NCBI GenBank assembly: GCA_036570545.1
Contig: DATCXZ010000054.1
Coordinates: 1,558 to 65,557, forward strand
DNA: 64,000 nt
Source: Kiloniellaceae bacterium
GTDB lineage: Bacteria > Pseudomonadota > Alphaproteobacteria > Kiloniellales > Kiloniellaceae
Direction of reading: 5' to 3'
In this document: positions 1 to 64,000 of the stretch, in pieces
Layout: every line of letters begins with the position of its first letter
Numbering within the stretch: position 1 is the first letter of the stretch
Position numbers and translations under genes: made by a program
Notes under the pieces: generated by a model
Database searches by the model: none
Seen by the model: only the letters and a program-made list of their open reading frames with translations
What the model was told of the DNA's origin: nothing

Positions 1-66
1 CACAACCGCCGTCGGAACGCGGAGTCGGGCAAGGCCGATTCGGACGAAGTCGGTCGCCTGCCCTGA
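1..66 (+). CDS. 3' end of an upstream CDS (partial; HNRRRNAESGKADSDEVGRLP*)
   Basis: Open frame from base 1 to TGA at 64-66 with GC-rich codons, followed by a more AT-rich intergenic region. Too short to identify. Confidence 0.35.
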   Translation, partial: HNRRRNAESGKADSDEVGRLP

Positions 67-576
67 CTACTTCCGGGCCAGAGTAGTTGAATGCTAGGGG
101 CCAGTTACTACCAGACGTCTCCCCTTGTCTTTTCCGGCCTTGGTTTTGCTGACAAATCTGCCGGCGTCCCCAGAATATCCCCAGAAGAACCCGCAAAAGA
201 TCACAAAGGGGGTAGGCCCGGGCGGGCTATCTTTGGTTAACGTTTTCACATCCAGCTTACCGCGTTTCGTACAGCCTCTTTAGTCGCTTGCAGAGCCTGA
301 GGGGAACAGTGCTCGCATCTACCCGACCCCACACCCATCCTAGGAAGGCCTTGAATAGCAAGGGCTATTTGCTGTGGTTGCGCGGTCGATCCGGTTCCTC
401 ACGCAGCCTTCAGGAGACTCTAATCCTATGCACGGACACGTTGTGTCAATTCCGGGACCATTGCTCTCCGGACGTTTTGGGGCCGTTTTCGTTAACCTTT
501 TCTTTCTCCCGCCTTGCGAGGCTCACTCGCGTTCGCCAAGCACAATCATCAACGACTCCTAGAAGAATGGGAAACA

Positions 577-1449
577 ATGGGCAGCCAACCATCTCCTCGC
601 CTCATAACCTCCTCGCTTGCCGCGCCGCAGCAGCCACTGAGCAGTGGCGACGACGAGGTGGCATGCTCCGCCACCAAAGAACGGGCCGCCAAAGAACGGA
701 CCGATGCGCTGCGTCACTTCGATGCCGCCTTTAGCGAGGGCCCTGCGGTGAGCGCCGAGGATCTCAAGGAAGCGTTCCGCCTGCGGTACCTCGTGTATTG
801 CCTGGACCGCGGCTTCGAGGATGCGGGGAGCTGCCCCTCCGGCCTGGAGTACGACGACTACGACAGCCAGGCCTCGCACTGCCTTCTCAGGGATCGCTGC
901 GGCAAGCGCGCACTCGGCACGGTGCGGGTCGTCATGACGACGGGGGCGGACACCGGAGTCGACAGCCTCCCGCTGGCCGAATACGCCTCGGAAGAGAGCA
1001 TGGAGATCCTGCGCAGCCTGCCCGGCGCATCGACAGCCGAGGTGTCCCGCTTCGCCATCACGCGCTCGGCGCGCGACATTCTTCGCCATTCCGCAAAAAC
1101 CGCGGAAGATCGCTTCGGGACACCCGGCGACACGTTGCGGCGCTTCGAGAAGTTGCTGCCCTACATGGCCCTCGGCCTGTTCCGCGGCATCATCCGTCTC
1201 AGCATCCGCCGCGAAGTGAGCCATTGGTGCCTGGCGGCAGAACCCAGCCTGCTGCGGCGCTTACGCGGCCTGGGCCTGCACTTCGAGCCGGCCGGCCCGC
1301 TGGTCGAGCACCGCGGGCTGCGGCAGATCTGCTATGCCGAGGTCACCGAGTTGCTGGCACGAGTCGAAGCCGAACGCCCCGAGATCTGGGATGTCATGAC
1401 CCTGGGCGGTCTCCTGCTGTCGGACGAGCCCGCACGAACCGTCGCCTGA
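577..1449 (+). CDS. PEP-CTERM/exosortase-associated acyltransferase (FeeM-like N-acyl amino acid synthase, GNAT fold), copy 1
   Basis: Motifs AFRLRYLVYC, GLEYDDYD..ASHCLL, AEVSRFAI, LGLFRGI, EPSLLRRLRGLG, GPLVEHRGLRQ. Start placed at ATG 577 inside the 514 ORF. Confidence 0.85.
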   Translation: MGSQPSPRLITSSLAAPQQPLSSGDDEVACSATKERAAKERTDALRHFDAAFSEGPAVSAEDLKEAFRLRYLVYCLDRGFEDAGSCPSGLEYDDYDSQASHCLLRDRCGKRALGTVRVVMTTGADTGVDSLPLAEYASEESMEILRSLPGASTAEVSRFAITRSARDILRHSAKTAEDRFGTPGDTLRRFEKLLPYMALGLFRGIIRLSIRREVSHWCLAAEPSLLRRLRGLGLHFEPAGPLVEHRGLRQICYAEVTELLARVEAERPEIWDVMTLGGLLLSDEPARTVA

Positions 1450-1615
1450 ACGGACGGCGACATCATCCACAACTTCGTTCTCCCGCCTCTTCAGCGGATC
1501 GCTTTTTGCAGGCGCCGACATTTTCAGCTTGCACGCGAAGCGGTTCGGCAGGATCAAGGAAAAGAAGCTTCTCACCTCTCGGGAGAAGCCTGCGACGACG
1601 CGGCGGGGGAGCGAC

Positions 1616-2377
1616 ATGGCGCCAGCGCTTCACGAGGTCTATCGCCAGTACTTCGATACCATTGCGGTGCAACAGGAAGACCGCGCGCTGCGCGATGAGG
1701 TTTTTCGCCTGCGCTACCAGGTCTATTGCGTCGAGAACCCCTTCGAGGATCCGGCAGAGCACCCGGACGGCCTGGAGCACGATGTCTACGACGAGCGGGC
1801 GACCCATTGCCTGCTGTTCCACAAGCGCACCGAGAGTTGGGCGGGCACGGCCCGCCTGATCCTGCCGAACGCGGAGGACCCGAACCACAGCTTCGCGCTG
1901 CAGGAAGTCTGCAACGATCCCGCGATCTACGACCCCCAGCGCTTTCCGGTGATGCAGATGGGAGAGATCTCCCGCTTCTGTATTTCCAAAGACTTCCGCA
2001 GGCGACAGGGCGACGGCATGTTCCCCGCGAGCGAGGACCCGGAGACTCGCAGCGACGAGCGGCGCGTCATCCCGAACATGACGCTCGGCCTCATGGAGGG
2101 CCTCATCCGGATGAGCCTCGATCATGGCCTTTTCTACCAGTGCGCGGTGATGGAAAGGCCCCTGCTCCGGCTGCTGGACCGCCTCGGCATCCGCTTCACG
2201 CACATCGGCCCGCTGGTCGAATACCACGGCCGCCGGCAGCCCTGCATGCTGAAGCTGGAGACCATGCTCCAGGAGGTGCGCGAGGAGCGCCTCGACGTCT
2301 GGGAGATCCTGACCGAGGGCGGCCGCCATTGGGAGCGGCTGCAGGAACTCAAGGCCGCGCGCCCGACGCCTGCCTAG
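1616..2377 (+). CDS. PEP-CTERM/exosortase-associated acyltransferase (FeeM-like), copy 2
   Basis: VFRLRYQVYCVE, GLEHDVYDERATHCLL, GEISRFCI, GPLVEYHGRRQPC. ATG 1616 preceded by GGGGGAG RBS. Confidence 0.88.
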   Translation: MAPALHEVYRQYFDTIAVQQEDRALRDEVFRLRYQVYCVENPFEDPAEHPDGLEHDVYDERATHCLLFHKRTESWAGTARLILPNAEDPNHSFALQEVCNDPAIYDPQRFPVMQMGEISRFCISKDFRRRQGDGMFPASEDPETRSDERRVIPNMTLGLMEGLIRMSLDHGLFYQCAVMERPLLRLLDRLGIRFTHIGPLVEYHGRRQPCMLKLETMLQEVREERLDVWEILTEGGRHWERLQELKAARPTPA

Positions 2378-2412
2378 CCTCTTGGCCTCTTGGCCGCCTG
2401 GCTCCCTGCCGC

Positions 2413-2429
2413 TGCAAAGTTCCCTTACA
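2413..2429 (+). promoter_or_regulatory. Candidate PrsR enhancer (PEP-CTERM box), distal copy
   Basis: TGCAAAGTTCCCTTACA: 17-bp imperfect palindrome, one mismatch from TGT-N11-ACA, upstream of a sigma54 promoter. Confidence 0.55.
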
Positions 2430-2557
2430 GTGCCAACGGGGTTCGGAGCCGCATCGGTTTTCCCTCATATTTTCAGTAAGATAGTCCCAGGCCAGCCGCG
2501 TTTGCGGGCAGGTTCCGGGCCTCTCGGCGCCGGATCGCTCTCCGGGGAGCCGAGAAC

Positions 2558-2574
2558 TGTCAAAAATCCTTACG
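2558..2574 (+). promoter_or_regulatory. Candidate PrsR enhancer (PEP-CTERM box), proximal copy
   Basis: TGTCAAAAATCCTTACG: one mismatch from TGT-N11-ACA, about 60 bp upstream of the -24 element. Confidence 0.6.
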
Positions 2575-2636
2575 GCATCCTGGCGAAGATCGCCCACACC
2601 CAGCATAACTTACTGTTTCTATGTATATTTCTTCCT

Positions 2637-2652
2637 TGGCACGCGCCTTGCT
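2637..2652 (+). promoter_or_regulatory. Sigma54 (RpoN) -24/-12 promoter of the PEP-CTERM gene
   Basis: TGGCACG-CGCC-TTGCT matches TGGCACG-N4-TTGCW exactly, 59 bp before ATG 2712. Confidence 0.9.
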
Positions 2653-2711
2653 TCTAATCGGTCGACGTTTCGTGCTGTGAATCTGCAACAGACTTCGAGA
2701 GGTTCCGGACC

Positions 2712-3713
2712 ATGTTAGGCAGCAAGACTCTCAGGCTAGCGACGGTGACGGCAGTAGCGAGCCTTCTCGCCCTGCCGGCCTTCGTTGGCGAAGCGCACGC
2801 GGCGGCCAAGGCGTTCTCGTCCCTCCATGTCGAGGACTTCATCGCCAGCGAGGGCGGCACCCAGTTCGACCAGGGCGACTTCGACAACCTCGGCATCACC
2901 AACAGTGGGCAGAACTCGGCAACGCTGACGGGCTTCGCCGGCGAGGTCTTCGGCGACGCAGGCGCGGCCGATATCGATCCCGACCATGCCTGCGTCGGCA
3001 ACGGCTGCGCGTCGATCCCGATCGGCGACAACAACTTCTCGCAGCAGGCCTTCCCGCCGCCCGACAGCTTCGCCCGCGGCGACTCGCGCCAGTTCGGCGC
3101 GATCATCACCGGCACAGCTGCCAGCCAGGACTCAGTGACCGCCGACACGGTCGCGGGGGCGCAACTCCTGACCTCCGGCGAGACGGGGCTCGGCACCAGC
3201 AACGTGGGAACCGATACGGTCGTCAGCTTCAGCCTGATCGACCCTCGGCAGGTGACCTTCACCTTCGCTGCGAGGGGTACGCTCGATGTTCGCTTGGACC
3301 CGGATTCAGCGCCGGGGTCGAGCACCGGCGCCGACTTCGAGTTCGGCATCACGATCCGCGAAGCGGACGGCGGCGCTCTCGTGTTTAGCTGGAATCCGAA
3401 CGGCACGGTCGACGGCGCGATCGTCGGCGGCACCGAGAACGCCGATGGGGCGAACCTGAACCAGGAGATCTCCCGCCTGTTGCCCGGACAGACGATTGTC
3501 GACACGGGCCTTGGTCTCTTCAGCGCGACCACCGGCCTGCTCGATGCCGGCATAAACTATACGCTGACGATCTCGCACAACTCCTTCGCCCGGGCATCCC
3601 TTGTCCTGCAAGAGGTTCCCGAGCCGGCGACCCTGGCTCTCTTCAGCCTGGGCCTGCTTGTGATCGGCGTCATGGCGATGCGCCGCCGCCGGAGCGACGA
3701 CCCGACGGCCTGA
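2712..3713 (+). CDS. PEP-CTERM sorting-domain surface protein
   Basis: N-terminal signal peptide (AHA|A); Gly/Thr/Ser/Asp-rich body; C-terminal VPEPATLALFSLGLLVIGVMAM-RRRR (PEP motif, TM helix, basic cluster). Confidence 0.95.
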   Translation: MLGSKTLRLATVTAVASLLALPAFVGEAHAAAKAFSSLHVEDFIASEGGTQFDQGDFDNLGITNSGQNSATLTGFAGEVFGDAGAADIDPDHACVGNGCASIPIGDNNFSQQAFPPPDSFARGDSRQFGAIITGTAASQDSVTADTVAGAQLLTSGETGLGTSNVGTDTVVSFSLIDPRQVTFTFAARGTLDVRLDPDSAPGSSTGADFEFGITIREADGGALVFSWNPNGTVDGAIVGGTENADGANLNQEISRLLPGQTIVDTGLGLFSATTGLLDAGINYTLTISHNSFARASLVLQEVPEPATLALFSLGLLVIGVMAMRRRRSDDPTA

Positions 3714-3746
3714 GCCTCGCACGAAGAGATTCACAGACTGCGTCAC

Positions 3747-3780
3747 GAGGGTGAGCCGTTCGGCTCACCCTCTTTTCTTT
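3747..3780 (+). terminator. Rho-independent terminator after the PEP-CTERM gene
   Basis: GAGGGTGAGCC-GTTC-GGCTCACCCTC perfect 11-bp stem followed by TTTTCTTT. Confidence 0.9.
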
Positions 3781-3789
3781 GCCTATAGG

Positions 3790-5439
3790 TCAGGGCTGCT
3801 GGGCAGTGGGCCGATAGCGACCCGGCGACAGGATGTCGTCGGGGTCCAGCAGGCGCTTCATACCGGCGACCACGTCCCAGTAGGTCTCGCTGCCCTGCGC
3901 CAGGTACGGCAGGAAGGGCGGGCTGACCCGGTAAGGCGGAAAGCCGGCACGCATCATGGTCTCGCAGAGCGCGTTGGCGCAGTCCAGCGCCGCCGCAGAC
4001 TCCGCCTCGTCCTGCAGGTCGTAGGCGATCGTCATGACGGCGCCCAGGGCACGCTCGGTCACCGAGCTGAAGGTGACGAAAAAGTCGAAGTCGTAGCGGG
4101 CGAAGATCGGCTCGGCCAGGCCGAGGAACTCCTTCACTGCCGCGCCGGTGAACGGCAGGACCGGCGGGAACCACAGCAGCCCGCAGCCGTCCTCGGCCGG
4201 GTCGGCCGTGGAGAAGTCGGCCGGCATGCCCGCTCGGTTGCGCCAATAGGCGCCGGCGAGAAAGCGGTGCGAAGGAATGCCGCGGTTCATGTCGTACACA
4301 GCGCGCAGGGAGGCGAGCTTGCTTCGGAGAGCGGCGACGCGGCGCATCCCCGAGAGCGGCCGGCTCAGGCGGTCGAGCATATCCAGCCTGCCTCGATCGA
4401 AGAAATGCAGCTTCCGACGCGGGCCGGCGAGGCGGCGGCGCACCTCGCGGCGCGCGGCGGCGACAACGCCTTTCGAGCCGTAGAGTCCGCCGGCGATCAT
4501 CCAGGCACCGATGCCACCGCTCTTTCGCAAGCCATCGCGGAACTCCTGCGGCAGTGAGCGCCGGTCCGGGAAGCGGTCGCGCGGAAAGCTCATGCCGCCC
4601 GATATCACGCGCAGGTCGTTGCCCATGTGGATGACGCTGCGAACCGTGCCGTCGAGGCGCAGAGGCCGCAGGTCGTCGACGAAGGCCGCGATGTCCTCGT
4701 CCCGCTCCAGCGAGCAGATGAAGAAGCTGTAGGCCTCGGGCTCAGGCATGAGCCAGATGCCGATAGCGGTCACGATGCCGAGGCTGGACTGCACGAAGAG
4801 TCCGTCCAGCGCCGGGCCGATGCCATAGGGAAAGAGGTGGCTGCTGCGCGCCATGTCGAAGTGGCCGAAGCCGGTGCGCAGAACGCGGCCGTCGGCCAGC
4901 ACGATCTCGAGGCCACTGATGTACTGGGCGCGGTTGCCGTAGGGCGTATGGCCGAAGCCGCGATCGAGGATGTTGCCCACGATGCTGGTGTCGGGGCCGG
5001 CCCCGGTGCAGTCCGGCCACAGCGCGATGCCCTGGGCGCGCAGATGCTCGGAGAGCTGGCCCTGGGTCACGCCCGGCTCGATGACGGCATAGGCAAGGGC
5101 GGGGTCGACCTCGCGGATGCGGTTCATCCGGCTGAGGTCGAGGATGACGTTGCCCGCCGTCACCGGGCAGGCATCGCCGTAGCCCCAGCTCTTGCCCCGG
5201 CTGATCGGATAGAGCGGGACGCAATGCTGGGCCGCGGTCTTGACCGCCGCCACCACCTCCGCCTGCGTCGCCGGCATCAGCACTGCGGCGGCGCGCACCG
5301 GCCGGCCGATGGTCGAGCGGGCGTAGCGATCGAGGACCGCCGCCGCGGTGACGACATGATCGTCACCAAGGTCGCGGCGCCACGCAGCGAGCGCGGCTTC
5401 GAGGTTCCCGCCTGCTGGCGGAGCGGCGTCCCCGCTCAT
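3790..5439 (-). CDS. FAD-binding oxidoreductase, VAO/p-cresol methylhydroxylase flavoprotein family (FeeG-like)
   Basis: PLYPISRGKSWGYG, AVIEPGVT, LEIVLADGRVLRTG, DGLFVQSSLGIVT, C-terminal DPDDILSPGRY. Confidence 0.85.
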   Translation of the reverse strand: MSGDAAPPAGGNLEAALAAWRRDLGDDHVVTAAAVLDRYARSTIGRPVRAAAVLMPATQAEVVAAVKTAAQHCVPLYPISRGKSWGYGDACPVTAGNVILDLSRMNRIREVDPALAYAVIEPGVTQGQLSEHLRAQGIALWPDCTGAGPDTSIVGNILDRGFGHTPYGNRAQYISGLEIVLADGRVLRTGFGHFDMARSSHLFPYGIGPALDGLFVQSSLGIVTAIGIWLMPEPEAYSFFICSLERDEDIAAFVDDLRPLRLDGTVRSVIHMGNDLRVISGGMSFPRDRFPDRRSLPQEFRDGLRKSGGIGAWMIAGGLYGSKGVVAAARREVRRRLAGPRRKLHFFDRGRLDMLDRLSRPLSGMRRVAALRSKLASLRAVYDMNRGIPSHRFLAGAYWRNRAGMPADFSTADPAEDGCGLLWFPPVLPFTGAAVKEFLGLAEPIFARYDFDFFVTFSSVTERALGAVMTIAYDLQDEAESAAALDCANALCETMMRAGFPPYRVSPPFLPYLAQGSETYWDVVAGMKRLLDPDDILSPGRYRPTAQQP

Positions 5440-5504
5440 CGCCTGCGGTCCTGGATCTCGAGCCGCGACGACCCGCTTGGGAACGACATGCTCATGCGAG
5501 TCTT

Positions 5505-8453
5505 CTAGCGCCCGGTCAGCTCGGCCAGCAACGCTTCGGCCTTCGGACGCTCGTCGAACGCCTTCTCCTGGTCCAGCAGCGCGCGCAGCTCGACGACGGC
5601 GCCGTCGGTCTCGCCGTTGGCCGCCAAGGCCTGCGCGAAGTGGAAATGGATGGCCGGATTGTCCGCCGCGCCCTGGCGTGCCTTTCGCAGCAGATCGAGC
5701 GCCTCGCGCTTGTCGCCGACCTCGAGCAGGATCATGCCGAGGGTGTCGGCGATCTCCGGCGCGCCGGGGGCGATTTCTGCCGCCTTGCGCGCCGGGCGCA
5801 CCGCTTCTTCAGCCTTGCCCAGCGACATCCGCAGCCAGGCGAGATTGTTCAGCGTCCAGGCGTTGTCGGGCGCGACCTCCAATGCTGCCTGGTATTCCCG
5901 CTCGGCCGCCGGGAGGCGTCCCAGCGCCATGTAGGTTTCGGCGAGGCTGGTGCGCACCAGAAGATCCTGGGGATACTCCATCAGCCAGGCATCCATGGCT
6001 TCCAGCCCTTCGTCCACCTCGCGGGTGGCGAAGAGGGCCTGCACCAGCTCGATCAGCGTGAAGTTGGTCCGGCGCAGCTCGAAGGCCTTGCGGTAGCTCG
6101 CCACGGCGTCATCGCCGCGCTTCTCGGCGAGCGCGATGCGTCCCTCGATCAGCAGCAGCTCGACCTGCTCGGGAAAGTCCGCCTTCAAGGACGTCAACTT
6201 GGCTTTCGCTTCATCCAGGCGCTCGAGCTGGGCCAGGTAGCGAACCTGCCCGAAACGGGCGCGCGTGTTGTTCGGGTCGAGCGCGAGGGTGCGTTCCGCG
6301 GCGTCCAGGGCGTCCTCGAACTGCCCGTTCTCCTCCAGCGCCCACATCAGGTACTCCTGGGCCTGCGCGCTGCCTGACGCCAAGCTCGCCAGGTTCTGGA
6401 AAGCACGCAGCGCGCCGACGCGGTCGCCGCTGCGCAGGCGGGCCTGCCCTACCGTCTCGAGCAGGCCGAGGTGGTCCGGATTGGCGACAAGGGCGGGCTC
6501 TGCCACCTTCAGCGCCTCCGCCGGTCGATCGCTGGTGATGTAGTGATTGCCCAGCATGACCCGCGGCTGCAACGCGTCGGGATGATGCTCGATCGCCTGG
6601 TTCCAAAGCGCTTCCGCCCGCGCGTTGTCGCCGGCCCGTTCGGCGAGGCCGGCCGCGGTCAGCAGCGAGTTCAGGTGGGCCGGATCGGCTTCGAGCACAC
6701 GGTCGAGGACCGCTCGCGCCTCCTCCGTCTTGCCCTCGATGACCAGGATGTTCACCAGGTTGCCTGCTGCCGCCGGATCTTCCGGCTCCCTCTCCACCGC
6801 GCGCGCAAAGGCCTCGTGAGCCTTGTCGATGTCGCGCGTGCTCAGGTAGGCGATGCCGAGCAGCGTGTCGCCGGATATTCGGTCGGGAAACTGCGTCTTC
6901 ATGCGCTCCGCGACCGCCAGAGCCAGGTCGGGCCGCTTCTGCTGCATCCGCGCGGTGAAGAGCTGGGTATAGGCGGTGTGGCGATCCGGCTCCAGCGCGA
7001 TTGCCCGCTCCAGGGCCTCGGCGGCGCCCTCGGGATCGTTCATCCCCTGGCGCGCAATACCAAGGCGTTCCTGGACCTCCACGTCGTTCGGCTTCCGGGC
7101 CGCAAGCTGCTCGAGGTACTTCAGGCCGGCTTCTCGGTCGCCGACGCTGAAGGCTGCGGCGGTGAGCACGTCGAGATAGCTGGTGTGATCCGGGATCTCG
7201 CCGCCCTCAGGCGCGCGGAGGGTGCCATAGGCCTCCTTCGGATAGCCCAGATTGATCATGGTCAGACCGAGGGCGAGGCGGGCCTGATGGTCCTGCGGAT
7301 TGTGGACGAGGTAGCTGCCGAGATGCACGCGCGCCTTCTCGAACTGCTCCAACTGGAACGCGCTGTGCCCGGCAACCAGGAGCGCCTGAGGAAGGTTCGG
7401 AGCCACCGTGAGAACCTGCTCCGCGACGTTCTGTGCCTGCTGGAAATTGCCGAGCAGGAACTCGACGATCGCGTCCTGCAGCATCACCGCGACAACGTTG
7501 GGGTTGGTTCTTTTCAGCTCGTCGACGATACGAGCCGCCTCTTTCAGCTCGCCGAGCGCCAGCAGCGACTGGATGTGACCGATGTGGTTCGCCAGCCGCG
7601 TCGGATCGAGCTGCCTGGCCAGCGCGAAGCGGTCGCGGGCTTCGGCAAAACGCCGCTCCCGGTAGTACCAGCTCCCGTCAACCTCGAGCAGTCTCGGGTC
7701 TTGCGGGTCAATCGCCGCGGCCCGGTCCAGCAGGTCGCGGGCCGCCTGGCGGTCGCTGAGGGCAAGGGCGATGCGTGCTTTGTTCACCAGGGCCTGAACA
7801 TGCGGCCCGTCCTGCAACACGCGGTCGAAGATGGCTTCCGCCTCGTCAAACCGGCCCAGTCCCAGCAGCGCCTCGCCGCGCGCCACAAAGAGATCCCGCT
7901 CCAGCGCGCTGTCGGCCTTGAGCTCCTCGTCGATGCCGGACACCACGGCGTCGAACTCCTGCTGGCCGAGCTGCGAATAGGCCAGCAGCAGATCGAGCTC
8001 AGGATCGCTGAGGCCGAGCTCTCGGGCGCGCAGGAGCTCCTTCTCGGCGGAGCGGGCATCGCCCAGCTTCAGATGAATCCTGCCGAGCAGGAAGCGGGCC
8101 TCGGCATCGTTGGGATCGCGTTGCAGAGCATTTTTCAGCTCGACCCCGGCAGCCGGCAGGTCGCCCTCCTCGAAAAGCTGCTGCGCGCGCTCGAGAAAGC
8201 TGGCGGCGTGAACGGCGGGCGCGGCCCCAAGCGCAAGCCATGCCAGCGCCAAAAGGGCAAGAAAACCGGGCAGCCAGCGCCGCAAGGAGGCCTTGCCCCC
8301 TGCTGTGCCGTTGCCGGCGCCGGGCCGCGTCGTTCCAAGATCTCTACGGATCACCGGGCAGATCACCAGCCGCTCTCCCTTCGTCGGCGAATATGGCCAA
8401 TGACAAACCACGCACTGGCGACCTACAGAGTATAGACAGGGCAATGGCGGCAT
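5505..8453 (-). CDS. prsT: XrtA/PEP-CTERM system TPR-repeat protein PrsT (true start probably downstream of 8453)
   Basis: Signal peptide, then VELKNALQRDPNDAEARFLLGRIHL and TPR repeats over about 900 aa; divergent from prsK/prsR. Confidence 0.9.
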   Translation of the reverse strand: MPPLPCLYSVGRQCVVCHWPYSPTKGERLVICPVIRRDLGTTRPGAGNGTAGGKASLRRWLPGFLALLALAWLALGAAPAVHAASFLERAQQLFEEGDLPAAGVELKNALQRDPNDAEARFLLGRIHLKLGDARSAEKELLRARELGLSDPELDLLLAYSQLGQQEFDAVVSGIDEELKADSALERDLFVARGEALLGLGRFDEAEAIFDRVLQDGPHVQALVNKARIALALSDRQAARDLLDRAAAIDPQDPRLLEVDGSWYYRERRFAEARDRFALARQLDPTRLANHIGHIQSLLALGELKEAARIVDELKRTNPNVVAVMLQDAIVEFLLGNFQQAQNVAEQVLTVAPNLPQALLVAGHSAFQLEQFEKARVHLGSYLVHNPQDHQARLALGLTMINLGYPKEAYGTLRAPEGGEIPDHTSYLDVLTAAAFSVGDREAGLKYLEQLAARKPNDVEVQERLGIARQGMNDPEGAAEALERAIALEPDRHTAYTQLFTARMQQKRPDLALAVAERMKTQFPDRISGDTLLGIAYLSTRDIDKAHEAFARAVEREPEDPAAAGNLVNILVIEGKTEEARAVLDRVLEADPAHLNSLLTAAGLAERAGDNARAEALWNQAIEHHPDALQPRVMLGNHYITSDRPAEALKVAEPALVANPDHLGLLETVGQARLRSGDRVGALRAFQNLASLASGSAQAQEYLMWALEENGQFEDALDAAERTLALDPNNTRARFGQVRYLAQLERLDEAKAKLTSLKADFPEQVELLLIEGRIALAEKRGDDAVASYRKAFELRRTNFTLIELVQALFATREVDEGLEAMDAWLMEYPQDLLVRTSLAETYMALGRLPAAEREYQAALEVAPDNAWTLNNLAWLRMSLGKAEEAVRPARKAAEIAPGAPEIADTLGMILLEVGDKREALDLLRKARQGAADNPAIHFHFAQALAANGETDGAVVELRALLDQEKAFDERPKAEALLAELTGR

Positions 8454-8569
8454 TGAAGCTGTCCAGGCTCGTAGCGGCGCTTTGATTCAGTGCACAATCG
8501 CTCTCAATCTCCAGCGATGGTTTTGCATTGTTTTCATAAAATGACGCCATCCGTTTTGATAACCGGGCC

Positions 8570-10621
8570 ATGGGACTGATAGTCGGATACATAAGCTACG
8601 CGGCTGCGGCCCTCGCCTACCTGGGGCTTGCGCTCTTCTATCTCTGGCGCGGCGGGTGGGGCGGCCATGGCTTCTATCTGCTCGCCGCGGCCCTGCTGAC
8701 GACGGCCTGGGCCGGTCTGTCGTTCTTCGGCCACGATATCATTCCCGACTATGCCGAAGCAGCCCGGCTGTTGCGACACCTGGCGATGCTCGCCTGGGTC
8801 TGGCTCCTGTGGCACATCGTCGCCTCGCTGGAGCCGCACCAGACGAACTTTCCGCGCCGTCTGCTGCTCGGCTGGGTTGTCATCGTCGGCTCGACGACAG
8901 CGGCGCTCGGCCTCCTCGCGGCGCACAGCCTGATCGGGATCGGCTCGCCGCGGCTGTCCGCCGCCCTGGGACTGGTGATCGCGCTGCTGGGGCTCTCGCT
9001 CACCGAGACGCTCTACCGCAGCTATCAGGCCATCGATCGCTGGGGGATCAAATTCCTCTGCCTCGCAACCGGCGGGCTCTTTGCCTACGACATCTTTCTC
9101 TATGGCGACGGCCTCCTGTTCGGGGCGCTCGATCCGGTGTTCCTCGAGGTGCGCGGCCTCGCCCAGGCAGTGGTGGTTCCCTGCTTCGTCATCAACATCC
9201 AGCGCAGCGAGGCGCGTCACTTCGCTCTTGGCCTGTCGCAGCGCCTGGTGTTCGGCTCGACGGTAATCCTCGGCGCCGGCCTCTACCTGGCGCTCATGGC
9301 GGCGGCCGCCTACTACGTGCGCAGCATCGGCGGCACCTGGGGCAGCGCGGTGCAGACCGTGTTCCTGTTCGCCAGCATCCTGCTGCTCATCGCCTTCCTG
9401 CTCTCGGGCACTTTTCGCTCCTACGTCAAGCATTTCCTGGCGGAGCACCTGCAACAGCAGAAGTTCGACTATCGCCAGGAGTGGCGACGCCTGCTGCAAC
9501 GGATCTCGGCCGGCGACCGGGACGAGCCGCTCGATCTCAGAGTGGTGAAGGCCCTGGCCGACCTGCTGGATAGCCCCGCCGGCGCGCTCTGGTACGTGGA
9601 AGAGAGCAGCCTTGCCCTCGCGACGACCTGGAACCTGCCGGTCTTCAGTCTCGCCGGCAGCGATGCAGCGGCGCTCGCCGACTTCTTCCATGCGCACGAA
9701 GAGGTGGTCGACCTGCGCAACGGCAGCCCAGCCACGGAGCCGACCACCGCCGCGCCGCTCTCCGCCGCCTTGGCCGGCATCGACCAGGCGCGCTTCCTGC
9801 TGCCACTGTTCCACCACGACAGGCTCATGGGCCTGGCGCTCCTCGCCGAGCCTCGGGCGCCGCGGGACGTGGACCGCGAGGATCGCGAGCTGGTGACGAT
9901 GGCGAGCCGGCAGGCCGCAGGCTATCTCTCGGAGCAGCGCGCCGCCCACGCGTTGGCCGAGGCACGGGAGTTCGAAAAGTTCAACCAACGCTATGCTTTC
10001 GTGACTCACGACATGAAGAACCTGGTGAGCCAGCTCTCCCTCATCGTGCGCAACTTCGAGAAGCACGGCGACAGTCCCGACTTCCAACGCGACATGCTGG
10101 CGACGGTCCAGTCCGTCGTGGAGCGCATGAACAATCTGATGGCGCGCCTGTCGGGCGAGCCCGACACCGCCAAGATCGAGAGCGTTGCGATCCGGCCGCT
10201 GATCGAGGCCATCATCGGGGAGAAATGCCTGGCAAACGCCGCCATCATGCTTGACTGCCCGCCCGACCTCAGCGATCTGCGGGTCCGCGCCGACACGCGG
10301 CGGGTCGACGCAATCCTGCGCCACCTCTTCCAAAATGCGATCGAATGCTGCGGCCACGACGGCACAATCGTCGTCGGGCTGCGCCGGGACCACAACGCGG
10401 CGGTCATCGAAGTGCGCGATTCGGGCAAGGGGATGGACCTGGAATTCATCCGCAGCGAGCTGTTCCAACCATTCCGCTCGACCAAGCACGGCGGCATGGG
10501 CATCGGCGCCTTCCAGTGCCGCACCTACGCCCGCGAGCTGGGTGGCGACCTGGAAGCGATCAGCAGCATCGGCGCTGGCACCACCATGCGTGTCACCCTG
10601 CCCGTGTTGCGCGAGGCCTGA
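8570..10621 (+). CDS. prsK: XrtA/PEP-CTERM system histidine kinase PrsK
   Basis: Multi-TM N-terminus, GAF-like middle, H-box THDMKNLVSQL, HATPase motifs (DSGKGM, GMGIGAFQCR). Confidence 0.93.
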   Translation: MGLIVGYISYAAAALAYLGLALFYLWRGGWGGHGFYLLAAALLTTAWAGLSFFGHDIIPDYAEAARLLRHLAMLAWVWLLWHIVASLEPHQTNFPRRLLLGWVVIVGSTTAALGLLAAHSLIGIGSPRLSAALGLVIALLGLSLTETLYRSYQAIDRWGIKFLCLATGGLFAYDIFLYGDGLLFGALDPVFLEVRGLAQAVVVPCFVINIQRSEARHFALGLSQRLVFGSTVILGAGLYLALMAAAAYYVRSIGGTWGSAVQTVFLFASILLLIAFLLSGTFRSYVKHFLAEHLQQQKFDYRQEWRRLLQRISAGDRDEPLDLRVVKALADLLDSPAGALWYVEESSLALATTWNLPVFSLAGSDAAALADFFHAHEEVVDLRNGSPATEPTTAAPLSAALAGIDQARFLLPLFHHDRLMGLALLAEPRAPRDVDREDRELVTMASRQAAGYLSEQRAAHALAEAREFEKFNQRYAFVTHDMKNLVSQLSLIVRNFEKHGDSPDFQRDMLATVQSVVERMNNLMARLSGEPDTAKIESVAIRPLIEAIIGEKCLANAAIMLDCPPDLSDLRVRADTRRVDAILRHLFQNAIECCGHDGTIVVGLRRDHNAAVIEVRDSGKGMDLEFIRSELFQPFRSTKHGGMGIGAFQCRTYARELGGDLEAISSIGAGTTMRVTLPVLREA

Positions 10622-10641
10622 AACTATGCTGATTGAACAGG

Positions 10642-12003
10642 ATGGCTGAGCGAAATCCGCCAAAGCTCCTGCTCGTCGAAGACGACCTCGGCCTCCAGCG
10701 CCAACTGGCCTGGGCTTTCGACGATTTCGAGGTATTCCGAGCCAGCGACCGAGCGAGCGCAGAAGCGGTGCTGAGTCGCGAGCGACCATCGGTCGTCCTG
10801 CTCGATCTCGGCCTGCCGCCGGACGCCGACGGGCCGAGCGAAGGCCTCGCCACCTTGCAGTCCGTGCTGCGCGGCTCGCCCGAAAGCAAGGTCATCATGA
10901 TGAGCGGCCAGACCGAGCGGGATTTCGCGCTAAAGGCGGTGGCCCTCGGCGCCTATGACTTCTACCAGAAGCCCATCGCGCTGGACGAGATTCAGCTCAT
11001 CGTCGGCCGCGCCCAGCGCCTCTTCGAGCTCGAGCAGGAGAACCGCAAGCTGGCGCAGCGTCAGGCCGAGGCACCCCTGCCCGGCGTGGTGACCTCGAAT
11101 CCCGATATGCTGCAGACCTGCCGCGACATCGCCGGCCTGGCGACGACCAACGTCTCGGTCCTCATCGTCGGCGAAAGCGGAACTGGAAAGGAGCTGCTCG
11201 CCCGCGCGCTGCACCAGTTCAGCCCGCGCGCCAAGGGTCCCTTCATCGCGGTCAACTGCGCGGCCATCCCGGAAAACCTGCTGGAGAGCGAGTTCTTCGG
11301 CCATGAGAAGGGGGCCTTCACCGGGGCCATCAAGACCACCGTCGGCAAGGTCGAGCTGGCCAACAAGGGCACCCTCTTCCTCGACGAGATCGGCGACATG
11401 CCGCCGGCGTTGCAGGCCAAGCTATTGCGCTTTCTGCAGGAACGCACCATCGAGCGCGTCGGCGGCCATAAGCCGATTCCGGTCGATATCCGCGTCGTCT
11501 CCGCGACCAACCAGAACCTGCAGGAGCTGATCGAGCATGGCCGCTTCCGGCAGGACCTCTACTACCGCATCAGCGAAGGGGTGGTGGATATCCCACCGCT
11601 GCGGGACCGGCTCGAGGATGCCGCGCTGATCGCCAACAAGCTCGCCCGCGACTATGCCAAGGAACTCAACCGCCCGGTCCGCGGCATAAGCCCGGCAGCG
11701 ATGGCGGCCATCCTCGCCCACACCTGGCCGGGCAACGTGCGCGAGCTGCAGAACTGCATCAAGCGCGCGGTCGCATCGGCGGCGGAGTCGACCATCTTGG
11801 CGCGCGACCTGCGGCTGGGGTCCGATCCGGACACCGTCGATGGGCCGCTGACGCTGAAGCAAGCGCGCTTCCTGGCGGAGAGCAAGGCGCTACGGCAGGC
11901 GCTGGCCATCGCGGCCGGCAATCTTTCCGAGGCGGCACGGGTGCTCGACACCAGCCGCCCGACGCTCTACCACCTCCTCAAGCAGCACGACATCGAGCTG
12001 TGA
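10642..12003 (+). CDS. prsR: PEP-CTERM-box sigma54-dependent response regulator PrsR
   Basis: Receiver ([14 protein letters not shown]), AAA+ ([14 protein letters not shown]), C-terminal Fis-type HTH; follows prsK. Confidence 0.95.
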
Positions 12004-12016
12004 GCGCGCGGCCGAG

Positions 12017-13228
12017 TCAGGCGAGGCGCTGCTCGGCGCTGCCGCGGCGTTGCAGGCAGTCATCGATGAGACGATCGAGCCTCGCCATCGAGCGCGCCCA
12101 GCTGTGGTTCGTCTCGACCCGCGCCCGGCCGGCGTTCGCCAGCGCCCGCCGCGCGGCACCGTCGTCCATCAACCTGAGCAGCTTTTCCGCATAGTCCTCG
12201 GCGGAGCGGGCAACCAGGATGTGCTCGCCGGGCACCGCGTCGACGCCGCCCGCCGCCTGCCAGCTCGCCACCACCGGCACGCCCATCGCCATGCATTCGA
12301 GGATCTTGTTCTGGGTACCGCGCGCGATGGCGAGCGGCGCGACGCTGGCGGCTGCGCGCCTGACAGGGTCGCGCACGTCGGGAACCGTGCCGGTCACGGT
12401 AATGCCAGGGCGCTGGCCGAGGCGCCGGATCGCGCGGGAGGGTTCGGCGCCGATGATGGCGAAGCGCGCCGTCGGCCGGCGTTGGTGGATCAGCGGGAAG
12501 ACTTCGTCGCAGAAGAAGGTCGCCGCCTGCTGGTTGGGGAAGTAGTCCATGCGCCCGACGAAGCAGAGGGAATCCGGATCGTAAGGCTCGTTGCCCGGCG
12601 TGAAGTAGTCGCAGTCGACGCCGTTGGGGAACCAGTCGGAGGGGGTCGGCACCTGGTACTTCCTCAGCGTCTCCAGCTCGGCCCTGGTCGTGCAGGTGCA
12701 GAGGTCGAACTGCCGTGCGAGCGCCTTTTCGGCCGCCTCCATCTTGCTGCCTTCGAGCCAATAGCCGAGCGATAGCGGGAACGGCTTGAAGCGCCGGTAG
12801 ACCAGCCATTTCTGCGAATCCATGTCGCCGAAGTCGAGGATCTTCGGAATGCCCCTGACCCCGGCAACGTAGGGCGCCACCGAGGAGCAGTGCGCCAGGA
12901 TGAGGTCGAAGCTCTCCTGCCGCAGGCGCTCGCGCAGGCGCCGCGCGAGCTCGGGGGCGTAGAAGTATCCCATGGAAGAGGGTCCCGGCGTCGGCAGCCG
13001 CGCGATCATCCGCCCCCAGGCACCCGCCGCATTCACCCGGCCCATCATGAAGTCGGCGCAGTGGTCGGCGATGCCGCGGCCGGCCGCGGCCTCTGCCGCC
13101 GAGCGCGCCAGCGAGGCGACCACCACCTCGTGCTTGCGGGCGAGGTGCCGGATCATGTTGAACGGCCGGATCTTGCCGCCGCGCGCGGGCGGGTAGGGAA
13201 AGCGATGGCAGACGAAGAGAATTCTCAT
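12017..13228 (-). CDS. XrtA-system GT4 glycosyltransferase (TIGR03087-like)
   Basis: MRILFVCHRFPYPPARGGKIRPFNM, DMDSQKW, GTQNKILECMAMG. ATG overlaps the asnB stop (ATGA). Confidence 0.88.
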   Translation of the reverse strand: MRILFVCHRFPYPPARGGKIRPFNMIRHLARKHEVVVASLARSAAEAAAGRGIADHCADFMMGRVNAAGAWGRMIARLPTPGPSSMGYFYAPELARRLRERLRQESFDLILAHCSSVAPYVAGVRGIPKILDFGDMDSQKWLVYRRFKPFPLSLGYWLEGSKMEAAEKALARQFDLCTCTTRAELETLRKYQVPTPSDWFPNGVDCDYFTPGNEPYDPDSLCFVGRMDYFPNQQAATFFCDEVFPLIHQRRPTARFAIIGAEPSRAIRRLGQRPGITVTGTVPDVRDPVRRAAASVAPLAIARGTQNKILECMAMGVPVVASWQAAGGVDAVPGEHILVARSAEDYAEKLLRLMDDGAARRALANAGRARVETNHSWARSMARLDRLIDDCLQRRGSAEQRLA

Positions 13229-15165
13229 CCGACCGCCGAGACCTCCTCGGTAAGCTCCGCGGCAAGGTCGGCCGGAGCCCGCCCGTCGAGATAGATCTGC
13301 GCCCAGATCTCCAGGTTCAGCAGGGCAAGGAGATGGTCGGTGTGGTCCTCGCGGCTCGCGAAATGGAGGGCCATGGTCTCCTCGATCGCCGGCCAGGAGA
13401 ACAGGCCGCGCCGCTCGACCGCCTGCTTGGACAGCAGGCGGAGCAGCATGGGCTGCAGGTCGCGCTTCAGCCAGGCGCCGATCGGCGCGCCGAAGCCGCG
13501 CTTCCTGCGCTCGAGGATCTCCGGCGGCAGAATGCCGTCGAGCGCCCGCTTCATCAGGCTCTTGAGGCTGCGCCCGTCGATGCGCAGGGCGGCCGGCACG
13601 CGCGCCGCCAGTTCGACCAGTTCGTGGTTCAGCAGCGGCACCCGGCATTCCAGGGAGCGGGCCATGGTCATCTTGTCGGTCAGCATGAGGAGGTCGTTGG
13701 GGAGCTGGGTCATCAGGTCGACCCGCATCAGCCGGTTGAGGCCGTCACCGCCGCGTGCGAGAGCGAAGGCTTCCTGCAGGCCGTCGATGCGGCCGGCGCG
13801 GGCCTCCTTCAGGAGCCGATCGAGGCTCTCCTGGCCAAAGACCTGCACGTAGCTGCGATAGCGCTCCTCGAACGGCAGGTCGTTCGAAGCCACGAAGGTG
13901 CGCGCATAGCGGGCGACGCTGGAGAGGCGGCCGTGCCGGTCGCTCGGCATCGCCTGCACCAGCGGCGCGATGACGGCGCTGCGCATCCAGGCCGGCAGGC
14001 GCTGATATTGCGCGGTGTAGTAGTCGCCCAGGTAGCGGCTGTAGCCGCCGAACAGCTCGTCTCCACCAACGCCGGAGAGGATGACCGTGACGTCCCGGCG
14101 GGCGAACTCTGCCACCAGGTAGGTCGTCACCAGGGCGGAGTCGGCGACCGGCTCGTCGAGGTGCCAGGCGAGCTTCGGCAACAGGCCGGCGGCCTCCGGG
14201 CGGACGACGATCTCGTGGTGGTCGGTGGCGAAGCGTTCGGCGACGGTCCGCGCAAAGGGCAGCTCGTTGTAGACCTCGCTGGCCGCGTCGCCCTTGAAGC
14301 CGATGGAATAGGTCTTTACCGGCCGGTCGCTGTGACGCGCCATAAAGGCCACGATGGCGCTGGAATCGATGCCACCGCTGAGAAAGCTGCCGAGCGGCAC
14401 GTCGCTGACCATCTCGGACACCACCGCGGATTCCATGGCCGCGCGCAGCCGCTCCGCCCAGTCCGCCTCGCTCGGCGCGTCGTCGGCTTCCGCAGGGATC
14501 TCCCAGTAGCGCTCGATCCTGTAGCTGCCGTTCTCACAGACCAGCAGGCTTGCCGGCGGCAGCTTGCGGATGCCGGCGAACAGCGTCTGGTCGTTGCCGC
14601 TATAGCCGAAGGCCAGATAGTCCTGCAGCGCGCCGGCGTCGATGCCGCGGGCAACGCCGGGCACGGTCAGGAGCGCCTTGATCTCCGAGGCGAAGATCAG
14701 CCGGCCCTCGTGCTCCAGGTAGTAGAGCGGCTTGATGCCGAGCCGGTCGCGGCCCAACACCAGGCGCCGCCGCGGCGCATCCCAGATCGCAAAACCGAAC
14801 ATGCCGAGCAGCCGCCCGACGAAGGAAGGGCCCAGGCGCTGGTAGAGGTGAACCAGCACCTCGGTGTCGCTGCCGGTCCGGAAGCGCGCACCCGCGGCCG
14901 CTAGATCTCGCCTGATCTCACGGAAATTGTAGATCTCGCCGTTGCAGACGGTCCAGATGGTGCCTTCGGCGTCGGAAATCGGCTGATGGCCGGTATCGAG
15001 ATCGATGATCGAGAGCCGGCGCATGCCCATTGCCAGGCCGCGGTCTGCATGGAAGCCTTCGTCGTCCGGCCCGCGGTGGGCGATGACCGCGCCCATGGAC
15101 TCGAGCAGCGACGGGTCGCAGTTGGCGCCATCCCGCAACGCCACCAAGCCGTAGATTCCGCACAT
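13225..15165 (-). CDS. asnB: Asparagine synthase (glutamine-hydrolysing)-like amidotransferase
   Basis: N-terminal MCGI, HRGPD, RRLSIIDL, NGEIYNF, RDRLGIKPLYY, FLSGGIDSS, SGVGGDELFGGY. Confidence 0.93.
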   Translation of the reverse strand: MCGIYGLVALRDGANCDPSLLESMGAVIAHRGPDDEGFHADRGLAMGMRRLSIIDLDTGHQPISDAEGTIWTVCNGEIYNFREIRRDLAAAGARFRTGSDTEVLVHLYQRLGPSFVGRLLGMFGFAIWDAPRRRLVLGRDRLGIKPLYYLEHEGRLIFASEIKALLTVPGVARGIDAGALQDYLAFGYSGNDQTLFAGIRKLPPASLLVCENGSYRIERYWEIPAEADDAPSEADWAERLRAAMESAVVSEMVSDVPLGSFLSGGIDSSAIVAFMARHSDRPVKTYSIGFKGDAASEVYNELPFARTVAERFATDHHEIVVRPEAAGLLPKLAWHLDEPVADSALVTTYLVAEFARRDVTVILSGVGGDELFGGYSRYLGDYYTAQYQRLPAWMRSAVIAPLVQAMPSDRHGRLSSVARYARTFVASNDLPFEERYRSYVQVFGQESLDRLLKEARAGRIDGLQEAFALARGGDGLNRLMRVDLMTQLPNDLLMLTDKMTMARSLECRVPLLNHELVELAARVPAALRIDGRSLKSLMKRALDGILPPEILERRKRGFGAPIGAWLKRDLQPMLLRLLSKQAVERRGLFSWPAIEETMALHFASREDHTDHLLALLNLEIWAQIYLDGRAPADLAAELTEEVSAVG

Positions 15166-15171
15166 CGTCGC

Positions 15172-16389
15172 TCAGCCTCCGCGGTTGGTGCCCGGCAGCC
15201 GCTCATAGACGGCGGCATAGCGCGCCACGACGGCATCCCAAGTGCGCTCGGTCTCCACGTAGCGCCGCCCCGCCTCGCGCATGGCCGGCCAGTCTTCCTG
15301 CCGGTCGATAACCTCCGCCAGCTTGCCAGCCAGCGCGCCGGCATCGTCCGCTTTGAAAAGATAGCCGCGCTGCCCGTCCACCAGGAGTTCCCGATGGCCG
15401 CCGACGTCCGAAGCCACCACGATAGAACCTTGCGCCATCGCCTCCAGCGGCTTCAAGGGGGTAACCAGGTCGGTGAGCCGCATGCGGTGGCGTGGATAGA
15501 CGAAGAACGTCACCAGGTCGTAGTAGCGGCGCACCTGCTCGTGCGGCACCCGCCCGGTGAAGACGACCTGATCGCCGATACCCAGCCGGTCGACCTGGGC
15601 AACCAGGCGCTCCTTCTCCGGCCCTCCGCCGACCACCAGAAGCTTCACTCCCTGCCGTTCGCGAAAGAGGCGCACCATCGCCTCCATCAGGAGCTTCAGC
15701 CCCTCGTAAGCGTAGAAGGAGCCGATGAAGCCGAGCACGATGCAGCCTTCCAGGCCCAGCGAACGTTGCAAGGCGGCGTCGACGCGCCGCTCGGTGGTGA
15801 AGCGTTCGGTGTCCACGGCATTGGGCACCACGGTCACCTTGCCCGCCTCGATGCCGCGGCCGAGGATGTCGTTCTTCAGGCCCTCGCAGATGGTGACGAT
15901 GGCATCCGCATGGCGCAGGACGTAGGTTTCCAGGAACCGCGTGGAGCGGTAGCGCAGATCGCCCTGGCGCGCGGTGCCCCAGTCCACGGCGGCGTCTTCC
16001 CACAGGGAACGCACCTCGTAGACCAGCGGCAGGCCGTGGCGCCGCGCCGTGCGCAGTGCCGGAATACCGTTCAGCACCGGCGAATGGGCATGGAGGACGT
16101 CGGGCCGTGTTTCTTCGATGACCTCATCGAGGCGGGCGCGGGTACGCTCCATCTGGGCCAGCTCACGCAGCACCGGCAGCCTCTGCGTCGCGGCGGCGGG
16201 CTGCGGCGTGCGGTAGAAGGTCCATCCTCCTGCTTCGTCGACGAGGCCATCGAAGCGATACTGCTTGGGCGTCGTCATCTGCACCGTGTCCCAACCGCGC
16301 TTGCGCTGCGCCGCGAGGATGCCCACCGTGCGAAAGCTGTAGCCGCTCTGCAACGGCAGCGAGTGGTCCAGCAGATGAAGGATTCGCAC
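15172..16389 (-). CDS. XrtA-system GT4 glycosyltransferase (TIGR04063-like)
   Basis: VRILHLLDHSLPLQSGYSFRT, HAHSPVLNG, TDLVTPLKPLEAMAQG. GTG start at 16389. Confidence 0.88.
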   Translation of the reverse strand: MRILHLLDHSLPLQSGYSFRTVGILAAQRKRGWDTVQMTTPKQYRFDGLVDEAGGWTFYRTPQPAAATQRLPVLRELAQMERTRARLDEVIEETRPDVLHAHSPVLNGIPALRTARRHGLPLVYEVRSLWEDAAVDWGTARQGDLRYRSTRFLETYVLRHADAIVTICEGLKNDILGRGIEAGKVTVVPNAVDTERFTTERRVDAALQRSLGLEGCIVLGFIGSFYAYEGLKLLMEAMVRLFRERQGVKLLVVGGGPEKERLVAQVDRLGIGDQVVFTGRVPHEQVRRYYDLVTFFVYPRHRMRLTDLVTPLKPLEAMAQGSIVVASDVGGHRELLVDGQRGYLFKADDAGALAGKLAEVIDRQEDWPAMREAGRRYVETERTWDAVVARYAAVYERLPGTNRGG

Positions 16390-16423
16390 CGCCCGCCTCT
16401 CCGCTGTGCCGAGCGGCCGCCGC

Positions 16424-17740
16424 CTACCAGCAGATGCCTTCGTAGTCGACACCTTCCCGGTTCTGCAGGGCAGCCACACCCTGCAGATCGATGACGCAGC
16501 GGCCCGGAGCGGCTGCGGCAATGGCCGGCACGGCATCGGCCGGAACGTGACCGACCACGATGGTTCCGGCACCGGCCAAGGTGTCCTCGATCGAATTGCT
16601 GATCAGCCGGTCGAGGTGCGGGATCTCGCGCTCGATGTACTCGAGATTCGCGCCGGTCAGCCGCGCGAGGTCGACGGAGCGGTCGAAGATCGCCACATCG
16701 AAGCCTTTGCCGATCAGACGTTCCGCAAGCGATACGAAGGGAGACTCGCGCAGATCGTCGGTGCCCGGCTTGAAGGCGAGGCCGAAGAGCGCGACCTTGC
16801 GCCGCCCCCGCCGCTGAACCATCTCGAAGGCCCGGTCGATGTGGCTGTCGTTGCTCGTGAGGATGGAGGTCATCATTGGCAGCTGCAGGTTCTGCGATTT
16901 CGCCAACTCGGCGACGGCGCGCAGCTCCTTCGGCAGGCAGGAGCCGCCGAAGGCGAAGCCAGGCCGCAGGTAGGCCGGAGAAATGTTGAGGTCGCGATCC
17001 TCGCAGAAGATGCGCATGGTGTCGCGAGCATCGATGCCGAGCGCCTTCATCAGCGCGCCGAGCTCGTTGGCGAACGCAATCTTGATCGCATGATAGGTGT
17101 TGCAGGCGTACTTCAGCGATTCGGCAACGCCCGCCGACGTCACGTAGAGCGGCGCGTCGATGCCGGCATAGAGGGCCTCGACTGCCGCGCAGTTACCGGG
17201 CCCCACCTTGCCGACGATGGTGAAGGGCGGCGCGAAGAAATCCCTTACAGCGGCGCCTTCACGAAGAAATTCGGGATTGAAACAGAGCCCGAGGCCGTTG
17301 CCGATCTCCCGCCCGACAATGGCCTCCAGTTTGGGGGCCACCCGTTCCTCGGTGGTCCTCGGGGCCACGGTCGAGCGTACCACCACGCTGTGCGCCTCGT
17401 TCTTGTGGCGGATGGCCTGTCCGATCGAGGACACCACCGCGTCGAGCGCCGCCAGGGACTGGCCGCCGCCGGCGCCGGATGGCGTTCCCACCGAAATCAG
17501 CGAGATCTCGCTTTCCATAACGGCCTCGGTGGCATCGTCGGTTGCCGAGATGCGGCCGGCGGCGCTCGCCTCGGCCATCAGCTTGGTGAGGCTCTGCTCC
17601 ACCACCGGGGCAGTGCCGGCATTGATCATGTCGACCTTGGCGCGGTTGACGTCGACGCCAATGACCTGGTGCCCGAGGCGCGCCAGGCAGGCGCCGGAAA
17701 CCGCGCCCACGTAGCCCATGCCAAATATGGAAACCTTCAT
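16424..17740 (-). CDS. UDP-glucose/GDP-mannose dehydrogenase family protein, AlgD-like
   Basis: GMGYVG, FNPEFLREG, GFAFGGSCLPK, FKPGTDDLRESP, C-terminal EGICW as in AlgD. Confidence 0.9.
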   Translation of the reverse strand: MKVSIFGMGYVGAVSGACLARLGHQVIGVDVNRAKVDMINAGTAPVVEQSLTKLMAEASAAGRISATDDATEAVMESEISLISVGTPSGAGGGQSLAALDAVVSSIGQAIRHKNEAHSVVVRSTVAPRTTEERVAPKLEAIVGREIGNGLGLCFNPEFLREGAAVRDFFAPPFTIVGKVGPGNCAAVEALYAGIDAPLYVTSAGVAESLKYACNTYHAIKIAFANELGALMKALGIDARDTMRIFCEDRDLNISPAYLRPGFAFGGSCLPKELRAVAELAKSQNLQLPMMTSILTSNDSHIDRAFEMVQRRGRRKVALFGLAFKPGTDDLRESPFVSLAERLIGKGFDVAIFDRSVDLARLTGANLEYIEREIPHLDRLISNSIEDTLAGAGTIVVGHVPADAVPAIAAAAPGRCVIDLQGVAALQNREGVDYEGICW

Positions 17741-17843
17741 GCGACCTCAATTTTCATAATGGCGCAGTGAAATCTGACAATGAAAATCGCCCGCCCCGAC
17801 AGATCGTGCCACGAGTGTACGCCGAGGGGAGCCCCCTGCCAGA

Positions 17844-18980
17844 TCAATTGAAGGTCGGGCGCAGCTTTCCCCTGTCCGCTCCACCAATGCTCTTCAGCCG
17901 CTCCGCGACGCGGCCCATCCTGGCTTTCTGCGATCCCTTGACCAAAATGCAGTCGCCATCCCCGACCAGTTGTCCAATGGCGTCCGCGCAGGCTTTGCTG
18001 GTCGGGTACCAGCGATCGGGCTCGTAGTGCCGGGCCAGTTCGCCGACCGCCACAATCATATCGGCGTGGCGACGTGCGACGATCCCGATATCGCGATGAA
18101 ACTGCAGCGCCCGCTCGCCGAGCTCGCCCATCTCTCCCAGCACGGCGAGGCGACGCTTTGCCTGTGCGGCCGGCGCCAGCTCGCCCAGCGTTTCCAGGCC
18201 GAGCCTCATGGACAGCGGATTCGCATTGAAGCTGTCGTCGATCAGCGTGAACCGCTCCAACCACATGGTCCGGAGCCGGCCCTTCGGGGGCTCGAAGGAG
18301 GCCAAGGCTGCGTTCACCGCCAGGTCCGGGATCTCAAGGCGCCGGGCGATAACCCGGGCGATTGCCACAGCCAGGTCAATGCCCCTGCCCGGCACTCGGA
18401 CAACCGGAGCTCGCGCCATGGCTTGCAGCCGGTCGACGAGGGGGTGGTTGTCGCCAAGAATCACCAAACCGCCCGGCGGCACCGCCCTGATCAGGGCCCC
18501 TTTGTGCTCAGCTACGGCCTCCACCGTCTTCAAATATTGCAGATGCGCCGGCCCTATGGTGGTGACCACCGCGATATCGGGACGGGCAAGCCTCGCCAGT
18601 GTCTCGATATGCGCGTCTCCTCCCAGTGCGTACTCAAGAACCAGAATGTTCGGATAGCCGGCACCGGCCATCAGCTTCAAGGCCCTCAGAGGAACCGTCG
18701 CGTAGAGCCAAAGCCGCGCCAGGTTGGTACTCCTGGTCCAGCCGTCATAGCGCAGAATGGTCTGCGGGAAGCCTCTGTCACAGTTCATGTTGTGCTGCGT
18801 GGAACCGACGCTGCCGACCACGGACCTGGCCACTGGCTGGGTCAGCACCGCTGCAATCATCGCCACCGTCGTGGTCTTGCCGGCCGATCCCGTGACGCCG
18901 ATCACGAACGGCCTGCGAGACTTCACCACGCAAGACGACCAGAATGACAAGTAAGGGACGACGACACGCTGTATCGGCAT
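17844..18980 (-). CDS. Compact MurF-like Mur ligase lacking the N-terminal domain (start uncertain, 18980-19106)
   Basis: P-loop VIGVTGSAGKTTT, PDIAVVTTIGPAHL, LIDDSFNANP, LGEMGELG, ILVKGS. Confidence 0.8.
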   Translation of the reverse strand: MPIQRVVVPYLSFWSSCVVKSRRPFVIGVTGSAGKTTTVAMIAAVLTQPVARSVVGSVGSTQHNMNCDRGFPQTILRYDGWTRSTNLARLWLYATVPLRALKLMAGAGYPNILVLEYALGGDAHIETLARLARPDIAVVTTIGPAHLQYLKTVEAVAEHKGALIRAVPPGGLVILGDNHPLVDRLQAMARAPVVRVPGRGIDLAVAIARVIARRLEIPDLAVNAALASFEPPKGRLRTMWLERFTLIDDSFNANPLSMRLGLETLGELAPAAQAKRRLAVLGEMGELGERALQFHRDIGIVARRHADMIVAVGELARHYEPDRWYPTSKACADAIGQLVGDGDCILVKGSQKARMGRVAERLKSIGGADRGKLRPTFN

Positions 18981-19180
18981 CTGCTTGGCCACCGGTGATA
19001 GAAGGCGGCGTCGCGCCACCACCTTCGCGGCCCAATCTGGCGGTATCGTGGGCGTCGGAAGGCTCCGCCGCCAGTCCCCTTTTAGGGACACCAGCGCGTC
19101 CTGCAAAAAAGGCTGGCATCCGGCAGCGGCTTGGCGGCTACAATCGCCTAGGGACGGGTTGCAGCGGGAGCGCTGAAGCC

Positions 19181-20278
19181 TTGCAAACCTTAAACCGCTA
19201 CGTAGATCAGCTTTCGCAGATGTGGCAGGCGCTGAGGGCCGAAGGGCGCTCCGCCCGCGCCGATGCCGGTGTATCCCGGCCGCACCAGCTTTGCGAGCTT
19301 GTGGCCCTGCGGCTCGGCGAGGGAAAGCTGGAGCCCGCCGACTACTACAAGCTGCGCCTCTACCGTCGCGGTCTCAGCTTCGAGGAAAAGCGCAAGTACT
19401 TTTCCAATCAGGCCATTCCGCCGAGCCTGCTGGGCAACTGGGCCGTCGTCGCCCAGGACAAGCTTCTCACCTACTGTGTGTTGAACAGCCTCGGCATCGC
19501 GACCCCGACCATCCATGCCATCTGTCATTCCGTGCGCGAGTACGGCAGGGCTGTCGGCTTGAAGAGCGCCAGTGCGGTCGCCGAGTATCTGCGCAAGGAG
19601 GCCCCCTACCCCCTTATCGCCAAGCCGATCCGCGGCATCTTCAGCCAGGACGTCTGGCTGCTGGAAGGCTACGACCCGGCGGCCGACAGGCTGGTGACGA
19701 CCGGCAGTTCCTTCACGCCGGAGGAGTTCGCGGCCCACTGCTGCCAGCGGAAGACAGGCTATCTCTTTCAGGAACTGCTGCGGCCGCAGGAGGCGATCCG
19801 CGCGGCAATTAGCGACAGGCTCTGCACTCTGCGGGTGATGCTGCGGGTCGAAGACGGCGGGCCGCGCCTGACCCTGACGACCTGGAAAATCTCAGCCGGC
19901 GGAAACGTGGCCGACAACTACTGGCGCGAAGGCAACCTCCTGGCCAAGCTCGACCAGAAAACCGGCCGCATCCTGCACTGCACGACGGGCCTCGGACCGC
20001 GGTATCGCACGGTCGAGCACCATCCGAGGACGGGCATGCCGCTTGCCGGCTTCCAGGTTCCCTACTACCGCGAAGCCGTCGACCTGGCGTTGCACGCCTC
20101 CACGGCCTTCGCCGACATTCGCCTGCAAGCCTGGGATATCGCCATCACGGATTCCGGTCCCGTGCCGCTGGAGGTGAATGTCGTCGGCAGCCTGTTCATT
20201 CCGCAGCTCCTCAACCAGAAAGGCCTCTGGGCCGGCGATTTCCGCGATCTCGTGCTGACCTACCGCCGCAGCGCATAG
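19181..20278 (+). CDS. Sugar-transfer-associated ATP-grasp protein 1 (start TTG 19181 or ATG 19220)
   Basis: QDKLLTY, IAKPIRG, YLFQELLRPQ, LCTLRV, VADNYW..G, AWDIAITDSGPVPLEVN. Confidence 0.8.
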   Translation: MQTLNRYVDQLSQMWQALRAEGRSARADAGVSRPHQLCELVALRLGEGKLEPADYYKLRLYRRGLSFEEKRKYFSNQAIPPSLLGNWAVVAQDKLLTYCVLNSLGIATPTIHAICHSVREYGRAVGLKSASAVAEYLRKEAPYPLIAKPIRGIFSQDVWLLEGYDPAADRLVTTGSSFTPEEFAAHCCQRKTGYLFQELLRPQEAIRAAISDRLCTLRVMLRVEDGGPRLTLTTWKISAGGNVADNYWREGNLLAKLDQKTGRILHCTTGLGPRYRTVEHHPRTGMPLAGFQVPYYREAVDLALHASTAFADIRLQAWDIAITDSGPVPLEVNVVGSLFIPQLLNQKGLWAGDFRDLVLTYRRSA

Positions 20279-20296
20279 CGCAGGCGGCATGGCCAG

Positions 20297-21472
20297 TCAC
20301 ACTCTGGGGCGGTTCGCGAAGCCGAGCCCCAGGAAGCGCCAGGCGTCGTCGCGGTTGAAGACCTCCACCCACGGCGTGTCGAGAATACCTCGGCGATGGG
20401 CGAGCTGGTTCACCGTGAGGTCGTAATGCCAGTTTCCTTCCAAGAGGAGCGGCCCACTGTCGGTAAGCGCGACGTCCCAGCCGAGGCTCTTCTGCACCGC
20501 GAAGACCCGGGCCGCCGCCTGAACCAGATCCCGCACCTGATCCCAATCCGGCAGCGCCATCCCGGTCATGCGCGTGCCGGTCAGCGGATGATCATCCACG
20601 TACTGCGGTAGGTTGTTCACCAGGATTGTCCCGCGTCCGCAGAGGCCGGTCTCGACGTCGACCGGCACCACGATGCCGCCCTGCGCCAGGTTGTCGGCCG
20701 GCCCCTTGCCGCCGCCGACCCTGAGGGCAGCCCCCACGACCACCGGCTCCGGCCGCAGGTGCGTGACGACGCGCACCGTGTGAAGCACGTCGGGCATGAC
20801 GGCGGCGAGGATCGGATGCGACCGCAGCCGCGGTTCGATGAGCACGCCGCCGTTGTGGAAATAGCGCCCACAGTGCCGCCAGATGGCGGCCAGATCGATC
20901 TCCTCCCCTCCCGGCAACGTCCGCCAAGCGAGCCCCTGGGGCGCCCGGCTGCCCAGGCTCAGCACGCCCCAGCCCTTGGTTCCGGCAACCGGCTTCAGCA
21001 CGACATCGGCGATCTCGTTCGCTTCCATCCAGCTTCGCAGCGCCCCTTCCGAGCGGATCGTGAGGAACGGGCCCGCAGACTGGTCCTGCGTGACGACGGC
21101 CAGGGTCTTCGACACCGGCAAGCCCGCCTTCGTGGCCACCTCGTTGAACTCGAGCTTGCGATCGACGAGGTGGTGATGCTCAGCCGGATTGAACGCGCAG
21201 AAGACGCGCCAGCTCTGAAAACGGCCTATGTAGGAGCGCTTCATCTCCATCGGCAGCCGAGGGTCAGACAGCCCGAGGTTATAGTAGTCCACCCCCCCGA
21301 TCCGGTTGCTCCAGAGCAGGCGCTGCTGCTCGATAAAGCGCCGCAGGACGGACGTCGGCATTTCGCGATGGCGCCTGTGGCAGCGGAAGTCTTCGACAGC
21401 CTGGGCAGGAATCGCCCGTAATCGCCAAACGACCTTCGCGAGATCTTTCGCGGACACCTTGCCTCCCTGCAT
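20297..21472 (-). CDS. Sugar-transfer-associated ATP-grasp protein 2
   Basis: VDRKLEF, VLKPVAGTKGWGV, LIEPRL..HP, LHTVRVVT, ADNLAQGGI, GWDVALTDSGPLLLEGN. Confidence 0.82.
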   Translation of the reverse strand: MQGGKVSAKDLAKVVWRLRAIPAQAVEDFRCHRRHREMPTSVLRRFIEQQRLLWSNRIGGVDYYNLGLSDPRLPMEMKRSYIGRFQSWRVFCAFNPAEHHHLVDRKLEFNEVATKAGLPVSKTLAVVTQDQSAGPFLTIRSEGALRSWMEANEIADVVLKPVAGTKGWGVLSLGSRAPQGLAWRTLPGGEEIDLAAIWRHCGRYFHNGGVLIEPRLRSHPILAAVMPDVLHTVRVVTHLRPEPVVVGAALRVGGGKGPADNLAQGGIVVPVDVETGLCGRGTILVNNLPQYVDDHPLTGTRMTGMALPDWDQVRDLVQAAARVFAVQKSLGWDVALTDSGPLLLEGNWHYDLTVNQLAHRRGILDTPWVEVFNRDDAWRFLGLGFANRPRV

Positions 21473-21723
21473 TCAGCTTGTTGTGGGGCTTATCGAAGAT
21501 TTCCGCTTCATTTTCCAGCTATGGCGCGGGCGCGCTAGAGTGTCCTTTTCGGCATGCGACCATCATGCCCGATGCTCGGTATTATGATAATTTCGATAGC
21601 CTGTGCCTTTGGGCTCACCCGCAAAGGCGGCTGATCTCTCGCAGCAAGTTCTCGTAAGTCAGCACAGGCAGGCGATCCGCCTTGAGGACCTCTAGCGCCG
21701 GGAGACGGGGCCGAGGCGAGGCA

Positions 21724-24321
21724 TCAGGCGGGGTTGGGTATCAACTGCTCCGATATGACCAGGTTGCGATACCACACGAAGAAAGGCGGATGCTCCTCGC
21801 GCGGGTTCTTTTCATAAAGATGCGGCATGAGCCATATCTTGCCGACCCTGTTCTCGGGGCTTACCGGCGAGGAGGCGTAGAAATCGTTGTCGATCACGAG
21901 CCTCTGCCGGCCGCCGTGCTCGCCTTCGATGGCGCCCCAGATGCTCACATGGCTGAGCCGGGGATCGCCCTTTTTCGCGTCCGCCTGCCAGGGCCCGAAG
22001 CGCAGCCGGATCTGGATCGTGATCCACTTGTCGTCGATCAGGCGGAAGCAGTTCTCCGCCAGATTGTTCCAGTCTCTCCTGCTTCCGTTCGCGAGTATCC
22101 TCGGGCAAGCGTACAGACCATTGGGCTGGCTGTTGCTATGAAGCTGACCACCAATGCGCCCGATGCGCTTGCCGAAGCCCATCGGCCGTGGGCAGCGGTG
22201 ATAGGCGTGAAGCGCATGATTCGCACTATGATTGATGGCGGTTTCCAGGCGCATGCAGGAGTCGGCGCGGACGCCGCGGCGGTCGCCGGTCGAGATCAGC
22301 GCAATCTTGGAGCCGGTGCAGCCTCCCTTGCCGTTGGTATCCTTGAAGCAGCGCCGCTCCTTGCGATAGTTCGGGCTGTTGGGATCGCAATCGGTCCAGA
22401 TGAAGGTGCAGGAATAGCGCACCTGGAACTGGATGTAGACCTCCTGCGCCGCCGCGTCCGGGCCGACCTGGAAGGCATAGTCGGGGCTGAAGTTGGTTTT
22501 GAAGTTGCCGGCCGCTCCTGACCCGGTATTGGAGGGGAAAGTGAAGCGCAGGCCGCCGATCTCGGGATCCGCCTGCGCCAGCTTCGCCTGGGGATGGTTG
22601 AACTTCTGGCTGACGTTGCGCCAACTCCCGTCGCGCTGGGGCGGCCCGCTCGCGACCACCTTGGCATGGTAGAGCACCTCGCCTTCGCCCATCGGATCGC
22701 AGAGCACTGCGGTCGCGCAAACGCGCCGCCAGTCGGCGCTCTCGGCGATCTCGAGGGGAATGACCTTCTCGCCGTCGTGCGGCGCGCGCGCCTTGGGTGC
22801 GCCAGCCGGCGCCGGCGCCGGCGGCTGTTGCGGACTGTCGGCCGCCACGGTGTGCAAGACGGCCGGGGCCGGCGCGGCGGCGGAGCGGTCCAGACGGTAG
22901 AGCACGAAGCCGAGATCGACATTGGTAATGCCGAAGAAGGCATCGACCTCAGGCACATAGCGCCACTTGGAATAGACCTTTCCCGGGCGCTTCGCGTCGC
23001 GCATAGCCCGCGCCGCTTCCCCTTTCGGCTCGGCTTCCCGGATGGCGCCGGTCGCCGGATCGACGATGAGGACGCGCGCATGGCCATCCCAGAGCACCAG
23101 CAGCCCCGAGGCATGCTGGGCCAGCCCCCAGGCCTTCATTCCCGCCTTCGGCCACTCGGCGACGAGCCGCGCGTCGAAGCCCTCGGTCTGGCCCGGAAGC
23201 GGCCAGGTGTAGGCGACCAGGCGGTCCTTGGCGCCTCCCCCGATGATCGTGTAGAGGATGCCCGCTCGCTGATCGAAGACGGCAGGGCCGTCGATGAACC
23301 TGCCATAGGGATCGCGGTCAAAGGAGCGGACCACGGAGCGGGTCTGCGGATCGATCTCGTGCCAGCCCTGCTCTCGCCCGACGTGGAGGATCACGTTGCC
23401 GCTGCGCCGGTCGACCACGGCGCGCGTGAAGCGCGCGTAGCCATCGAGCGCCGGCATGGGCTGCCAAGTTCTGCTGTGGGCGTCGTACTCCCAGGCCGAG
23501 GAGCCACCCATGCCGGCGCTGCAGTACTCGACGGTGCCGAACAGCCAGTAGCGATCGATCTTCGGCACGTAGAGGAAGCCCTGGTAGGTGTGGGTTGCCG
23601 GCGGCCCCACGGCGGGGGCCGGACAGGCATCCTTCTCGCCGTCGCCGTCGCTGTCGTCCAGATAGGGCCCCGTCAGCGGCTGGGGATCGGTCTCGCGCGT
23701 CCAGGTCAGCGTCTCGAAATCGAAGGCGTAGACCTCGTTGCCGCCGTAGTCGGCATGGCCGCCGCCATGCACACGGAATTCGCCTCGCGCGTGGTCGAAA
23801 GCGCCTCCATTCCAGGCGCCGATCACGTTCGGCGCACGGTGGCACTTGATCTCGCGGCAAAAGTCAAACTCGCCCTCGCGCACCAGGTGCGGCCGCAGGG
23901 CGCTCCCTGGCAGGACGGCGAACTCGCCCGGCTGCGGGAGCAGCGCCGCGAGACGCTTCCACACCGCGTTCTGGGTGCGCACGGACTGCGACGGAGCGGC
24001 GGCAGGCGCCGTCGGCCGTTCGTTTGATAGAGCCTGCGAATTATGAAAACTATCGGCCCGAACCGGCTGTGCTGCAGCAGGGACGGCCCCGCCGCCGGCG
24101 TCGCCGGCCGGCGTGATCCTGGTGCCCGGGATATAGCTCGGTGCCGGCGGCAGCCCAAGGAATTCGCGCGGACCCTCCGCCTGCGCCCGCGTTGCCCCGA
24201 TCAGGCTCAGCACCGATAGCGCCGCGGCAAGCAGCGCCACAGAGAGTGCGATCGCGCGCCTCGGCTCCGCTATGGGCGGCAGCGCCGCCCCGCGCCTGTC
24301 AGTGTCGACATTCAGGATCAT
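21724..24321 (-). CDS. Large secreted protein (865 aa): Kelch-like propeller plus Cys-rich, possibly lyase-like beta-sandwich C-terminal domain
   Basis: ATG 24321; signal peptide ending RAQA|E; AWNGGAFD..GGGHADYGGNEVYAFD..W repeats; Pro/Ala linkers; C-terminal VYIQFQVRY..KWITIQI..GKIWL..WYRNLVIS. The 5' extension of the called ORF lies antisense to the sulfotransferase and is treated as spurious. Confidence 0.7.
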   Translation of the reverse strand: MILNVDTDRRGAALPPIAEPRRAIALSVALLAAALSVLSLIGATRAQAEGPREFLGLPPAPSYIPGTRITPAGDAGGGAVPAAAQPVRADSFHNSQALSNERPTAPAAAPSQSVRTQNAVWKRLAALLPQPGEFAVLPGSALRPHLVREGEFDFCREIKCHRAPNVIGAWNGGAFDHARGEFRVHGGGHADYGGNEVYAFDFETLTWTRETDPQPLTGPYLDDSDGDGEKDACPAPAVGPPATHTYQGFLYVPKIDRYWLFGTVEYCSAGMGGSSAWEYDAHSRTWQPMPALDGYARFTRAVVDRRSGNVILHVGREQGWHEIDPQTRSVVRSFDRDPYGRFIDGPAVFDQRAGILYTIIGGGAKDRLVAYTWPLPGQTEGFDARLVAEWPKAGMKAWGLAQHASGLLVLWDGHARVLIVDPATGAIREAEPKGEAARAMRDAKRPGKVYSKWRYVPEVDAFFGITNVDLGFVLYRLDRSAAAPAPAVLHTVAADSPQQPPAPAPAGAPKARAPHDGEKVIPLEIAESADWRRVCATAVLCDPMGEGEVLYHAKVVASGPPQRDGSWRNVSQKFNHPQAKLAQADPEIGGLRFTFPSNTGSGAAGNFKTNFSPDYAFQVGPDAAAQEVYIQFQVRYSCTFIWTDCDPNSPNYRKERRCFKDTNGKGGCTGSKIALISTGDRRGVRADSCMRLETAINHSANHALHAYHRCPRPMGFGKRIGRIGGQLHSNSQPNGLYACPRILANGSRRDWNNLAENCFRLIDDKWITIQIRLRFGPWQADAKKGDPRLSHVSIWGAIEGEHGGRQRLVIDNDFYASSPVSPENRVGKIWLMPHLYEKNPREEHPPFFVWYRNLVISEQLIPNPA

Positions 24322-24453
24322 ACCATGCCAAGCTGGCCGTTCCTCCAGAGGAGACCAGATACCACGGTGGCTTGCAACTGCGTCCCCTGTAACTTCGGTG
24401 AGCATGCCGCAGAGGCTTCCTTGCGCCGTAGCGGGCGGGCCTCGGGCTAGTCT

Positions 24454-25422
24454 ATGGCGGCACTGCACGCCGTGCGCAGCGCGTTGCGGGATGCCGTCCG
24501 CGCCGGCCTGGCTCCCGTCGAGCGGCTGGCGTTGCGCCTGGGCGACCCGCTCCCCTACGCCCCCATCTTCATCGTCTCGCCGCCGCGTTCCGGGTCGACG
24601 CTGCTCTACCTGCTCGCCGTCCAAAAATATCGTCTCAGCTACTTCTCCAACTTCGCGATGGCCTGCCCGGCGAGCCCGGCGCTCCTGACCCTGCTCGGCG
24701 CCCCTTTCGGCGCTTGCGCCGGGGGCGCCTCCCTCGACAACAGCTTTGGCGAGACGCCAGGCTGGAACGGGCCGAACCAGGGCTATCGCGCCTGGAACCG
24801 ATGGTTTCCCACCGACCGGGACTTCGTCCCTCCCGGCGAGCTGTCGGCGCGCGCGCGCGACGCGCTGCGGCGGACCATCGGCCTGTTGGAAAAAGCAGGC
24901 GGCGCGCCCTTCATCAACAAGTGGCAACGGAACGCCACACGCGCGCAGGCCCTGCACGACATCTTGCCTGAAGCGGTGTTTCTGCACCTGCGGCGCAACG
25001 GTCTGCTGACGACGCAGTCCGTCCTGCTGGCACGGCGGAAGCTGCTGACCGACCCAGACGACTGGTTCTCCGCCAAGCCACGGCGCTACGTGCCGGAGCG
25101 CGGCAAGAGCCAGCTCCAGTTCGCCGCCGAGCAGGTCGCCCTGCTGGAACGGGACCTCGAGGAGGACAAGGCCGCGATCGGAAGGGAGCGCTTCTTCGAG
25201 CTCGACTACGAGGATCTGTGCCGCGATGCCGATGGCGCCCTCGAGGCTTTCGCGGACTGGTACGCCGCCCGCACCTCGACCCGGCTGCGCGAACGGAAGA
25301 AGCTGAACCTCCGCCTGGCGGAAAGCCAGGAGATCCGCATCACAGCGGGAGAGATCGCGCAGATCGAGGTGATCCGTAGCGCCCTTGCGGAGCCACGCCT
25401 TCGCTCCTCATCGCAGGCCTAG
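24454..25422 (+). CDS. Sulfotransferase family protein 1
   Basis: 5'-PSB loop PIFIVSPPRSGSTLL, FINKW, FLHLRR, LDYEDLC. Confidence 0.85.
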   Translation: MAALHAVRSALRDAVRAGLAPVERLALRLGDPLPYAPIFIVSPPRSGSTLLYLLAVQKYRLSYFSNFAMACPASPALLTLLGAPFGACAGGASLDNSFGETPGWNGPNQGYRAWNRWFPTDRDFVPPGELSARARDALRRTIGLLEKAGGAPFINKWQRNATRAQALHDILPEAVFLHLRRNGLLTTQSVLLARRKLLTDPDDWFSAKPRRYVPERGKSQLQFAAEQVALLERDLEEDKAAIGRERFFELDYEDLCRDADGALEAFADWYAARTSTRLRERKKLNLRLAESQEIRITAGEIAQIEVIRSALAEPRLRSSSQA

Positions 25423-25550
25423 AACCGCGCGCTCGCAGGCGCGCTTCAGCCCGATGCCGACTCCGAGCCGGTCCAGGAAGCCATGGTGATAGGGGCATTC
25501 CCCAGCGGCGTGGCAAGCAGGCCTTCGTCGTTGACCACCGGGGCCTCGTC

Positions 25551-25583
25551 GGCCAGCACCCGCATGGGGCCAGCACCCGCATG
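25551..25583. repeat. 16-bp direct repeat (GGCCAGCACCCGCATG x2, 1-nt spacer)
   Basis: Copies at 25551-25566 and 25568-25583, intergenic. Confidence 0.85.
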
Positions 25584-25701
25584 AGGATTGAATTCCAGAA
25601 GCCTTACGGCCTAACTAGTGGAATCGCGCGCCATTGCCGGCTTTGGCCAGCGGATGCCACCGCTGCGGACGATCGCATCCGGCACTTGTAGGGTTGGAGA
25701 C

Positions 25702-26796
25702 ATGTGGACTGATCGGCTTTACAGGCGGCGCGAAGCCTTCCGGCTGCTTAGGACCGCGGGGGCGGAGGTGAAGGCTGACATCGGCAAGAGCCAGTTCCGG
25801 CAACTCCTGGAAATCGGCGTTCTCGGCCTGAAAGGCTACCGGGCAGCGGACTACTACCAGCTCGAGCTGTACAAGGATGTCGCTCGCGCCAAGAAATTCA
25901 TGACCAACGGGGAGTACAACAGGATCCGCAGCAGGCTGAACGAGCCCGCCTGCGGCATCATCGAGTTCAACAAGTGGATCTTTGCAAAGTATTGCGAATC
26001 GCTTGGCATTCCCACGCCGCACTGCTATGGCGTTTTTCATAGGGAGTACGGCTTCGACGAGAGCGAGAAGCCTCTGCGCGACCTGCCGAGTCTCTCCGGC
26101 CTCCTCGACTCCGTCGGCGGCGCCATCGTGGTAAAGCCCCTGGCGGGCGATCGCGGGGACAATGTCCGGGTGTTCGACGGTATCGACCCCGCCCGCCAGG
26201 TCGTGGTCGCGCCCGACGGCACCGCCTGCAGCTATCGGCAGCTCCATGATTTTTTCCTGACCAGAAAGACACCCTGGCTGTTGCAGGAGAAGGTCAAGCA
26301 GCACGGCGTTCTCGCCGATCTGCATCAATCGTCAGTGAACACGGCCCGCGTCATCACCCTGCGGGGCGACAGCGGCGATATCGCGATCCTGTCCGCTGCG
26401 CTGCGGATCGGCGTCGGATCCGCGGAGATCGACAACACCACCCTTGGCGGCCTCGCCGCGGAGATCGACCTGGAAACCGGAGTCTGCCGAGCCGCGACGT
26501 CGCGCTTCAGCATCCGGACGACCGTGGCGCACCCGGACAGCGGCTGTCGTATCGAAGGCCTCGCGCTTCCCTACTGGGATCTCGTGAAGGCGAGCGCTGT
26601 GAAGGCGCATCGCTTCCTGCCCTTCGCGCGCAGCCTCGGATGGGATATCGCGTTCGGCATCGAAGGACCGATCATCCTGGAGGTCAACGGCTCCTGGTAC
26701 TACAACCGGGTGCAGATGACCGGCCGCAGCCTCTGGGAAACCGAGTTCGGAAGCTCCCTCGCCGGTCAGGGCGGGCAGCGCAAGCGCAGGCTCTGA
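25702..26796 (+). CDS. Sugar-transfer-associated ATP-grasp protein 3
   Basis: NKWIF, VVKPLAGDRG, LLQEKVKQH, SVNTARVIT, IDNTTLGGL, GWDIAFGIEGPIILEVN. ATG 25702 with GGAG RBS. Confidence 0.85.
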   Translation: MWTDRLYRRREAFRLLRTAGAEVKADIGKSQFRQLLEIGVLGLKGYRAADYYQLELYKDVARAKKFMTNGEYNRIRSRLNEPACGIIEFNKWIFAKYCESLGIPTPHCYGVFHREYGFDESEKPLRDLPSLSGLLDSVGGAIVVKPLAGDRGDNVRVFDGIDPARQVVVAPDGTACSYRQLHDFFLTRKTPWLLQEKVKQHGVLADLHQSSVNTARVITLRGDSGDIAILSAALRIGVGSAEIDNTTLGGLAAEIDLETGVCRAATSRFSIRTTVAHPDSGCRIEGLALPYWDLVKASAVKAHRFLPFARSLGWDIAFGIEGPIILEVNGSWYYNRVQMTGRSLWETEFGSSLAGQGGQRKRRL

Positions 26797-26834
26797 GCAG
26801 AGATGGAAACGTTGTCGGCACGCCGGAGGCCTTC

Positions 26835-28163
26835 GTGAAGATCCTGTTCATTGCCTGGTACTTTCCACCTTCCAACACCATTGCGGCCGTCCGGTTGGGC
26901 AAGCTGGCGAAGTTCCTCACCCGGTTCGGCCATGACGTCCGCGTGCTGACCGCCGACGGCGTTCCCTACGCCGCGACCCTGCCGGTCGAGATCCCGCAGG
27001 AACGGGTCTATGGGACGCACTGGACGGACATCAACGCATATCCTTCGCGCGCCAAGCGGGCCATCCGTCGCCTGCTCGGGCGCAGCGGGACCGGCGCGCG
27101 CGCCGGTTCGGCAGCAGTGAATCCGCGGGAGCGGCCGCGCGGGACCGCCTACCATGGAAGCTTCCTCTCCAAGACCTATGAGCTGCTGTTCAATTTTCCC
27201 GACAAGCGCGTCGGCTGGCTGCCCGCGGCGCGGCAGCGCGCGCTCCACCTCTTCGAGGAGTGGCGACCGGATGCGATCTTCGCCACCGCGCCGCCTTTCA
27301 CTGCCCTGCTCATCGGCTACCTTCTTGCCAAGCGCGCCCGCATTCCCCTGATCGTCGAATTTCGCGACCGCTGGTCCGACGACCCCTACTATCCGCCACC
27401 CTGGTGGCGCCGGCGGCTCGAGCATTGGACCGAGGCCAGGATCGTCCGCCATGCGGCCGGGCTGACCACGGTGTCGGAGCCCTGGGCCGAGACCTATCGC
27501 GCCCGCTATGGCAAGCCGGTCGCCGTCATCTACAACGGCTATGATCCCGCCGACCAGGCCGGCGACTGCATCGCGCAGGGCGGCTGGCCGGAGCGCGACG
27601 TGCTGCGTATCATTCATACTGGCGGCATCTATCGCGGGCGCCGCGATCCCAGTCCGCTGTTCGACGCCATCAGCCGCTATCCCGACCTCAAGCGTCGAGT
27701 GCGCGTGGTGTTCTACGGCCTTGCCACCGACTACGTCCCGGCGATCGCCAGGGATTTCGAGGTAGAGGACAGCATCGAGGTGCACCCGCGCGTCGAGCAC
27801 ACGGAAGCGCTCCGCCAGCAGCGTCTGTCCGACGTCCTGCTGCTCATGCAGATGGACAGCCCGCTGGAGCAGGGCAACGTGCCGGGAAAATTCCTGGAGT
27901 ACCTCGGCGCGCGGCGCCCGATCCTCGTCCTCGGCTGGGACCAGGGCGTGCCGGCGACCATCGTGAAGCAGCGCAGCGCCGGTGCCGCCACCACCGATCC
28001 CGAGGCAATCGCCCGGCAACTGCGCGCCTGGCTCGAGGTTAAGGAGCGGGAAGGCTGCCTTCCGGATTTGTCCGCCGAGGTCTGCGCAGGCTTCACACAC
28101 GAGGAGCAGGCGGCCCGCCTCGCCGCCTTCCTCCGCAATGTCGTGGACGGCAAGCCAGCGTGA
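26835..28163 (+). CDS. GT4-family glycosyltransferase
   Basis: VKILFIAWYFPP, ATAPPF, EFRDRWSD, IYNGYD, PGKFLEYLGARRPIL. GTG with GGAGG RBS. Confidence 0.87.
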   Translation: MKILFIAWYFPPSNTIAAVRLGKLAKFLTRFGHDVRVLTADGVPYAATLPVEIPQERVYGTHWTDINAYPSRAKRAIRRLLGRSGTGARAGSAAVNPRERPRGTAYHGSFLSKTYELLFNFPDKRVGWLPAARQRALHLFEEWRPDAIFATAPPFTALLIGYLLAKRARIPLIVEFRDRWSDDPYYPPPWWRRRLEHWTEARIVRHAAGLTTVSEPWAETYRARYGKPVAVIYNGYDPADQAGDCIAQGGWPERDVLRIIHTGGIYRGRRDPSPLFDAISRYPDLKRRVRVVFYGLATDYVPAIARDFEVEDSIEVHPRVEHTEALRQQRLSDVLLLMQMDSPLEQGNVPGKFLEYLGARRPILVLGWDQGVPATIVKQRSAGAATTDPEAIARQLRAWLEVKEREGCLPDLSAEVCAGFTHEEQAARLAAFLRNVVDGKPA

Positions 28164-28176
28164 TCGTGGGCCGTCG

Positions 28177-29208
28177 TCAGATGGCGTAGCCGCAGCGGCG
28201 GATGAGCTCGAAGAACCCGCTCATCTCGGCCTCGAACTCCAGCGACGAGACCTGCTCGCTGTCGAGGAAGCGGCGCAGTTCATAGGGCGAGTCGCCTGCC
28301 CGCGTGAACCCGCGCTTCGTCGTGGTCGCGCTGGCGATGCCGAGCGGCGCCAGCCAAGGGAGCTGGTGCTGCTCGTACTCCCCGCTGGGGTAGCAGAAAT
28401 GGCGCAGCGGCGCGTTGCCCACCAGCGCGAGGGCGCGCCGGTTGTCCTCGATCTCCGCCTGCGCGGCCGCGTAGCTCTCGGCCGGAAAGCGATGGCGATG
28501 GCTGTGCAGCCCGATCTCGATGCCGGATGCCTGCAGCTCGCGTGCCTCCTCCAGAGTCATGAAGGCGCAGAGGCGCTCCGCTTCTATCGTCGTGGCATCG
28601 ATGTCGAGGGCCGCGCAGAGACGGCGAAACAGCGCCTGGCGCGCCTCGGCGCTCTCCAAGGTTTCGGCGTGTTCATCAAGGCGATGCCACGCCGTCGCCC
28701 GCTGCGTCTCGTCAGCCAGGTCGTAGCGCCCGCTGATCCCGTCAGCGACCTCGGCAAGGTCAAGCAGCCGGCCGCCAGCCCGCCACAGCACATAGCTGGC
28801 GGCCACGTTGAACACCTGGGTTTGCTTGTCGAGATAGTAGCTGGCGATGTAGAGGAGTGCCGGGAAGCCGTGCGCGCGCAGCACCGGCGCCATCTGCCGG
28901 TAGGTGCCGAACCAGCCGTCGTCGATGGTCACGATGGTGGCACCTCTGGGCCACTGGCCGGTCGGCAGCGCAGCGACGGCGATGTCCAGCGCGATGACCG
29001 GATAGCCTTGCCGCGCGAGCAGGGCCATGCGCGCAGCAAAGGTTTCCTTGCCCATGAAGAGGCCCGGCCTAAAGTGATGCTCGTCGCGCAACGCCGCGCC
29101 GTGGTAGCACAGGATGCGGAGGTCGCCAGCCGTCAGCAGGCGCGCCAGCGCAAAGAGGCCAGTCAGCTTGGCGACCCGGAGGATGACGAGCAGCACAGTC
29201 CGCTTCAT
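28177..29208 (-). CDS. Polysaccharide deacetylase (NodB/CE4) family protein
   Basis: ILCYHG, VTIDDGW, IGLHSHRH, FCYPSG, LRRF. Confidence 0.88.
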   Translation of the reverse strand: MKRTVLLVILRVAKLTGLFALARLLTAGDLRILCYHGAALRDEHHFRPGLFMGKETFAARMALLARQGYPVIALDIAVAALPTGQWPRGATIVTIDDGWFGTYRQMAPVLRAHGFPALLYIASYYLDKQTQVFNVAASYVLWRAGGRLLDLAEVADGISGRYDLADETQRATAWHRLDEHAETLESAEARQALFRRLCAALDIDATTIEAERLCAFMTLEEARELQASGIEIGLHSHRHRFPAESYAAAQAEIEDNRRALALVGNAPLRHFCYPSGEYEQHQLPWLAPLGIASATTTKRGFTRAGDSPYELRRFLDSEQVSSLEFEAEMSGFFELIRRCGYAI

Positions 29209-29339
29209 CGCCTATCCCCGGCCGACGGGGATGGCAGGCTTTCCAGGTCGCAACCGCCCATGACCCGATCTCTCCCAGCTTCAGCCACTAAAGCGCATCA
29301 TCCCTGTCGAGCGGATCTTACAGGCTAGGAGTATCGACG

Positions 29340-30617
29340 GTGCAGCGCCTGCCACCAAAGGATTTCCGGCCTCCTGAAGGTTTCCCGAAAGCGGAACTCT
29401 CGCGCAAGTCGTCCGAAGCCAAGCTGCGCTCGGTGCTCGTGCCCGAAGCCCATGCGCTCGGGATGCTGGCGGCGATCCGCTCCCTGGGCCGGGCCGGCTA
29501 CCGCGTCCATGCCGCCTCGCCGCGACCCGACGCCATCGGCTTTGCCTCCCGCTATTGCACGACACGCGCCCGCTGTCCGGCCTACGACGATCCGGCCTAT
29601 GCGGCGTGGGCGCGCGGCTATGTCGCCGACCACGGCATCGCCGCGGTGGTGCCGGGCGGCGCCTTCCTGCTTGCGGTCGAGCCGTGCTTCGACGAGTTCC
29701 GCCACCTCCTGCCGCTGGTGCAGGATCGCCGCATCGTCTACCGCGCCCTCAGCAAGTCGGAGGTCTTCGAAGCCTTCGCAAGCGCGCCGCAGGATCTGAG
29801 GCTGCTCGATCATCATCCACCGGCGCGGGTGCTCGACCGCGACACGCCATCACTCTCCACAGCGGATGCGGCCTGCCTGGGAGCAACCCTCTATCTGAAG
29901 GCCGACGCCCGCCACGGGCCGCCCGGCGGCGACGATCTTCTCTGCGGTCCGCTGCGATCCGCAGAGGCCGCCCCGGCCGTGCGCGAGGCGCTCGGCCGTT
30001 ACCGTAAGGTTCTGCTGCAGGGCGCGGTGACCGGGCGCCAGGCCGGCGTCTCCCTGCTGATGGGCGCGCGCGGCGAGGTTCTTGCCAGCAACTGCTTTGT
30101 CGACTGTCACCTCGAGCCGACGCGCCGCGGCACCATGAGCCTCAGGCGAACCTGGCACAATCCAGGCCTGGTGGAGGACGCCGTGCGACGCCTGCGCCAC
30201 CTGGGATGGCAGGGCGCAGCCATGCTCGAATACCGCGTGCGGGACGGTGACGGCGGCTTCGACTTCATCGAGCTCAATCCGCGCAACTGGCAGTCGCTGC
30301 ACCTCGATCTTCTGGCCGGCGTTGATTTCCCGCGCCTGCAGATGGCGTGGTTCGAGGGACAGCCGCGGACCTCCCCGCCGATATACCGGACCGTGACCTG
30401 CGGCGACCTCTGGCCGGGAGAACTGAGTCGCATGCTGGAAATCTGGCGCTCGCCGCGCTTTGCAATGAAGGCGCGGCTGCGGGAGACCGCCGCCTTCCTG
30501 GCGCGGCTGCTCAATCCGACCATCAAGTCGGATTATGCCTTTCCCGGCGATCGAACCCTGTACTGGCGCCGGGTGGGCCAAGTGATCCGCGGCTGGCTGC
30601 GCGCTGCAGATCGATAG
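29340..30617 (+). CDS. ATP-grasp carboxylate-amine ligase (fourth ATP-grasp, different subfamily)
   Basis: LAAIRSLGRAG..V, YLKAD, LLQGAVTG, AMLEYR, FIELNPRNW. Confidence 0.75.
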   Translation: MQRLPPKDFRPPEGFPKAELSRKSSEAKLRSVLVPEAHALGMLAAIRSLGRAGYRVHAASPRPDAIGFASRYCTTRARCPAYDDPAYAAWARGYVADHGIAAVVPGGAFLLAVEPCFDEFRHLLPLVQDRRIVYRALSKSEVFEAFASAPQDLRLLDHHPPARVLDRDTPSLSTADAACLGATLYLKADARHGPPGGDDLLCGPLRSAEAAPAVREALGRYRKVLLQGAVTGRQAGVSLLMGARGEVLASNCFVDCHLEPTRRGTMSLRRTWHNPGLVEDAVRRLRHLGWQGAAMLEYRVRDGDGGFDFIELNPRNWQSLHLDLLAGVDFPRLQMAWFEGQPRTSPPIYRTVTCGDLWPGELSRMLEIWRSPRFAMKARLRETAAFLARLLNPTIKSDYAFPGDRTLYWRRVGQVIRGWLRAADR

Positions 30618-30634
30618 CGGATCGACGCTCGCGC

Positions 30635-30766
30635 TCAGGCGGTCCGGCCCAGGTCGAGCCAGAGAGCGAGCAGGAAAAGCACCAGGATCATCGGCACGAC
30701 AACGCGCTTGAAGCGCCCCCATGTGCTCCTGCCCTTCGTGACCGCGCCGCAATGATAAATTATCAT
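30635..30766 (-). CDS. Putative 43-aa single-TM small protein
   Basis: MIIYHCGAVTKGRSTWGRFKRVVVPMILVLFLLALWLDLGRTA*: basic residues then a hydrophobic stretch, GC3-rich codons in the 3' half. Not in the ORF track. Confidence 0.35.
   Translation of the reverse strand: MIIYHCGAVTKGRSTWGRFKRVVVPMILVLFLLALWLDLGRTA
30752..30766. promoter_or_regulatory. Perfect 7-1-7 AT-rich inverted repeat (possible operator or divergent -10 pair)
   Basis: ATGATAA-A-TTATCAT upstream of the O-ligase gene. Confidence 0.45.
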
Positions 30767-30934
30767 AGCAGCCCAGCCCGCCCGAGCAGGCGCGGGGGCC
30801 CGACTTCAGAACCTTCGGCTGAAGCGCGTCGCTTGGTCAACCGGCAGGGGCGTTGCTACGCTTTCCATCGGGAAATCCTGCGGCCAAGGCAGACAGCGCC
30901 GCTGCCGCCGAAAACCGCTCGTGGAAGATCGCCG

Positions 30935-32272
30935 ATGCGTGACGTCCTCATCCTCCTGCTGGCCTTCTCGGTGGTCCCGCTGACCTTCCTGCGACCGCAC
31001 GTCGGCATTCTCGCCTGGTGCTGGATCTCCTACATGAACCCGCACCGGCTGAGCTGGGGCTTCGCGTACGAATTTCCCGTCGCGATGATGATTGGCCTGT
31101 CGACGCTGGCGGCCTGGGTTCTATCCAAGGAGCCCAAGAAGCTGCCGATCAACGCCGTCAGCGCCCTGATGCTCGCCTTCGTCGTCTGGATGTCCTTCGC
31201 CAACCTCTTCGCCATGGTTCCCGACCTTGCGTTCGAGAAGTGGACGCAGTCGGTCAAGATCCTTCTGATGACCTTCGTCACCATGGCGCTGATGTACAAG
31301 CGAGAGCGCCTGCAGGCGTTGATCTGGATTATTGTGGTCTCGCTGGGATACTTCGGCGCGAAGGGTGGGCTTTTCACCATTGTCGGCGGCGGCACCTCCC
31401 ATGTCTGGGGGCCTCCCGGAAGCTTCATCGCCGACAACAACGCACTCGCGATGGCCCTGGTGATGGTGCTGCCGCTGGTGCGCTACTTGCAGATCCAGAC
31501 TGAATCCAAGCTGATTCGCTTGGGCCTCTACGGGCTGATGATCCTCATTGGCTTCTCCATCATCGGAAGCCAGTCGCGCGGCGCCTTCCTCGGTGGCTGC
31601 ACGATAGCCGCATTCCTGATCTGGAAATCGCGCCAGCGCTTGCTGCTGTCGCTGCTCGTGGTCGCCTTCCTGGCGGTCGGCGCCTTCTTCGTACCGCAGA
31701 GCTGGATCGATCGCATGCAGACGATCGAAACCTATCAGGAGGACGGCTCCGCCCTTTCGCGGCTCGAGGTCTGGGGTTTCGCGCTGAAGCTCACCAAGGA
31801 CAGGCCGATCGTGGGCGGCGGCTTTCGGGTCTCCTATAACGACGCCATCTATCTGAAATACGTCCCCGACGCACGAACGGGGCGCGGGCGCAACTATCAC
31901 AGCGTCTACTTCGAGATCCTCGGCGAACTGGGCTACGTCGGGCTGGCCATCTACCTCGCTCTACTGTTCGCGGTGTGGCGCATGGGCAGCCGCACCATCA
32001 CTCTGACCGCACAGCGCCCCGATCTGCACTGGGCCGGCGACCTGGCGCGCATGTGCCAGGTTTCCCTGATCGGCTTTGCCGTTGCCGGCGCCTTCCAGAA
32101 TCTCGCGTTCTTCGATCTCTACTTCCATCTCATCGCGATCGTGTTCCTGGCGCACCAAGCTGTCATCACGGTGCTCACCGAGGAGGGCTCTATCCCTCAC
32201 CCCTCTGGCGCCAGGCGCCGCTCACCGGCCTTGCCGGGCGCCCCCGTCCCCACGCGCGCCGCCGGCCCCTGA
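30935..32272 (+). CDS. Putative O-glycosylation ligase, exosortase A system-associated (TIGR03097-like)
   Basis: MRD..LLL, WISYMNPHRLSWGFA, GPPGSFIADNN, SQSRGAFL, RNYHSVYFEILGELGYVG, GAFQNLAFFDLY. Confidence 0.9.
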   Translation: MRDVLILLLAFSVVPLTFLRPHVGILAWCWISYMNPHRLSWGFAYEFPVAMMIGLSTLAAWVLSKEPKKLPINAVSALMLAFVVWMSFANLFAMVPDLAFEKWTQSVKILLMTFVTMALMYKRERLQALIWIIVVSLGYFGAKGGLFTIVGGGTSHVWGPPGSFIADNNALAMALVMVLPLVRYLQIQTESKLIRLGLYGLMILIGFSIIGSQSRGAFLGGCTIAAFLIWKSRQRLLLSLLVVAFLAVGAFFVPQSWIDRMQTIETYQEDGSALSRLEVWGFALKLTKDRPIVGGGFRVSYNDAIYLKYVPDARTGRGRNYHSVYFEILGELGYVGLAIYLALLFAVWRMGSRTITLTAQRPDLHWAGDLARMCQVSLIGFAVAGAFQNLAFFDLYFHLIAIVFLAHQAVITVLTEEGSIPHPSGARRRSPALPGAPVPTRAAGP

Positions 32273-33454
32273 TCGGCCTCCACCGGCCAATGCGAGTTCC
32301 TTCCTGTTGGCATCGATGGTGAACTTTGCCGCCCAGTTCAGGTACTCGAAGGCGCCGTAGTCGCCGTCGACGGGAAAGGCGCCCTTGACCCCACCGCTCG
32401 TATCGGGCGCCCCGCCGATATGGATCGTGCAGCGGACGTAAGCATTGGCCTTGCGGCCGGCCTCCAGGTAGCTCCTCTCGCCGGTCACCTCGAAGAGATA
32501 GAACCAGCTCTCGGCGATCTGCGAGAGACCGGTCAGGCAGACCCAGCCAACGGCCGGCGTCCAGTCGGCGGAGAGGCGCCCGGGCAGCGAACCGTCGGCG
32601 CGCTGGACGGCGAGCAAGCCATCGGCGGTTCGCTTGGCTGCCGCCAGAAGGCGCGGCGCGCCGGACAGGCGGTGCGCCTCCACCACGCCACGCAGGAAAT
32701 AGCCGAGGGTGTGCGTCAGCGGCCGGGAGGCGTCGCTGAGGCAGCAGTCGGCGACCCAGCCGTTCGCCCGCTGCCTGCCGAGCGCCCAGTCGACCTGGCG
32801 CAACCCCGCCTCGCCGTAGCCCTCGCCCGGCGCCAGGCGTTCCGCCTCGAAGAGGCCCCAGGACACATGGGTCTCGTAGGCCTTCTCGCCGGCCACGGCA
32901 AAGGGCGTCGGGTGACGCCGCCAGCAGCCATCGGCATCCAGCGAATCGCGCAGAAAACGCGCTGCCGCGTGCAGGTTCTCGTGGTAGTCGCCGAACGCCC
33001 GCGCGCCGGCGCAGAAGCCGAGCAGAACCTGTCCGGTGTTGAAGGTGACCGGCACTTTCACGGTGGCATCGATCTTGCCGCCCTGAATGCCACCATCGCT
33101 GAACTGGATCGCCGCGAGCCAGTCCAGCATCCGGCGCGTCCGCGCGAGGAGGTCGCGCTCAGGATGGTCGGCCGCTGCCGCAATGAAGGTCGGGACGATG
33201 TAGCCGGTGGTCTCCGGATAGGAAGTAGCCCAGCCGCGCAGCAGACTGAAGTCGCGCGCGACGCCGCCGTCGCCGCTGGCCGAGCAGTCCTGCGCGCGGG
33301 CGAGCCACTGCAGGCAGGCATCGACTACCGCTGCAGGCCCGGGATCGCGCTGCGGCAGCCCTTGGCGGTCGCGCGCGCGCTCCTCGACGGCCGCCCTCGG
33401 CAGGCGGCGGGCAGCAACGGCGTTCTTCAGGGCCCTCAACACCGACATGGACAA
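32222..33454 (-). CDS. (alpha/alpha)-barrel protein of EPS loci, function unknown
   Basis: WATSYPETTGYI, LDWL..IQ..DGG, FNTGQV, THTLGYFLRG, YLNWAAKF; repeated W/Q..DG helical-hairpin signature. The 3' end overlaps the O-ligase gene by 51 bp. Confidence 0.7.
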   Translation of the reverse strand: MSMSVLRALKNAVAARRLPRAAVEERARDRQGLPQRDPGPAAVVDACLQWLARAQDCSASGDGGVARDFSLLRGWATSYPETTGYIVPTFIAAAADHPERDLLARTRRMLDWLAAIQFSDGGIQGGKIDATVKVPVTFNTGQVLLGFCAGARAFGDYHENLHAAARFLRDSLDADGCWRRHPTPFAVAGEKAYETHVSWGLFEAERLAPGEGYGEAGLRQVDWALGRQRANGWVADCCLSDASRPLTHTLGYFLRGVVEAHRLSGAPRLLAAAKRTADGLLAVQRADGSLPGRLSADWTPAVGWVCLTGLSQIAESWFYLFEVTGERSYLEAGRKANAYVRCTIHIGGAPDTSGGVKGAFPVDGDYGAFEYLNWAAKFTIDANRKELALAGGGRSGAGGARGDGGARQGR

Positions 33455-33472
33455 TTCCCTACGACGACCCAG

Positions 33473-34375
33473 TCAGTTCCGCCGAAGCAGAGTGTAGTAG
33501 ACCTTGAGGGCGCGGCTCGACAGGTTTGGCATCAGGTTCTCCCGTTCATAGCCGAAGAGTTCCAGCGTCTCTCCCGCCAGTTGCTCGAAGAGGATGCGCT
33601 CGGCCTTGGAGAGTTTCGTGCGCCACTTCCCCAGCTGCGCCGGGTCCGGCGGCCGGACCGAGTTGCGGTGCCACTTCAGGCTTTCTGTCGGCACCACGTC
33701 CTTTGCGTCCTCCGAATAGTCCAGCATGCCGGAATCGTAGGGCTCGTCGATGAAGGCGCAGATCTGGCGCAGAATCGCCTCAGGACGGCAGACAAGATCT
33801 TCGTAGCGCACTTCGAGGAAATCGTCGCCGAGCACCGCGCCCACTTTGTGGGCGATGGTGGTCTTCCACTGCCAATCCAACACCAGCTTCGGCAGGTTCC
33901 CAGACATCCACTCGATCGACCTCTGCGACAGGACGACATCGCGGCCGTCTCGCACCAGGTGGACGATCTTTGCGTCTGGAAAGACGCGACGGATAATGTC
34001 GATGTCGGGCGTGTAGAAGGGGGTCTTGTCGCCCCAGCGCGGCTTGCCCTGCGCATCCGCGTAGCAGCGGAAGATGGCATCCACGAAGTCCCGATAGTCG
34101 CGGATCGGTCGGGCAAGAATCGCGTCGGGATCGGCGACCAGCTTGCCGCGCTGGACAAGCGGGTGCCGCATGACGTCGGCAAGCAGCTTGCGGGCGTTGT
34201 CCTTCTGGCCGAGATCGCCGTACTGCGACAGCCTCCGGAAGCAGATCGTGATGAAGGCGCTCTCGTGCGGGATCGAAAGACTGGGGTGGTTGTTCAGCAT
34301 CAGCCGCAACATGGTCGTGCCCGACCGCTGCGAGCCGAGCAGGAAAACCGGCGGCTTCGCTGTCTGCTCGCTCAT
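33473..34375 (-). CDS. Sulfotransferase family protein 2
   Basis: FLLGSQRSGTTML, WGDKTP, HLVRDGRDV, VRYEDLV. Confidence 0.9.
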   Translation of the reverse strand: MSEQTAKPPVFLLGSQRSGTTMLRLMLNNHPSLSIPHESAFITICFRRLSQYGDLGQKDNARKLLADVMRHPLVQRGKLVADPDAILARPIRDYRDFVDAIFRCYADAQGKPRWGDKTPFYTPDIDIIRRVFPDAKIVHLVRDGRDVVLSQRSIEWMSGNLPKLVLDWQWKTTIAHKVGAVLGDDFLEVRYEDLVCRPEAILRQICAFIDEPYDSGMLDYSEDAKDVVPTESLKWHRNSVRPPDPAQLGKWRTKLSKAERILFEQLAGETLELFGYERENLMPNLSSRALKVYYTLLRRN

Positions 34376-35139
34376 GGAGCGCCTTGCTCCGCCGCATCAC
34401 GCGCCGGCGCCGGTCCGGCATCGCGCAGGCATTGCACAACCAGCGCCCTCTTGACGCCATCGGGCCGGATGACGATCTCGCTCACCATCATCGCCGACTC
34501 GGCGATCTGCTTTTGGATGCGCGCCAGCGGCGGATAGGCTGCGTTGCAGTAGTAGCGCGGCACCAGCGGCAGCCCGCTATAACGAGTCACGAGCTTGCGC
34601 AGGGCCATGCGGCGGCCGAAGCGGCTGTCGGCCTCGTTATCGAAGATCACGGCGACGCCGCCGGGCGCCAGCGCTGCCACCATCCGCCGGCAGGTCGCCG
34701 CCTGCGCGGCACGCGGAAGCTGCTGCACGACATCGTAGGTGAAGACGAGGTCGAAGCCACCGCTGAGGCCTTCGAAGCTGTAGCTCTTGCGCTCGAGCAG
34801 ATTGCCCGGCCTGAGGTCCGCCGGTGCAGCGCGGTCACGCAGTTTCTCTCGTGCCACCTCGACCATGCGGGGCGAGAGATCGAAGCCACAGAGTCGAGCA
34901 TCTGTCAGCCCGTGCGTGACCAACTGCGCCTGCAGGAAGGCAAGCCAGGCCCCCGTTCCGCAGCCGCAGTCGAGCACTGCCGGCCGCGGCTTGCGACGCA
35001 GCCGGGGGAGAACGCCGCCGAGCACCTCGGCCACGAAGCGCTTCGCCCCCGGGGCATGATCGAAGCCGACATCGTAAACGCCGCTGTCGACTAGGCTGTC
35101 GAAGCTCTTCCTCTGGCGTTCGAGCAGGCGATGGCTCAC
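34372..35139 (-). CDS. Class I SAM-dependent methyltransferase
   Basis: VLDCGCGTG, GFDLSPRMVEVA, FDLV. GTG 35139 overlaps the upstream stop. Confidence 0.85.
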   Translation of the reverse strand: MSHRLLERQRKSFDSLVDSGVYDVGFDHAPGAKRFVAEVLGGVLPRLRRKPRPAVLDCGCGTGAWLAFLQAQLVTHGLTDARLCGFDLSPRMVEVAREKLRDRAAPADLRPGNLLERKSYSFEGLSGGFDLVFTYDVVQQLPRAAQAATCRRMVAALAPGGVAVIFDNEADSRFGRRMALRKLVTRYSGLPLVPRYYCNAAYPPLARIQKQIAESAMMVSEIVIRPDGVKRALVVQCLRDAGPAPARDAAEQGAP

Positions 35140-36215
35140 GAGCTCCCCTCCCGCGAGCGGCCGGCCTGCCGCTCGAGCAGGGAGCGCTGCCGCAATCCCA
35201 GGCGCCTGCGAAGTCGGCGGGACCGCCCCCCTTGATCGAGGTGATACCACAGATCGAGAGCATAGGCCGATGCGGTCTTCGGAACCCTGTCGTAAGCCTC
35301 GTAGCCCCAGTCCTTCAGCGTCTGGCCCGCGATCCCCTCGAACACGATGCGCTGGCTGCCGGTCATGCGCCGGCGCCACTGGCCGACTTTGGACTCCTGC
35401 GGCGGGCGCGAGATCGCCGGCCACAGCCAGCGCCGGTTGTCCGGTATCTTCTCTTCCACCATCTCCCCGTAGCACAGCATGCGGTCGTCGTAAGGCAGGC
35501 TGAGGAAGGCGCAGAGCCGCTCCAGCGTCGCGCCGGTACCGAGGACGAGGTCCTCGAAGCGCACGGTCATGTAGCGCGCAGCGCCAAGGATCCGCCCCAT
35601 CTTGGCGTTGGTGGTCGTGCGGTTGACCCAGGCGCGGGCGCATTCCGCGATGTTCCCCGCGCCGTAGGGCATGGTCTGATGCGACAGCGCCACATCGCGG
35701 CCGTCGCGAATGATGTGGAGAAAGCGGGCCTGCGGGAACCAGCTATTCACCAGGTCCATGTGGTCGAGCGTTGCGATGTCGACGTTGGCCCAGCACGGCT
35801 TGCCCTTGGCCTCGGCATAGGCCGCATGGAAGCGCGCGACCACTGCGCCGTAGTCGCCGACCGGCAGGCCGGCCAGCAGCTCCATACGGTCGAGCGCGGC
35901 ATCCCACAACCGGATGCGCTCGTGCGCGAGGATGGCATCGACCAGGCGGACGACATCGTCTCCGGTGGCGAGGCCGTTGAAGTCCCGAGGCAGGCGCCGG
36001 GCGAAGTCGGTCCACATGCCGGTGGTCGCCAGCGGCACGGCCACCAGCGGATGGGCACCGATGATCATCGACAGCAGGGTCGTGCCGCTACGCTCCATCC
36101 CGAAGAGGAAGGTGGGCGTCGCCGTCGCTGCGACGCCGGGCGCCACACGCCCTGGCGCCGGCTGCGGCGGCGGCGGAGTGTCGGCGGATCGACCGGGGAA
36201 AGCTGCAGCGGTCAT
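35136..36215 (-). CDS. Sulfotransferase family protein 3
   Basis: FLFGMERSGTTLL, HIIRDGRDV, VRFEDLV. ATG 36215 overlaps the heparinase-like gene stop. Confidence 0.88.
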   Translation of the reverse strand: MTAAAFPGRSADTPPPPQPAPGRVAPGVAATATPTFLFGMERSGTTLLSMIIGAHPLVAVPLATTGMWTDFARRLPRDFNGLATGDDVVRLVDAILAHERIRLWDAALDRMELLAGLPVGDYGAVVARFHAAYAEAKGKPCWANVDIATLDHMDLVNSWFPQARFLHIIRDGRDVALSHQTMPYGAGNIAECARAWVNRTTTNAKMGRILGAARYMTVRFEDLVLGTGATLERLCAFLSLPYDDRMLCYGEMVEEKIPDNRRWLWPAISRPPQESKVGQWRRRMTGSQRIVFEGIAGQTLKDWGYEAYDRVPKTASAYALDLWYHLDQGGRSRRLRRRLGLRQRSLLERQAGRSREGSS

Positions 36216-38563
36216 GTCGGGCGCTGTCCCTGCCCGGGCGGTTCCCAAAGCCCGCAGAGGCCGTCCTCGTCGGCATAGCCCGCCACCTGCCGCCAGCCGG
36301 CCGCCGGCCGCAGCGGCTCCGCTGCCGAGAGGGCGACGTCGAGGTTCACGCAGGCCAGGCTCCGCAGCCCGAGAGCGCCGATCCGGCGGCAATGGTCGCC
36401 GGAGAACTCGAGCCACAGGGCGTCGCCGTCGAACTCCAGATCCAGCACACGGGACGGCAGGGCACCGGAAAAGCCACCGAAGACGGCGACGATGTCGATG
36501 CCTTGGTGGCGGACCACCACGGCGGTGCCTTCGGCTACCGCCTCTGCCGCCACCTTCGGAAGATTATCATCCTCGGCGAGACCGATGGCGAAGGCCAGGG
36601 CGCGCGCTTCGGGCTGCAGCCGGCAGATGATCTGCGGCGCCGCCTCCAGTTCTCCGTAGCGGCGGGAGAGCCAGCCTGCGCCGGGAGACGGCGAGCCTGA
36701 GGCACAGTCCATCGCGGCGACGCCCTCGGAAGCACAGAGATAGGCCGAGACCCCGCCGAGATCTGCCGTCACCTGCCGCGCCGCGCGCCGCGCCACCACA
36801 GCTTCCGGCGCGAGCTGCCAATGGCACGCCACCTCCGCGTCGCACGGCAAGCCGGGCGGGCGATCGTAGACGAGCGTCGGCCATCCCGCGACCCGCAGCA
36901 CCCCGCGCCGCCAGCCATTCAGGCCGCCGGCCTCCTCCAACCGGCCTTCGGCCCAGATGGCCGTTCCCTCGAAGCTGCGCCAGCGGGTGGTCACGCGCGC
37001 ACCGGCCTCGCTGCCGCGAAAGCGTCCCAGCGCCACGCCGAGAGGGTCGTGCCCGCGCAACACCGGGCCGTTGTGGGCGGCGGGGCTGCGGAAATAGCGC
37101 CGCGGGCTGTCCGGGCCACCGCGCGGCGGCGGCGCGATGGCCGCATAGGAGTAGGTGCCGGCAGGCTCCAGCACGCGCCGCCCCTGCGCGGTCCAATAGA
37201 CCGACAGCAGATCGGACATGGTGTGGCCCGGATGCACCGCGGAGCCCGGTGCCGGGCCGCCGCGGAACAGGAGGCAGTCGTCCCTGTCGTCGTCGCGGAA
37301 GGCGACGTAGCCGCCGAGGGGAAAGGCGGCGACATTCCCGACCGGCTCCAGCGCGCGCGGCAGCCGCAGTGGAAGGCTTATCGAGCGCAGCGCAGCCAGT
37401 AGCCAATACGCCCGTTCCGCGCCGGCTGCCGTCGCCGCCGTCTCTGGGAACGCAGGTTCGAACAGCGCGCTATAGAGGATCCGCCAGCCGCCCGCGCCGC
37501 CGGCGTCGAGCGGCAGCAGGGGATCGTCGGTGCTGTCACCCAGCGCAAAGCCGGAGCCGTTCCGCGTCGCCAGGGTCGCCTGAAACCGCAGGGCGCAGCC
37601 GATCCGCGTCAGCGCCTCGGCGTCCGGGGACTCGCCGCGCCGCAGTGCTATAACGACGTAGGCGAGAGCCAGCTCGCAGCCCAGTTCATGATAATGCAGG
37701 GACTGCTCGAAGTTCGTGCCGTCGGCCTGGAACTGCCGGGCGAACTCCGCAAGCCACGCCCGCTCCGCCGCCGCGAGGTCGCCCGCCTCCGGGACCAGCT
37801 CAGGATAGCAGGCGGCGAGGAACCAGGCGGCGAAGCGGTCGGCGAGCAGGTGATTGTTGCCGACGGACCGGCCGAGCCGCGGCAGCAGGTAGCGACAGTC
37901 GGCCGCGACGATGCGAAAGAGTTGAAGGCAGACTTCGGCCGCCGTCCTGTCGCCCTGCTCCGCCTTGGCGACAAGGAAGGGCATCGCCCAGGCGATCGCG
38001 ACCTGCCGATGGATCATGACCAGGTTCGAGAAATAGGCATCTTCGGCGAGACCTGCCGTCTCGACCTGGCGGATCCAGCGCGCGAGCGCCCGCTGCAGCG
38101 CCGGCAGGCACTCGGCACCGAGGCAGGACGCCATCGCCAGGCGCGGCAGGAAGCCGAAACGGTGAGGGCGCAGACGATAGAGCCGGTCATCGTGGACGTC
38201 CATCGGCAGGACCGACCAGTCGAGGTCGCCAAGCGGCGGCGCCATCCCCGCATAGACCGGGAGCCCCTGCGTGCAAACGCACGCGGCCTCCTCGAGCAGA
38301 GCCCGGCGCCATCCCGGCCTGTTGTCGTCATAATCCGCAACCGCCGCCTGCGCCTCATCAGCCGTCAGGAAGCCCGCCCCCGCAGGGCGCGCGCGAAAGA
38401 ACTGCACGGCCAGCGCCGCATCGGAGGTGGCGGCGCTTGCGCGCAGGGCCGCCCGCAGCAGATCCAGCCGACCGAGACCCGGTGGCGGAGTAGCGGGCGG
38501 ACGCGGCATCGAGCGTCTCATAGAGCGCCCAAATCCACTTAGATAATCCAGCGCGAGTTTCAT
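36212..38563 (-). CDS. Heparinase II/III-family protein
   Basis: GNNHLLAD, DGTNFEQSLHYH, GHTMSDLLS, EPAGTYSY, RSPAAHN. ATG 38563. Confidence 0.8.
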   Translation of the reverse strand: MKLALDYLSGFGRSMRRSMPRPPATPPPGLGRLDLLRAALRASAATSDAALAVQFFRARPAGAGFLTADEAQAAVADYDDNRPGWRRALLEEAACVCTQGLPVYAGMAPPLGDLDWSVLPMDVHDDRLYRLRPHRFGFLPRLAMASCLGAECLPALQRALARWIRQVETAGLAEDAYFSNLVMIHRQVAIAWAMPFLVAKAEQGDRTAAEVCLQLFRIVAADCRYLLPRLGRSVGNNHLLADRFAAWFLAACYPELVPEAGDLAAAERAWLAEFARQFQADGTNFEQSLHYHELGCELALAYVVIALRRGESPDAEALTRIGCALRFQATLATRNGSGFALGDSTDDPLLPLDAGGAGGWRILYSALFEPAFPETAATAAGAERAYWLLAALRSISLPLRLPRALEPVGNVAAFPLGGYVAFRDDDRDDCLLFRGGPAPGSAVHPGHTMSDLLSVYWTAQGRRVLEPAGTYSYAAIAPPPRGGPDSPRRYFRSPAAHNGPVLRGHDPLGVALGRFRGSEAGARVTTRWRSFEGTAIWAEGRLEEAGGLNGWRRGVLRVAGWPTLVYDRPPGLPCDAEVACHWQLAPEAVVARRAARQVTADLGGVSAYLCASEGVAAMDCASGSPSPGAGWLSRRYGELEAAPQIICRLQPEARALAFAIGLAEDDNLPKVAAEAVAEGTAVVVRHQGIDIVAVFGGFSGALPSRVLDLEFDGDALWLEFSGDHCRRIGALGLRSLACVNLDVALSAAEPLRPAAGWRQVAGYADEDGLCGLWEPPGQGQRPT

Positions 38564-38716
38564 AATTCGACGGGCCAAGCCATAGCCCCTGACAGTGAAC
38601 CCCTTCCGTCCGTCAGCGCAACATGGGACGCAGGTCCCACGCAATGCCGCAAGGATTCCAAGGGCCCGAGACGGCGGTTTGCCGCGAAAGGCAGGCTGTG
38701 CTATGCGGTATTGACT

Positions 38717-39274
38717 ATGATCCGCTGCAGCATTGGATTGATTATCATCTGCATGCTGTTCGGCAGGCCGTCGCTGGCTGCCGATCTGCCGCTGCCGCGC
38801 ACACCGATCTACGATTCGCACTCCCAGAGCTATTTCCAGCTCTTTGGCGACAATGTGCATCCGGGCAACTGGGAAGCCGCGCGCATCAGGGCGGCCCAGA
38901 AGTTCTACAAGGGGGTGCAGGGCCGCCTGGCCGTCGTCGACAGTGCGGAGACTCACGCCTTTCTGCTGCGGGCCTTCAAGCTCAACCGCCGCCACATCAG
39001 CGTGTGGATCGGCCTGCGGTACTGGTGCTCGGCGCGGTTGCTGCAGTGGGAAGACGGCCTGCCCTTTGCGCCGTCGGAGCCGGATCACTTCCGGCATTGG
39101 CATGCGAACTGGTCGCGCACGGACCAAGATGCCTGCTCCTTCTCCAAGTCCTCGAAAGTCGGCTTCGCGCCGGTCTACTACCGCACCATAGCGGGCCAGG
39201 CGCGCTGGCAGGCAGTCGGCGCGGCGAAGTATTTCGACTACTATCTCGTCGAATTTCCGACCGGCGGAGAGTGA
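38717..39274 (+). CDS. Secreted C-type lectin-like domain protein
   Basis: Signal peptide (PSLA|A), SYFQLF, WEAA, GRLAVVDS..H.FL, VWIGL, W.DG, YLVEF: the CTLD pattern. Confidence 0.7.
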   Translation: MIRCSIGLIIICMLFGRPSLAADLPLPRTPIYDSHSQSYFQLFGDNVHPGNWEAARIRAAQKFYKGVQGRLAVVDSAETHAFLLRAFKLNRRHISVWIGLRYWCSARLLQWEDGLPFAPSEPDHFRHWHANWSRTDQDACSFSKSSKVGFAPVYYRTIAGQARWQAVGAAKYFDYYLVEFPTGGE

Positions 39275-39401
39275 CGCCGGCACCGCCGTTGCAAAGCGAA
39301 GAAAAGCTTTGACCCCTCAAGGAGATCCTGCAACCTAGTTCCTCCTGGCCGCGCTGGCTGTTGATGAGCCATTGCAGGCACATTCGGGGAGACTGGGCCT
39401 G

Positions 39402-40523
39402 ATGACGCGTCAGAAGATTCACCTTGTCGCCGCGGCCCGGCCCAACTTCATGAAGGTTGCGCCTCTCTACCACGTGCTGAAGCGGCAGGACTGGTGCGTG
39501 CCGGCACTGATCCATACCGGACAGCACTATGACGTCAACATGTCGGACAGCTTCTTTGCCGACCTCGGCCTGCCGGCGCCGGACCATCATCTCGGCGTCG
39601 GCAGCGGCTCGCATGCCGAGCAGACCGCCGCCGTCATGGTCGCCTACGAAAAGATCTGCCAGCAGCAGCGCCCGGACTGGACCGTCGTCGTCGGCGACGT
39701 GAATTCGACGCTGGCCTGCGCCCTGGTGGCGGCCAAGCTGTGCATTCCCCTGGCCCACCTCGAGGCTGGCCTGCGCAGCAACGACCGCGGCATGCCGGAG
39801 GAGATCAACCGCATCGTGACCGACCGGCTGGCCGACCTGCTGTGGACGCCCTCGCCGGACGGCGATGATAACCTCATCGCCGAAGGCGTTCCGCCGGAAC
39901 GCATCGAATTCGTCGGCAACATTATGATCGACGCCTTCGAGCTGCAGCGCCCGCAGATAGAAGCGCTACAGATGACCCGGCGGTTCGACGTCGAGCCCGG
40001 CCACTATGGCATCGTCACACTGCACCGCCCGTCCAACGTCGACGATCGGACGAGCCTGACGCGAATCGTCGATGTTCTAGCTTCGGTATCGCGACGCCTG
40101 CCCCTCGTCTTCGCGGTGCATCCGCGCACCCGCGCCCGCCTGCGCGAGTTCGGACTGGCCACCTCCCTGGAGCGCCAGGAGCGCATCCGCCTTTCCGAGC
40201 CGCTGCGCTACAACGAGTTCATGAACCTGGTCTGCCACGCCAGGCTCGCGATCACCGATTCCGGCGGCATTCAGGAGGAGACCACCTACCTGAACATTCC
40301 CTGCCTGACGCTGCGCCCCAACACGGAGCGGCCGATCACGGTGACACAAGGCACCAACCGCCTGGTGCGGCCGGAGACCCTGGGCGAGATGGTCGACCGC
40401 GCCTTGAACGGCGAGCTGAAGCCGGTGCATCGGCCGGCGCTGTGGGACGGCCGGACCGCCGAGCGGGTGGTGCAGAGCCTCTACCGACACTCGGTGCGCG
40501 AGCTGGCCGAGACCGTCGCATGA
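39402..40523 (+). CDS. wecB: UDP-N-acetylglucosamine 2-epimerase (non-hydrolysing)
   Basis: AARPNFMKVAP, HTGQHYD, HLEAGLRS, PEEINR, TDSGGIQEETT, NTERP. Confidence 0.95.
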   Translation: MTRQKIHLVAAARPNFMKVAPLYHVLKRQDWCVPALIHTGQHYDVNMSDSFFADLGLPAPDHHLGVGSGSHAEQTAAVMVAYEKICQQQRPDWTVVVGDVNSTLACALVAAKLCIPLAHLEAGLRSNDRGMPEEINRIVTDRLADLLWTPSPDGDDNLIAEGVPPERIEFVGNIMIDAFELQRPQIEALQMTRRFDVEPGHYGIVTLHRPSNVDDRTSLTRIVDVLASVSRRLPLVFAVHPRTRARLREFGLATSLERQERIRLSEPLRYNEFMNLVCHARLAITDSGGIQEETTYLNIPCLTLRPNTERPITVTQGTNRLVRPETLGEMVDRALNGELKPVHRPALWDGRTAERVVQSLYRHSVRELAETVA

Positions 40524-40529
40524 CCGGCC

Positions 40530-40577
40530 ACGGGTCGAGCGCCGGTTACGAGTCGAGCGCCGGTTACGGGTCGAGCG
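40530..40577 (+). repeat. 18-bp tandem repeat x2.7 (ACG[G/A]GTCGAGCGCCGGTT)
   Basis: Units start at 40530, 40548 and 40566, in the wecB-flippase spacer. Confidence 0.9.
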
Positions 40578-42125
40578 ATGGACTCTGACGGTCTTCCGAC
40601 GTCGGGCGGCAGTCTCAACAGACGCATTGCCCGGGGTGCAGCCTGGATGGTCGGCCTGCACTTCGTCGACCGCTGCATCGGTTTCGTCAGCACCATCATC
40701 CTCGCCCGCCTGCTGGTGCCGGCGGATTTCGGTCTGGTGGCCATCGCCATGGCGTTGGTGGCAGCGGTCAGCGTGTTCGGCGAGTTCGGCCTTGAGCTGG
40801 CGCTGATCCAGAACCAGAAAGCGCAGCGCAGTCACTATGATACCGCCTGGACCCTCGGTCTGCTGCGCGGGCTGTGCGCCGCCGCGATTATCGCACTGCT
40901 GGCAGAGCCGCTGGCGGCGTTCTTCGATGACCCTCGCCTGGAAACAGTCGTCCTCGTCCTCGCCCTCGCACCACTGCTGGAGGGCTTCTACAACATCGGC
41001 ACCGTCGCCTTCCGAAAGAATCTTACCCTCGACAAGGAGTTCATCTTCCAGCTCGTGCCGCGCCTGGCGGGCGTGATCGGCACCATCACTTTCGCCCTCA
41101 TCTGGCGCGACTACTGGGCTCTCATCGTCGGCATGCTCGCCGGCAAGGCGATTCGGATGGCGATGAGCTACGTCATGCACAGCTTCCGCCCCCGGCTGTC
41201 GCTCGCCGCGGGGCGGGAGATCATGCACTTCTCGAAATGGATCCTGGTGACCGGCCTTGTGACCTTAGTCAATCGCCGGGGCGGCACCCTGCTGATCGCA
41301 AAGTTCCTCGATGCCTCGTCCGTGGGAACCTTTGCAATTGCCAGCCAGATCTCCAACATGGCGGCGGCGGAGCTCATCGCGCCGATCAAGCAGGTTCTGT
41401 TCCCCGGCTACGCGAGGATCGCGCATGATATCGCCCTGCTGCGCAAGGCGTTCCTCGACGCTTACGGCATTCTGGTGCTGGTGGCGCTGCCGGTCGCCAT
41501 CGGTATCGGCCTCACGGCGCGGTACTTCGTGCCGCTGCTGCTCGGGCCGAAGTGGGTCCAGGCCGTTCCGGTGATCGAGATCCTCGTCATCAGCGGTGGC
41601 CTGCTCTCGCTCGCGAGTCATGTGAGGCCGATCTATCTCGCCCTGAACCGCCCCAAGCTGGGCGCCTATGCCTCGATCGGCCATGCTCTTGTCTACCTGC
41701 CGGCGCTCTACGTCGGACTGAGCGAGTACGGGCTTCTCGGCGCGGCCGTCGCCCACGCGATCGGCCAAGTCGTTGTGTTGATGGGCAGCCTGTACTTCAT
41801 GCGCAGGCTGCTGTCAGTTACGTTCGGTGAGTTCATGCGGGCGACCTGGCGGGCACTCACCGCCTGCCTGCTGATGATCGCCGCCGTTCTGGCATTGCGG
41901 TTCAATCCGCCGGTCCAGGGTGAGGGCGCGATCGTCGACGCCGTCCTGCTTGCCTGCTCGGTCGGCACCGGCGTCCTGGTGTATGTGGGCACCACCCTGC
42001 TGCTGTGGTGGACCTGCGGCCGCCCCCAGGACAGCGCCGAAGCCCACGTCATCACCATCGTCCGCGAGGCGCTGCGGCACCGCCGGCTGCCGGCCGGCAC
42101 GCCCGCCGCAGGCAAGGGTGCCTGA
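40578..42125 (+). CDS. Wzx/PST-family polysaccharide flippase
   Basis: ARLLVPADFGLVA, multi-TM, LFPGYARI, LLLGPKW. Confidence 0.9.
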   Translation: MDSDGLPTSGGSLNRRIARGAAWMVGLHFVDRCIGFVSTIILARLLVPADFGLVAIAMALVAAVSVFGEFGLELALIQNQKAQRSHYDTAWTLGLLRGLCAAAIIALLAEPLAAFFDDPRLETVVLVLALAPLLEGFYNIGTVAFRKNLTLDKEFIFQLVPRLAGVIGTITFALIWRDYWALIVGMLAGKAIRMAMSYVMHSFRPRLSLAAGREIMHFSKWILVTGLVTLVNRRGGTLLIAKFLDASSVGTFAIASQISNMAAAELIAPIKQVLFPGYARIAHDIALLRKAFLDAYGILVLVALPVAIGIGLTARYFVPLLLGPKWVQAVPVIEILVISGGLLSLASHVRPIYLALNRPKLGAYASIGHALVYLPALYVGLSEYGLLGAAVAHAIGQVVVLMGSLYFMRRLLSVTFGEFMRATWRALTACLLMIAAVLALRFNPPVQGEGAIVDAVLLACSVGTGVLVYVGTTLLLWWTCGRPQDSAEAHVITIVREALRHRRLPAGTPAAGKGA

Positions 42126-42126
42126 C

Positions 42127-43331
42127 ATGCAGGCGCGCCTGCCGCAGATCTTTGCCTTCGCCTCGAACGAGTGGCACACGCCGTGGTGGATGGCGCGTCA
42201 GCACCTCTACACGCGCCTCGCCCGGCGCGGCTGGCCCGTCGTCTACAGCACCGGCCCGCAGTCGCTCTGGGAGCGCCACAGCGAGAAGTGGCGGCGCGGC
42301 GGCTTGCTTCCCACTTTCGACAGGGTGGAAGCCGGCGACGGCGCCGTCGTCATGGTCGATCGGCCGGGCAAGGGCCTGCCCCTGCGCAACCACGAAGGGG
42401 CGTGGAACTTCCTCGCCACCGGGCGCCACGCCCGTCACCTGCTGAAGGGCGCGGCAGACCGCACGCGGCGGCGCCTCGTCCACCTCTGGCACCCGCGCTT
42501 CTGGCCCTACGCGAGGCTGCTCGACGCCGACTACGTGGTGTTCCACATCCACGACGCCTGGGACGCCAAGGCCTGGCCGGCCCATCTCCAGCGGCATCAC
42601 AGGGAACTGGTCGAACGGGCGGACCTCATCATAACCACCGCCGACAATATGTCGCGAGAGTTGCCGGGCATCGGTCCGGGCGGCGCGCTCGTCCTGCCCA
42701 TGGGGTCGATTTCGACGCCGTCGAGGCCGGTGCGCGGCAACCCTGTCCGCCCGACCTCGCGGCAATTCCGCACCCGCGCATCGGCTACACCGGACGGGTG
42801 AACCTGAAGCTGGATTTCCGCCTCATCGCGGCGGCCGCGGCACGGCGGCCGGCGCTGCAATGGGTCTTTATCGGCGCCACCGGGATCGGCACCACCTACA
42901 GCTTCGATGCGCGCCCCGACGTCAATGCCGAATGGGAGCAGTTGAACAGCCTCGGCAACGTGCACTTCCTGGGCGTGAAGGACCGCAGCGAGATCCCCGT
43001 CTATCTGAATGGCTGCGATGTCCTCAGCCTGCCCCTCAGCACGTCTTTCGTCGGGTTTCCGACGAAGCTCTACGAGTATCTCGCATCCGGCAAACCGGTC
43101 ATCAGCTGGAACGGTGAGAACATCCGCCCGCTGGCGCACCTCATCGCGCCGGCCGACGGCGTGGACGCTTGGCTCGAGGCACTCGACCGGGCGCTCGACG
43201 GTCGCGGGCCGGGGTCACCCGAGGCGAGAAAAGCGGTCGCCCGTGCCCAGGATTGGGATGCGCGCACGGATCAGTTCGAGGGCTGGCTTCGCGAGATGAT
43301 GGCCAGCGCCAGGAGCCCGAAGAGAAGATAG
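42127..43331 (+). pseudogene. GT4-like glycosyltransferase split by a 1-bp deletion at about 42697-42700 (pseudogene or sequencing error)
   Basis: N-half (WMARQHL..ADLIITTA..LVLP) is in the 41920 frame; C-half (HGVDF..IGYTGRVN..PTKLYEYLASGKPVI) is in the 42171 frame. Adding one C restores LVLPHGVDF. Confidence 0.8.
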
Positions 43332-43356
43332 TTTTGCACGTCGCGGTCCCTTCCGG

Positions 43357-44442
43357 TCACTCGGCCGCACGGTCGGTACTCTCCTGCTCCCCGTAGCCGT
43401 AATAGTACGCTCCATAGTAGGAGCCGAACTCCGTATTGCCGAAGCCGCCCCTGGCGCGATTGAGCACGAGGCCGAGGTGCTGCCGCTCGCCGATCAGATC
43501 GAGTGCGCTGTCCACCGATTCCCGCTTGGTCCGGTCGGCCTGCACGACGAACACGATCTGTCCCATGAGGGATGTAAGCACCACCGACTCGCTCGTCGCC
43601 AGAATCGGCGGCGAATCAAAGATCAGGATGCGGTCCTGGTAACGGCCGGCGAGGTCGCTGATCAACTCGCTCATCCGCGTGCTGGCGAGGAGTTCGGTGC
43701 AGCGGTCATGGAGCTGGCCGGCCGGCACCAGTGACAGCTTTTCGATATTGGTCCTCAGCATAACGTCGGCGATGTCCATCTGCGGATCCTGCAGCACGTC
43801 GATGAGCCCCTTGCTGGCGCTCACGCCAAGCTGGCGCAGGGCATCCGGCTTGACGAAGTCGGCGTCGACCAGAAGAACGCGCAGATCCTCCTCGGCGGCG
43901 ATCGACATCGCGAGATTGATGGCCGTGGTTGTCTTGCCTTCCGCCGGCAGAGCGCTGGTCACCAGAATGGTGTTGCCGAGCGCGTCCCTGATATCCCAGC
44001 GCTGGCTCAGCACCATGCGCTTGATCAGGCGGAACTCCTCGACCGTGCGCGTCCTCTTGGTCGCCGGCGTGATGATATTGCGGGCCTCGAGCCCGGTCGT
44101 ATCGATATTGACGATGCGCGATCTGCGTTGGCTATGCCGCACCGGCGCCCTTCCCGAAATTGCGGCGCTGGCGCCCAACACTGCCACGGGCGGAGGATCG
44201 CCGCCCGGCCCTGATGCGGCCTCCGGCGCACCGGCCGCACCCGCCGCCAGGGCCTCTTCCAGCCCTTCTTCCACAAGGCCGGGGCCCGCCGGTTCCGCGA
44301 CCGGAAACGGCGGCGCAGCCGGTGCCGAGGCATCTGCCGGCGGGCCGCCCTTTGCGCCCATCAGCTTCTCTGCGGCCCGCTCGACCAGCGAACTCCGCGC
44401 GGCCGGCAGGCCCGCCTGCTTGTCTTCGGATCGATCGTCCAT
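43357..44442 (-). CDS. XrtA-associated tyrosine autokinase (Wzc C-terminal domain)
   Basis: EEFRLIKR, Walker A SALPAEGKTT, LVDAD, IFDSPP, Tyr-rich tail GSYYGAYYYGY. Confidence 0.92.
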   Translation of the reverse strand: MDDRSEDKQAGLPAARSSLVERAAEKLMGAKGGPPADASAPAAPPFPVAEPAGPGLVEEGLEEALAAGAAGAPEAASGPGGDPPPVAVLGASAAISGRAPVRHSQRRSRIVNIDTTGLEARNIITPATKRTRTVEEFRLIKRMVLSQRWDIRDALGNTILVTSALPAEGKTTTAINLAMSIAAEEDLRVLLVDADFVKPDALRQLGVSASKGLIDVLQDPQMDIADVMLRTNIEKLSLVPAGQLHDRCTELLASTRMSELISDLAGRYQDRILIFDSPPILATSESVVLTSLMGQIVFVVQADRTKRESVDSALDLIGERQHLGLVLNRARGGFGNTEFGSYYGAYYYGYGEQESTDRAAE

Positions 44443-44459
44443 GGTGCGGGCAAATCTCC

Positions 44460-46109
44460 CTATGACAGCGCGCTGTCACGCAAAGCGGTAAGGACTTCCC
44501 GGGAGGCCTGAGCTACCGCGTCTGCCCCGTTGCCGAGAGACCCCCGGGTGAAGTCGGCGGCGAGGACGGTATCGAGGCCGTACTGACGCTCGATGAGCAG
44601 CAGCATGACCAGGATGCCGGCCAGTCCGGCGAAGCCGACCACCAGCATCGCGGCCTCGGCGAGGCGTCTTCCCGCCCGCGACCGCGCATCCGAGATGGCG
44701 CCTAGAACGCGCAGCCCCGTGTAGTCGCGAAGCTCCGTCAGCGACGAGAAGCTGGTATCCAGCAGGACCAGGATCATGCCGCCGCCGAGGCCGGCGACGA
44801 TCGAGAGGACGAGAACGGCGCTGAGGAACAGTGCGCGGTCGGGGCCGACAGGGCGGTTGGCAACCACCGGCGGCTCGATCATGCGATAGCGCACATCTTG
44901 CCCGACCGCCTCCCGGCTTTGCGACATCCGGGCCGACTCGCGCCGGGACAGCAACTCGTCGTGCCGGGCCTTGATGATGCCATAGTCGCGGTTGAGTCTC
45001 TGGAACTCCGCCTCGACCCTGGGCACGTCCTCCGCCTTGGCTGCCAGCGCCTCTGCCTCAGTGCGCGCCGCTGCCGCGCGGCGGCGCAGTTCCTCGATCT
45101 GGGTGTCGATCTCGATCTGGCGCAACTTGACCTGAGCATAGATCGGGTTCGGCTCGCCGAAAGCGGCCTCCTCGGGCATCACCCCGCCGTTCACCTCCGC
45201 GATCTCCTTGCGCGCCGCTTCCTGCTTGGCGAGCAAAGATGCCATCTGTCGTCGGAGGGTGACGACATCTGGGTGCTTCTCGGTGTACTGCGACAGAAGC
45301 TCGCGAAGCGAAGCCTCGATCTCGACGATGCGGCGCTCGGTGTCGTCAGGAGGACCGGCATTGAAAAGGTCGGCAGGAATCGTCTCAGGGATGTTGGCCA
45401 GCTCGCCGGCCAGGTGGTTACGTTGTGCTTCGGCCACCGCCAGGGCCTGCTCGAGCTGCTCCATGCGGTTGTTGGCGGCGGTCGCACGCGACAGGTAGCT
45501 GCCCTCGCCGAGCACGACGTCGATGTTCTCCTGCTTGAAGCGGGCGAGACGATTCTCCGCTTCGAGGAGGCGCGCCTCGTACTCCTCGATCTGCCGGTCG
45601 ATGAACTGTTCTGCGGTGTCGAAGTCCTGGCGGCTGCGGCCGAGGTTGCCCTCGACAAAGATCGTCAGCAACGCCTGGACCACCCCATAGGCGCGCTCCG
45701 GATCGGTGTCCTGGTAGGTGATCGTAAAGATGTTCTGGCGGTCGGAAGAGACGATCGTGCGACCTTCAAGCCGGGCGAGCACCCCCTCCATCTGGGTATC
45801 GCTCTTCGCCGCCAGGTCGTAATCGGTCTTGCGCGCCACCTCCATCAGGTTCGGCCTGCTCAGCAGTGTCTGCTTCATGAGCTGGACCTGGGTGTTCAGG
45901 TCGCTCTGGATCGCGATGCCGCGCAGCAGCGGCTGCAGCACACTGAAGGTGTCCACGTAGATGCGGGTGGTGGATTGATAGATGCTGGGCATGGAGGCGA
46001 CCACCAGCCAGCCCGGCAGGGCGACCAGCCAGGTCACCAGGAGCACGATCCAGCGGCGCTTCCACAGGCCGTTGAGATAGTAGAAGAAAAGTTGATAAAG
46101 CTCAGCCAC
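44460..46109 (-). CDS. XrtA-system polysaccharide chain-length determinant (Wzc N-terminal/Wzz-like)
   Basis: N-terminal TM, LLSRPNL..VAR, YTEKHPDV, LNRDY, YRMIEPP, C-terminal TMs. Confidence 0.9.
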   Translation of the reverse strand: MAELYQLFFYYLNGLWKRRWIVLLVTWLVALPGWLVVASMPSIYQSTTRIYVDTFSVLQPLLRGIAIQSDLNTQVQLMKQTLLSRPNLMEVARKTDYDLAAKSDTQMEGVLARLEGRTIVSSDRQNIFTITYQDTDPERAYGVVQALLTIFVEGNLGRSRQDFDTAEQFIDRQIEEYEARLLEAENRLARFKQENIDVVLGEGSYLSRATAANNRMEQLEQALAVAEAQRNHLAGELANIPETIPADLFNAGPPDDTERRIVEIEASLRELLSQYTEKHPDVVTLRRQMASLLAKQEAARKEIAEVNGGVMPEEAAFGEPNPIYAQVKLRQIEIDTQIEELRRRAAAARTEAEALAAKAEDVPRVEAEFQRLNRDYGIIKARHDELLSRRESARMSQSREAVGQDVRYRMIEPPVVANRPVGPDRALFLSAVLVLSIVAGLGGGMILVLLDTSFSSLTELRDYTGLRVLGAISDARSRAGRRLAEAAMLVVGFAGLAGILVMLLLIERQYGLDTVLAADFTRGSLGNGADAVAQASREVLTALRDSALS

Positions 46110-46227
46110 GCCAGTTGCTCCGGTCGTCCCTGCTATCCTGGATCAGCCTGGGCGATTCCCACAGCTACGCCAGCACCATCGACTGTCGCCGCACAAGGAA
46201 AAAGCACCTGTCGCGGCGACGCACAGA

Positions 46228-47484
46228 TTATACTCCTATATTGCGCACCGCCCCTGGCCTCCCTGTCTCCTCCGGGATCCGCCGTCCGAGGATGCTCCTG
46301 AACAGGGCGATCTGGCCGCGGGTGGTAGCTTCCCAGGTGAAGCGCAGCGCGTGGCGCCGCGTCGCCTCGCGCGGCACCGGCACCGCGAGAACCTGCCGGA
46401 TCGCCTGCGCCAGGCAGCCGGCGCTGCGCTCGGCGATCCAGGCGCCGGCGGCCGGCACGTTCACCACCTCGGCAACGTCCGAAACCCGGGTCGTCACGAC
46501 CCTGGCGCCACAGGCCATCGCCTCCAGCAGCACGTTCGGCCAGCCCTCGCGTTCGGACGCCAGCACCAGCAGATCGGCGGCGCTGTAGACCGAGGCCATG
46601 CGCTCGTGCGGCACGACGCCGAGGAAGCGGACGCGGTCGGCGACGCCCATCTCGCCCGCCAGCCGCTCCAGGCGCCCGCGCTCGGGACCGCCGCCGACGA
46701 TCCACAGCGTCAGCCCAGGCAGCTCGGCAAGGGCGGCTATGACCAGATCGTGCCCCTTGAGCGGCACCAGGTTGCCGACCGAGACCGCCAGCGGGCGCGG
46801 CGGCGGCACTCCTCCGCTCCCCTCGGAATCGCTTCCGGAAGCCTCCACCGGCCGGAAAACCGCGGGGTCGACGCCGTTGCGCAGCACCGTGATCCGGCCG
46901 CGCTCGATGCCGAGGCCCGCCAGCTTGTCCGCCAGGGCGCTGCTCACCGTGATGACACCGTCCGCCGCCTCGGCCGCCCAGCGGATCAGCCGCCGCGGCA
47001 CGGCAAACTGGGCAATGAGGTTGATGTCGCTGCCGCGCGCAGTGACGGTGACCGGCAGCCCGAAGCGCCGCCCCAGCATCACGGCAGCAACGCCGTCGGG
47101 ATAGAAATAGTGGGCATCGATGAGGCCGATGCGCTCGCCACCCTGCAGAAGCCGGCGGAGCGCAGGTCGGGCGCCGGCATAAAGCAGGTAAGGCGCGAGA
47201 CTCATGCCGCATTTGGGGATCGCGAGGTAGCGCGGGTGGTCGACCTCGATCCCGAAGCGGACCTCGCGGCGCGGCACCCTGGCAAGGGTCCCGTAGGCGC
47301 CGAAGCGCTGCGCCTGGAACGGGAAGTAGGGCACCGGTGCCAGGACCCGCGCCGTCACCTCGCCCGATCCCACCAGATGGCGCAGGCGGTTCTCGACGAA
47401 GACGCTGTACTGCGGCCTTGCCGCATCGGGATAGAGGGTGGAGAAGGTGAGGATGCGCGGTCGCCCGATGTCAAAGGGACGCAT
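46228..47484 (-). CDS. GT4-family glycosyltransferase
   Basis: ILTFSTLYP, DAHYFYPDG, TARGSDIN, EGWPNVLLEAMACG. Confidence 0.9.
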   Translation of the reverse strand: MRPFDIGRPRILTFSTLYPDAARPQYSVFVENRLRHLVGSGEVTARVLAPVPYFPFQAQRFGAYGTLARVPRREVRFGIEVDHPRYLAIPKCGMSLAPYLLYAGARPALRRLLQGGERIGLIDAHYFYPDGVAAVMLGRRFGLPVTVTARGSDINLIAQFAVPRRLIRWAAEAADGVITVSSALADKLAGLGIERGRITVLRNGVDPAVFRPVEASGSDSEGSGGVPPPRPLAVSVGNLVPLKGHDLVIAALAELPGLTLWIVGGGPERGRLERLAGEMGVADRVRFLGVVPHERMASVYSAADLLVLASEREGWPNVLLEAMACGARVVTTRVSDVAEVVNVPAAGAWIAERSAGCLAQAIRQVLAVPVPREATRRHALRFTWEATTRGQIALFRSILGRRIPEETGRPGAVRNIGV

Positions 47485-48658
47485 TGCCTGCCGCGCCTCC
47501 CCTCGCACCAAGCAAGGCCCTGTAGGCGGCGATCATCGCCTCGAGGCTGTACTCGGCCTTCACGCGTTCCTGGTTGAGACGGCCGAGCACCTGGCGCCGC
47601 GGCGCATCGCCCGCAAGGGCCGCCAGCGCCTCCGCCATCGCACCCGGCCGGTCGCGCGGCACCACCAGGGGTCGGTTCTCCGGCGCCACGATGCGGGACA
47701 GGTCGCCGACGTCCACGGCGGCGACCGGACGCGCCGCCGCCATGGCCTGCAGCAGGCTGTTGGGCATCTGCTCCGTGTCGGAAGACAGGGCGAAGATGTC
47801 GAGGGCGCGCAGCACGGCCGGAACATCCTCGACGTGGCCCAGAAAGCGAGTGCGCTCGGCAATTCCGAGTTGCGCCGCCAGGCGGCGCAGTTCGGCGCCC
47901 TCTACGCCGTCGCCGGCGACCACCAAAACGCATTCAGGCCGCTCGGGCAGGGCCGCAAAGGCGTGCAGCAGCCGGCCAACGTTCTTTTCCGGGCGCAGTG
48001 GTGCCACGGTGCCGATGACGACCGCTGCGGGATCGATGTCGCAGCCCGCAAGGGGGCTGCGCTTGCCCGCCTCGCCGCCGTAGCGGCGCAGATCGACGCC
48101 GTTGGCGATGCGAAGCAGCTTCTCCGGTGGAACCGACCACTTGCCTGCCGCGATCGCCATGAGCGTGAAGGATGGCACCACGACCTTCTGGGTCCGGCCG
48201 AGCGCGATGCGGCGGAAAAGGTTGCGGCGCCGGAGCTGGCCGCTTCCTTCCTCCACGCCGAACCCGCTCTCGAAATGGATGTGCTCGCAGCAGGCCAGCA
48301 GCCGGTTCGCCAGCGCCGGCTCTATGGCGCCCCAGTTGTAGGTCAGCAGCAAATCCGGGGCGGCATCGCGCAGCAGATCCCTCACCATTCCCATACCGCG
48401 CAGGAGATTGTAGCGCGGCAGGCTGAGCGGACGGAGCGTCACCGCCGCCTCGGGAGCGAGGCGCCGGGCGGCATCGAAGCGGCCGTCAAGGGCCACCACG
48501 GTGTGGCGGAACGCACCGCCCAGCCCATTGATCACATCGCAGATTCGGATCGGCACGCCGCCGTAGCCAAAGCTGGCGAAGATGTGCAGCAGGTGCCGGG
48601 CGGCCGCCTCCTGCTGTGCCGGCGCCCTGACCCGGCTCTCCGCCAGCACGGCGCCCAC
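47471..48658 (-). CDS. GT4-family glycosyltransferase (XrtA-associated type)
   Basis: TYNWGAIE, IANGVD, LRPEKNV, SDTEQMPNSLLQAMAA. Confidence 0.88.
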   Translation of the reverse strand: MGAVLAESRVRAPAQQEAAARHLLHIFASFGYGGVPIRICDVINGLGGAFRHTVVALDGRFDAARRLAPEAAVTLRPLSLPRYNLLRGMGMVRDLLRDAAPDLLLTYNWGAIEPALANRLLACCEHIHFESGFGVEEGSGQLRRRNLFRRIALGRTQKVVVPSFTLMAIAAGKWSVPPEKLLRIANGVDLRRYGGEAGKRSPLAGCDIDPAAVVIGTVAPLRPEKNVGRLLHAFAALPERPECVLVVAGDGVEGAELRRLAAQLGIAERTRFLGHVEDVPAVLRALDIFALSSDTEQMPNSLLQAMAAARPVAAVDVGDLSRIVAPENRPLVVPRDRPGAMAEALAALAGDAPRRQVLGRLNQERVKAEYSLEAMIAAYRALLGARGGAAGNASL

Positions 48659-48664
48659 GCCGCC

Positions 48665-50041
48665 CTACCGGGCCCCTGCGGGCCACAGGATGACACGGAC
48701 CGTCTGGATGACGATGAAGAGGTCCAGCAGCAAGCTGAAGTGGCGCACGTAATAGAGGTCGTACTGCAGCTTCGTCAGACCGCCGTCGATCGAGTCGCTG
48801 TAGATGTAGTGGAGCTGCGCCCAGCCGGTGATGCCGGGCTTCACACGATGCCGCTCGTTATAATAGCTGACGCGCTCGGATAGCTGCTCGACGAATTCCG
48901 GGCGCTCCGGGCGCGGCCCGACGAAACTCATCTCGCCCTTGATGACGTTGATGATCTGCGGCAGCTCATCGATTCGGAACTTGCGGATGATGCGACCGAC
49001 ATCGGTGATCCTGGGATCGTTGCGCGCCGCCCACACCGGCCCGTCGGTTTCCGCATCGACCGCCATGCTACGGAACTTGATGATGTCGAAGGCGCGACTG
49101 TTCAGGCCAACGCGCTTCTGGCGGTAAAATACCGGCCCCGGCGTCTCGACCCTGATGGCCAGGGCGGTTGCTCCGAGCAACGGCAGCGTCACAATGACGA
49201 GAACGATGCTGAGGGTCACATCGAGCCAGCGCTTCACGCTTTGCTGCAGCACGCCGCCGCTGAAACCCTCCGCAAAGATGAACCAGCTCGGCCGCAGCGC
49301 ATTCAGGTCGCAGCGCCCCGTTTCCCGCTCCATGAACGTCATGAAGTCGTAAATCGGAATGCCCGAAAGCTTGCAGTCCATGAGCTCGGCCGTCGGCAGC
49401 ATGCCGCGGCGTTCCTGGACGGCGACCACGATCTCGCTCACATCCTGCTTCAGGCAGAGCGCCAGCAGGCTATCCGCCGGCTTGATGATGCGCGACGGCG
49501 TCACATGCATCGAGTTCCGCTCGACGTCGAGAAAGCCGACACACTTCAGGCCACAGCTATCGTGGGACCTTTCGAGCTCCTCGATCTCCGCGGCGTGCTC
49601 ACCCGTGCCGAGGACCAGCACCCGGCGCGCGATGAGATCGCTGTCGACCAGCCTGAGGAAGGAAAAGCGCAGTAAAAATGCGCCCGCCAGGGAGGCCGGC
49701 AGGCCGACGAAAACGGCGTCGCGCCAGACGGCGAGCGACGGCCAAAGATAGAACAGCACCGAGAGCACAACGAAGGCGAGGCCGAAGCCGAGAATGGTTC
49801 GGATGAAGACGTCGCGAAAGCGTGTGGAGTTGCGCCCGTGATAGAGGCCCATCGCGAACAGCGAACCGGCACAGGCTATTGCGAAGATTACACCGTCCCA
49901 AAGGTAGTAGTTGAGCTGCTCCGGCGTGCCCCACCGGATCAAGGCGGCGAGATAGAACGCGGCGAAGAACACCGTCGCTTCGCCGATCAGCAGGAATGCG
50001 AACGGCCGTGCAAAATAGTTCTGCGGTAGTCTGAGAAACAT
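48665..50041 (-). CDS. XrtA/PEP-CTERM priming sugar transferase (TIGR03013-like)
   Basis: N-terminal TMs, KRWLD, IIKFRSM, RIDELPQ, GPRPERP, KPGITGWAQ, KLQYDLYY. Confidence 0.93.
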   Translation of the reverse strand: MFLRLPQNYFARPFAFLLIGEATVFFAAFYLAALIRWGTPEQLNYYLWDGVIFAIACAGSLFAMGLYHGRNSTRFRDVFIRTILGFGLAFVVLSVLFYLWPSLAVWRDAVFVGLPASLAGAFLLRFSFLRLVDSDLIARRVLVLGTGEHAAEIEELERSHDSCGLKCVGFLDVERNSMHVTPSRIIKPADSLLALCLKQDVSEIVVAVQERRGMLPTAELMDCKLSGIPIYDFMTFMERETGRCDLNALRPSWFIFAEGFSGGVLQQSVKRWLDVTLSIVLVIVTLPLLGATALAIRVETPGPVFYRQKRVGLNSRAFDIIKFRSMAVDAETDGPVWAARNDPRITDVGRIIRKFRIDELPQIINVIKGEMSFVGPRPERPEFVEQLSERVSYYNERHRVKPGITGWAQLHYIYSDSIDGGLTKLQYDLYYVRHFSLLLDLFIVIQTVRVILWPAGAR

Positions 50042-50190
50042 CTGCCTTCAGCCAGGACCAACCGCCAAGCGGTCGTGCAGTCGCACCATTATCAAAGCGC
50101 GCTGCTGGTAAATTGCGCGAAGCTATCATAATGGTCTCCGCGAAGATGCCGCCGAGACCTCCACCATCTTACAGAATGAGTCGGCGGAGA

Positions 50191-51222
50191 CTACGGCCAC
50201 GAAGGATGCGGCGGCGTCGCGTCCGCGCCGCGCGCACCTGCCGCGCAGGTGCGCTCCCATGCCAGTGCCGTTCGAAGGATCTCGTCGAGGCTGTCGTGCG
50301 CAGGCTTCCAGTCGAAAGCTGCACGGAGGCGCGAGACGTCCGAGATGACAGCGCGCACGTCGCCCGGCCGCCGCGGCGCGATGCGCACCGGAAATGTGGT
50401 GCCGGCTGCGCGCTGCATCGCCTCGATCACCTCGCGCACGGAATAGCCGTGGCCGTAGCCGCAATTCAGCGTCAGGCTTTCCCGCCCGCTACCGAGATGG
50501 TCGAGCGCGCTGACGTGGGCCTGCGCAAGGTCGCTGACGTGAATGAAATCGCGAACACAGGTGCCATCCGGCGTATCATAGTCGTCTCCGAAGATCTCCA
50601 TTCCCGGCCGCTGTCCGGTCGCCGCCTCGCAGGCTACCTTGATGAGGTGGGTCGCGTCGGGGGTGACCTGCCCGGTCCGGCCGAGCGGGTCGGCGCCGGC
50701 CACGTTGAAGTATCTCAAGATGACGTGGCGAAGGCCGTGCGCGCGGTCGACGTCGCGCAGCATCCATTCGACCATCAGTTTGGAGGCGCCATAGGGACTG
50801 GCCGGCCGCGTCGGTGCCGCCTCGCCCACCGGGACCTCATCCGGCTCGCCGTATACCGCCGCCGTCGACGAGAACACGAAGCGGGTGATGCCCTGGTCCA
50901 CGCAGGACTGCAGCAGCGAGCGGGTCTTGCAGGTGTTGGTCAGATAATAGGTGAGCGGCGCCGCCATGGACTCAGGCACCACGATCGCGCCGGCGAAATG
51001 CATCACCGCCCCGACGCGATGACGCGAGAAGATGTGGGCGAGCAGCTTGGAATCCCCGACGTCGCCCTCATAGAACGGTACTTCCGCCGGAACGAGGCGG
51101 CGCGCGCCCTTCGACAGATCGTCCAACACAACTAAGGGGTAGCCCGCCGCCCGGCAGGCCCAGGCCGCATGACTGCCGATGTAGCCGGCGCCGCCGGTAA
51201 TGAGAACCGCGTCTTTTGTCAT
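50191..51222 (-). CDS. galE: UDP-glucose 4-epimerase
   Basis: TGGAGYIGSH, FSSTAAVYG, YGASK, LRYFNVAGA, DGTCVRDFIHV. Confidence 0.95.
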   Translation of the reverse strand: MTKDAVLITGGAGYIGSHAAWACRAAGYPLVVLDDLSKGARRLVPAEVPFYEGDVGDSKLLAHIFSRHRVGAVMHFAGAIVVPESMAAPLTYYLTNTCKTRSLLQSCVDQGITRFVFSSTAAVYGEPDEVPVGEAAPTRPASPYGASKLMVEWMLRDVDRAHGLRHVILRYFNVAGADPLGRTGQVTPDATHLIKVACEAATGQRPGMEIFGDDYDTPDGTCVRDFIHVSDLAQAHVSALDHLGSGRESLTLNCGYGHGYSVREVIEAMQRAAGTTFPVRIAPRRPGDVRAVISDVSRLRAAFDWKPAHDSLDEILRTALAWERTCAAGARGADATPPHPSWP

Positions 51223-51678
51223 AATCGCTCCGCGCCAATGATCATTGTCATGCTTGAGAAATGCGGGAGGCGCCAGAGGGGGCGGCGGAACGGCCGATCA
51301 CGGTGCGACCGGGTCGGCCATTCCCGGCATTTCCGGGTACCGCGCGGCGGCTGCCCCACCGCCGAATTTGCTTTGGAATCCCCGTGCGACCCCGCTTCCG
51401 CTGGAACCTTTGCGCACTTGCCTGGGTGCTTAATACAACCGTACGGTAAGTTGACAGCTATCAACGGCAGGAATAGCATCTTAATTGGGAAGACGCTGAA
51501 CTACAGCGCTATTTAAGAACTCAGACATCTGTCGCTAACGATACTTTAGCATGGTTAATGGAGGCCTCTTTAGAGGGCCCTACCCATTGCATTTTTATAA
51601 GTATCGAGATCCGGGCGGCTTTTGTCCTGTGCAAGAAGATCCGTGCTTCGTCAAGAAGCCAGTCCGGGAGACGTTGTG

Positions 51679-51819
51679 ATGTCGATCAGCGAGATTTACC
51701 GCACTGCGAGCATTACTCCCCGCTCCGTGCGGCGTATTCGATCTTTCCTGGCACTCTCAACCCTGGTGTTCGGTTCCTTCTCCGGCTACTGGGTGCTGAT
51801 CGAGTATGTGCTGCCTTAG
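51679..51819 (+). CDS. Putative 46-aa small membrane protein
   Basis: GGGAG RBS 8 nt before ATG; basic stretch followed by hydrophobic FLALSTLVFGSFSGYWVLIEYVLP. Confidence 0.4.
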   Translation: MSISEIYRTASITPRSVRRIRSFLALSTLVFGSFSGYWVLIEYVLP

Positions 51820-51917
51820 CAATCGATGGTGTCGGCGCCAATCATGATCGGTGGCCGTTATGATTGCGGTGCCACCTAGGAACGCTGCGCTGGAAGGTCG
51901 ACGGGGGAGACCGCAAA

Positions 51918-52547
51918 ATGCCTAGAACAGTTCTGCACACCTTCATTCTGGCGCTTCTCGCTCTGTCGGGCGCCTTTGGTCTCAGCGCTTGCTCGACCAA
52001 GCCCGAGGTGCCGGCGGCGCAGGCGGCGGTACCGGCACTACCGCCGCTCTACCAGGTCGGAGCCGGCGACTCGCTCACCATCTTCGTCTGGCGCAATGCC
52101 GAGCTGACAACGACGGTGGTGGTGCGGCCGGACGGGCGCATTTCCGTCCCGCTGATTGAGGATCTCTATGTGGAGGGAAAGAATCCCAGCGATCTGTCGC
52201 GGGAGATCGAGACCGAGCTCGCCGTCTACATCCAGGATCCCCTCGTCACCGTCATGGTCGGCGGCTTCGTCGGCACCTTTCCGCAACAGGTGCGGATCGT
52301 CGGCGAAGCCTCGGTTCCGCAGGCGATACCCTACCGTGCCAACATGACGGTGCTCGACGTCATTATTGCGACCGGCGGGCTGACGGAGTTCGCCGACGGC
52401 AACAACACGACACTGGTGCGGCTCGACAACGGCGATCCCCAGGAATACCGCGTCAGGCTCGATGACCTTCTGGAGGACGGCGACATCTCCGCCAATGTCG
52501 CGCTGTTGCCTGGCGACATCCTGATCGTTCCGGAGACGTTCTTCTGA
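51918..52547 (+). CDS. XrtA/PEP-CTERM exopolysaccharide export lipoprotein (Wza-like, TIGR03027-like)
   Basis: Lipobox LSAC, YQVGAGD, VRPDGRISVPL, SLBB region, PGDILIVPETFF. Confidence 0.92.
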   Translation: MPRTVLHTFILALLALSGAFGLSACSTKPEVPAAQAAVPALPPLYQVGAGDSLTIFVWRNAELTTTVVVRPDGRISVPLIEDLYVEGKNPSDLSREIETELAVYIQDPLVTVMVGGFVGTFPQQVRIVGEASVPQAIPYRANMTVLDVIIATGGLTEFADGNNTTLVRLDNGDPQEYRVRLDDLLEDGDISANVALLPGDILIVPETFF

Positions 52548-52568
52548 ACGTGAGACTTCTGAACGTGA
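52541..52568. repeat. 13-bp direct repeat (CTTCTGAACGTGA x2) across the export-gene stop codon
   Basis: Copies at 52541-52553 and 52556-52568. Confidence 0.8.
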
Positions 52569-52697
52569 AGCCTGGGCTCGCTCCATGAGGTCCGGAGGAC
52601 GCCGTTCCTCCTGGAAGGTCGCGCAGACGCAACAGCGCCCATCGCAGGCTTGCGAGGTGCGTGCGCGGCAACGGCGCAGGAAGGATTGAGACTGCTG

Positions 52698-53816
52698 ATG
52701 GCAGGCTCACGGAAAATCCATCCGGTTCTCCTCGCGGGAGGCAGCGGCGTGCGCCTGTGGCCGGTGTCGACGCCCCGCCACCCCAAGCCCTTTGTGCGCC
52801 TGGCCGGGACCAAGACGCTGCTGCAGGTGACGGCGGAGCGTGTCACAGACCCCTCCCGCTTCACGCCTCCCCTGGTGGTCTGCAACAAAACGCACCGCTT
52901 TCTGGTGGCTGAGCAGCTCCAGCAGATCGGCATCCGGCCGCAGCGAATCGTGCTCGAGCCGTCTCCGCGCAACACCGCCCCGGCCGCCTGCACGGCCGCT
53001 CTCGTGCTTGCGGAGAACCGCGCCGATGCTCTGCTTATGCTCGCCCCTTCGGATCATCTGGTGCGGGATGTCCCGGGCTTCCTGACGGCGGTGGATCGCG
53101 GCGCCGAGGCAGCCGCGCGCGGCCGGATCGTGACTTTCGGCGCCAATCCCGACAGGGCGGAAACCGGCTACGGCTACGTGGAGCGCGGCGAAGCCATTGA
53201 CGGCGGCGCCGGCAGCTTCTGCCTCAAGCGCTTCGTCGAGAAGCCCGACCGCGCCACGGCGGAGTCCTACCTGGCGAGCGGACGCTACCTCTGGAACAGC
53301 GGAATGTTCCTGATGTCCGCAGAACGCCTGCTCTCCGAGATGGAGAGCTGCGCGCCCGCGGTGCTGGCGGCCTGCCGCGAGGCCTTGGCCGCCGCGACGG
53401 TCGACGAGGATTTCCTCCGTCTCCAGGAGAGCGCCTTCGCCCGACAGCCGAGCGTCTCCTTCGACATCGCCGTCATGGAGCGCACGGGCCACGGCGCCGT
53501 CGTGCCGATCGACATCGGCTGGTCCGATGTCGGCTGCTGGGATGCGCTCTACCAGGCCGCCGACAAGGACGACCGCGGCAACGTCCTCAACGGCGAAGTT
53601 CTGGCGGTCGACTGCGACAACAGCTATCTGCAGAGCGCGATCCTGCCGATCGCCGCCCTCGGCCTGGAGGGCATAGCAGTGGTCGGCACCGCCGATGCCC
53701 TGCTGATCTGTCCGCGCGCGCGCTCCCAGGACATGGGAATCGTGGTGGACCGTCTGGCCGGCGACCCACGCTTTGCCCCACTCGTCCGGCACATGGCCGA
53801 CGAGAGCGTCGAATAA
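52698..53816 (+). CDS. Mannose-1-phosphate guanylyltransferase (ManC GMP domain only)
   Basis: VLLAGGSGVRLWP, LEPSPRNTAPA, PSDH, ETGYGY, FVEKP, WNSGMF, GWSDVG. No C-terminal cupin. Confidence 0.9.
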   Translation: MAGSRKIHPVLLAGGSGVRLWPVSTPRHPKPFVRLAGTKTLLQVTAERVTDPSRFTPPLVVCNKTHRFLVAEQLQQIGIRPQRIVLEPSPRNTAPAACTAALVLAENRADALLMLAPSDHLVRDVPGFLTAVDRGAEAAARGRIVTFGANPDRAETGYGYVERGEAIDGGAGSFCLKRFVEKPDRATAESYLASGRYLWNSGMFLMSAERLLSEMESCAPAVLAACREALAAATVDEDFLRLQESAFARQPSVSFDIAVMERTGHGAVVPIDIGWSDVGCWDALYQAADKDDRGNVLNGEVLAVDCDNSYLQSAILPIAALGLEGIAVVGTADALLICPRARSQDMGIVVDRLAGDPRFAPLVRHMADESVE

Positions 53817-53837
53817 GAGCGGCAGGACGAGGGCGAG

Positions 53838-54722
53838 GTGCCGCACGAGATTCAGACAGCCGGGTTGTCCCGCTATCAGCGCCCGCTGGCGCGAGCGGCG
53901 TCCGCGGCCAGCCGGCGGGCGCGTGCCCTTGCTGCTATGCGCCGCTGGCTGGAGCAAGGCCTCTATAGCCTCTATGAGCGCCACCTGCTGGGCCAGCTCC
54001 ACGACGGCGAGCTGCCCCGGCATGTCGGCATCATCCTCGACGGCAACCGGCGGTTCGGAAGACGCCGGCAAATCGCCGATCCCCACGAGCTCTACTCGAT
54101 GGGGGCAGCCAAGCTCGACCACGTCCTGAACTGGTGCACCGCCCTTGGCATCCCAGCGGTGACGCTCTGGGTATGCTCGACCAAGAACCTGCAGCGGTCG
54201 GCGCAGGAAGTTTCGGGAATACTCGCCGCCATCCAGGACAAGCTCGCCGACCTGGCGACCGATCCCCTGGTGCACCAGCGCCAGGTGCGCGTCCGCGCCG
54301 CCGGCCGCCTCAACCTCCTGCCAGCCTCCCTGCGCGCGACGATCGAGGCCGCCGAGGAGGCGACGAAGGGTCATGATGCCCTGGTGCTGACCATCGCCGT
54401 CGCCTACGACGGCCGCGAGGAGCTGGTCGACGCCCTGCGCTCGATCCTGCGGTCGACGCTGAGCGAGACGGAGGATCCCGGCGCAGCGATCGACGAGATC
54501 TCGGCGGACACCGTTGCCCGGCACCTCTATGTGCCGGAGCTTCCCGATCCGGATCTTATCATTCGCACCAGCGGGGAGCTGCGGCTGTCCGGCTTCCTAC
54601 TGTGGCAAAGCGCCTACAGTGAATTTTATTTTACGGAGATCGACTGGCCGGATTTTCGCAAGATCGACTTCCTGCGCGCCGTGCGGGCCTATCAGAATCG
54701 CAAGCGGCGCTTCGGCCGCTGA
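53838..54722 (+). CDS. cis-Isoprenyl diphosphate synthase (UppS superfamily, Rv1086-like motifs)
   Basis: HVGIILDGNRR, STKNLQR, YDGREE, DPDLIIRTSGELRLSGFLLWQSAYSE, RRFGR. Confidence 0.9.
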   Translation: MPHEIQTAGLSRYQRPLARAASAASRRARALAAMRRWLEQGLYSLYERHLLGQLHDGELPRHVGIILDGNRRFGRRRQIADPHELYSMGAAKLDHVLNWCTALGIPAVTLWVCSTKNLQRSAQEVSGILAAIQDKLADLATDPLVHQRQVRVRAAGRLNLLPASLRATIEAAEEATKGHDALVLTIAVAYDGREELVDALRSILRSTLSETEDPGAAIDEISADTVARHLYVPELPDPDLIIRTSGELRLSGFLLWQSAYSEFYFTEIDWPDFRKIDFLRAVRAYQNRKRRFGR

Positions 54723-54864
54723 GAAGAAGAGGCCCCATTCGAGAGCTACCCATCTTCGCAGAAAGTCAGCCCTTTATGCCTTTGACCTGCCCTTCTGTTT
54801 AGGTCCAGCATGAATCCGGCGCGAGATCGAAGCGGCATGCATCAACGCCGAAGGGAAGCGGATT

Positions 54865-55251
54865 ATGGACGCCCTGGCCAAGACCACAACCGCCGTTCGC
54901 TATGATATCGGAGATCACGAGGACCGCCCGTGGGGTGCCTGGCGCGTCGTAGACGCCGCGGCCAGCTTCATCACCAAGCGCGTCGAGGTGAAGCCGGGGC
55001 ACCGGCTGTCGCTGCAGTTCCACCGCCATCGCTCGGAGCACTGGGTGATCGTCGCCGGCAATGGCGAGGCCACCGTCGACGAAACCATCGCGCAGCTCAA
55101 GCCCGGCGACCATGTAATCATTCCCTGCGGCGCCAAGCACCGCATCCGCAACACAGGCGGCGAGTTGCTGGTCTTCGTCGAGGTTCAGTTTGGCGAAATC
55201 CTGGACGAAAGCGACATCACGCGGCTGGATGACGACTACGCCCGCTGCTGA
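54865..55251 (+). CDS. Phosphomannose isomerase type II C-terminal cupin (stand-alone)
   Basis: RPWG, KRVEVKPGHRLSLQFHRHRSEHW, FVEVQFG..L.ESDI.RLDDDY.R. Confidence 0.9.
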   Translation: MDALAKTTTAVRYDIGDHEDRPWGAWRVVDAAASFITKRVEVKPGHRLSLQFHRHRSEHWVIVAGNGEATVDETIAQLKPGDHVIIPCGAKHRIRNTGGELLVFVEVQFGEILDESDITRLDDDYARC

Positions 55252-55276
55252 ATTCAGAAACCTGCGGCAGTCGGCG

Positions 55277-56605
55277 ATGCGTCTCGGCCGGCTGCTGCTG
55301 TCTGGCGCAGTTGCCGCGCTTGTCGCCTGTGCCTTGCCCGCTGCGGGACAGGCCGACGACGGCCTGCGCGCGCCACGGCTCCCCGCTCTCGACAACCTGG
55401 CCGCCGGTCCCGGCGCCTGGCGTGACGGCCTCGTCGGGCCGCGGGTCGAGGGCCTTCACAGCCCCCGTCCGCCGCCGCGCGCGACGGCGCCGGTCGCGAC
55501 CGTGGCGGAGCTGAAGGCGGCGATCAAGGCCGCGCAACCGGGAACGACGATCGAGCTTCAGCCGGGCACCTACACCTTTTCCGGTGTCAGGATCGACGTC
55601 ACCCGCCCCGGCAGCCCGAAGCTTCCGATCGTGGTGCGAGCACCTGCCTTGGGTGCGGTCCGACTGCAGTTTTCCCTGCTCGAGGGCTTTCGTGTGCTCG
55701 CGCCGTTCTGGATTTTCGAGAACCTCGTCATCGAGGGTACCTGCGAGACCGATCACCGTTGCGAGCACGCGTTCCACATCGTTGGGGACGCTGCCGGCAC
55801 GGTGATTCAGAACAACTGGGTGACGGATTTCAATGCAGCCGTGAAGGTGAACGGCAAGGACGGGCGCTATCCCGACGCAGGGATCATCCGGCGCAACCTC
55901 TTCACGAACAACCAGCCGCGAAAGACGGACCGGCCCATTACCGTCCTCGATATCGTCTCGGTGAGCCGCTGGCGCGTGCAGCGGAACATCATCGCCGACT
56001 TCGCCAAGGACGGCGGCAACTTCACCAGCTATGGCGCCTTCTTCAAAGGAGCCGGCGAGGACAACATCTTCGAACAGAACCTGGTGCGCTGCGAGCTGCG
56101 CCACAGCGGCCAGCGGCGCATCGGCTTCTCCTTCGGCGGCGGCCGCACCGGCCGCCGGTTCTGCCGTGACGGCAGTTGCAGCGCCGAGCACAGGGGCGGC
56201 ATCGCCCGCAGCAACGTCATCATGCATTGCTCCGAAGCCGGCATCCATCTCAACAAGAGCGCCGACACGCTGATCCACAACAACGCGCTGATCGCAACGC
56301 AGGGGATCGAACTGCTGCGCGCCTCGACAGACGCGATGATCGTGAACAACCTCCTCGACGGCAGCATCCGCGCGCGGGAGGGGGCGACCTACACAGCGAC
56401 GAACAACGTGGTGGGCAGCGCGCTCTACTTCGATGCAGCGGGAGGCGATCTGCGGCTCGGCAACGGCGAGGCTGTCCGCGGCCGCGGCCGATCCCTGCCG
56501 GAGGGCGGTCTGGACCTCTGCGGCCAGCCCTATGACGCAGCGGCGCCGGACATCGGGCCGATCCAGTACGACGCTCCCGGCGGCTGCGCGTCGGGGCTGC
56601 GCTGA
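55277..56605 (+). CDS. Secreted right-handed beta-helix protein (chondroitinase B/PL6-like N-terminus)
   Basis: Signal peptide; VATVAELKAAIKAAQPGTTIELQPGTY; I..N..F/N repeats; C-terminal DLCGQP..PDIGPIQY. Confidence 0.75.
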   Translation: MRLGRLLLSGAVAALVACALPAAGQADDGLRAPRLPALDNLAAGPGAWRDGLVGPRVEGLHSPRPPPRATAPVATVAELKAAIKAAQPGTTIELQPGTYTFSGVRIDVTRPGSPKLPIVVRAPALGAVRLQFSLLEGFRVLAPFWIFENLVIEGTCETDHRCEHAFHIVGDAAGTVIQNNWVTDFNAAVKVNGKDGRYPDAGIIRRNLFTNNQPRKTDRPITVLDIVSVSRWRVQRNIIADFAKDGGNFTSYGAFFKGAGEDNIFEQNLVRCELRHSGQRRIGFSFGGGRTGRRFCRDGSCSAEHRGGIARSNVIMHCSEAGIHLNKSADTLIHNNALIATQGIELLRASTDAMIVNNLLDGSIRAREGATYTATNNVVGSALYFDAAGGDLRLGNGEAVRGRGRSLPEGGLDLCGQPYDAAAPDIGPIQYDAPGGCASGLR

Positions 56606-56670
56606 GCCCCGGATTCGCTTCACCTCAGGGCCGCCTGGACAGCCCCGCCGCGCACCCCTATAGAAGCCCC

Positions 56671-57687
56671 ATGAGAGACTTCTGGCGCGACTGCGGCTAC
56701 CACCTGCTCGAGCGACGCGAGAACGGCCACCTGACGGTGACCGACGACTTCCTGCGCGCCTACCTGAACCGGCCGGAGGTCGGCCCGGTGCCGGAGTCCA
56801 ACGAGGCCGAGCGTGCCCTCCATGCCGCCCTGCTGCGCAACCCGCGCGAGGCGGTGAGCAAAGAGCGCCTCGCCGCCATCGCCGACCCCGATGCCATCGA
56901 GAACTACCGGGTGGTGCTGGGCTTTCGCGACCGCCTGCTCGATGCGGCAACGCTGGAGGACGCCTACCTCGGGCTCTTCCTCGATCCGGATGGCGTCAGG
57001 GTGCCGCCGCTCTTCGTCGACCAGCTCGCCCATGTCATCGCGCGCGCCATGCTGGAGGGCGAGAGCGACCCGCTGAGGCTGCGCGCCGCCGAGCTGCTGT
57101 TCCGGGCCCAGCAGGTCACCATCAACGACGGCGCCGTCATGGCGGCCGACGCCGAGACGGTGGAGATGTACGCCGGCTCCGGCGGCTTCGGCAGCATCGG
57201 GCGCCTCGTCGCCGAGGCACAGACGCCGCTGCGCACGGTGGAGCTCGACGTGCTGAACGAGGACAACGCGGCGCTCTACTGGGGCCGCGACAGCCGCTAC
57301 GACACCGTGCTGAACCTGAACTTCGCCGGCGCCGGGCTGGACGCGCTCTGCCGCGTGCTGGAGCGCTGGATCGCGCACTTCTACGACATTTGCGTCGCCA
57401 TTCAGCCGGTGCAGAAGATCACCGACGAGCGCTGGGTCTGGCACATCGGGCTGGACGCCGAAGGAAACGCCCTGCTGAACGATCTCTACAACGGCATCGA
57501 GGTCGGCGAAGGCCGCCTGGCGCAGCTGCTCTCGCTCTTCCGCATGGACTTCCGGGACAGCTCCGTGATGGCGCCGGAGATGGCCGGCCGCCCAGTCTAC
57601 CTTGCCATGGCGATGAGCGGGAGCAGCCAGCTCCGCTTGAAGCCGCAGAACCTGCTGGTCAACCTGCCGCTGGCCGCGCGCGCCTGA
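56671..57687 (+). CDS. Conserved hypothetical protein (DUF6352-like)
   Basis: DFW..CGYHLL, TDDFLRAYL.RPE, W.WHIGLD, LKPQNLLVNLPL. Family recognised from memory only. Confidence 0.7.
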   Translation: MRDFWRDCGYHLLERRENGHLTVTDDFLRAYLNRPEVGPVPESNEAERALHAALLRNPREAVSKERLAAIADPDAIENYRVVLGFRDRLLDAATLEDAYLGLFLDPDGVRVPPLFVDQLAHVIARAMLEGESDPLRLRAAELLFRAQQVTINDGAVMAADAETVEMYAGSGGFGSIGRLVAEAQTPLRTVELDVLNEDNAALYWGRDSRYDTVLNLNFAGAGLDALCRVLERWIAHFYDICVAIQPVQKITDERWVWHIGLDAEGNALLNDLYNGIEVGEGRLAQLLSLFRMDFRDSSVMAPEMAGRPVYLAMAMSGSSQLRLKPQNLLVNLPLAARA

Positions 57688-57717
57688 GATGCCCGGCGGG
57701 ACGGCGAGCGCCGTGCG

Positions 57718-58638
57718 ATGAGCATCGCCCCGCTGGCGCGCGACTTCTCCGGCACCGCCCGCCTCGGCCTTGCCCTGGCGGTGGCCAGCGCCATCGGCTA
57801 CGGCACGATGATCACCGCGACGCGGCTCAGCTACGACGCCGGCAGCAATCCCTTGACCCTGATCTGCGCACGGGCCGCCGTGCCGGCGGCCATCCTCGCG
57901 CTGCTGATGCTGGCGCGCGGCAGCGCCTTCGCGCTCAGGCCCGGCGCCTTGTGGCCGGTGGCCGGCATCGCCCTCGGCCAGCTCGGCATCACCATCGGCT
58001 ACCTCAGCGCCGTGGCCTACATCCCGGTCTCGCTGGCCGCGCTCGTCTTCTACGCCTATCCGGTGCTGGTCGCCGGGTTGCTGCCGCTGACCGGCCGCGG
58101 CGGCGTCGGCTGGACGACCGCCGCCGCCTTTCTCGCCGCCTTCGCCGGTCTGGCGCTGGCCCTGGCGCCCTCCTTCACGACGCTCGACCCGCTGGGCCTC
58201 ACGCTGGCGCTCGGCGCCACGCTGTCCGGCACCCTGCTGGTCCTCGCCGCCGACCGCCTGCCGCCGGAGCAGGACATGCTGCCGGTCGGGCTCTACATGA
58301 ACCTCGCCGCCCTGGCGGTGGCCGCCCCCTACGCGCTGCTCGCCGGCGGCCTCGCCGCGCCTGAAGGCGCTCTCGGCTGGGGCGCCCTCGCCTACGTCTG
58401 CCTCGGCTTCCTGGGCGCCTTCCTCGCCATGATCGGCGCGGTGCGCCACGCCGGCCCCCTGCGCACTGCCCTGGTGTTCAACGTGGAGCCGGTGGTCGCC
58501 ATCGCCAGCGCCGTGCTGCTGCTCGGCGAGACCCTCGGCGCTGGCCAGGTGCTGGGCGTGGCCCTCGTCTTCGCCGCCCTCACGCTTGCCACCCTGGCCG
58601 AGCAGCAGCACGTGCCAGTACCGCCACCCAGCGCCTGA
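57718..58638 (+). CDS. DMT/EamA family transporter
   Basis: About 10 TM helices in two repeats; FYAYPVLV, VFNVEPVVA, LLGETL. Confidence 0.88.
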   Translation: MSIAPLARDFSGTARLGLALAVASAIGYGTMITATRLSYDAGSNPLTLICARAAVPAAILALLMLARGSAFALRPGALWPVAGIALGQLGITIGYLSAVAYIPVSLAALVFYAYPVLVAGLLPLTGRGGVGWTTAAAFLAAFAGLALALAPSFTTLDPLGLTLALGATLSGTLLVLAADRLPPEQDMLPVGLYMNLAALAVAAPYALLAGGLAAPEGALGWGALAYVCLGFLGAFLAMIGAVRHAGPLRTALVFNVEPVVAIASAVLLLGETLGAGQVLGVALVFAALTLATLAEQQHVPVPPPSA

Positions 58639-58754
58639 GCCTCCCCCCGAGTCTCCCCGGGTTTTCCCCGGAAAATTTTCTTGTGCAGGACCGGCGTGCC
58701 GAAAGCCGCGGCTTCGCGCGCTTTTCCCTCCGCCTGCCCCCAAGCTGTCGCCGC

Positions 58755-58770
58755 TTAAGAAAATCTTAAC
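58755..58770 (+). promoter_or_regulatory. CtrA-type binding site upstream of nrdJ
   Basis: TTAA-GAAAATC-TTAAC matches TTAA-N7-TTAAC exactly. Confidence 0.6.
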
Positions 58771-58802
58771 CCAAAATGTGGTGACCTCTGCCATATGTTG
58801 TG
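58769..58802 (+). promoter_or_regulatory. Tandem NrdR-type boxes upstream of nrdJ
   Basis: ACCCAAAATGTGGTG (58769-58783) and CTGCCATATGTTGTG (58788-58802) both keep the core C-x-A-x-A-T-x-T-x-G of acaCwAtATaTwGtg. The 19-bp spacing is atypical. Confidence 0.65.
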
Positions 58803-58974
58803 GTTTAATTACATGGCGTCACAAGATGCAGCAAATCGTAGGATTTGCGGGGGTTTCCGGGGCAGCGGACTGTCTTGCGGCAAGGCGTCGCCCGACGCGG
58901 CGGCAGCCGGCCCGGTCCCATCATCTGCGGCGCGATGCTGGGTCAACAGACAGAGCGGGAATGGAGACTAGCGA

Positions 58975-61900
58975 ATGCGGGTTGCGCGTCGTTTCACGGA
59001 AGCTGGCACCGAAGTTTACGACAGGATCGAGTTCCGCCGGACCTCGAGCGAGATCCGTAACCCCGACGGTTCCCTGGTATTCCGCGCCGAGGACATCGAG
59101 GTGCCGAGCTCCTGGTCGCAGGTGGCCTGCGACGTCCTCGCCCAGAAGTATTTCCGCAAGCGCGGCCTGCCGCTGAAGTCCCGGCGCGTGCCGGAGGACA
59201 ACGTGCCGGCGTGGCTGTGGCGCTCAGCGCCCGACCATGAGGCCATGGCCGACATCGCCGAGGACGAGCGCTTCATCGGTGAGACTTCGGCCAAGCAGGT
59301 GTTCCACCGCATGGCCGGCACCTGGACCTATTGGGGCTGGAAGGGCGGCTATTTCGATGCCGAGGAGGACGCCCGCGCCTACTACGACGAGATGCGCTAT
59401 ATGCTGGCACGCCAGATGGGCGCGCCGAACTCGCCGCAGTGGTTCAACACCGGGCTGCACTGGGCCTACGGCATCGACGGCCCGAGTCAGGGCCACCACT
59501 ACGTCGACTTCTCGACCGGCAAGCTGACGCGCTCCGCCAGCGCCTACGAGCACCCGCAGCCGCACGCCTGCTTCATCCAGTCGGTCGGCGACGATCTGGT
59601 GAACGAGAACGGCATCATGGACCTCTGGGTGCGCGAGGCGCGCCTGTTCAAGTACGGCTCCGGCACCGGCACCAACTTCTCCGCCCTGCGCGGCGAGGGC
59701 GAGTCGCTATCGGGCGGCGGCCGATCCTCCGGCCTGATGTCGTTCCTGAAGATCGGCGACCGCGCCGCCGGCGCCATCAAGTCTGGCGGCACCACGCGGC
59801 GCGCCGCCAAGATGGTGACCGTGGACCTCGACCACCCGGACATCGAGGCCTACATCGACTGGAAGGTGGTCGAGGAGCAGAAGGTGGCAGCGCTGGTCAC
59901 CGGCTCCAAGCTGTGCGACCGCCATCTCAACACCATCATGCGCACCTGCCACGATTTCCGGGCTGCCGAGGGCTCCGAGCAGACCGACGCCTTCGATCCC
60001 AAGCGCAACTTCGCGCTGCGCGCCGCGATGAAGGCTGCGCGCGCCGCCCTGGTGCCGGAGAACTACATCGCCCGCGTGGTGCAGTTCGCCAAGCAGGGCT
60101 ACACCTCGATCGACTTCAAGACCTACGACAGCGATTGGGATTCCGACGCCTACCTCACGGTATCCGGCCAGAACTCCAACAACTCGGTGCGGGTGCCCAA
60201 CGCCTTCATCGAGGCGGTGCTGAACGACGACTCCTGGAGCCTGATCCGGCGCACCGACGGGCGCGTGCACAAGAAGGTGAAGGCGCGCGACCTGTGGGAC
60301 CGCATCTCCTACGCCGCCTGGTCCTGCGCCGATCCCGGCATGCAGTACGACACCACCATTAACGAGTGGCACACCTGCCCCGCCTCCGGGCGCATCAACG
60401 GCTCCAATCCCTGCTCGGAGTACATGTTCCTCGACGACACCGCCTGCAACCTGGCGTCGCTGAACCTCATGGCATTCCGCCGCGGCAGCGCCGGCGGCTT
60501 CGACATCGAGGCCTACGAGCATGCGGTCAGGCTGTGGACCCTGACGCTCGAGATCGCGGTGCTGATGGCGCAGTTCCCCTCTGCGGAGATCGCGCAGCGC
60601 TCCTACGACTTCCGCACCCTCGGCCTCGGCTATGCCAACATCGGGGGCCTGCTGATGGCATCCGGCGTGCCCTACGACTCCGACGAGGGCCGCGCGCTGA
60701 CGGCGGCGTTCACCGCCATCATGACCGGCGTCGCCTACGCGACCTCGGCCGAGATGGCCGAGGAGCTGGGCGCCTTCCCGCGCCACGGCGAGAACGCCGA
60801 CCTCATGCTGCGGGTCATCCGCAACCACCGCCGCGCCGCCTACGGCCAGCGCGCCAGCTACGAGGAGCTCTCCATCGCGCCGGTGCCGCTGGAGGCGCGC
60901 GACTGCCCCGACAAGGCGCTGGTCAAGGCGGCCAAGGCGGCCTGGGACAAGGCGCTGAAGCTCGGCGAGAAGCACGGCTTCCGCAATGCCCAGACCACGG
61001 TGATCGCGCCGACCGGCACCATCGGCCTGGTGATGGACTGCGACACCACCGGCATCGAGCCCGACTTCGCCATCGTGAAGTTCAAGAAGCTCGCCGGCGG
61101 CGGCTACTTCAAGATCATCAACCGCGCGGTGCCGGAGGCGCTGCGCACCCTCGGCTACGGCGAGGGCGAGATCGAGGCGATCATCCGCCACGCGGTCGGC
61201 CACGGCACTCTCGAGAACGCGCCCGGCGTGAACCATGATCGCCTCAAGGCCAAGGGCTTCACCGAGTCCGCGCTGCAGGCGCTGGAGGCCGGCCTCGCCA
61301 GCGCCTTCGACGTGAAGTTCGCCTTCAACAAGTGGACCCTTGGCGACGAGTTCTGCACCAAGGCGCTCGGCTTCTCCCGCGCCGAGATGGAGGACGTCTC
61401 CTTCGACATGCTGGCCGCCCTCGGCTTCACCAAGGAGGAGATCGACACCGCCAACGCCTACTGCTGCGGCGCCATGGCGCTGGAAGGCGCGCCGGGCCTG
61501 AAGGAGGAGCATCTGGCGGTGTTCGACTGCGCCAGCCCCTGCGGGCGGCACGGCAAGCGCTACCTCTCGGTGGACAGCCACATCCGCATGATGGCGGCGG
61601 CGCAGCCCTTCATCTCCGGCGCCATCTCCAAGACCATCAACATGCCGAACGCGGCCACGGTAGAGGACTGCAAGGACGCCTACATGCTGTCGTGGCGCCT
61701 GGGCTTGAAGGCCAATGCGCTCTACCGCGACGGCTCCAAACTGTCGCAGCCGCTGGCCTCCAGCATCCTCGACGACATCGCCGACGATGACGACGACGAG
61801 GCGGAGAGCCTTGCCGGGAAGGTCGCGGCGGCCAGCCAGCCGGAGCGCGCCCAGATCGTCGCCGAGCGCATCATCGAGCGCATCATCGAGCGCAGCCAGG

Positions 61901-62694
61901 GCCGCAAGCGCCTGCCGCAGCGCCGCAAGGGCTACACCCAGAAGGCCATCGTCGGCGGCCACAAGGTCTACCTGCGCACCGGCGAATACGAGGACGGCGC
62001 GGTCGGCGAGATCTTCATCGACATGCACAAGGAAGGCGCCGCCTTCCGCAGCCTGATGAACAACTTCGCCATCGCCATCTCGATCGGCCTGCAGTACGGC
62101 GTGCCGCTTGAAGAGTACGTCGAGGCCTACACTTTCACGCGTTTCGAACCCTCGGGCATGGTGGACGGCAACGACGCCATCAAGATGGCGACATCCGTGC
62201 TCGACTACATCTTCCGGGAGCTTGCGATCTCCTACCTCGGCCGCAACGACCTGGCCCACGTGGAGCCGGCGGACATCACGCCGGACAGCCTGGGCACCGG
62301 CGACGGCCAGGGCGACCTGCCGGGCTCGGCGGTCGCGGAGACGATGCGCCGCTTCGCCTCCAAGGGCTACGTGCGCAACCAGCTTCTGGTCGTGAACGGC
62401 GGCGCCGCCAACGGGACCACGGGCATGAGTGTGGGGACTGTCACGCAGTCCAGCACCACCGTGACCGCCAGCGGCGTCTCCCAAGAGCTCGCCGGCTCCA
62501 CAGGCTCCGCCGAAGCCTATGCCGTCGAGGCCACAGTCGTCCGCCAGGTCGACTCCCGCCTGGAGCGCGTGCGCGAAGCACGCATGAAGGGCTACGAAGG
62601 CGACTCTTGCGGCGAGTGCGGTAACTTTACACTGGTCCGCAACGGCACATGCCTGAAATGCGCCACCTGCGGCGGCACCAGTGGCTGCTCATGA
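58975..62694 (+). CDS. nrdJ: Vitamin B12-dependent (class II) ribonucleotide reductase
   Basis: [42 protein letters not shown]-type C-domain and terminal Zn ribbon (CGEC..CATC). No intein-like insertion seen. Confidence 0.97.
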
Positions 62695-62791
62695 AGAGTA
62701 GCAGGACAGTAGCTCACGTAGAGTAGGTAAAGGTATCAGTATCAGTACTCCTACCTGTTTGACTCACGTCTGAGTTCTCCCTGTGAACTTC

Positions 62792-62827
62792 AAGGGGTGC
62801 CCGCGGCGGCGGCACCCCCTTCTTTTT
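62792..62827 (+). terminator. Rho-independent terminator after nrdJ
   Basis: GGGGTGCC/GGCACCCC stem followed by TCTTTTT. Confidence 0.8.
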
Positions 62828-62844
62828 GGCACCGAGGGAAACCG

Positions 62845-63870
62845 CTACACCAGCGGCCAGAAGATCGGGATGACCAGGGTGGCGACACCCCATAGCAGGA
62901 TGTTCAGCGGCAGGCCGACCTTGATGAAGTCGGTGAAGCGGTAGCCGATCGCGTGGCCGCCGGGACCGCCGAAGGCGACATCGCCGGCCTCGCGCAGGCC
63001 GAGCATGTCGCCCACGTTGCTGCGCACGACCACGCGGTCGCCGGGCTGCAGTTCCACCTCGTGCAGTTCCCGCGACAGCGAGCGGTCGCGGCGGACGAGG
63101 TCGACGACGCGCAGCCCGCGTGCCTCGGTGAAACCGGCGTCGCCCAGGCGCTTTCCGACCAGCGGCGAGCCGAGCGGCACGAGCACATCGGCCATGAAGT
63201 GTCTGTCCTGCGAACGCGGCAGGATGCCGGAGAGAACCTGGCGGTCGGGCAGCAGCCAGCGGCCGACTATCAGCAGGCAGGCGATGCCCGCAACAGCCAT
63301 GATCACGCCGGCGCCGGTGATCTCGAACATGCCGAAGGGCGCCAGCCCACGGTCCTGTGCCACCCCATCAACCAGGATGTTCGTAGAGGTTCCGATCAGC
63401 GTCGTGGTGCCGCCCAAGATGCTGGCGAAGGAAAGCGGGATCAGCAGCTTGGATGGCGCCATGTCGAGCGTGCGCGCGAGGCTGATCACCACCGGAGTCA
63501 GGATCACCACCACCGGCGTGTTGTTGATGAAAGCGGAGAGGAAGGTCGCGCCGCTCATCATGGTGACGAGCGACAGCAACAGCCGGCCGCCGCCGGCCTT
63601 GGCCGCCAATCGGCCCAGGGTGTCGATGACGCCGGTCCGCTCGAGCGCGGCGCTCAGCACAAACATCGCTGCCACGGTAATGGGCGCCGAGTTGCTGAAC
63701 ACGCTGAGCATCTCGTCGGTGCCGAGGATGCCGGTCACCAGCAGCAGCCCCACGGCAACGAGCGCGACGATGTCCGGCGGCATCGTCTCGCGCACGAAGC
63801 CGACGAAGACCACGATGACCAAGACGAGAACGATGACGGTCTGCAGGGTAGGCCAGTCGAGGTAGAGCAT
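62845..63870 (-). pseudogene. SLC13/CitMHS-family permease with one TrkA-C domain and a large in-frame internal deletion
   Basis: FSNSAP, SAFINNTPVV, GGTTTLIGTSTN and one TrkA-C, then an abrupt jump (GGHAI|GYRFTDFIKVG) to the terminal helix; 341 aa against about 590 aa for typical homologues. Confidence 0.7.
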
Positions 63871-64000
63871 AGGGTTCCACCTTCGCAGGGTCCGGTCCGT
63901 GCAACCGACGCGGCACAACTATCGTCTGGCGGCGCAGAGGCGTCCACAGCCGCCCGCGGCGCGCGCGGGGGCAAAAAGATGGCGCACCCGGCCTTTCAGT

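Follow-up and report, generated by a model that had tools for sequence, protein, structure and literature searches.

A secreted protein of exosortase A polysaccharide loci joins a Kelch-like propeller to a cysteine-rich domain of possible lyase kinship

The open reading frame at positions 21724-24321 of the window (the whole stretch of 64,000 nucleotides of Kiloniellaceae DNA analyzed here) encodes a real, conserved, and secreted protein in which a Kelch-like propeller is joined to a cysteine-rich jelly-roll domain. As its locus and co-occurrence pattern indicate, this protein of 865 residues is an accessory component of the exosortase A (XrtA)/PEP-CTERM exopolysaccharide (EPS) system. Our tentative preference, at a little under even confidence, is for a lyase-type enzyme that works outside the cytoplasm and processes the acidic EPS of its own locus, with the propeller serving as a partner module.

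Gene and domain architecture

The gene is organized as follows, with coordinates given in the window.

21724..24321, reverse strand: whole coding sequence, 865 aa plus TGA stop (stop-free translation, homologues)
24178..24321, reverse strand: N-terminal signal peptide, residues 1-48 (read by eye from the sequence)
24109..24156, reverse strand: conserved peptide GLPPAPSYIPGTRITP, residues 56-71, close behind the signal peptide (alignment A1)
23968..24177, reverse strand: Pro/Ala/Gly-rich linker 1, residues 49-118 (34% Pro+Ala)
22888..23967, reverse strand: six-bladed Kelch-like beta-propeller, residues 119-478 (AF2 model, Foldseek)
23620..23655, reverse strand: DSDGDGEKDACP loop, residues 223-234, inserted before blade 2 (sequence, homologue alignment)
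22747..22887, reverse strand: Pro/Ala-rich linker 2, residues 479-525 (49% Pro+Ala; hypervariable across homologues)
21727..22746, reverse strand: C-terminal Cys-rich beta-jelly-roll domain, residues 526-865, pI 9.2 (predicted; AF2, Foldseek, profiles)
22048..22410, reverse strand: Cys-rich segment within the jelly-roll, residues 638-758 (pLDDT, conservation)

The reading frame is not a product of chance, since it is conserved in approximately 25 full-length homologues at 57-66% identity and in two more at 30%. Its GC3 bias is that of a real gene (genome 66% GC). The choice of start codon is ambiguous, as a second in-frame ATG at 24405 would extend the protein by 28 residues. A scan of 21300-24600 for sigma-70 promoters and terminators found none. 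Sigma-54 control of the gene is ruled out, given that no -24/-12 site is present upstream; the sole perfect sigma-54 site in the window, at 2637-2652, precedes a PEP-CTERM gene.

A first-pass annotation, made from the sequence alone, described a long signal peptide, two Pro/Ala linkers, Kelch-like repeats, and a ten-Cys C-terminal domain in an otherwise unannotatable protein. All of these descriptions were borne out, and every motif that it quoted was located (DSDGDG at residue 223, YIQFQVRY at 629, GSKIALI at 670, KWITIQI at 765, WYRNLVIS at 850). The N-terminus, RRAIALSVALLAAALSVLSLIGATRAQA↓EG, reads by eye as a long cleavable signal peptide, with an Arg-containing n-region, a 21-residue hydrophobic core, and an AQA↓E cleavage motif; A-x-A sites are kept in the aligned homologues. 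Linker 1 is hypervariable in length and sequence across homologues, whereas the peptide GLPPAPSYIPGTRITP embedded in it is nearly unaltered, P0028 and P0029 (30% identity) included. Neither Pfam nor NCBIfam yielded a match above threshold for the full-length protein, for 39 members of its family, or for five members that stand alone. The propeller came closest, reaching 18.5 bits with Kelch_4 (cut-off 21.6). Likewise, when PDB sequences were searched with the protein itself and with three profiles, there was no match to the C-terminal domain (C-domain) and only sub-threshold Kelch matches to the N-terminal one (E 0.08-0.3 in the propeller profile search).

The AF2 model of the propeller has a pLDDT of 88.9 and a pTM of 0.89. 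Six blades can be counted from its DSSP strand pattern, in keeping with a propeller of four-stranded blades that the N-terminal strand closes. In Foldseek, the model matches Kelch domains and six-bladed lactonases (TM 0.45-0.63), with Kelch domains among the best (TM 0.55-0.63 on the target). The sequence carries an invariant repeat-1 motif, GGGHADYGGNEVY, and four Cys. An invariant GGGH-x-D-Y-G-G-N-E motif, R209, and H244 are also present in relatives without a jelly-roll. The DSDGDGEKDACP loop, which we take to resemble a thrombospondin type-3 or DxDxDG calcium-binding loop, falls in the stretch of lowest pLDDT in the model (block mean 68). The six blades and the GG...Y...W repeat signature are common to the Kelch propellers of KLHL/Keap1 and MKLN1. 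Unlike those domains, the propeller described here is bacterial, secreted, and disulfide-stabilized, contains an inserted DxDxDG/Cys loop, and scores below the Pfam Kelch thresholds.

Family and locus context

The C-domain belongs to a family of 674 clusters at 50% identity, every one of which is labelled ‘hypothetical’. Some members consist of the domain alone; others combine it with this propeller, which may come first or second, or with modules of the beta-helix, PKD, or fn3 type. In relatives, the jelly-roll can be accompanied or supplanted by a beta-helix module. Among the best 147 representatives, 31 propeller fusions have the N-to-C order and four the C-to-N order, and 57 are domain-only proteins of at most 450 aa. 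Signal-like N-termini are present in those domain-only members that were inspected. Conservation is higher in the jelly-roll than in the propeller, with mean column identities of 70% and 63%, respectively. Across 125 members, the most conserved residues are K672 (123), Q732 (119), T768 (118), R635 (117), Y851 (116), Y707 (115), K838 and D680 (114 each), and K828 (112). The clade of the window departs from the family consensus at four residues (R633Q, Y834H, T836Y, D852R), and its activity could therefore be altered or lost.

The window contains genes of an XrtA system, namely PrsT, PrsK, PrsR, a chain-length determinant, a tyrosine kinase, a priming GT, an exporter, and a TIGR03097 ligase. The NCBIfam families represented are TIGR02917, TIGR03007, TIGR03018, TIGR03013, TIGR03027, and TIGR03097. 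Also encoded are a UDP-sugar dehydrogenase, AsnB, three sulfotransferases, a deacetylase, and a heparinase II/III-like protein (36212-39283), which could itself be the lyase of the locus. The same gene neighborhood surrounds homologues down to 30% identity; an orthologue is carried by Pelagibius marinus NBU2595. In every case, the surrounding locus is of the XrtA/PEP-CTERM EPS type and has genes for making uronic acid, joined in this clade by sulfotransferase genes. In canonical loci, stand-alone members come immediately after the XrtA-associated ATPase. In one case (L022), the stand-alone jelly-roll member is followed by a separate fn3+Kelch gene; another stand-alone member is adjoined by a gene with a PL14 domain.

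Exosortase A was found in eight of nine genomes with the domain, compared to three of 12 without it (Fisher p 0.008, a value that ignores phylogeny). In four genomes, XrtA lies 12-40 kb from the domain gene on the same contig. Conserved synteny and co-occurrence thus strongly support the tie to the locus glycan that was suggested by the first-pass annotation. The protein is not itself an exosortase (PEP-CTERM) substrate: it ends in ...LVISEQLIPNPA, with no PEP motif at the C-terminus and no match to PF07589. No relevant work on PEP-CTERM in combination with Kelch and lyase turned up in the literature search.

The jelly-roll domain and its candidate activities

The C-domain contains exactly ten Cys (535, 541, 638, 645, 658, 668, 689, 710, 739, and 758). 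Eight of these lie in the segment 638-758, together with the near-invariant K672, D680, Y707, and Q732. Its AF2 model, built from 19 sequences only and before the 674-cluster family was delimited, is a beta-jelly-roll of low confidence (mean pLDDT 53); the core strands reach 70-85 and the Cys-rich segment of approximately 120 aa (domain residues 121-241) falls below 50. The model predicts a two-sheet sandwich of the ConA-like lectin/glucanase type, and all 50 listed PDB matches are jelly-roll or ConA-like domains (lyases, lectins, neurotoxin Hc domains). The best Foldseek match against the PDB is PL14 (5GMT, E 2e-7, and 3A0N), and the top matches also include PL36 (6KCW), X122, PL13 (3INA), and PL7 (7NDE). 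Lectins and clostridial neurotoxin binding domains rank closely below the lyases with nearly equal scores. A viral fold library likewise returned ConA-like matches, the best of which include A7J6W7 of the Chlorella virus PBCV FR483; other best accessions are presumably chloroviral. Chloroviruses encode PL14 enzymes. The check by AlphaFold and Foldseek that had been suggested at first pass therefore recovered the lyase families named there, or their neighbors. The likeness to jelly-roll lyases stands as far as PL14, PL36, PL13, and PL7 are the best matches and is tempered by the pLDDT of 53 and TM-scores of 0.3-0.46.

Profile comparison points weakly in the same direction. When 126 family domains were compared by hhalign with 120 PF21294 (PL14) domains, an E-value of 2.9e-4 and a probability of 40% were obtained, clearly above nine reversed or shuffled controls (E at least 0.12). 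The alignment is confident over the last four strands only (W-x-T-x-Q, G-K-x-W-L-x-P-Y, H and W-Y-D), and the region of the PL14 catalytic residues lies outside it. PF21294 itself was not matched in the protein or in 39 family members. The only Pfam family that recurred, weakly, among these 39 was PF14099 (Polysacc_lyase). A PF14099 profile of eight domain segments, cut from 12 proteobacterial proteins, gave no link to the family (hhalign E 0.097, probability 0.6%, with a small and poor PF14099 alignment).

The PL14 enzymes (Aplysia AkAly30, 5GMT; Chlorella virus vAL-1, 3A0N; PF21294) thus provide the closest comparison. The candidate beta-jelly-roll of the C-domain, in a model of pLDDT 53, matches theirs at TM-scores of 0.34-0.46. 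Over the last four strands, the weak but above-control profile match suggests that both contain a W...Q strand and another of W-x-x-x-Y-H type, and that a His and an Asp ahead of the last strand are conserved. We take the PL14 catalytic residues to be Lys, Ser-x-Arg, and Tyr-x-Tyr (K99/S126/R128/Y140/Y142 of AkAly30). K672, after a G-G/W motif, and Y707, approximately 35 residues on, occur in the same order as the catalytic Lys and Tyr in a low-confidence alignment. The S-x-R and Y-x-Y motifs are not recognizably conserved in the family, in a region where the alignment is unreliable. PL14 enzymes act on uronic-acid polymers, as the C-domain would. Unlike them, the C-domain has an extra segment of approximately 120 residues with four or five predicted disulfides and is fused to a Kelch propeller within biosynthetic EPS loci.

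Other jelly-roll lyases resemble the C-domain in predicted fold rather than in sequence. PL36 Aly36B (6KCW), PL13 heparin lyase I (3INA), PL7 (7NDE), and PL20 share the fold class with similar Foldseek E-values, but have no sequence-level match and TM-scores of 0.24-0.46. The C-domain strands carry alternating conserved polar residues (Q-x-R-x-R, T-x-Q, Y/V-G-K-x-W), which by eye seem to us to recall the R-x-E-x-R, Q-x-H, and Y-F-K-A-G of PL7. Jelly-roll lyases use Arg, Lys, Tyr, Gln, and His, and these are the residue types conserved in the family. A GH16-type hydrolase such as ExoK is ruled out, as the C-domain contains no E-x-D-x-x-E motif and has no Pfam GH16 match.

The same fold also accommodates a non-catalytic role, which we consider somewhat unlikely but a serious rival reading. 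The lectin-like jelly-roll would bind anionic EPS and the propeller a second ligand, such that the protein cross-links or anchors the matrix. Legume lectins and neurotoxin binding domains share the fold and score just below the lyases, the PL14 catalytic motifs are not recognizable, Kelch propellers are typically interaction modules, and the long flexible Pro/Ala linkers and basic C-domain suit a tethering protein. The X122 domain of Teredinibacter turnerae (8Q28/8Q29) is comparable, being another lyase- or lectin-like jelly-roll of undefined function in secreted multidomain proteins; no enzyme activity and no binding were detectable in the assays reported for it (PMC10916295). X122 differs in its partner domains and genomic context and has no sequence similarity to the C-domain. 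Against a purely binding function, a domain of 300-350 aa with approximately 12 near-invariant charged or polar residues (K672 in 123 of 125 members) looks more enzyme- than CBM-like, and many members are stand-alone secreted single-domain proteins. Furthermore, lyases come first in both fold libraries, and PL14 domains provide the only link at the sequence level.

It is improbable, in our estimate, that the jelly-roll modifies the polymer without cleaving it, either by lyase-type C5 proton abstraction without elimination, as in a uronate C5-epimerase, or by transglycosylation. Such an enzyme would edit exported EPS as AlgG edits alginate. Lyases and C5-epimerases have their first chemical step in common, and the structural and sequence evidence is identical to that for a lyase; epimerization and elimination are indistinguishable in these data. 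The gene is a conserved component of a biosynthetic rather than a catabolic locus, where the separate heparinase II/III-like protein could supply lyase activity. Against this, we know of no C5-epimerase with a beta-jelly-roll fold.

There is a similarly slight chance that the propeller is the catalytic half (e.g. a metal-dependent lactonase-, esterase-, or oxidase-like enzyme) and the jelly-roll targets it to substrate: the invariant propeller residues persist in relatives without the jelly-roll, six-bladed lactonases (SMP30, Drp35, RPA3624) rank beside Kelch domains in the fold search, and relatives with the jelly-roll before the propeller exist, but the conserved motif falls on the usual signature of Kelch repeats (a GG doublet followed by Y and W), no propeller enzyme family was matched in the Pfam scan or PDB profile search, and the jelly-roll is both the more conserved half and often found alone. 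The arrangement cited for this reading is that of galactose oxidase, a sugar-binding sandwich with a Kelch propeller.

Proposed role and significance

We infer that the lyase-type reading best accounts for the protein as an exported (periplasmic or extracellular) accessory of the XrtA EPS locus in a Pelagibius-like marine alphaproteobacterium. The basic, disulfide-rich jelly-roll would be the catalytic domain, related to jelly-roll polysaccharide lyases with PL14 as the closest. It would bind the anionic polymer of its own locus, which is predicted to contain uronic acid and is probably sulfated; a pI of 9.2 suits such a substrate. The putative binding cleft would be lined by Q631/R635, K672, Y707, Q732, T768/Q770, and K828. 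By beta-elimination-type chemistry, the domain may cut the polymer or alter it at C5, such that chain length is trimmed or polymer is released after Wzx/Wzy-type export. The Kelch propeller would be a dedicated partner module, through which the enzyme may be placed either on the polymer or on some other component of the locus. Of the first-pass proposal that the protein trims or releases the locus glycan, the link to the glycan is upheld by synteny and XrtA. The enzymatic part is a leading hypothesis rather than a finding, due to the poor C-domain model (pLDDT 53), the close lectin scores, the weak hhalign link (40%), and the unrecognizable PL14 motifs (S-x-R, Y-x-Y).

Depolymerases encoded in the biosynthetic cluster of their own substrate include ExoK (a GH16 jelly-roll) and ExsH for Sinorhizobium succinoglycan, AlgL for alginate, PslG, and PelA. 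These secreted or periplasmic enzymes control chain length or clear misdirected polymer, and we propose them as possible functional analogues. They belong to unrelated families, ExoK being a hydrolase with the E-x-D-x-x-E motif that the C-domain lacks. To our knowledge, none has a Kelch propeller or a link to exosortases.

A broader possibility, which we regard as unlikely, is that the jelly-roll family and its obligate Kelch partner form a central and hitherto unrecognized module of exosortase-type EPS systems. Rather than a scavenging depolymerase, the module would then be a polymer-editing enzyme from a new family that acts outside the cytoplasm. It would represent a new family of lyases in CAZy or else a C5-epimerase or transglycosylase with a jelly-roll fold, and would shape or attach the floc-forming polysaccharide post-export.

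Many environmental and wastewater bacteria owe their flocs and biofilms to XrtA/PEP-CTERM loci, the polymers and post-export steps of which are little understood. The analysis delimits a 674-cluster family that is outside the coverage of Pfam, NCBIfam, and the PDB, is systematically embedded in these loci, and is paired with one particular type of Kelch propeller. Should the C-domain prove to be a lyase, a new CAZy family would start from it, its natural substrate already at hand in the probably sulfated, uronic-acid-containing marine EPS, and glycosaminoglycan-like polymers could be tailored with it. If it is non-catalytic, it would be a candidate matrix organizer. In either case, the family merits a name and a structure.

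Reading frame, homologues and domain family

The gene at 21724-24321 (-) translates into 865 residues without a stop, and its GC content by codon position has the pattern of real genes in the 66% GC window. Its frame is open as far as 24987; because a divergent sulfotransferase gene starts at 24454, the ATG at 24405 is the sole plausible alternative start. As the first-pass annotation described, the product begins with a hydrophobic signal sequence (ending AQA/E) and contains two Pro/Ala-rich linkers, a DSDGDG loop (residue 223) and all four of the strand motifs quoted for it. The C-terminal domain (residues 526-865) has exactly the ten cysteines claimed, and the N-terminal domain has four. 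The protein was also rightly called unannotatable; its homologues are all named ‘hypothetical protein’ and are without a Pfam domain.

Full-length homologues in public data number about 25 at 57-66% identity, plus a pair at 30%, with Pelagibius marinus contributing one; the source genome carries one copy of the gene. Immediately C-terminal to the signal peptide, the peptide GLPPAPSYIPGTRITP (residues 56-71; window 24109-24156, (-)) is almost unchanged even in the 30%-identity homologues, while the linker around it is hypervariable. This peptide may serve in docking or sorting, or be a site of modification.

A profile of the C-terminal domain, searched against 1.84 billion representative proteins, matched 674 clusters at E <= 1e-3, 359 of them with E <= 1e-10. 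The domain occurs without others, in proteins of at most 450 aa, in 57 of the 147 best representatives; the same propeller accompanies it in 35 (31 propeller-first, four jelly-roll-first), and in the rest it is joined to modules of the PKD, fn3, Big, beta-helix/NosD, dockerin or subtilase type. In P0032, a relative, a beta-helix takes the place of the jelly-roll after the propeller. None of 99 close profile matches carries a functional name or Pfam domain over the C-domain region, and no NCBIfam match was found in the family. Residue conservation was counted across 125 members, in which Cys 689, 710, 739 and 758 are near-invariant as well.

Conserved residues of the C-terminal domain (members with the residue)
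W766: 125/125
K672: 123/125
Q732: 119/125
T768: 118/125
R635: 117/125
Y851: 116/125
Y707: 115/125
D680: 114/125
K838: 114/125
K828: 112/125
H844: 104/125

The clade of the window departs from the family consensus at four positions (R633Q, Y834H, T836Y, D852R). Along the modelled strands, conserved polar and hydrophobic residues alternate (Q631-x-Q/R633-x-R635, T768-x-Q770, K828-x-W830), which would place the conserved polar residues on one exposed sheet face, as for a binding cleft.

Folds and remote relationships of the two domains

The N-terminal domain is a divergent secreted Kelch-type propeller. Its model (residues 112-482, alignment of 22 sequences) is confident (pLDDT 88.9, pTM 0.89) and has six four-stranded blades; the DSDGDGEKDACP loop, inserted before blade 2, is its least confident stretch. 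Foldseek matched it in the PDB to the Kelch domains of KLHL17, KLHL3, Keap1, LZTR1 and MKLN1 and to six-bladed lactonases (TM 0.45-0.63). At the sequence level, Pfam Kelch models fall just below threshold on the protein, and a profile of the domain reaches Kelch proteins among PDB sequences at E ~0.1 only.

The model of the C-terminal domain (residues 518-865, 19 sequences) is poor, with a mean pLDDT of 53 and pTM of 0.66; the sandwich strands reach 65-85 and the Cys-rich stretch (domain residues 121-241) lies below 50. The best PDB matches found by Foldseek are the PL14 alginate lyases 5GMT (E 1.9e-7) and 3A0N, together with PL36 Aly36B, the X122 domain, PL13 heparin lyase I and PL7 glucuronan lyase, followed by neurotoxin Hc domains and legume lectins. 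TM-scores are low throughout (0.24-0.46). In a viral library, the top matches have accessions that we take to be chloroviral, one being a named Chlorella virus protein, and phage ConA-like proteins come next. Given these matches, scores and ranks, a jelly-roll/ConA-like fold is credible and a closer likeness to lyases than to lectins is no more than suggestive. The earlier guess of a lyase-like jelly-roll is credible as to fold, with PL14 and PL7 among the best matches, but its preference for lyases is weakened by the poor model and by the lectins close behind.

The sequence comparisons make it probable that the family is remotely related to PL14-type domains. Aligned by hhalign with 120 PL14 domains, it gave E 2.9e-4 (probability 40%, 85 columns), against E >= 0.12 for nine reversed or column-shuffled controls. 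One stand-alone member adjoins a PF21294 (PL14) protein, to which the family aligns at E 0.002. A greedy alignment with PL14 is colinear across the whole domain; in its low-confidence part, R635 falls on the Arg in the ‘YYLRL’ strand of PL14 and K672 on the Lys of ‘GGKLPG’. The sole recurring Pfam family is PF14099 Polysacc_lyase (two of 39 members, sub-threshold at E 0.03), and a small PF14099 profile did not match the family. Membership of PL14 itself is rejected: none of the 39 members scanned reaches a Pfam threshold, and the S-x-R and Y-x-Y motifs, visible by eye in Planctomycete PL14 sequences, are unrecognisable here.

The exopolysaccharide locus and its distribution

The window is an exosortase A (XrtA)/PEP-CTERM exopolysaccharide (EPS) locus.

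Gene content of the window
2712-3713: PEP-CTERM protein
8570-12003: PrsK, PrsR
32222-33454 (-): GH127-like (alpha/alpha)6 barrel
36212-39283 (-): heparinase II/III-like protein
from 39372: wecB-flippase operon (WecB, Wzx)
Also in the window: PrsT
Also in the window: GT4 glycosyltransferases, AsnB, UDP-sugar dehydrogenase
Also in the window: MurF-like ligase and four ATP-grasp ligases
Also in the window: three sulfotransferases, methyltransferase, deacetylase
Also in the window: TIGR03097 Wzy_C-type ligase/polymerase
Also in the window: chain-length determinant, tyrosine kinase, priming GT, exporter

A perfect sigma-54 -24/-12 element, TGGCACGCGCCTTGCT (2637-2652, (+)), lies ~60 bp upstream of the PEP-CTERM gene. 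It is the sole zero-mismatch site in the 64 kb and is consistent with PrsK/PrsR control of PEP-CTERM genes. A one-mismatch site, CGGCACCGCCGTTGCA (39278-39293, (+)), which precedes the wecB-flippase operon by ~80 bp, may be chance, because two-mismatch matches in the window number at chance level.

Sulfotransferase and ATP-grasp genes flank the gene here and likewise the orthologues from P. marinus, from Kiloniellaceae MAGs and from metagenomic contigs. The homologue P0029 (30% identity) also lies in a syntenic block, adjoining a TIGR03097-like gene. Two unrelated contigs carry stand-alone jelly-roll genes directly downstream of the XrtA-associated ATPase, surrounded by FemAB-like, GT4 and AsnB genes. 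One of the two, a canonical XrtA locus (L022, 8001-10621), has a split version of the window's fusion: directly after the TIGR03015 XrtA-associated ATPase, separate adjacent genes encode a jelly-roll of 365 aa and, following it, an fn3+Kelch protein of 486 aa, whose weak N-terminal match to the LptM signal/mature-peptide model hints at a lipoprotein signal. A genome from another family of the order (G001) has two paralogues in reversed order (jelly-roll, Thr/Ser linker, propeller), one of them beside UGDH, AsnB and GT4.

L020 (in G001), 8630-11677 (+): 1015-aa paralogue with N-terminal Ig-like region, jelly-roll, (TSGTTSTTSG)n linker and propeller

Its long Thr/Ser-rich linker takes the place of the Pro/Ala linkers; the second reversed-order copy is elsewhere in the genome.

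Distribution is patchy: within the order, 7 of 127 genomes have the domain, and within the class 3 of 401 sampled genomes do. Of 9 genomes with the domain, 8 encode exosortase A, versus 3 of 12 genomes lacking the domain (Fisher p 0.008, without correction for phylogeny); four genomes have exosortase A on the contig that carries the gene, at a distance of 12-40 kb. The source genome encodes it (TIGR03109, 290 bits) on a contig other than the window's (C240:11335-12105). Since in related genomes it shares a contig with the gene, at a distance of 35-40 kb, the locus probably extends past the window.

Predicted function

The locus product is probably a polymer with uronic acid, likely sulfated. 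It is common for EPS loci to carry a gene for a secreted enzyme that cleaves the polymer they make, as with ExoK, AlgL and PslG. The best-supported reading, to which we give slightly less than an even chance, is that the jelly-roll would be a lyase-type enzyme working on the locus polymer, with the propeller as its dedicated partner. It draws on a jelly-roll that is basic, rich in disulfides, exported and conserved in the manner of an enzyme, on lyases as best structural matches with a weak PL14 sequence link, and on residence, called obligate, in XrtA-type EPS loci. The same evidence favours the earlier proposal that the protein trims or releases the locus glycan, but two points tell against it. 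X122 is a lyase-like jelly-roll, yet showed no activity (PMC10916295), which urges caution over the C-terminal domain; a non-catalytic binder is a serious if clearly less probable alternative. In addition, the heparinase II/III-like gene could already fill the lyase role.

In the distant syntenic locus L001, the heparinase II/III-like and GH127-like counterparts are 53% and 75% identical, against only ~30% for the homologue of the two-domain protein. Judged by sequence, both appear far more constrained, and either could be the real lyase or epimerase of the locus. A small secreted protein (38711-39274, (+)) is 60% identical in L001, and in another homologous locus its counterpart matches Pfam Lectin_C weakly, so the heparinase-like gene appears to have a C-type-lectin-like gene as a conserved neighbour. 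That the two-domain protein is a non-cleaving editor, for example a C5-epimerase, is improbable; that its propeller is the catalyst is equally so, and another function altogether takes what little probability remains.

The protein lies outside every described family, while its fold class and presumed role are already familiar. The novelty lies in delimiting a large, unannotated family that is tied to exosortase EPS systems and in finding its jelly-roll repeatedly paired with a specific Kelch propeller.
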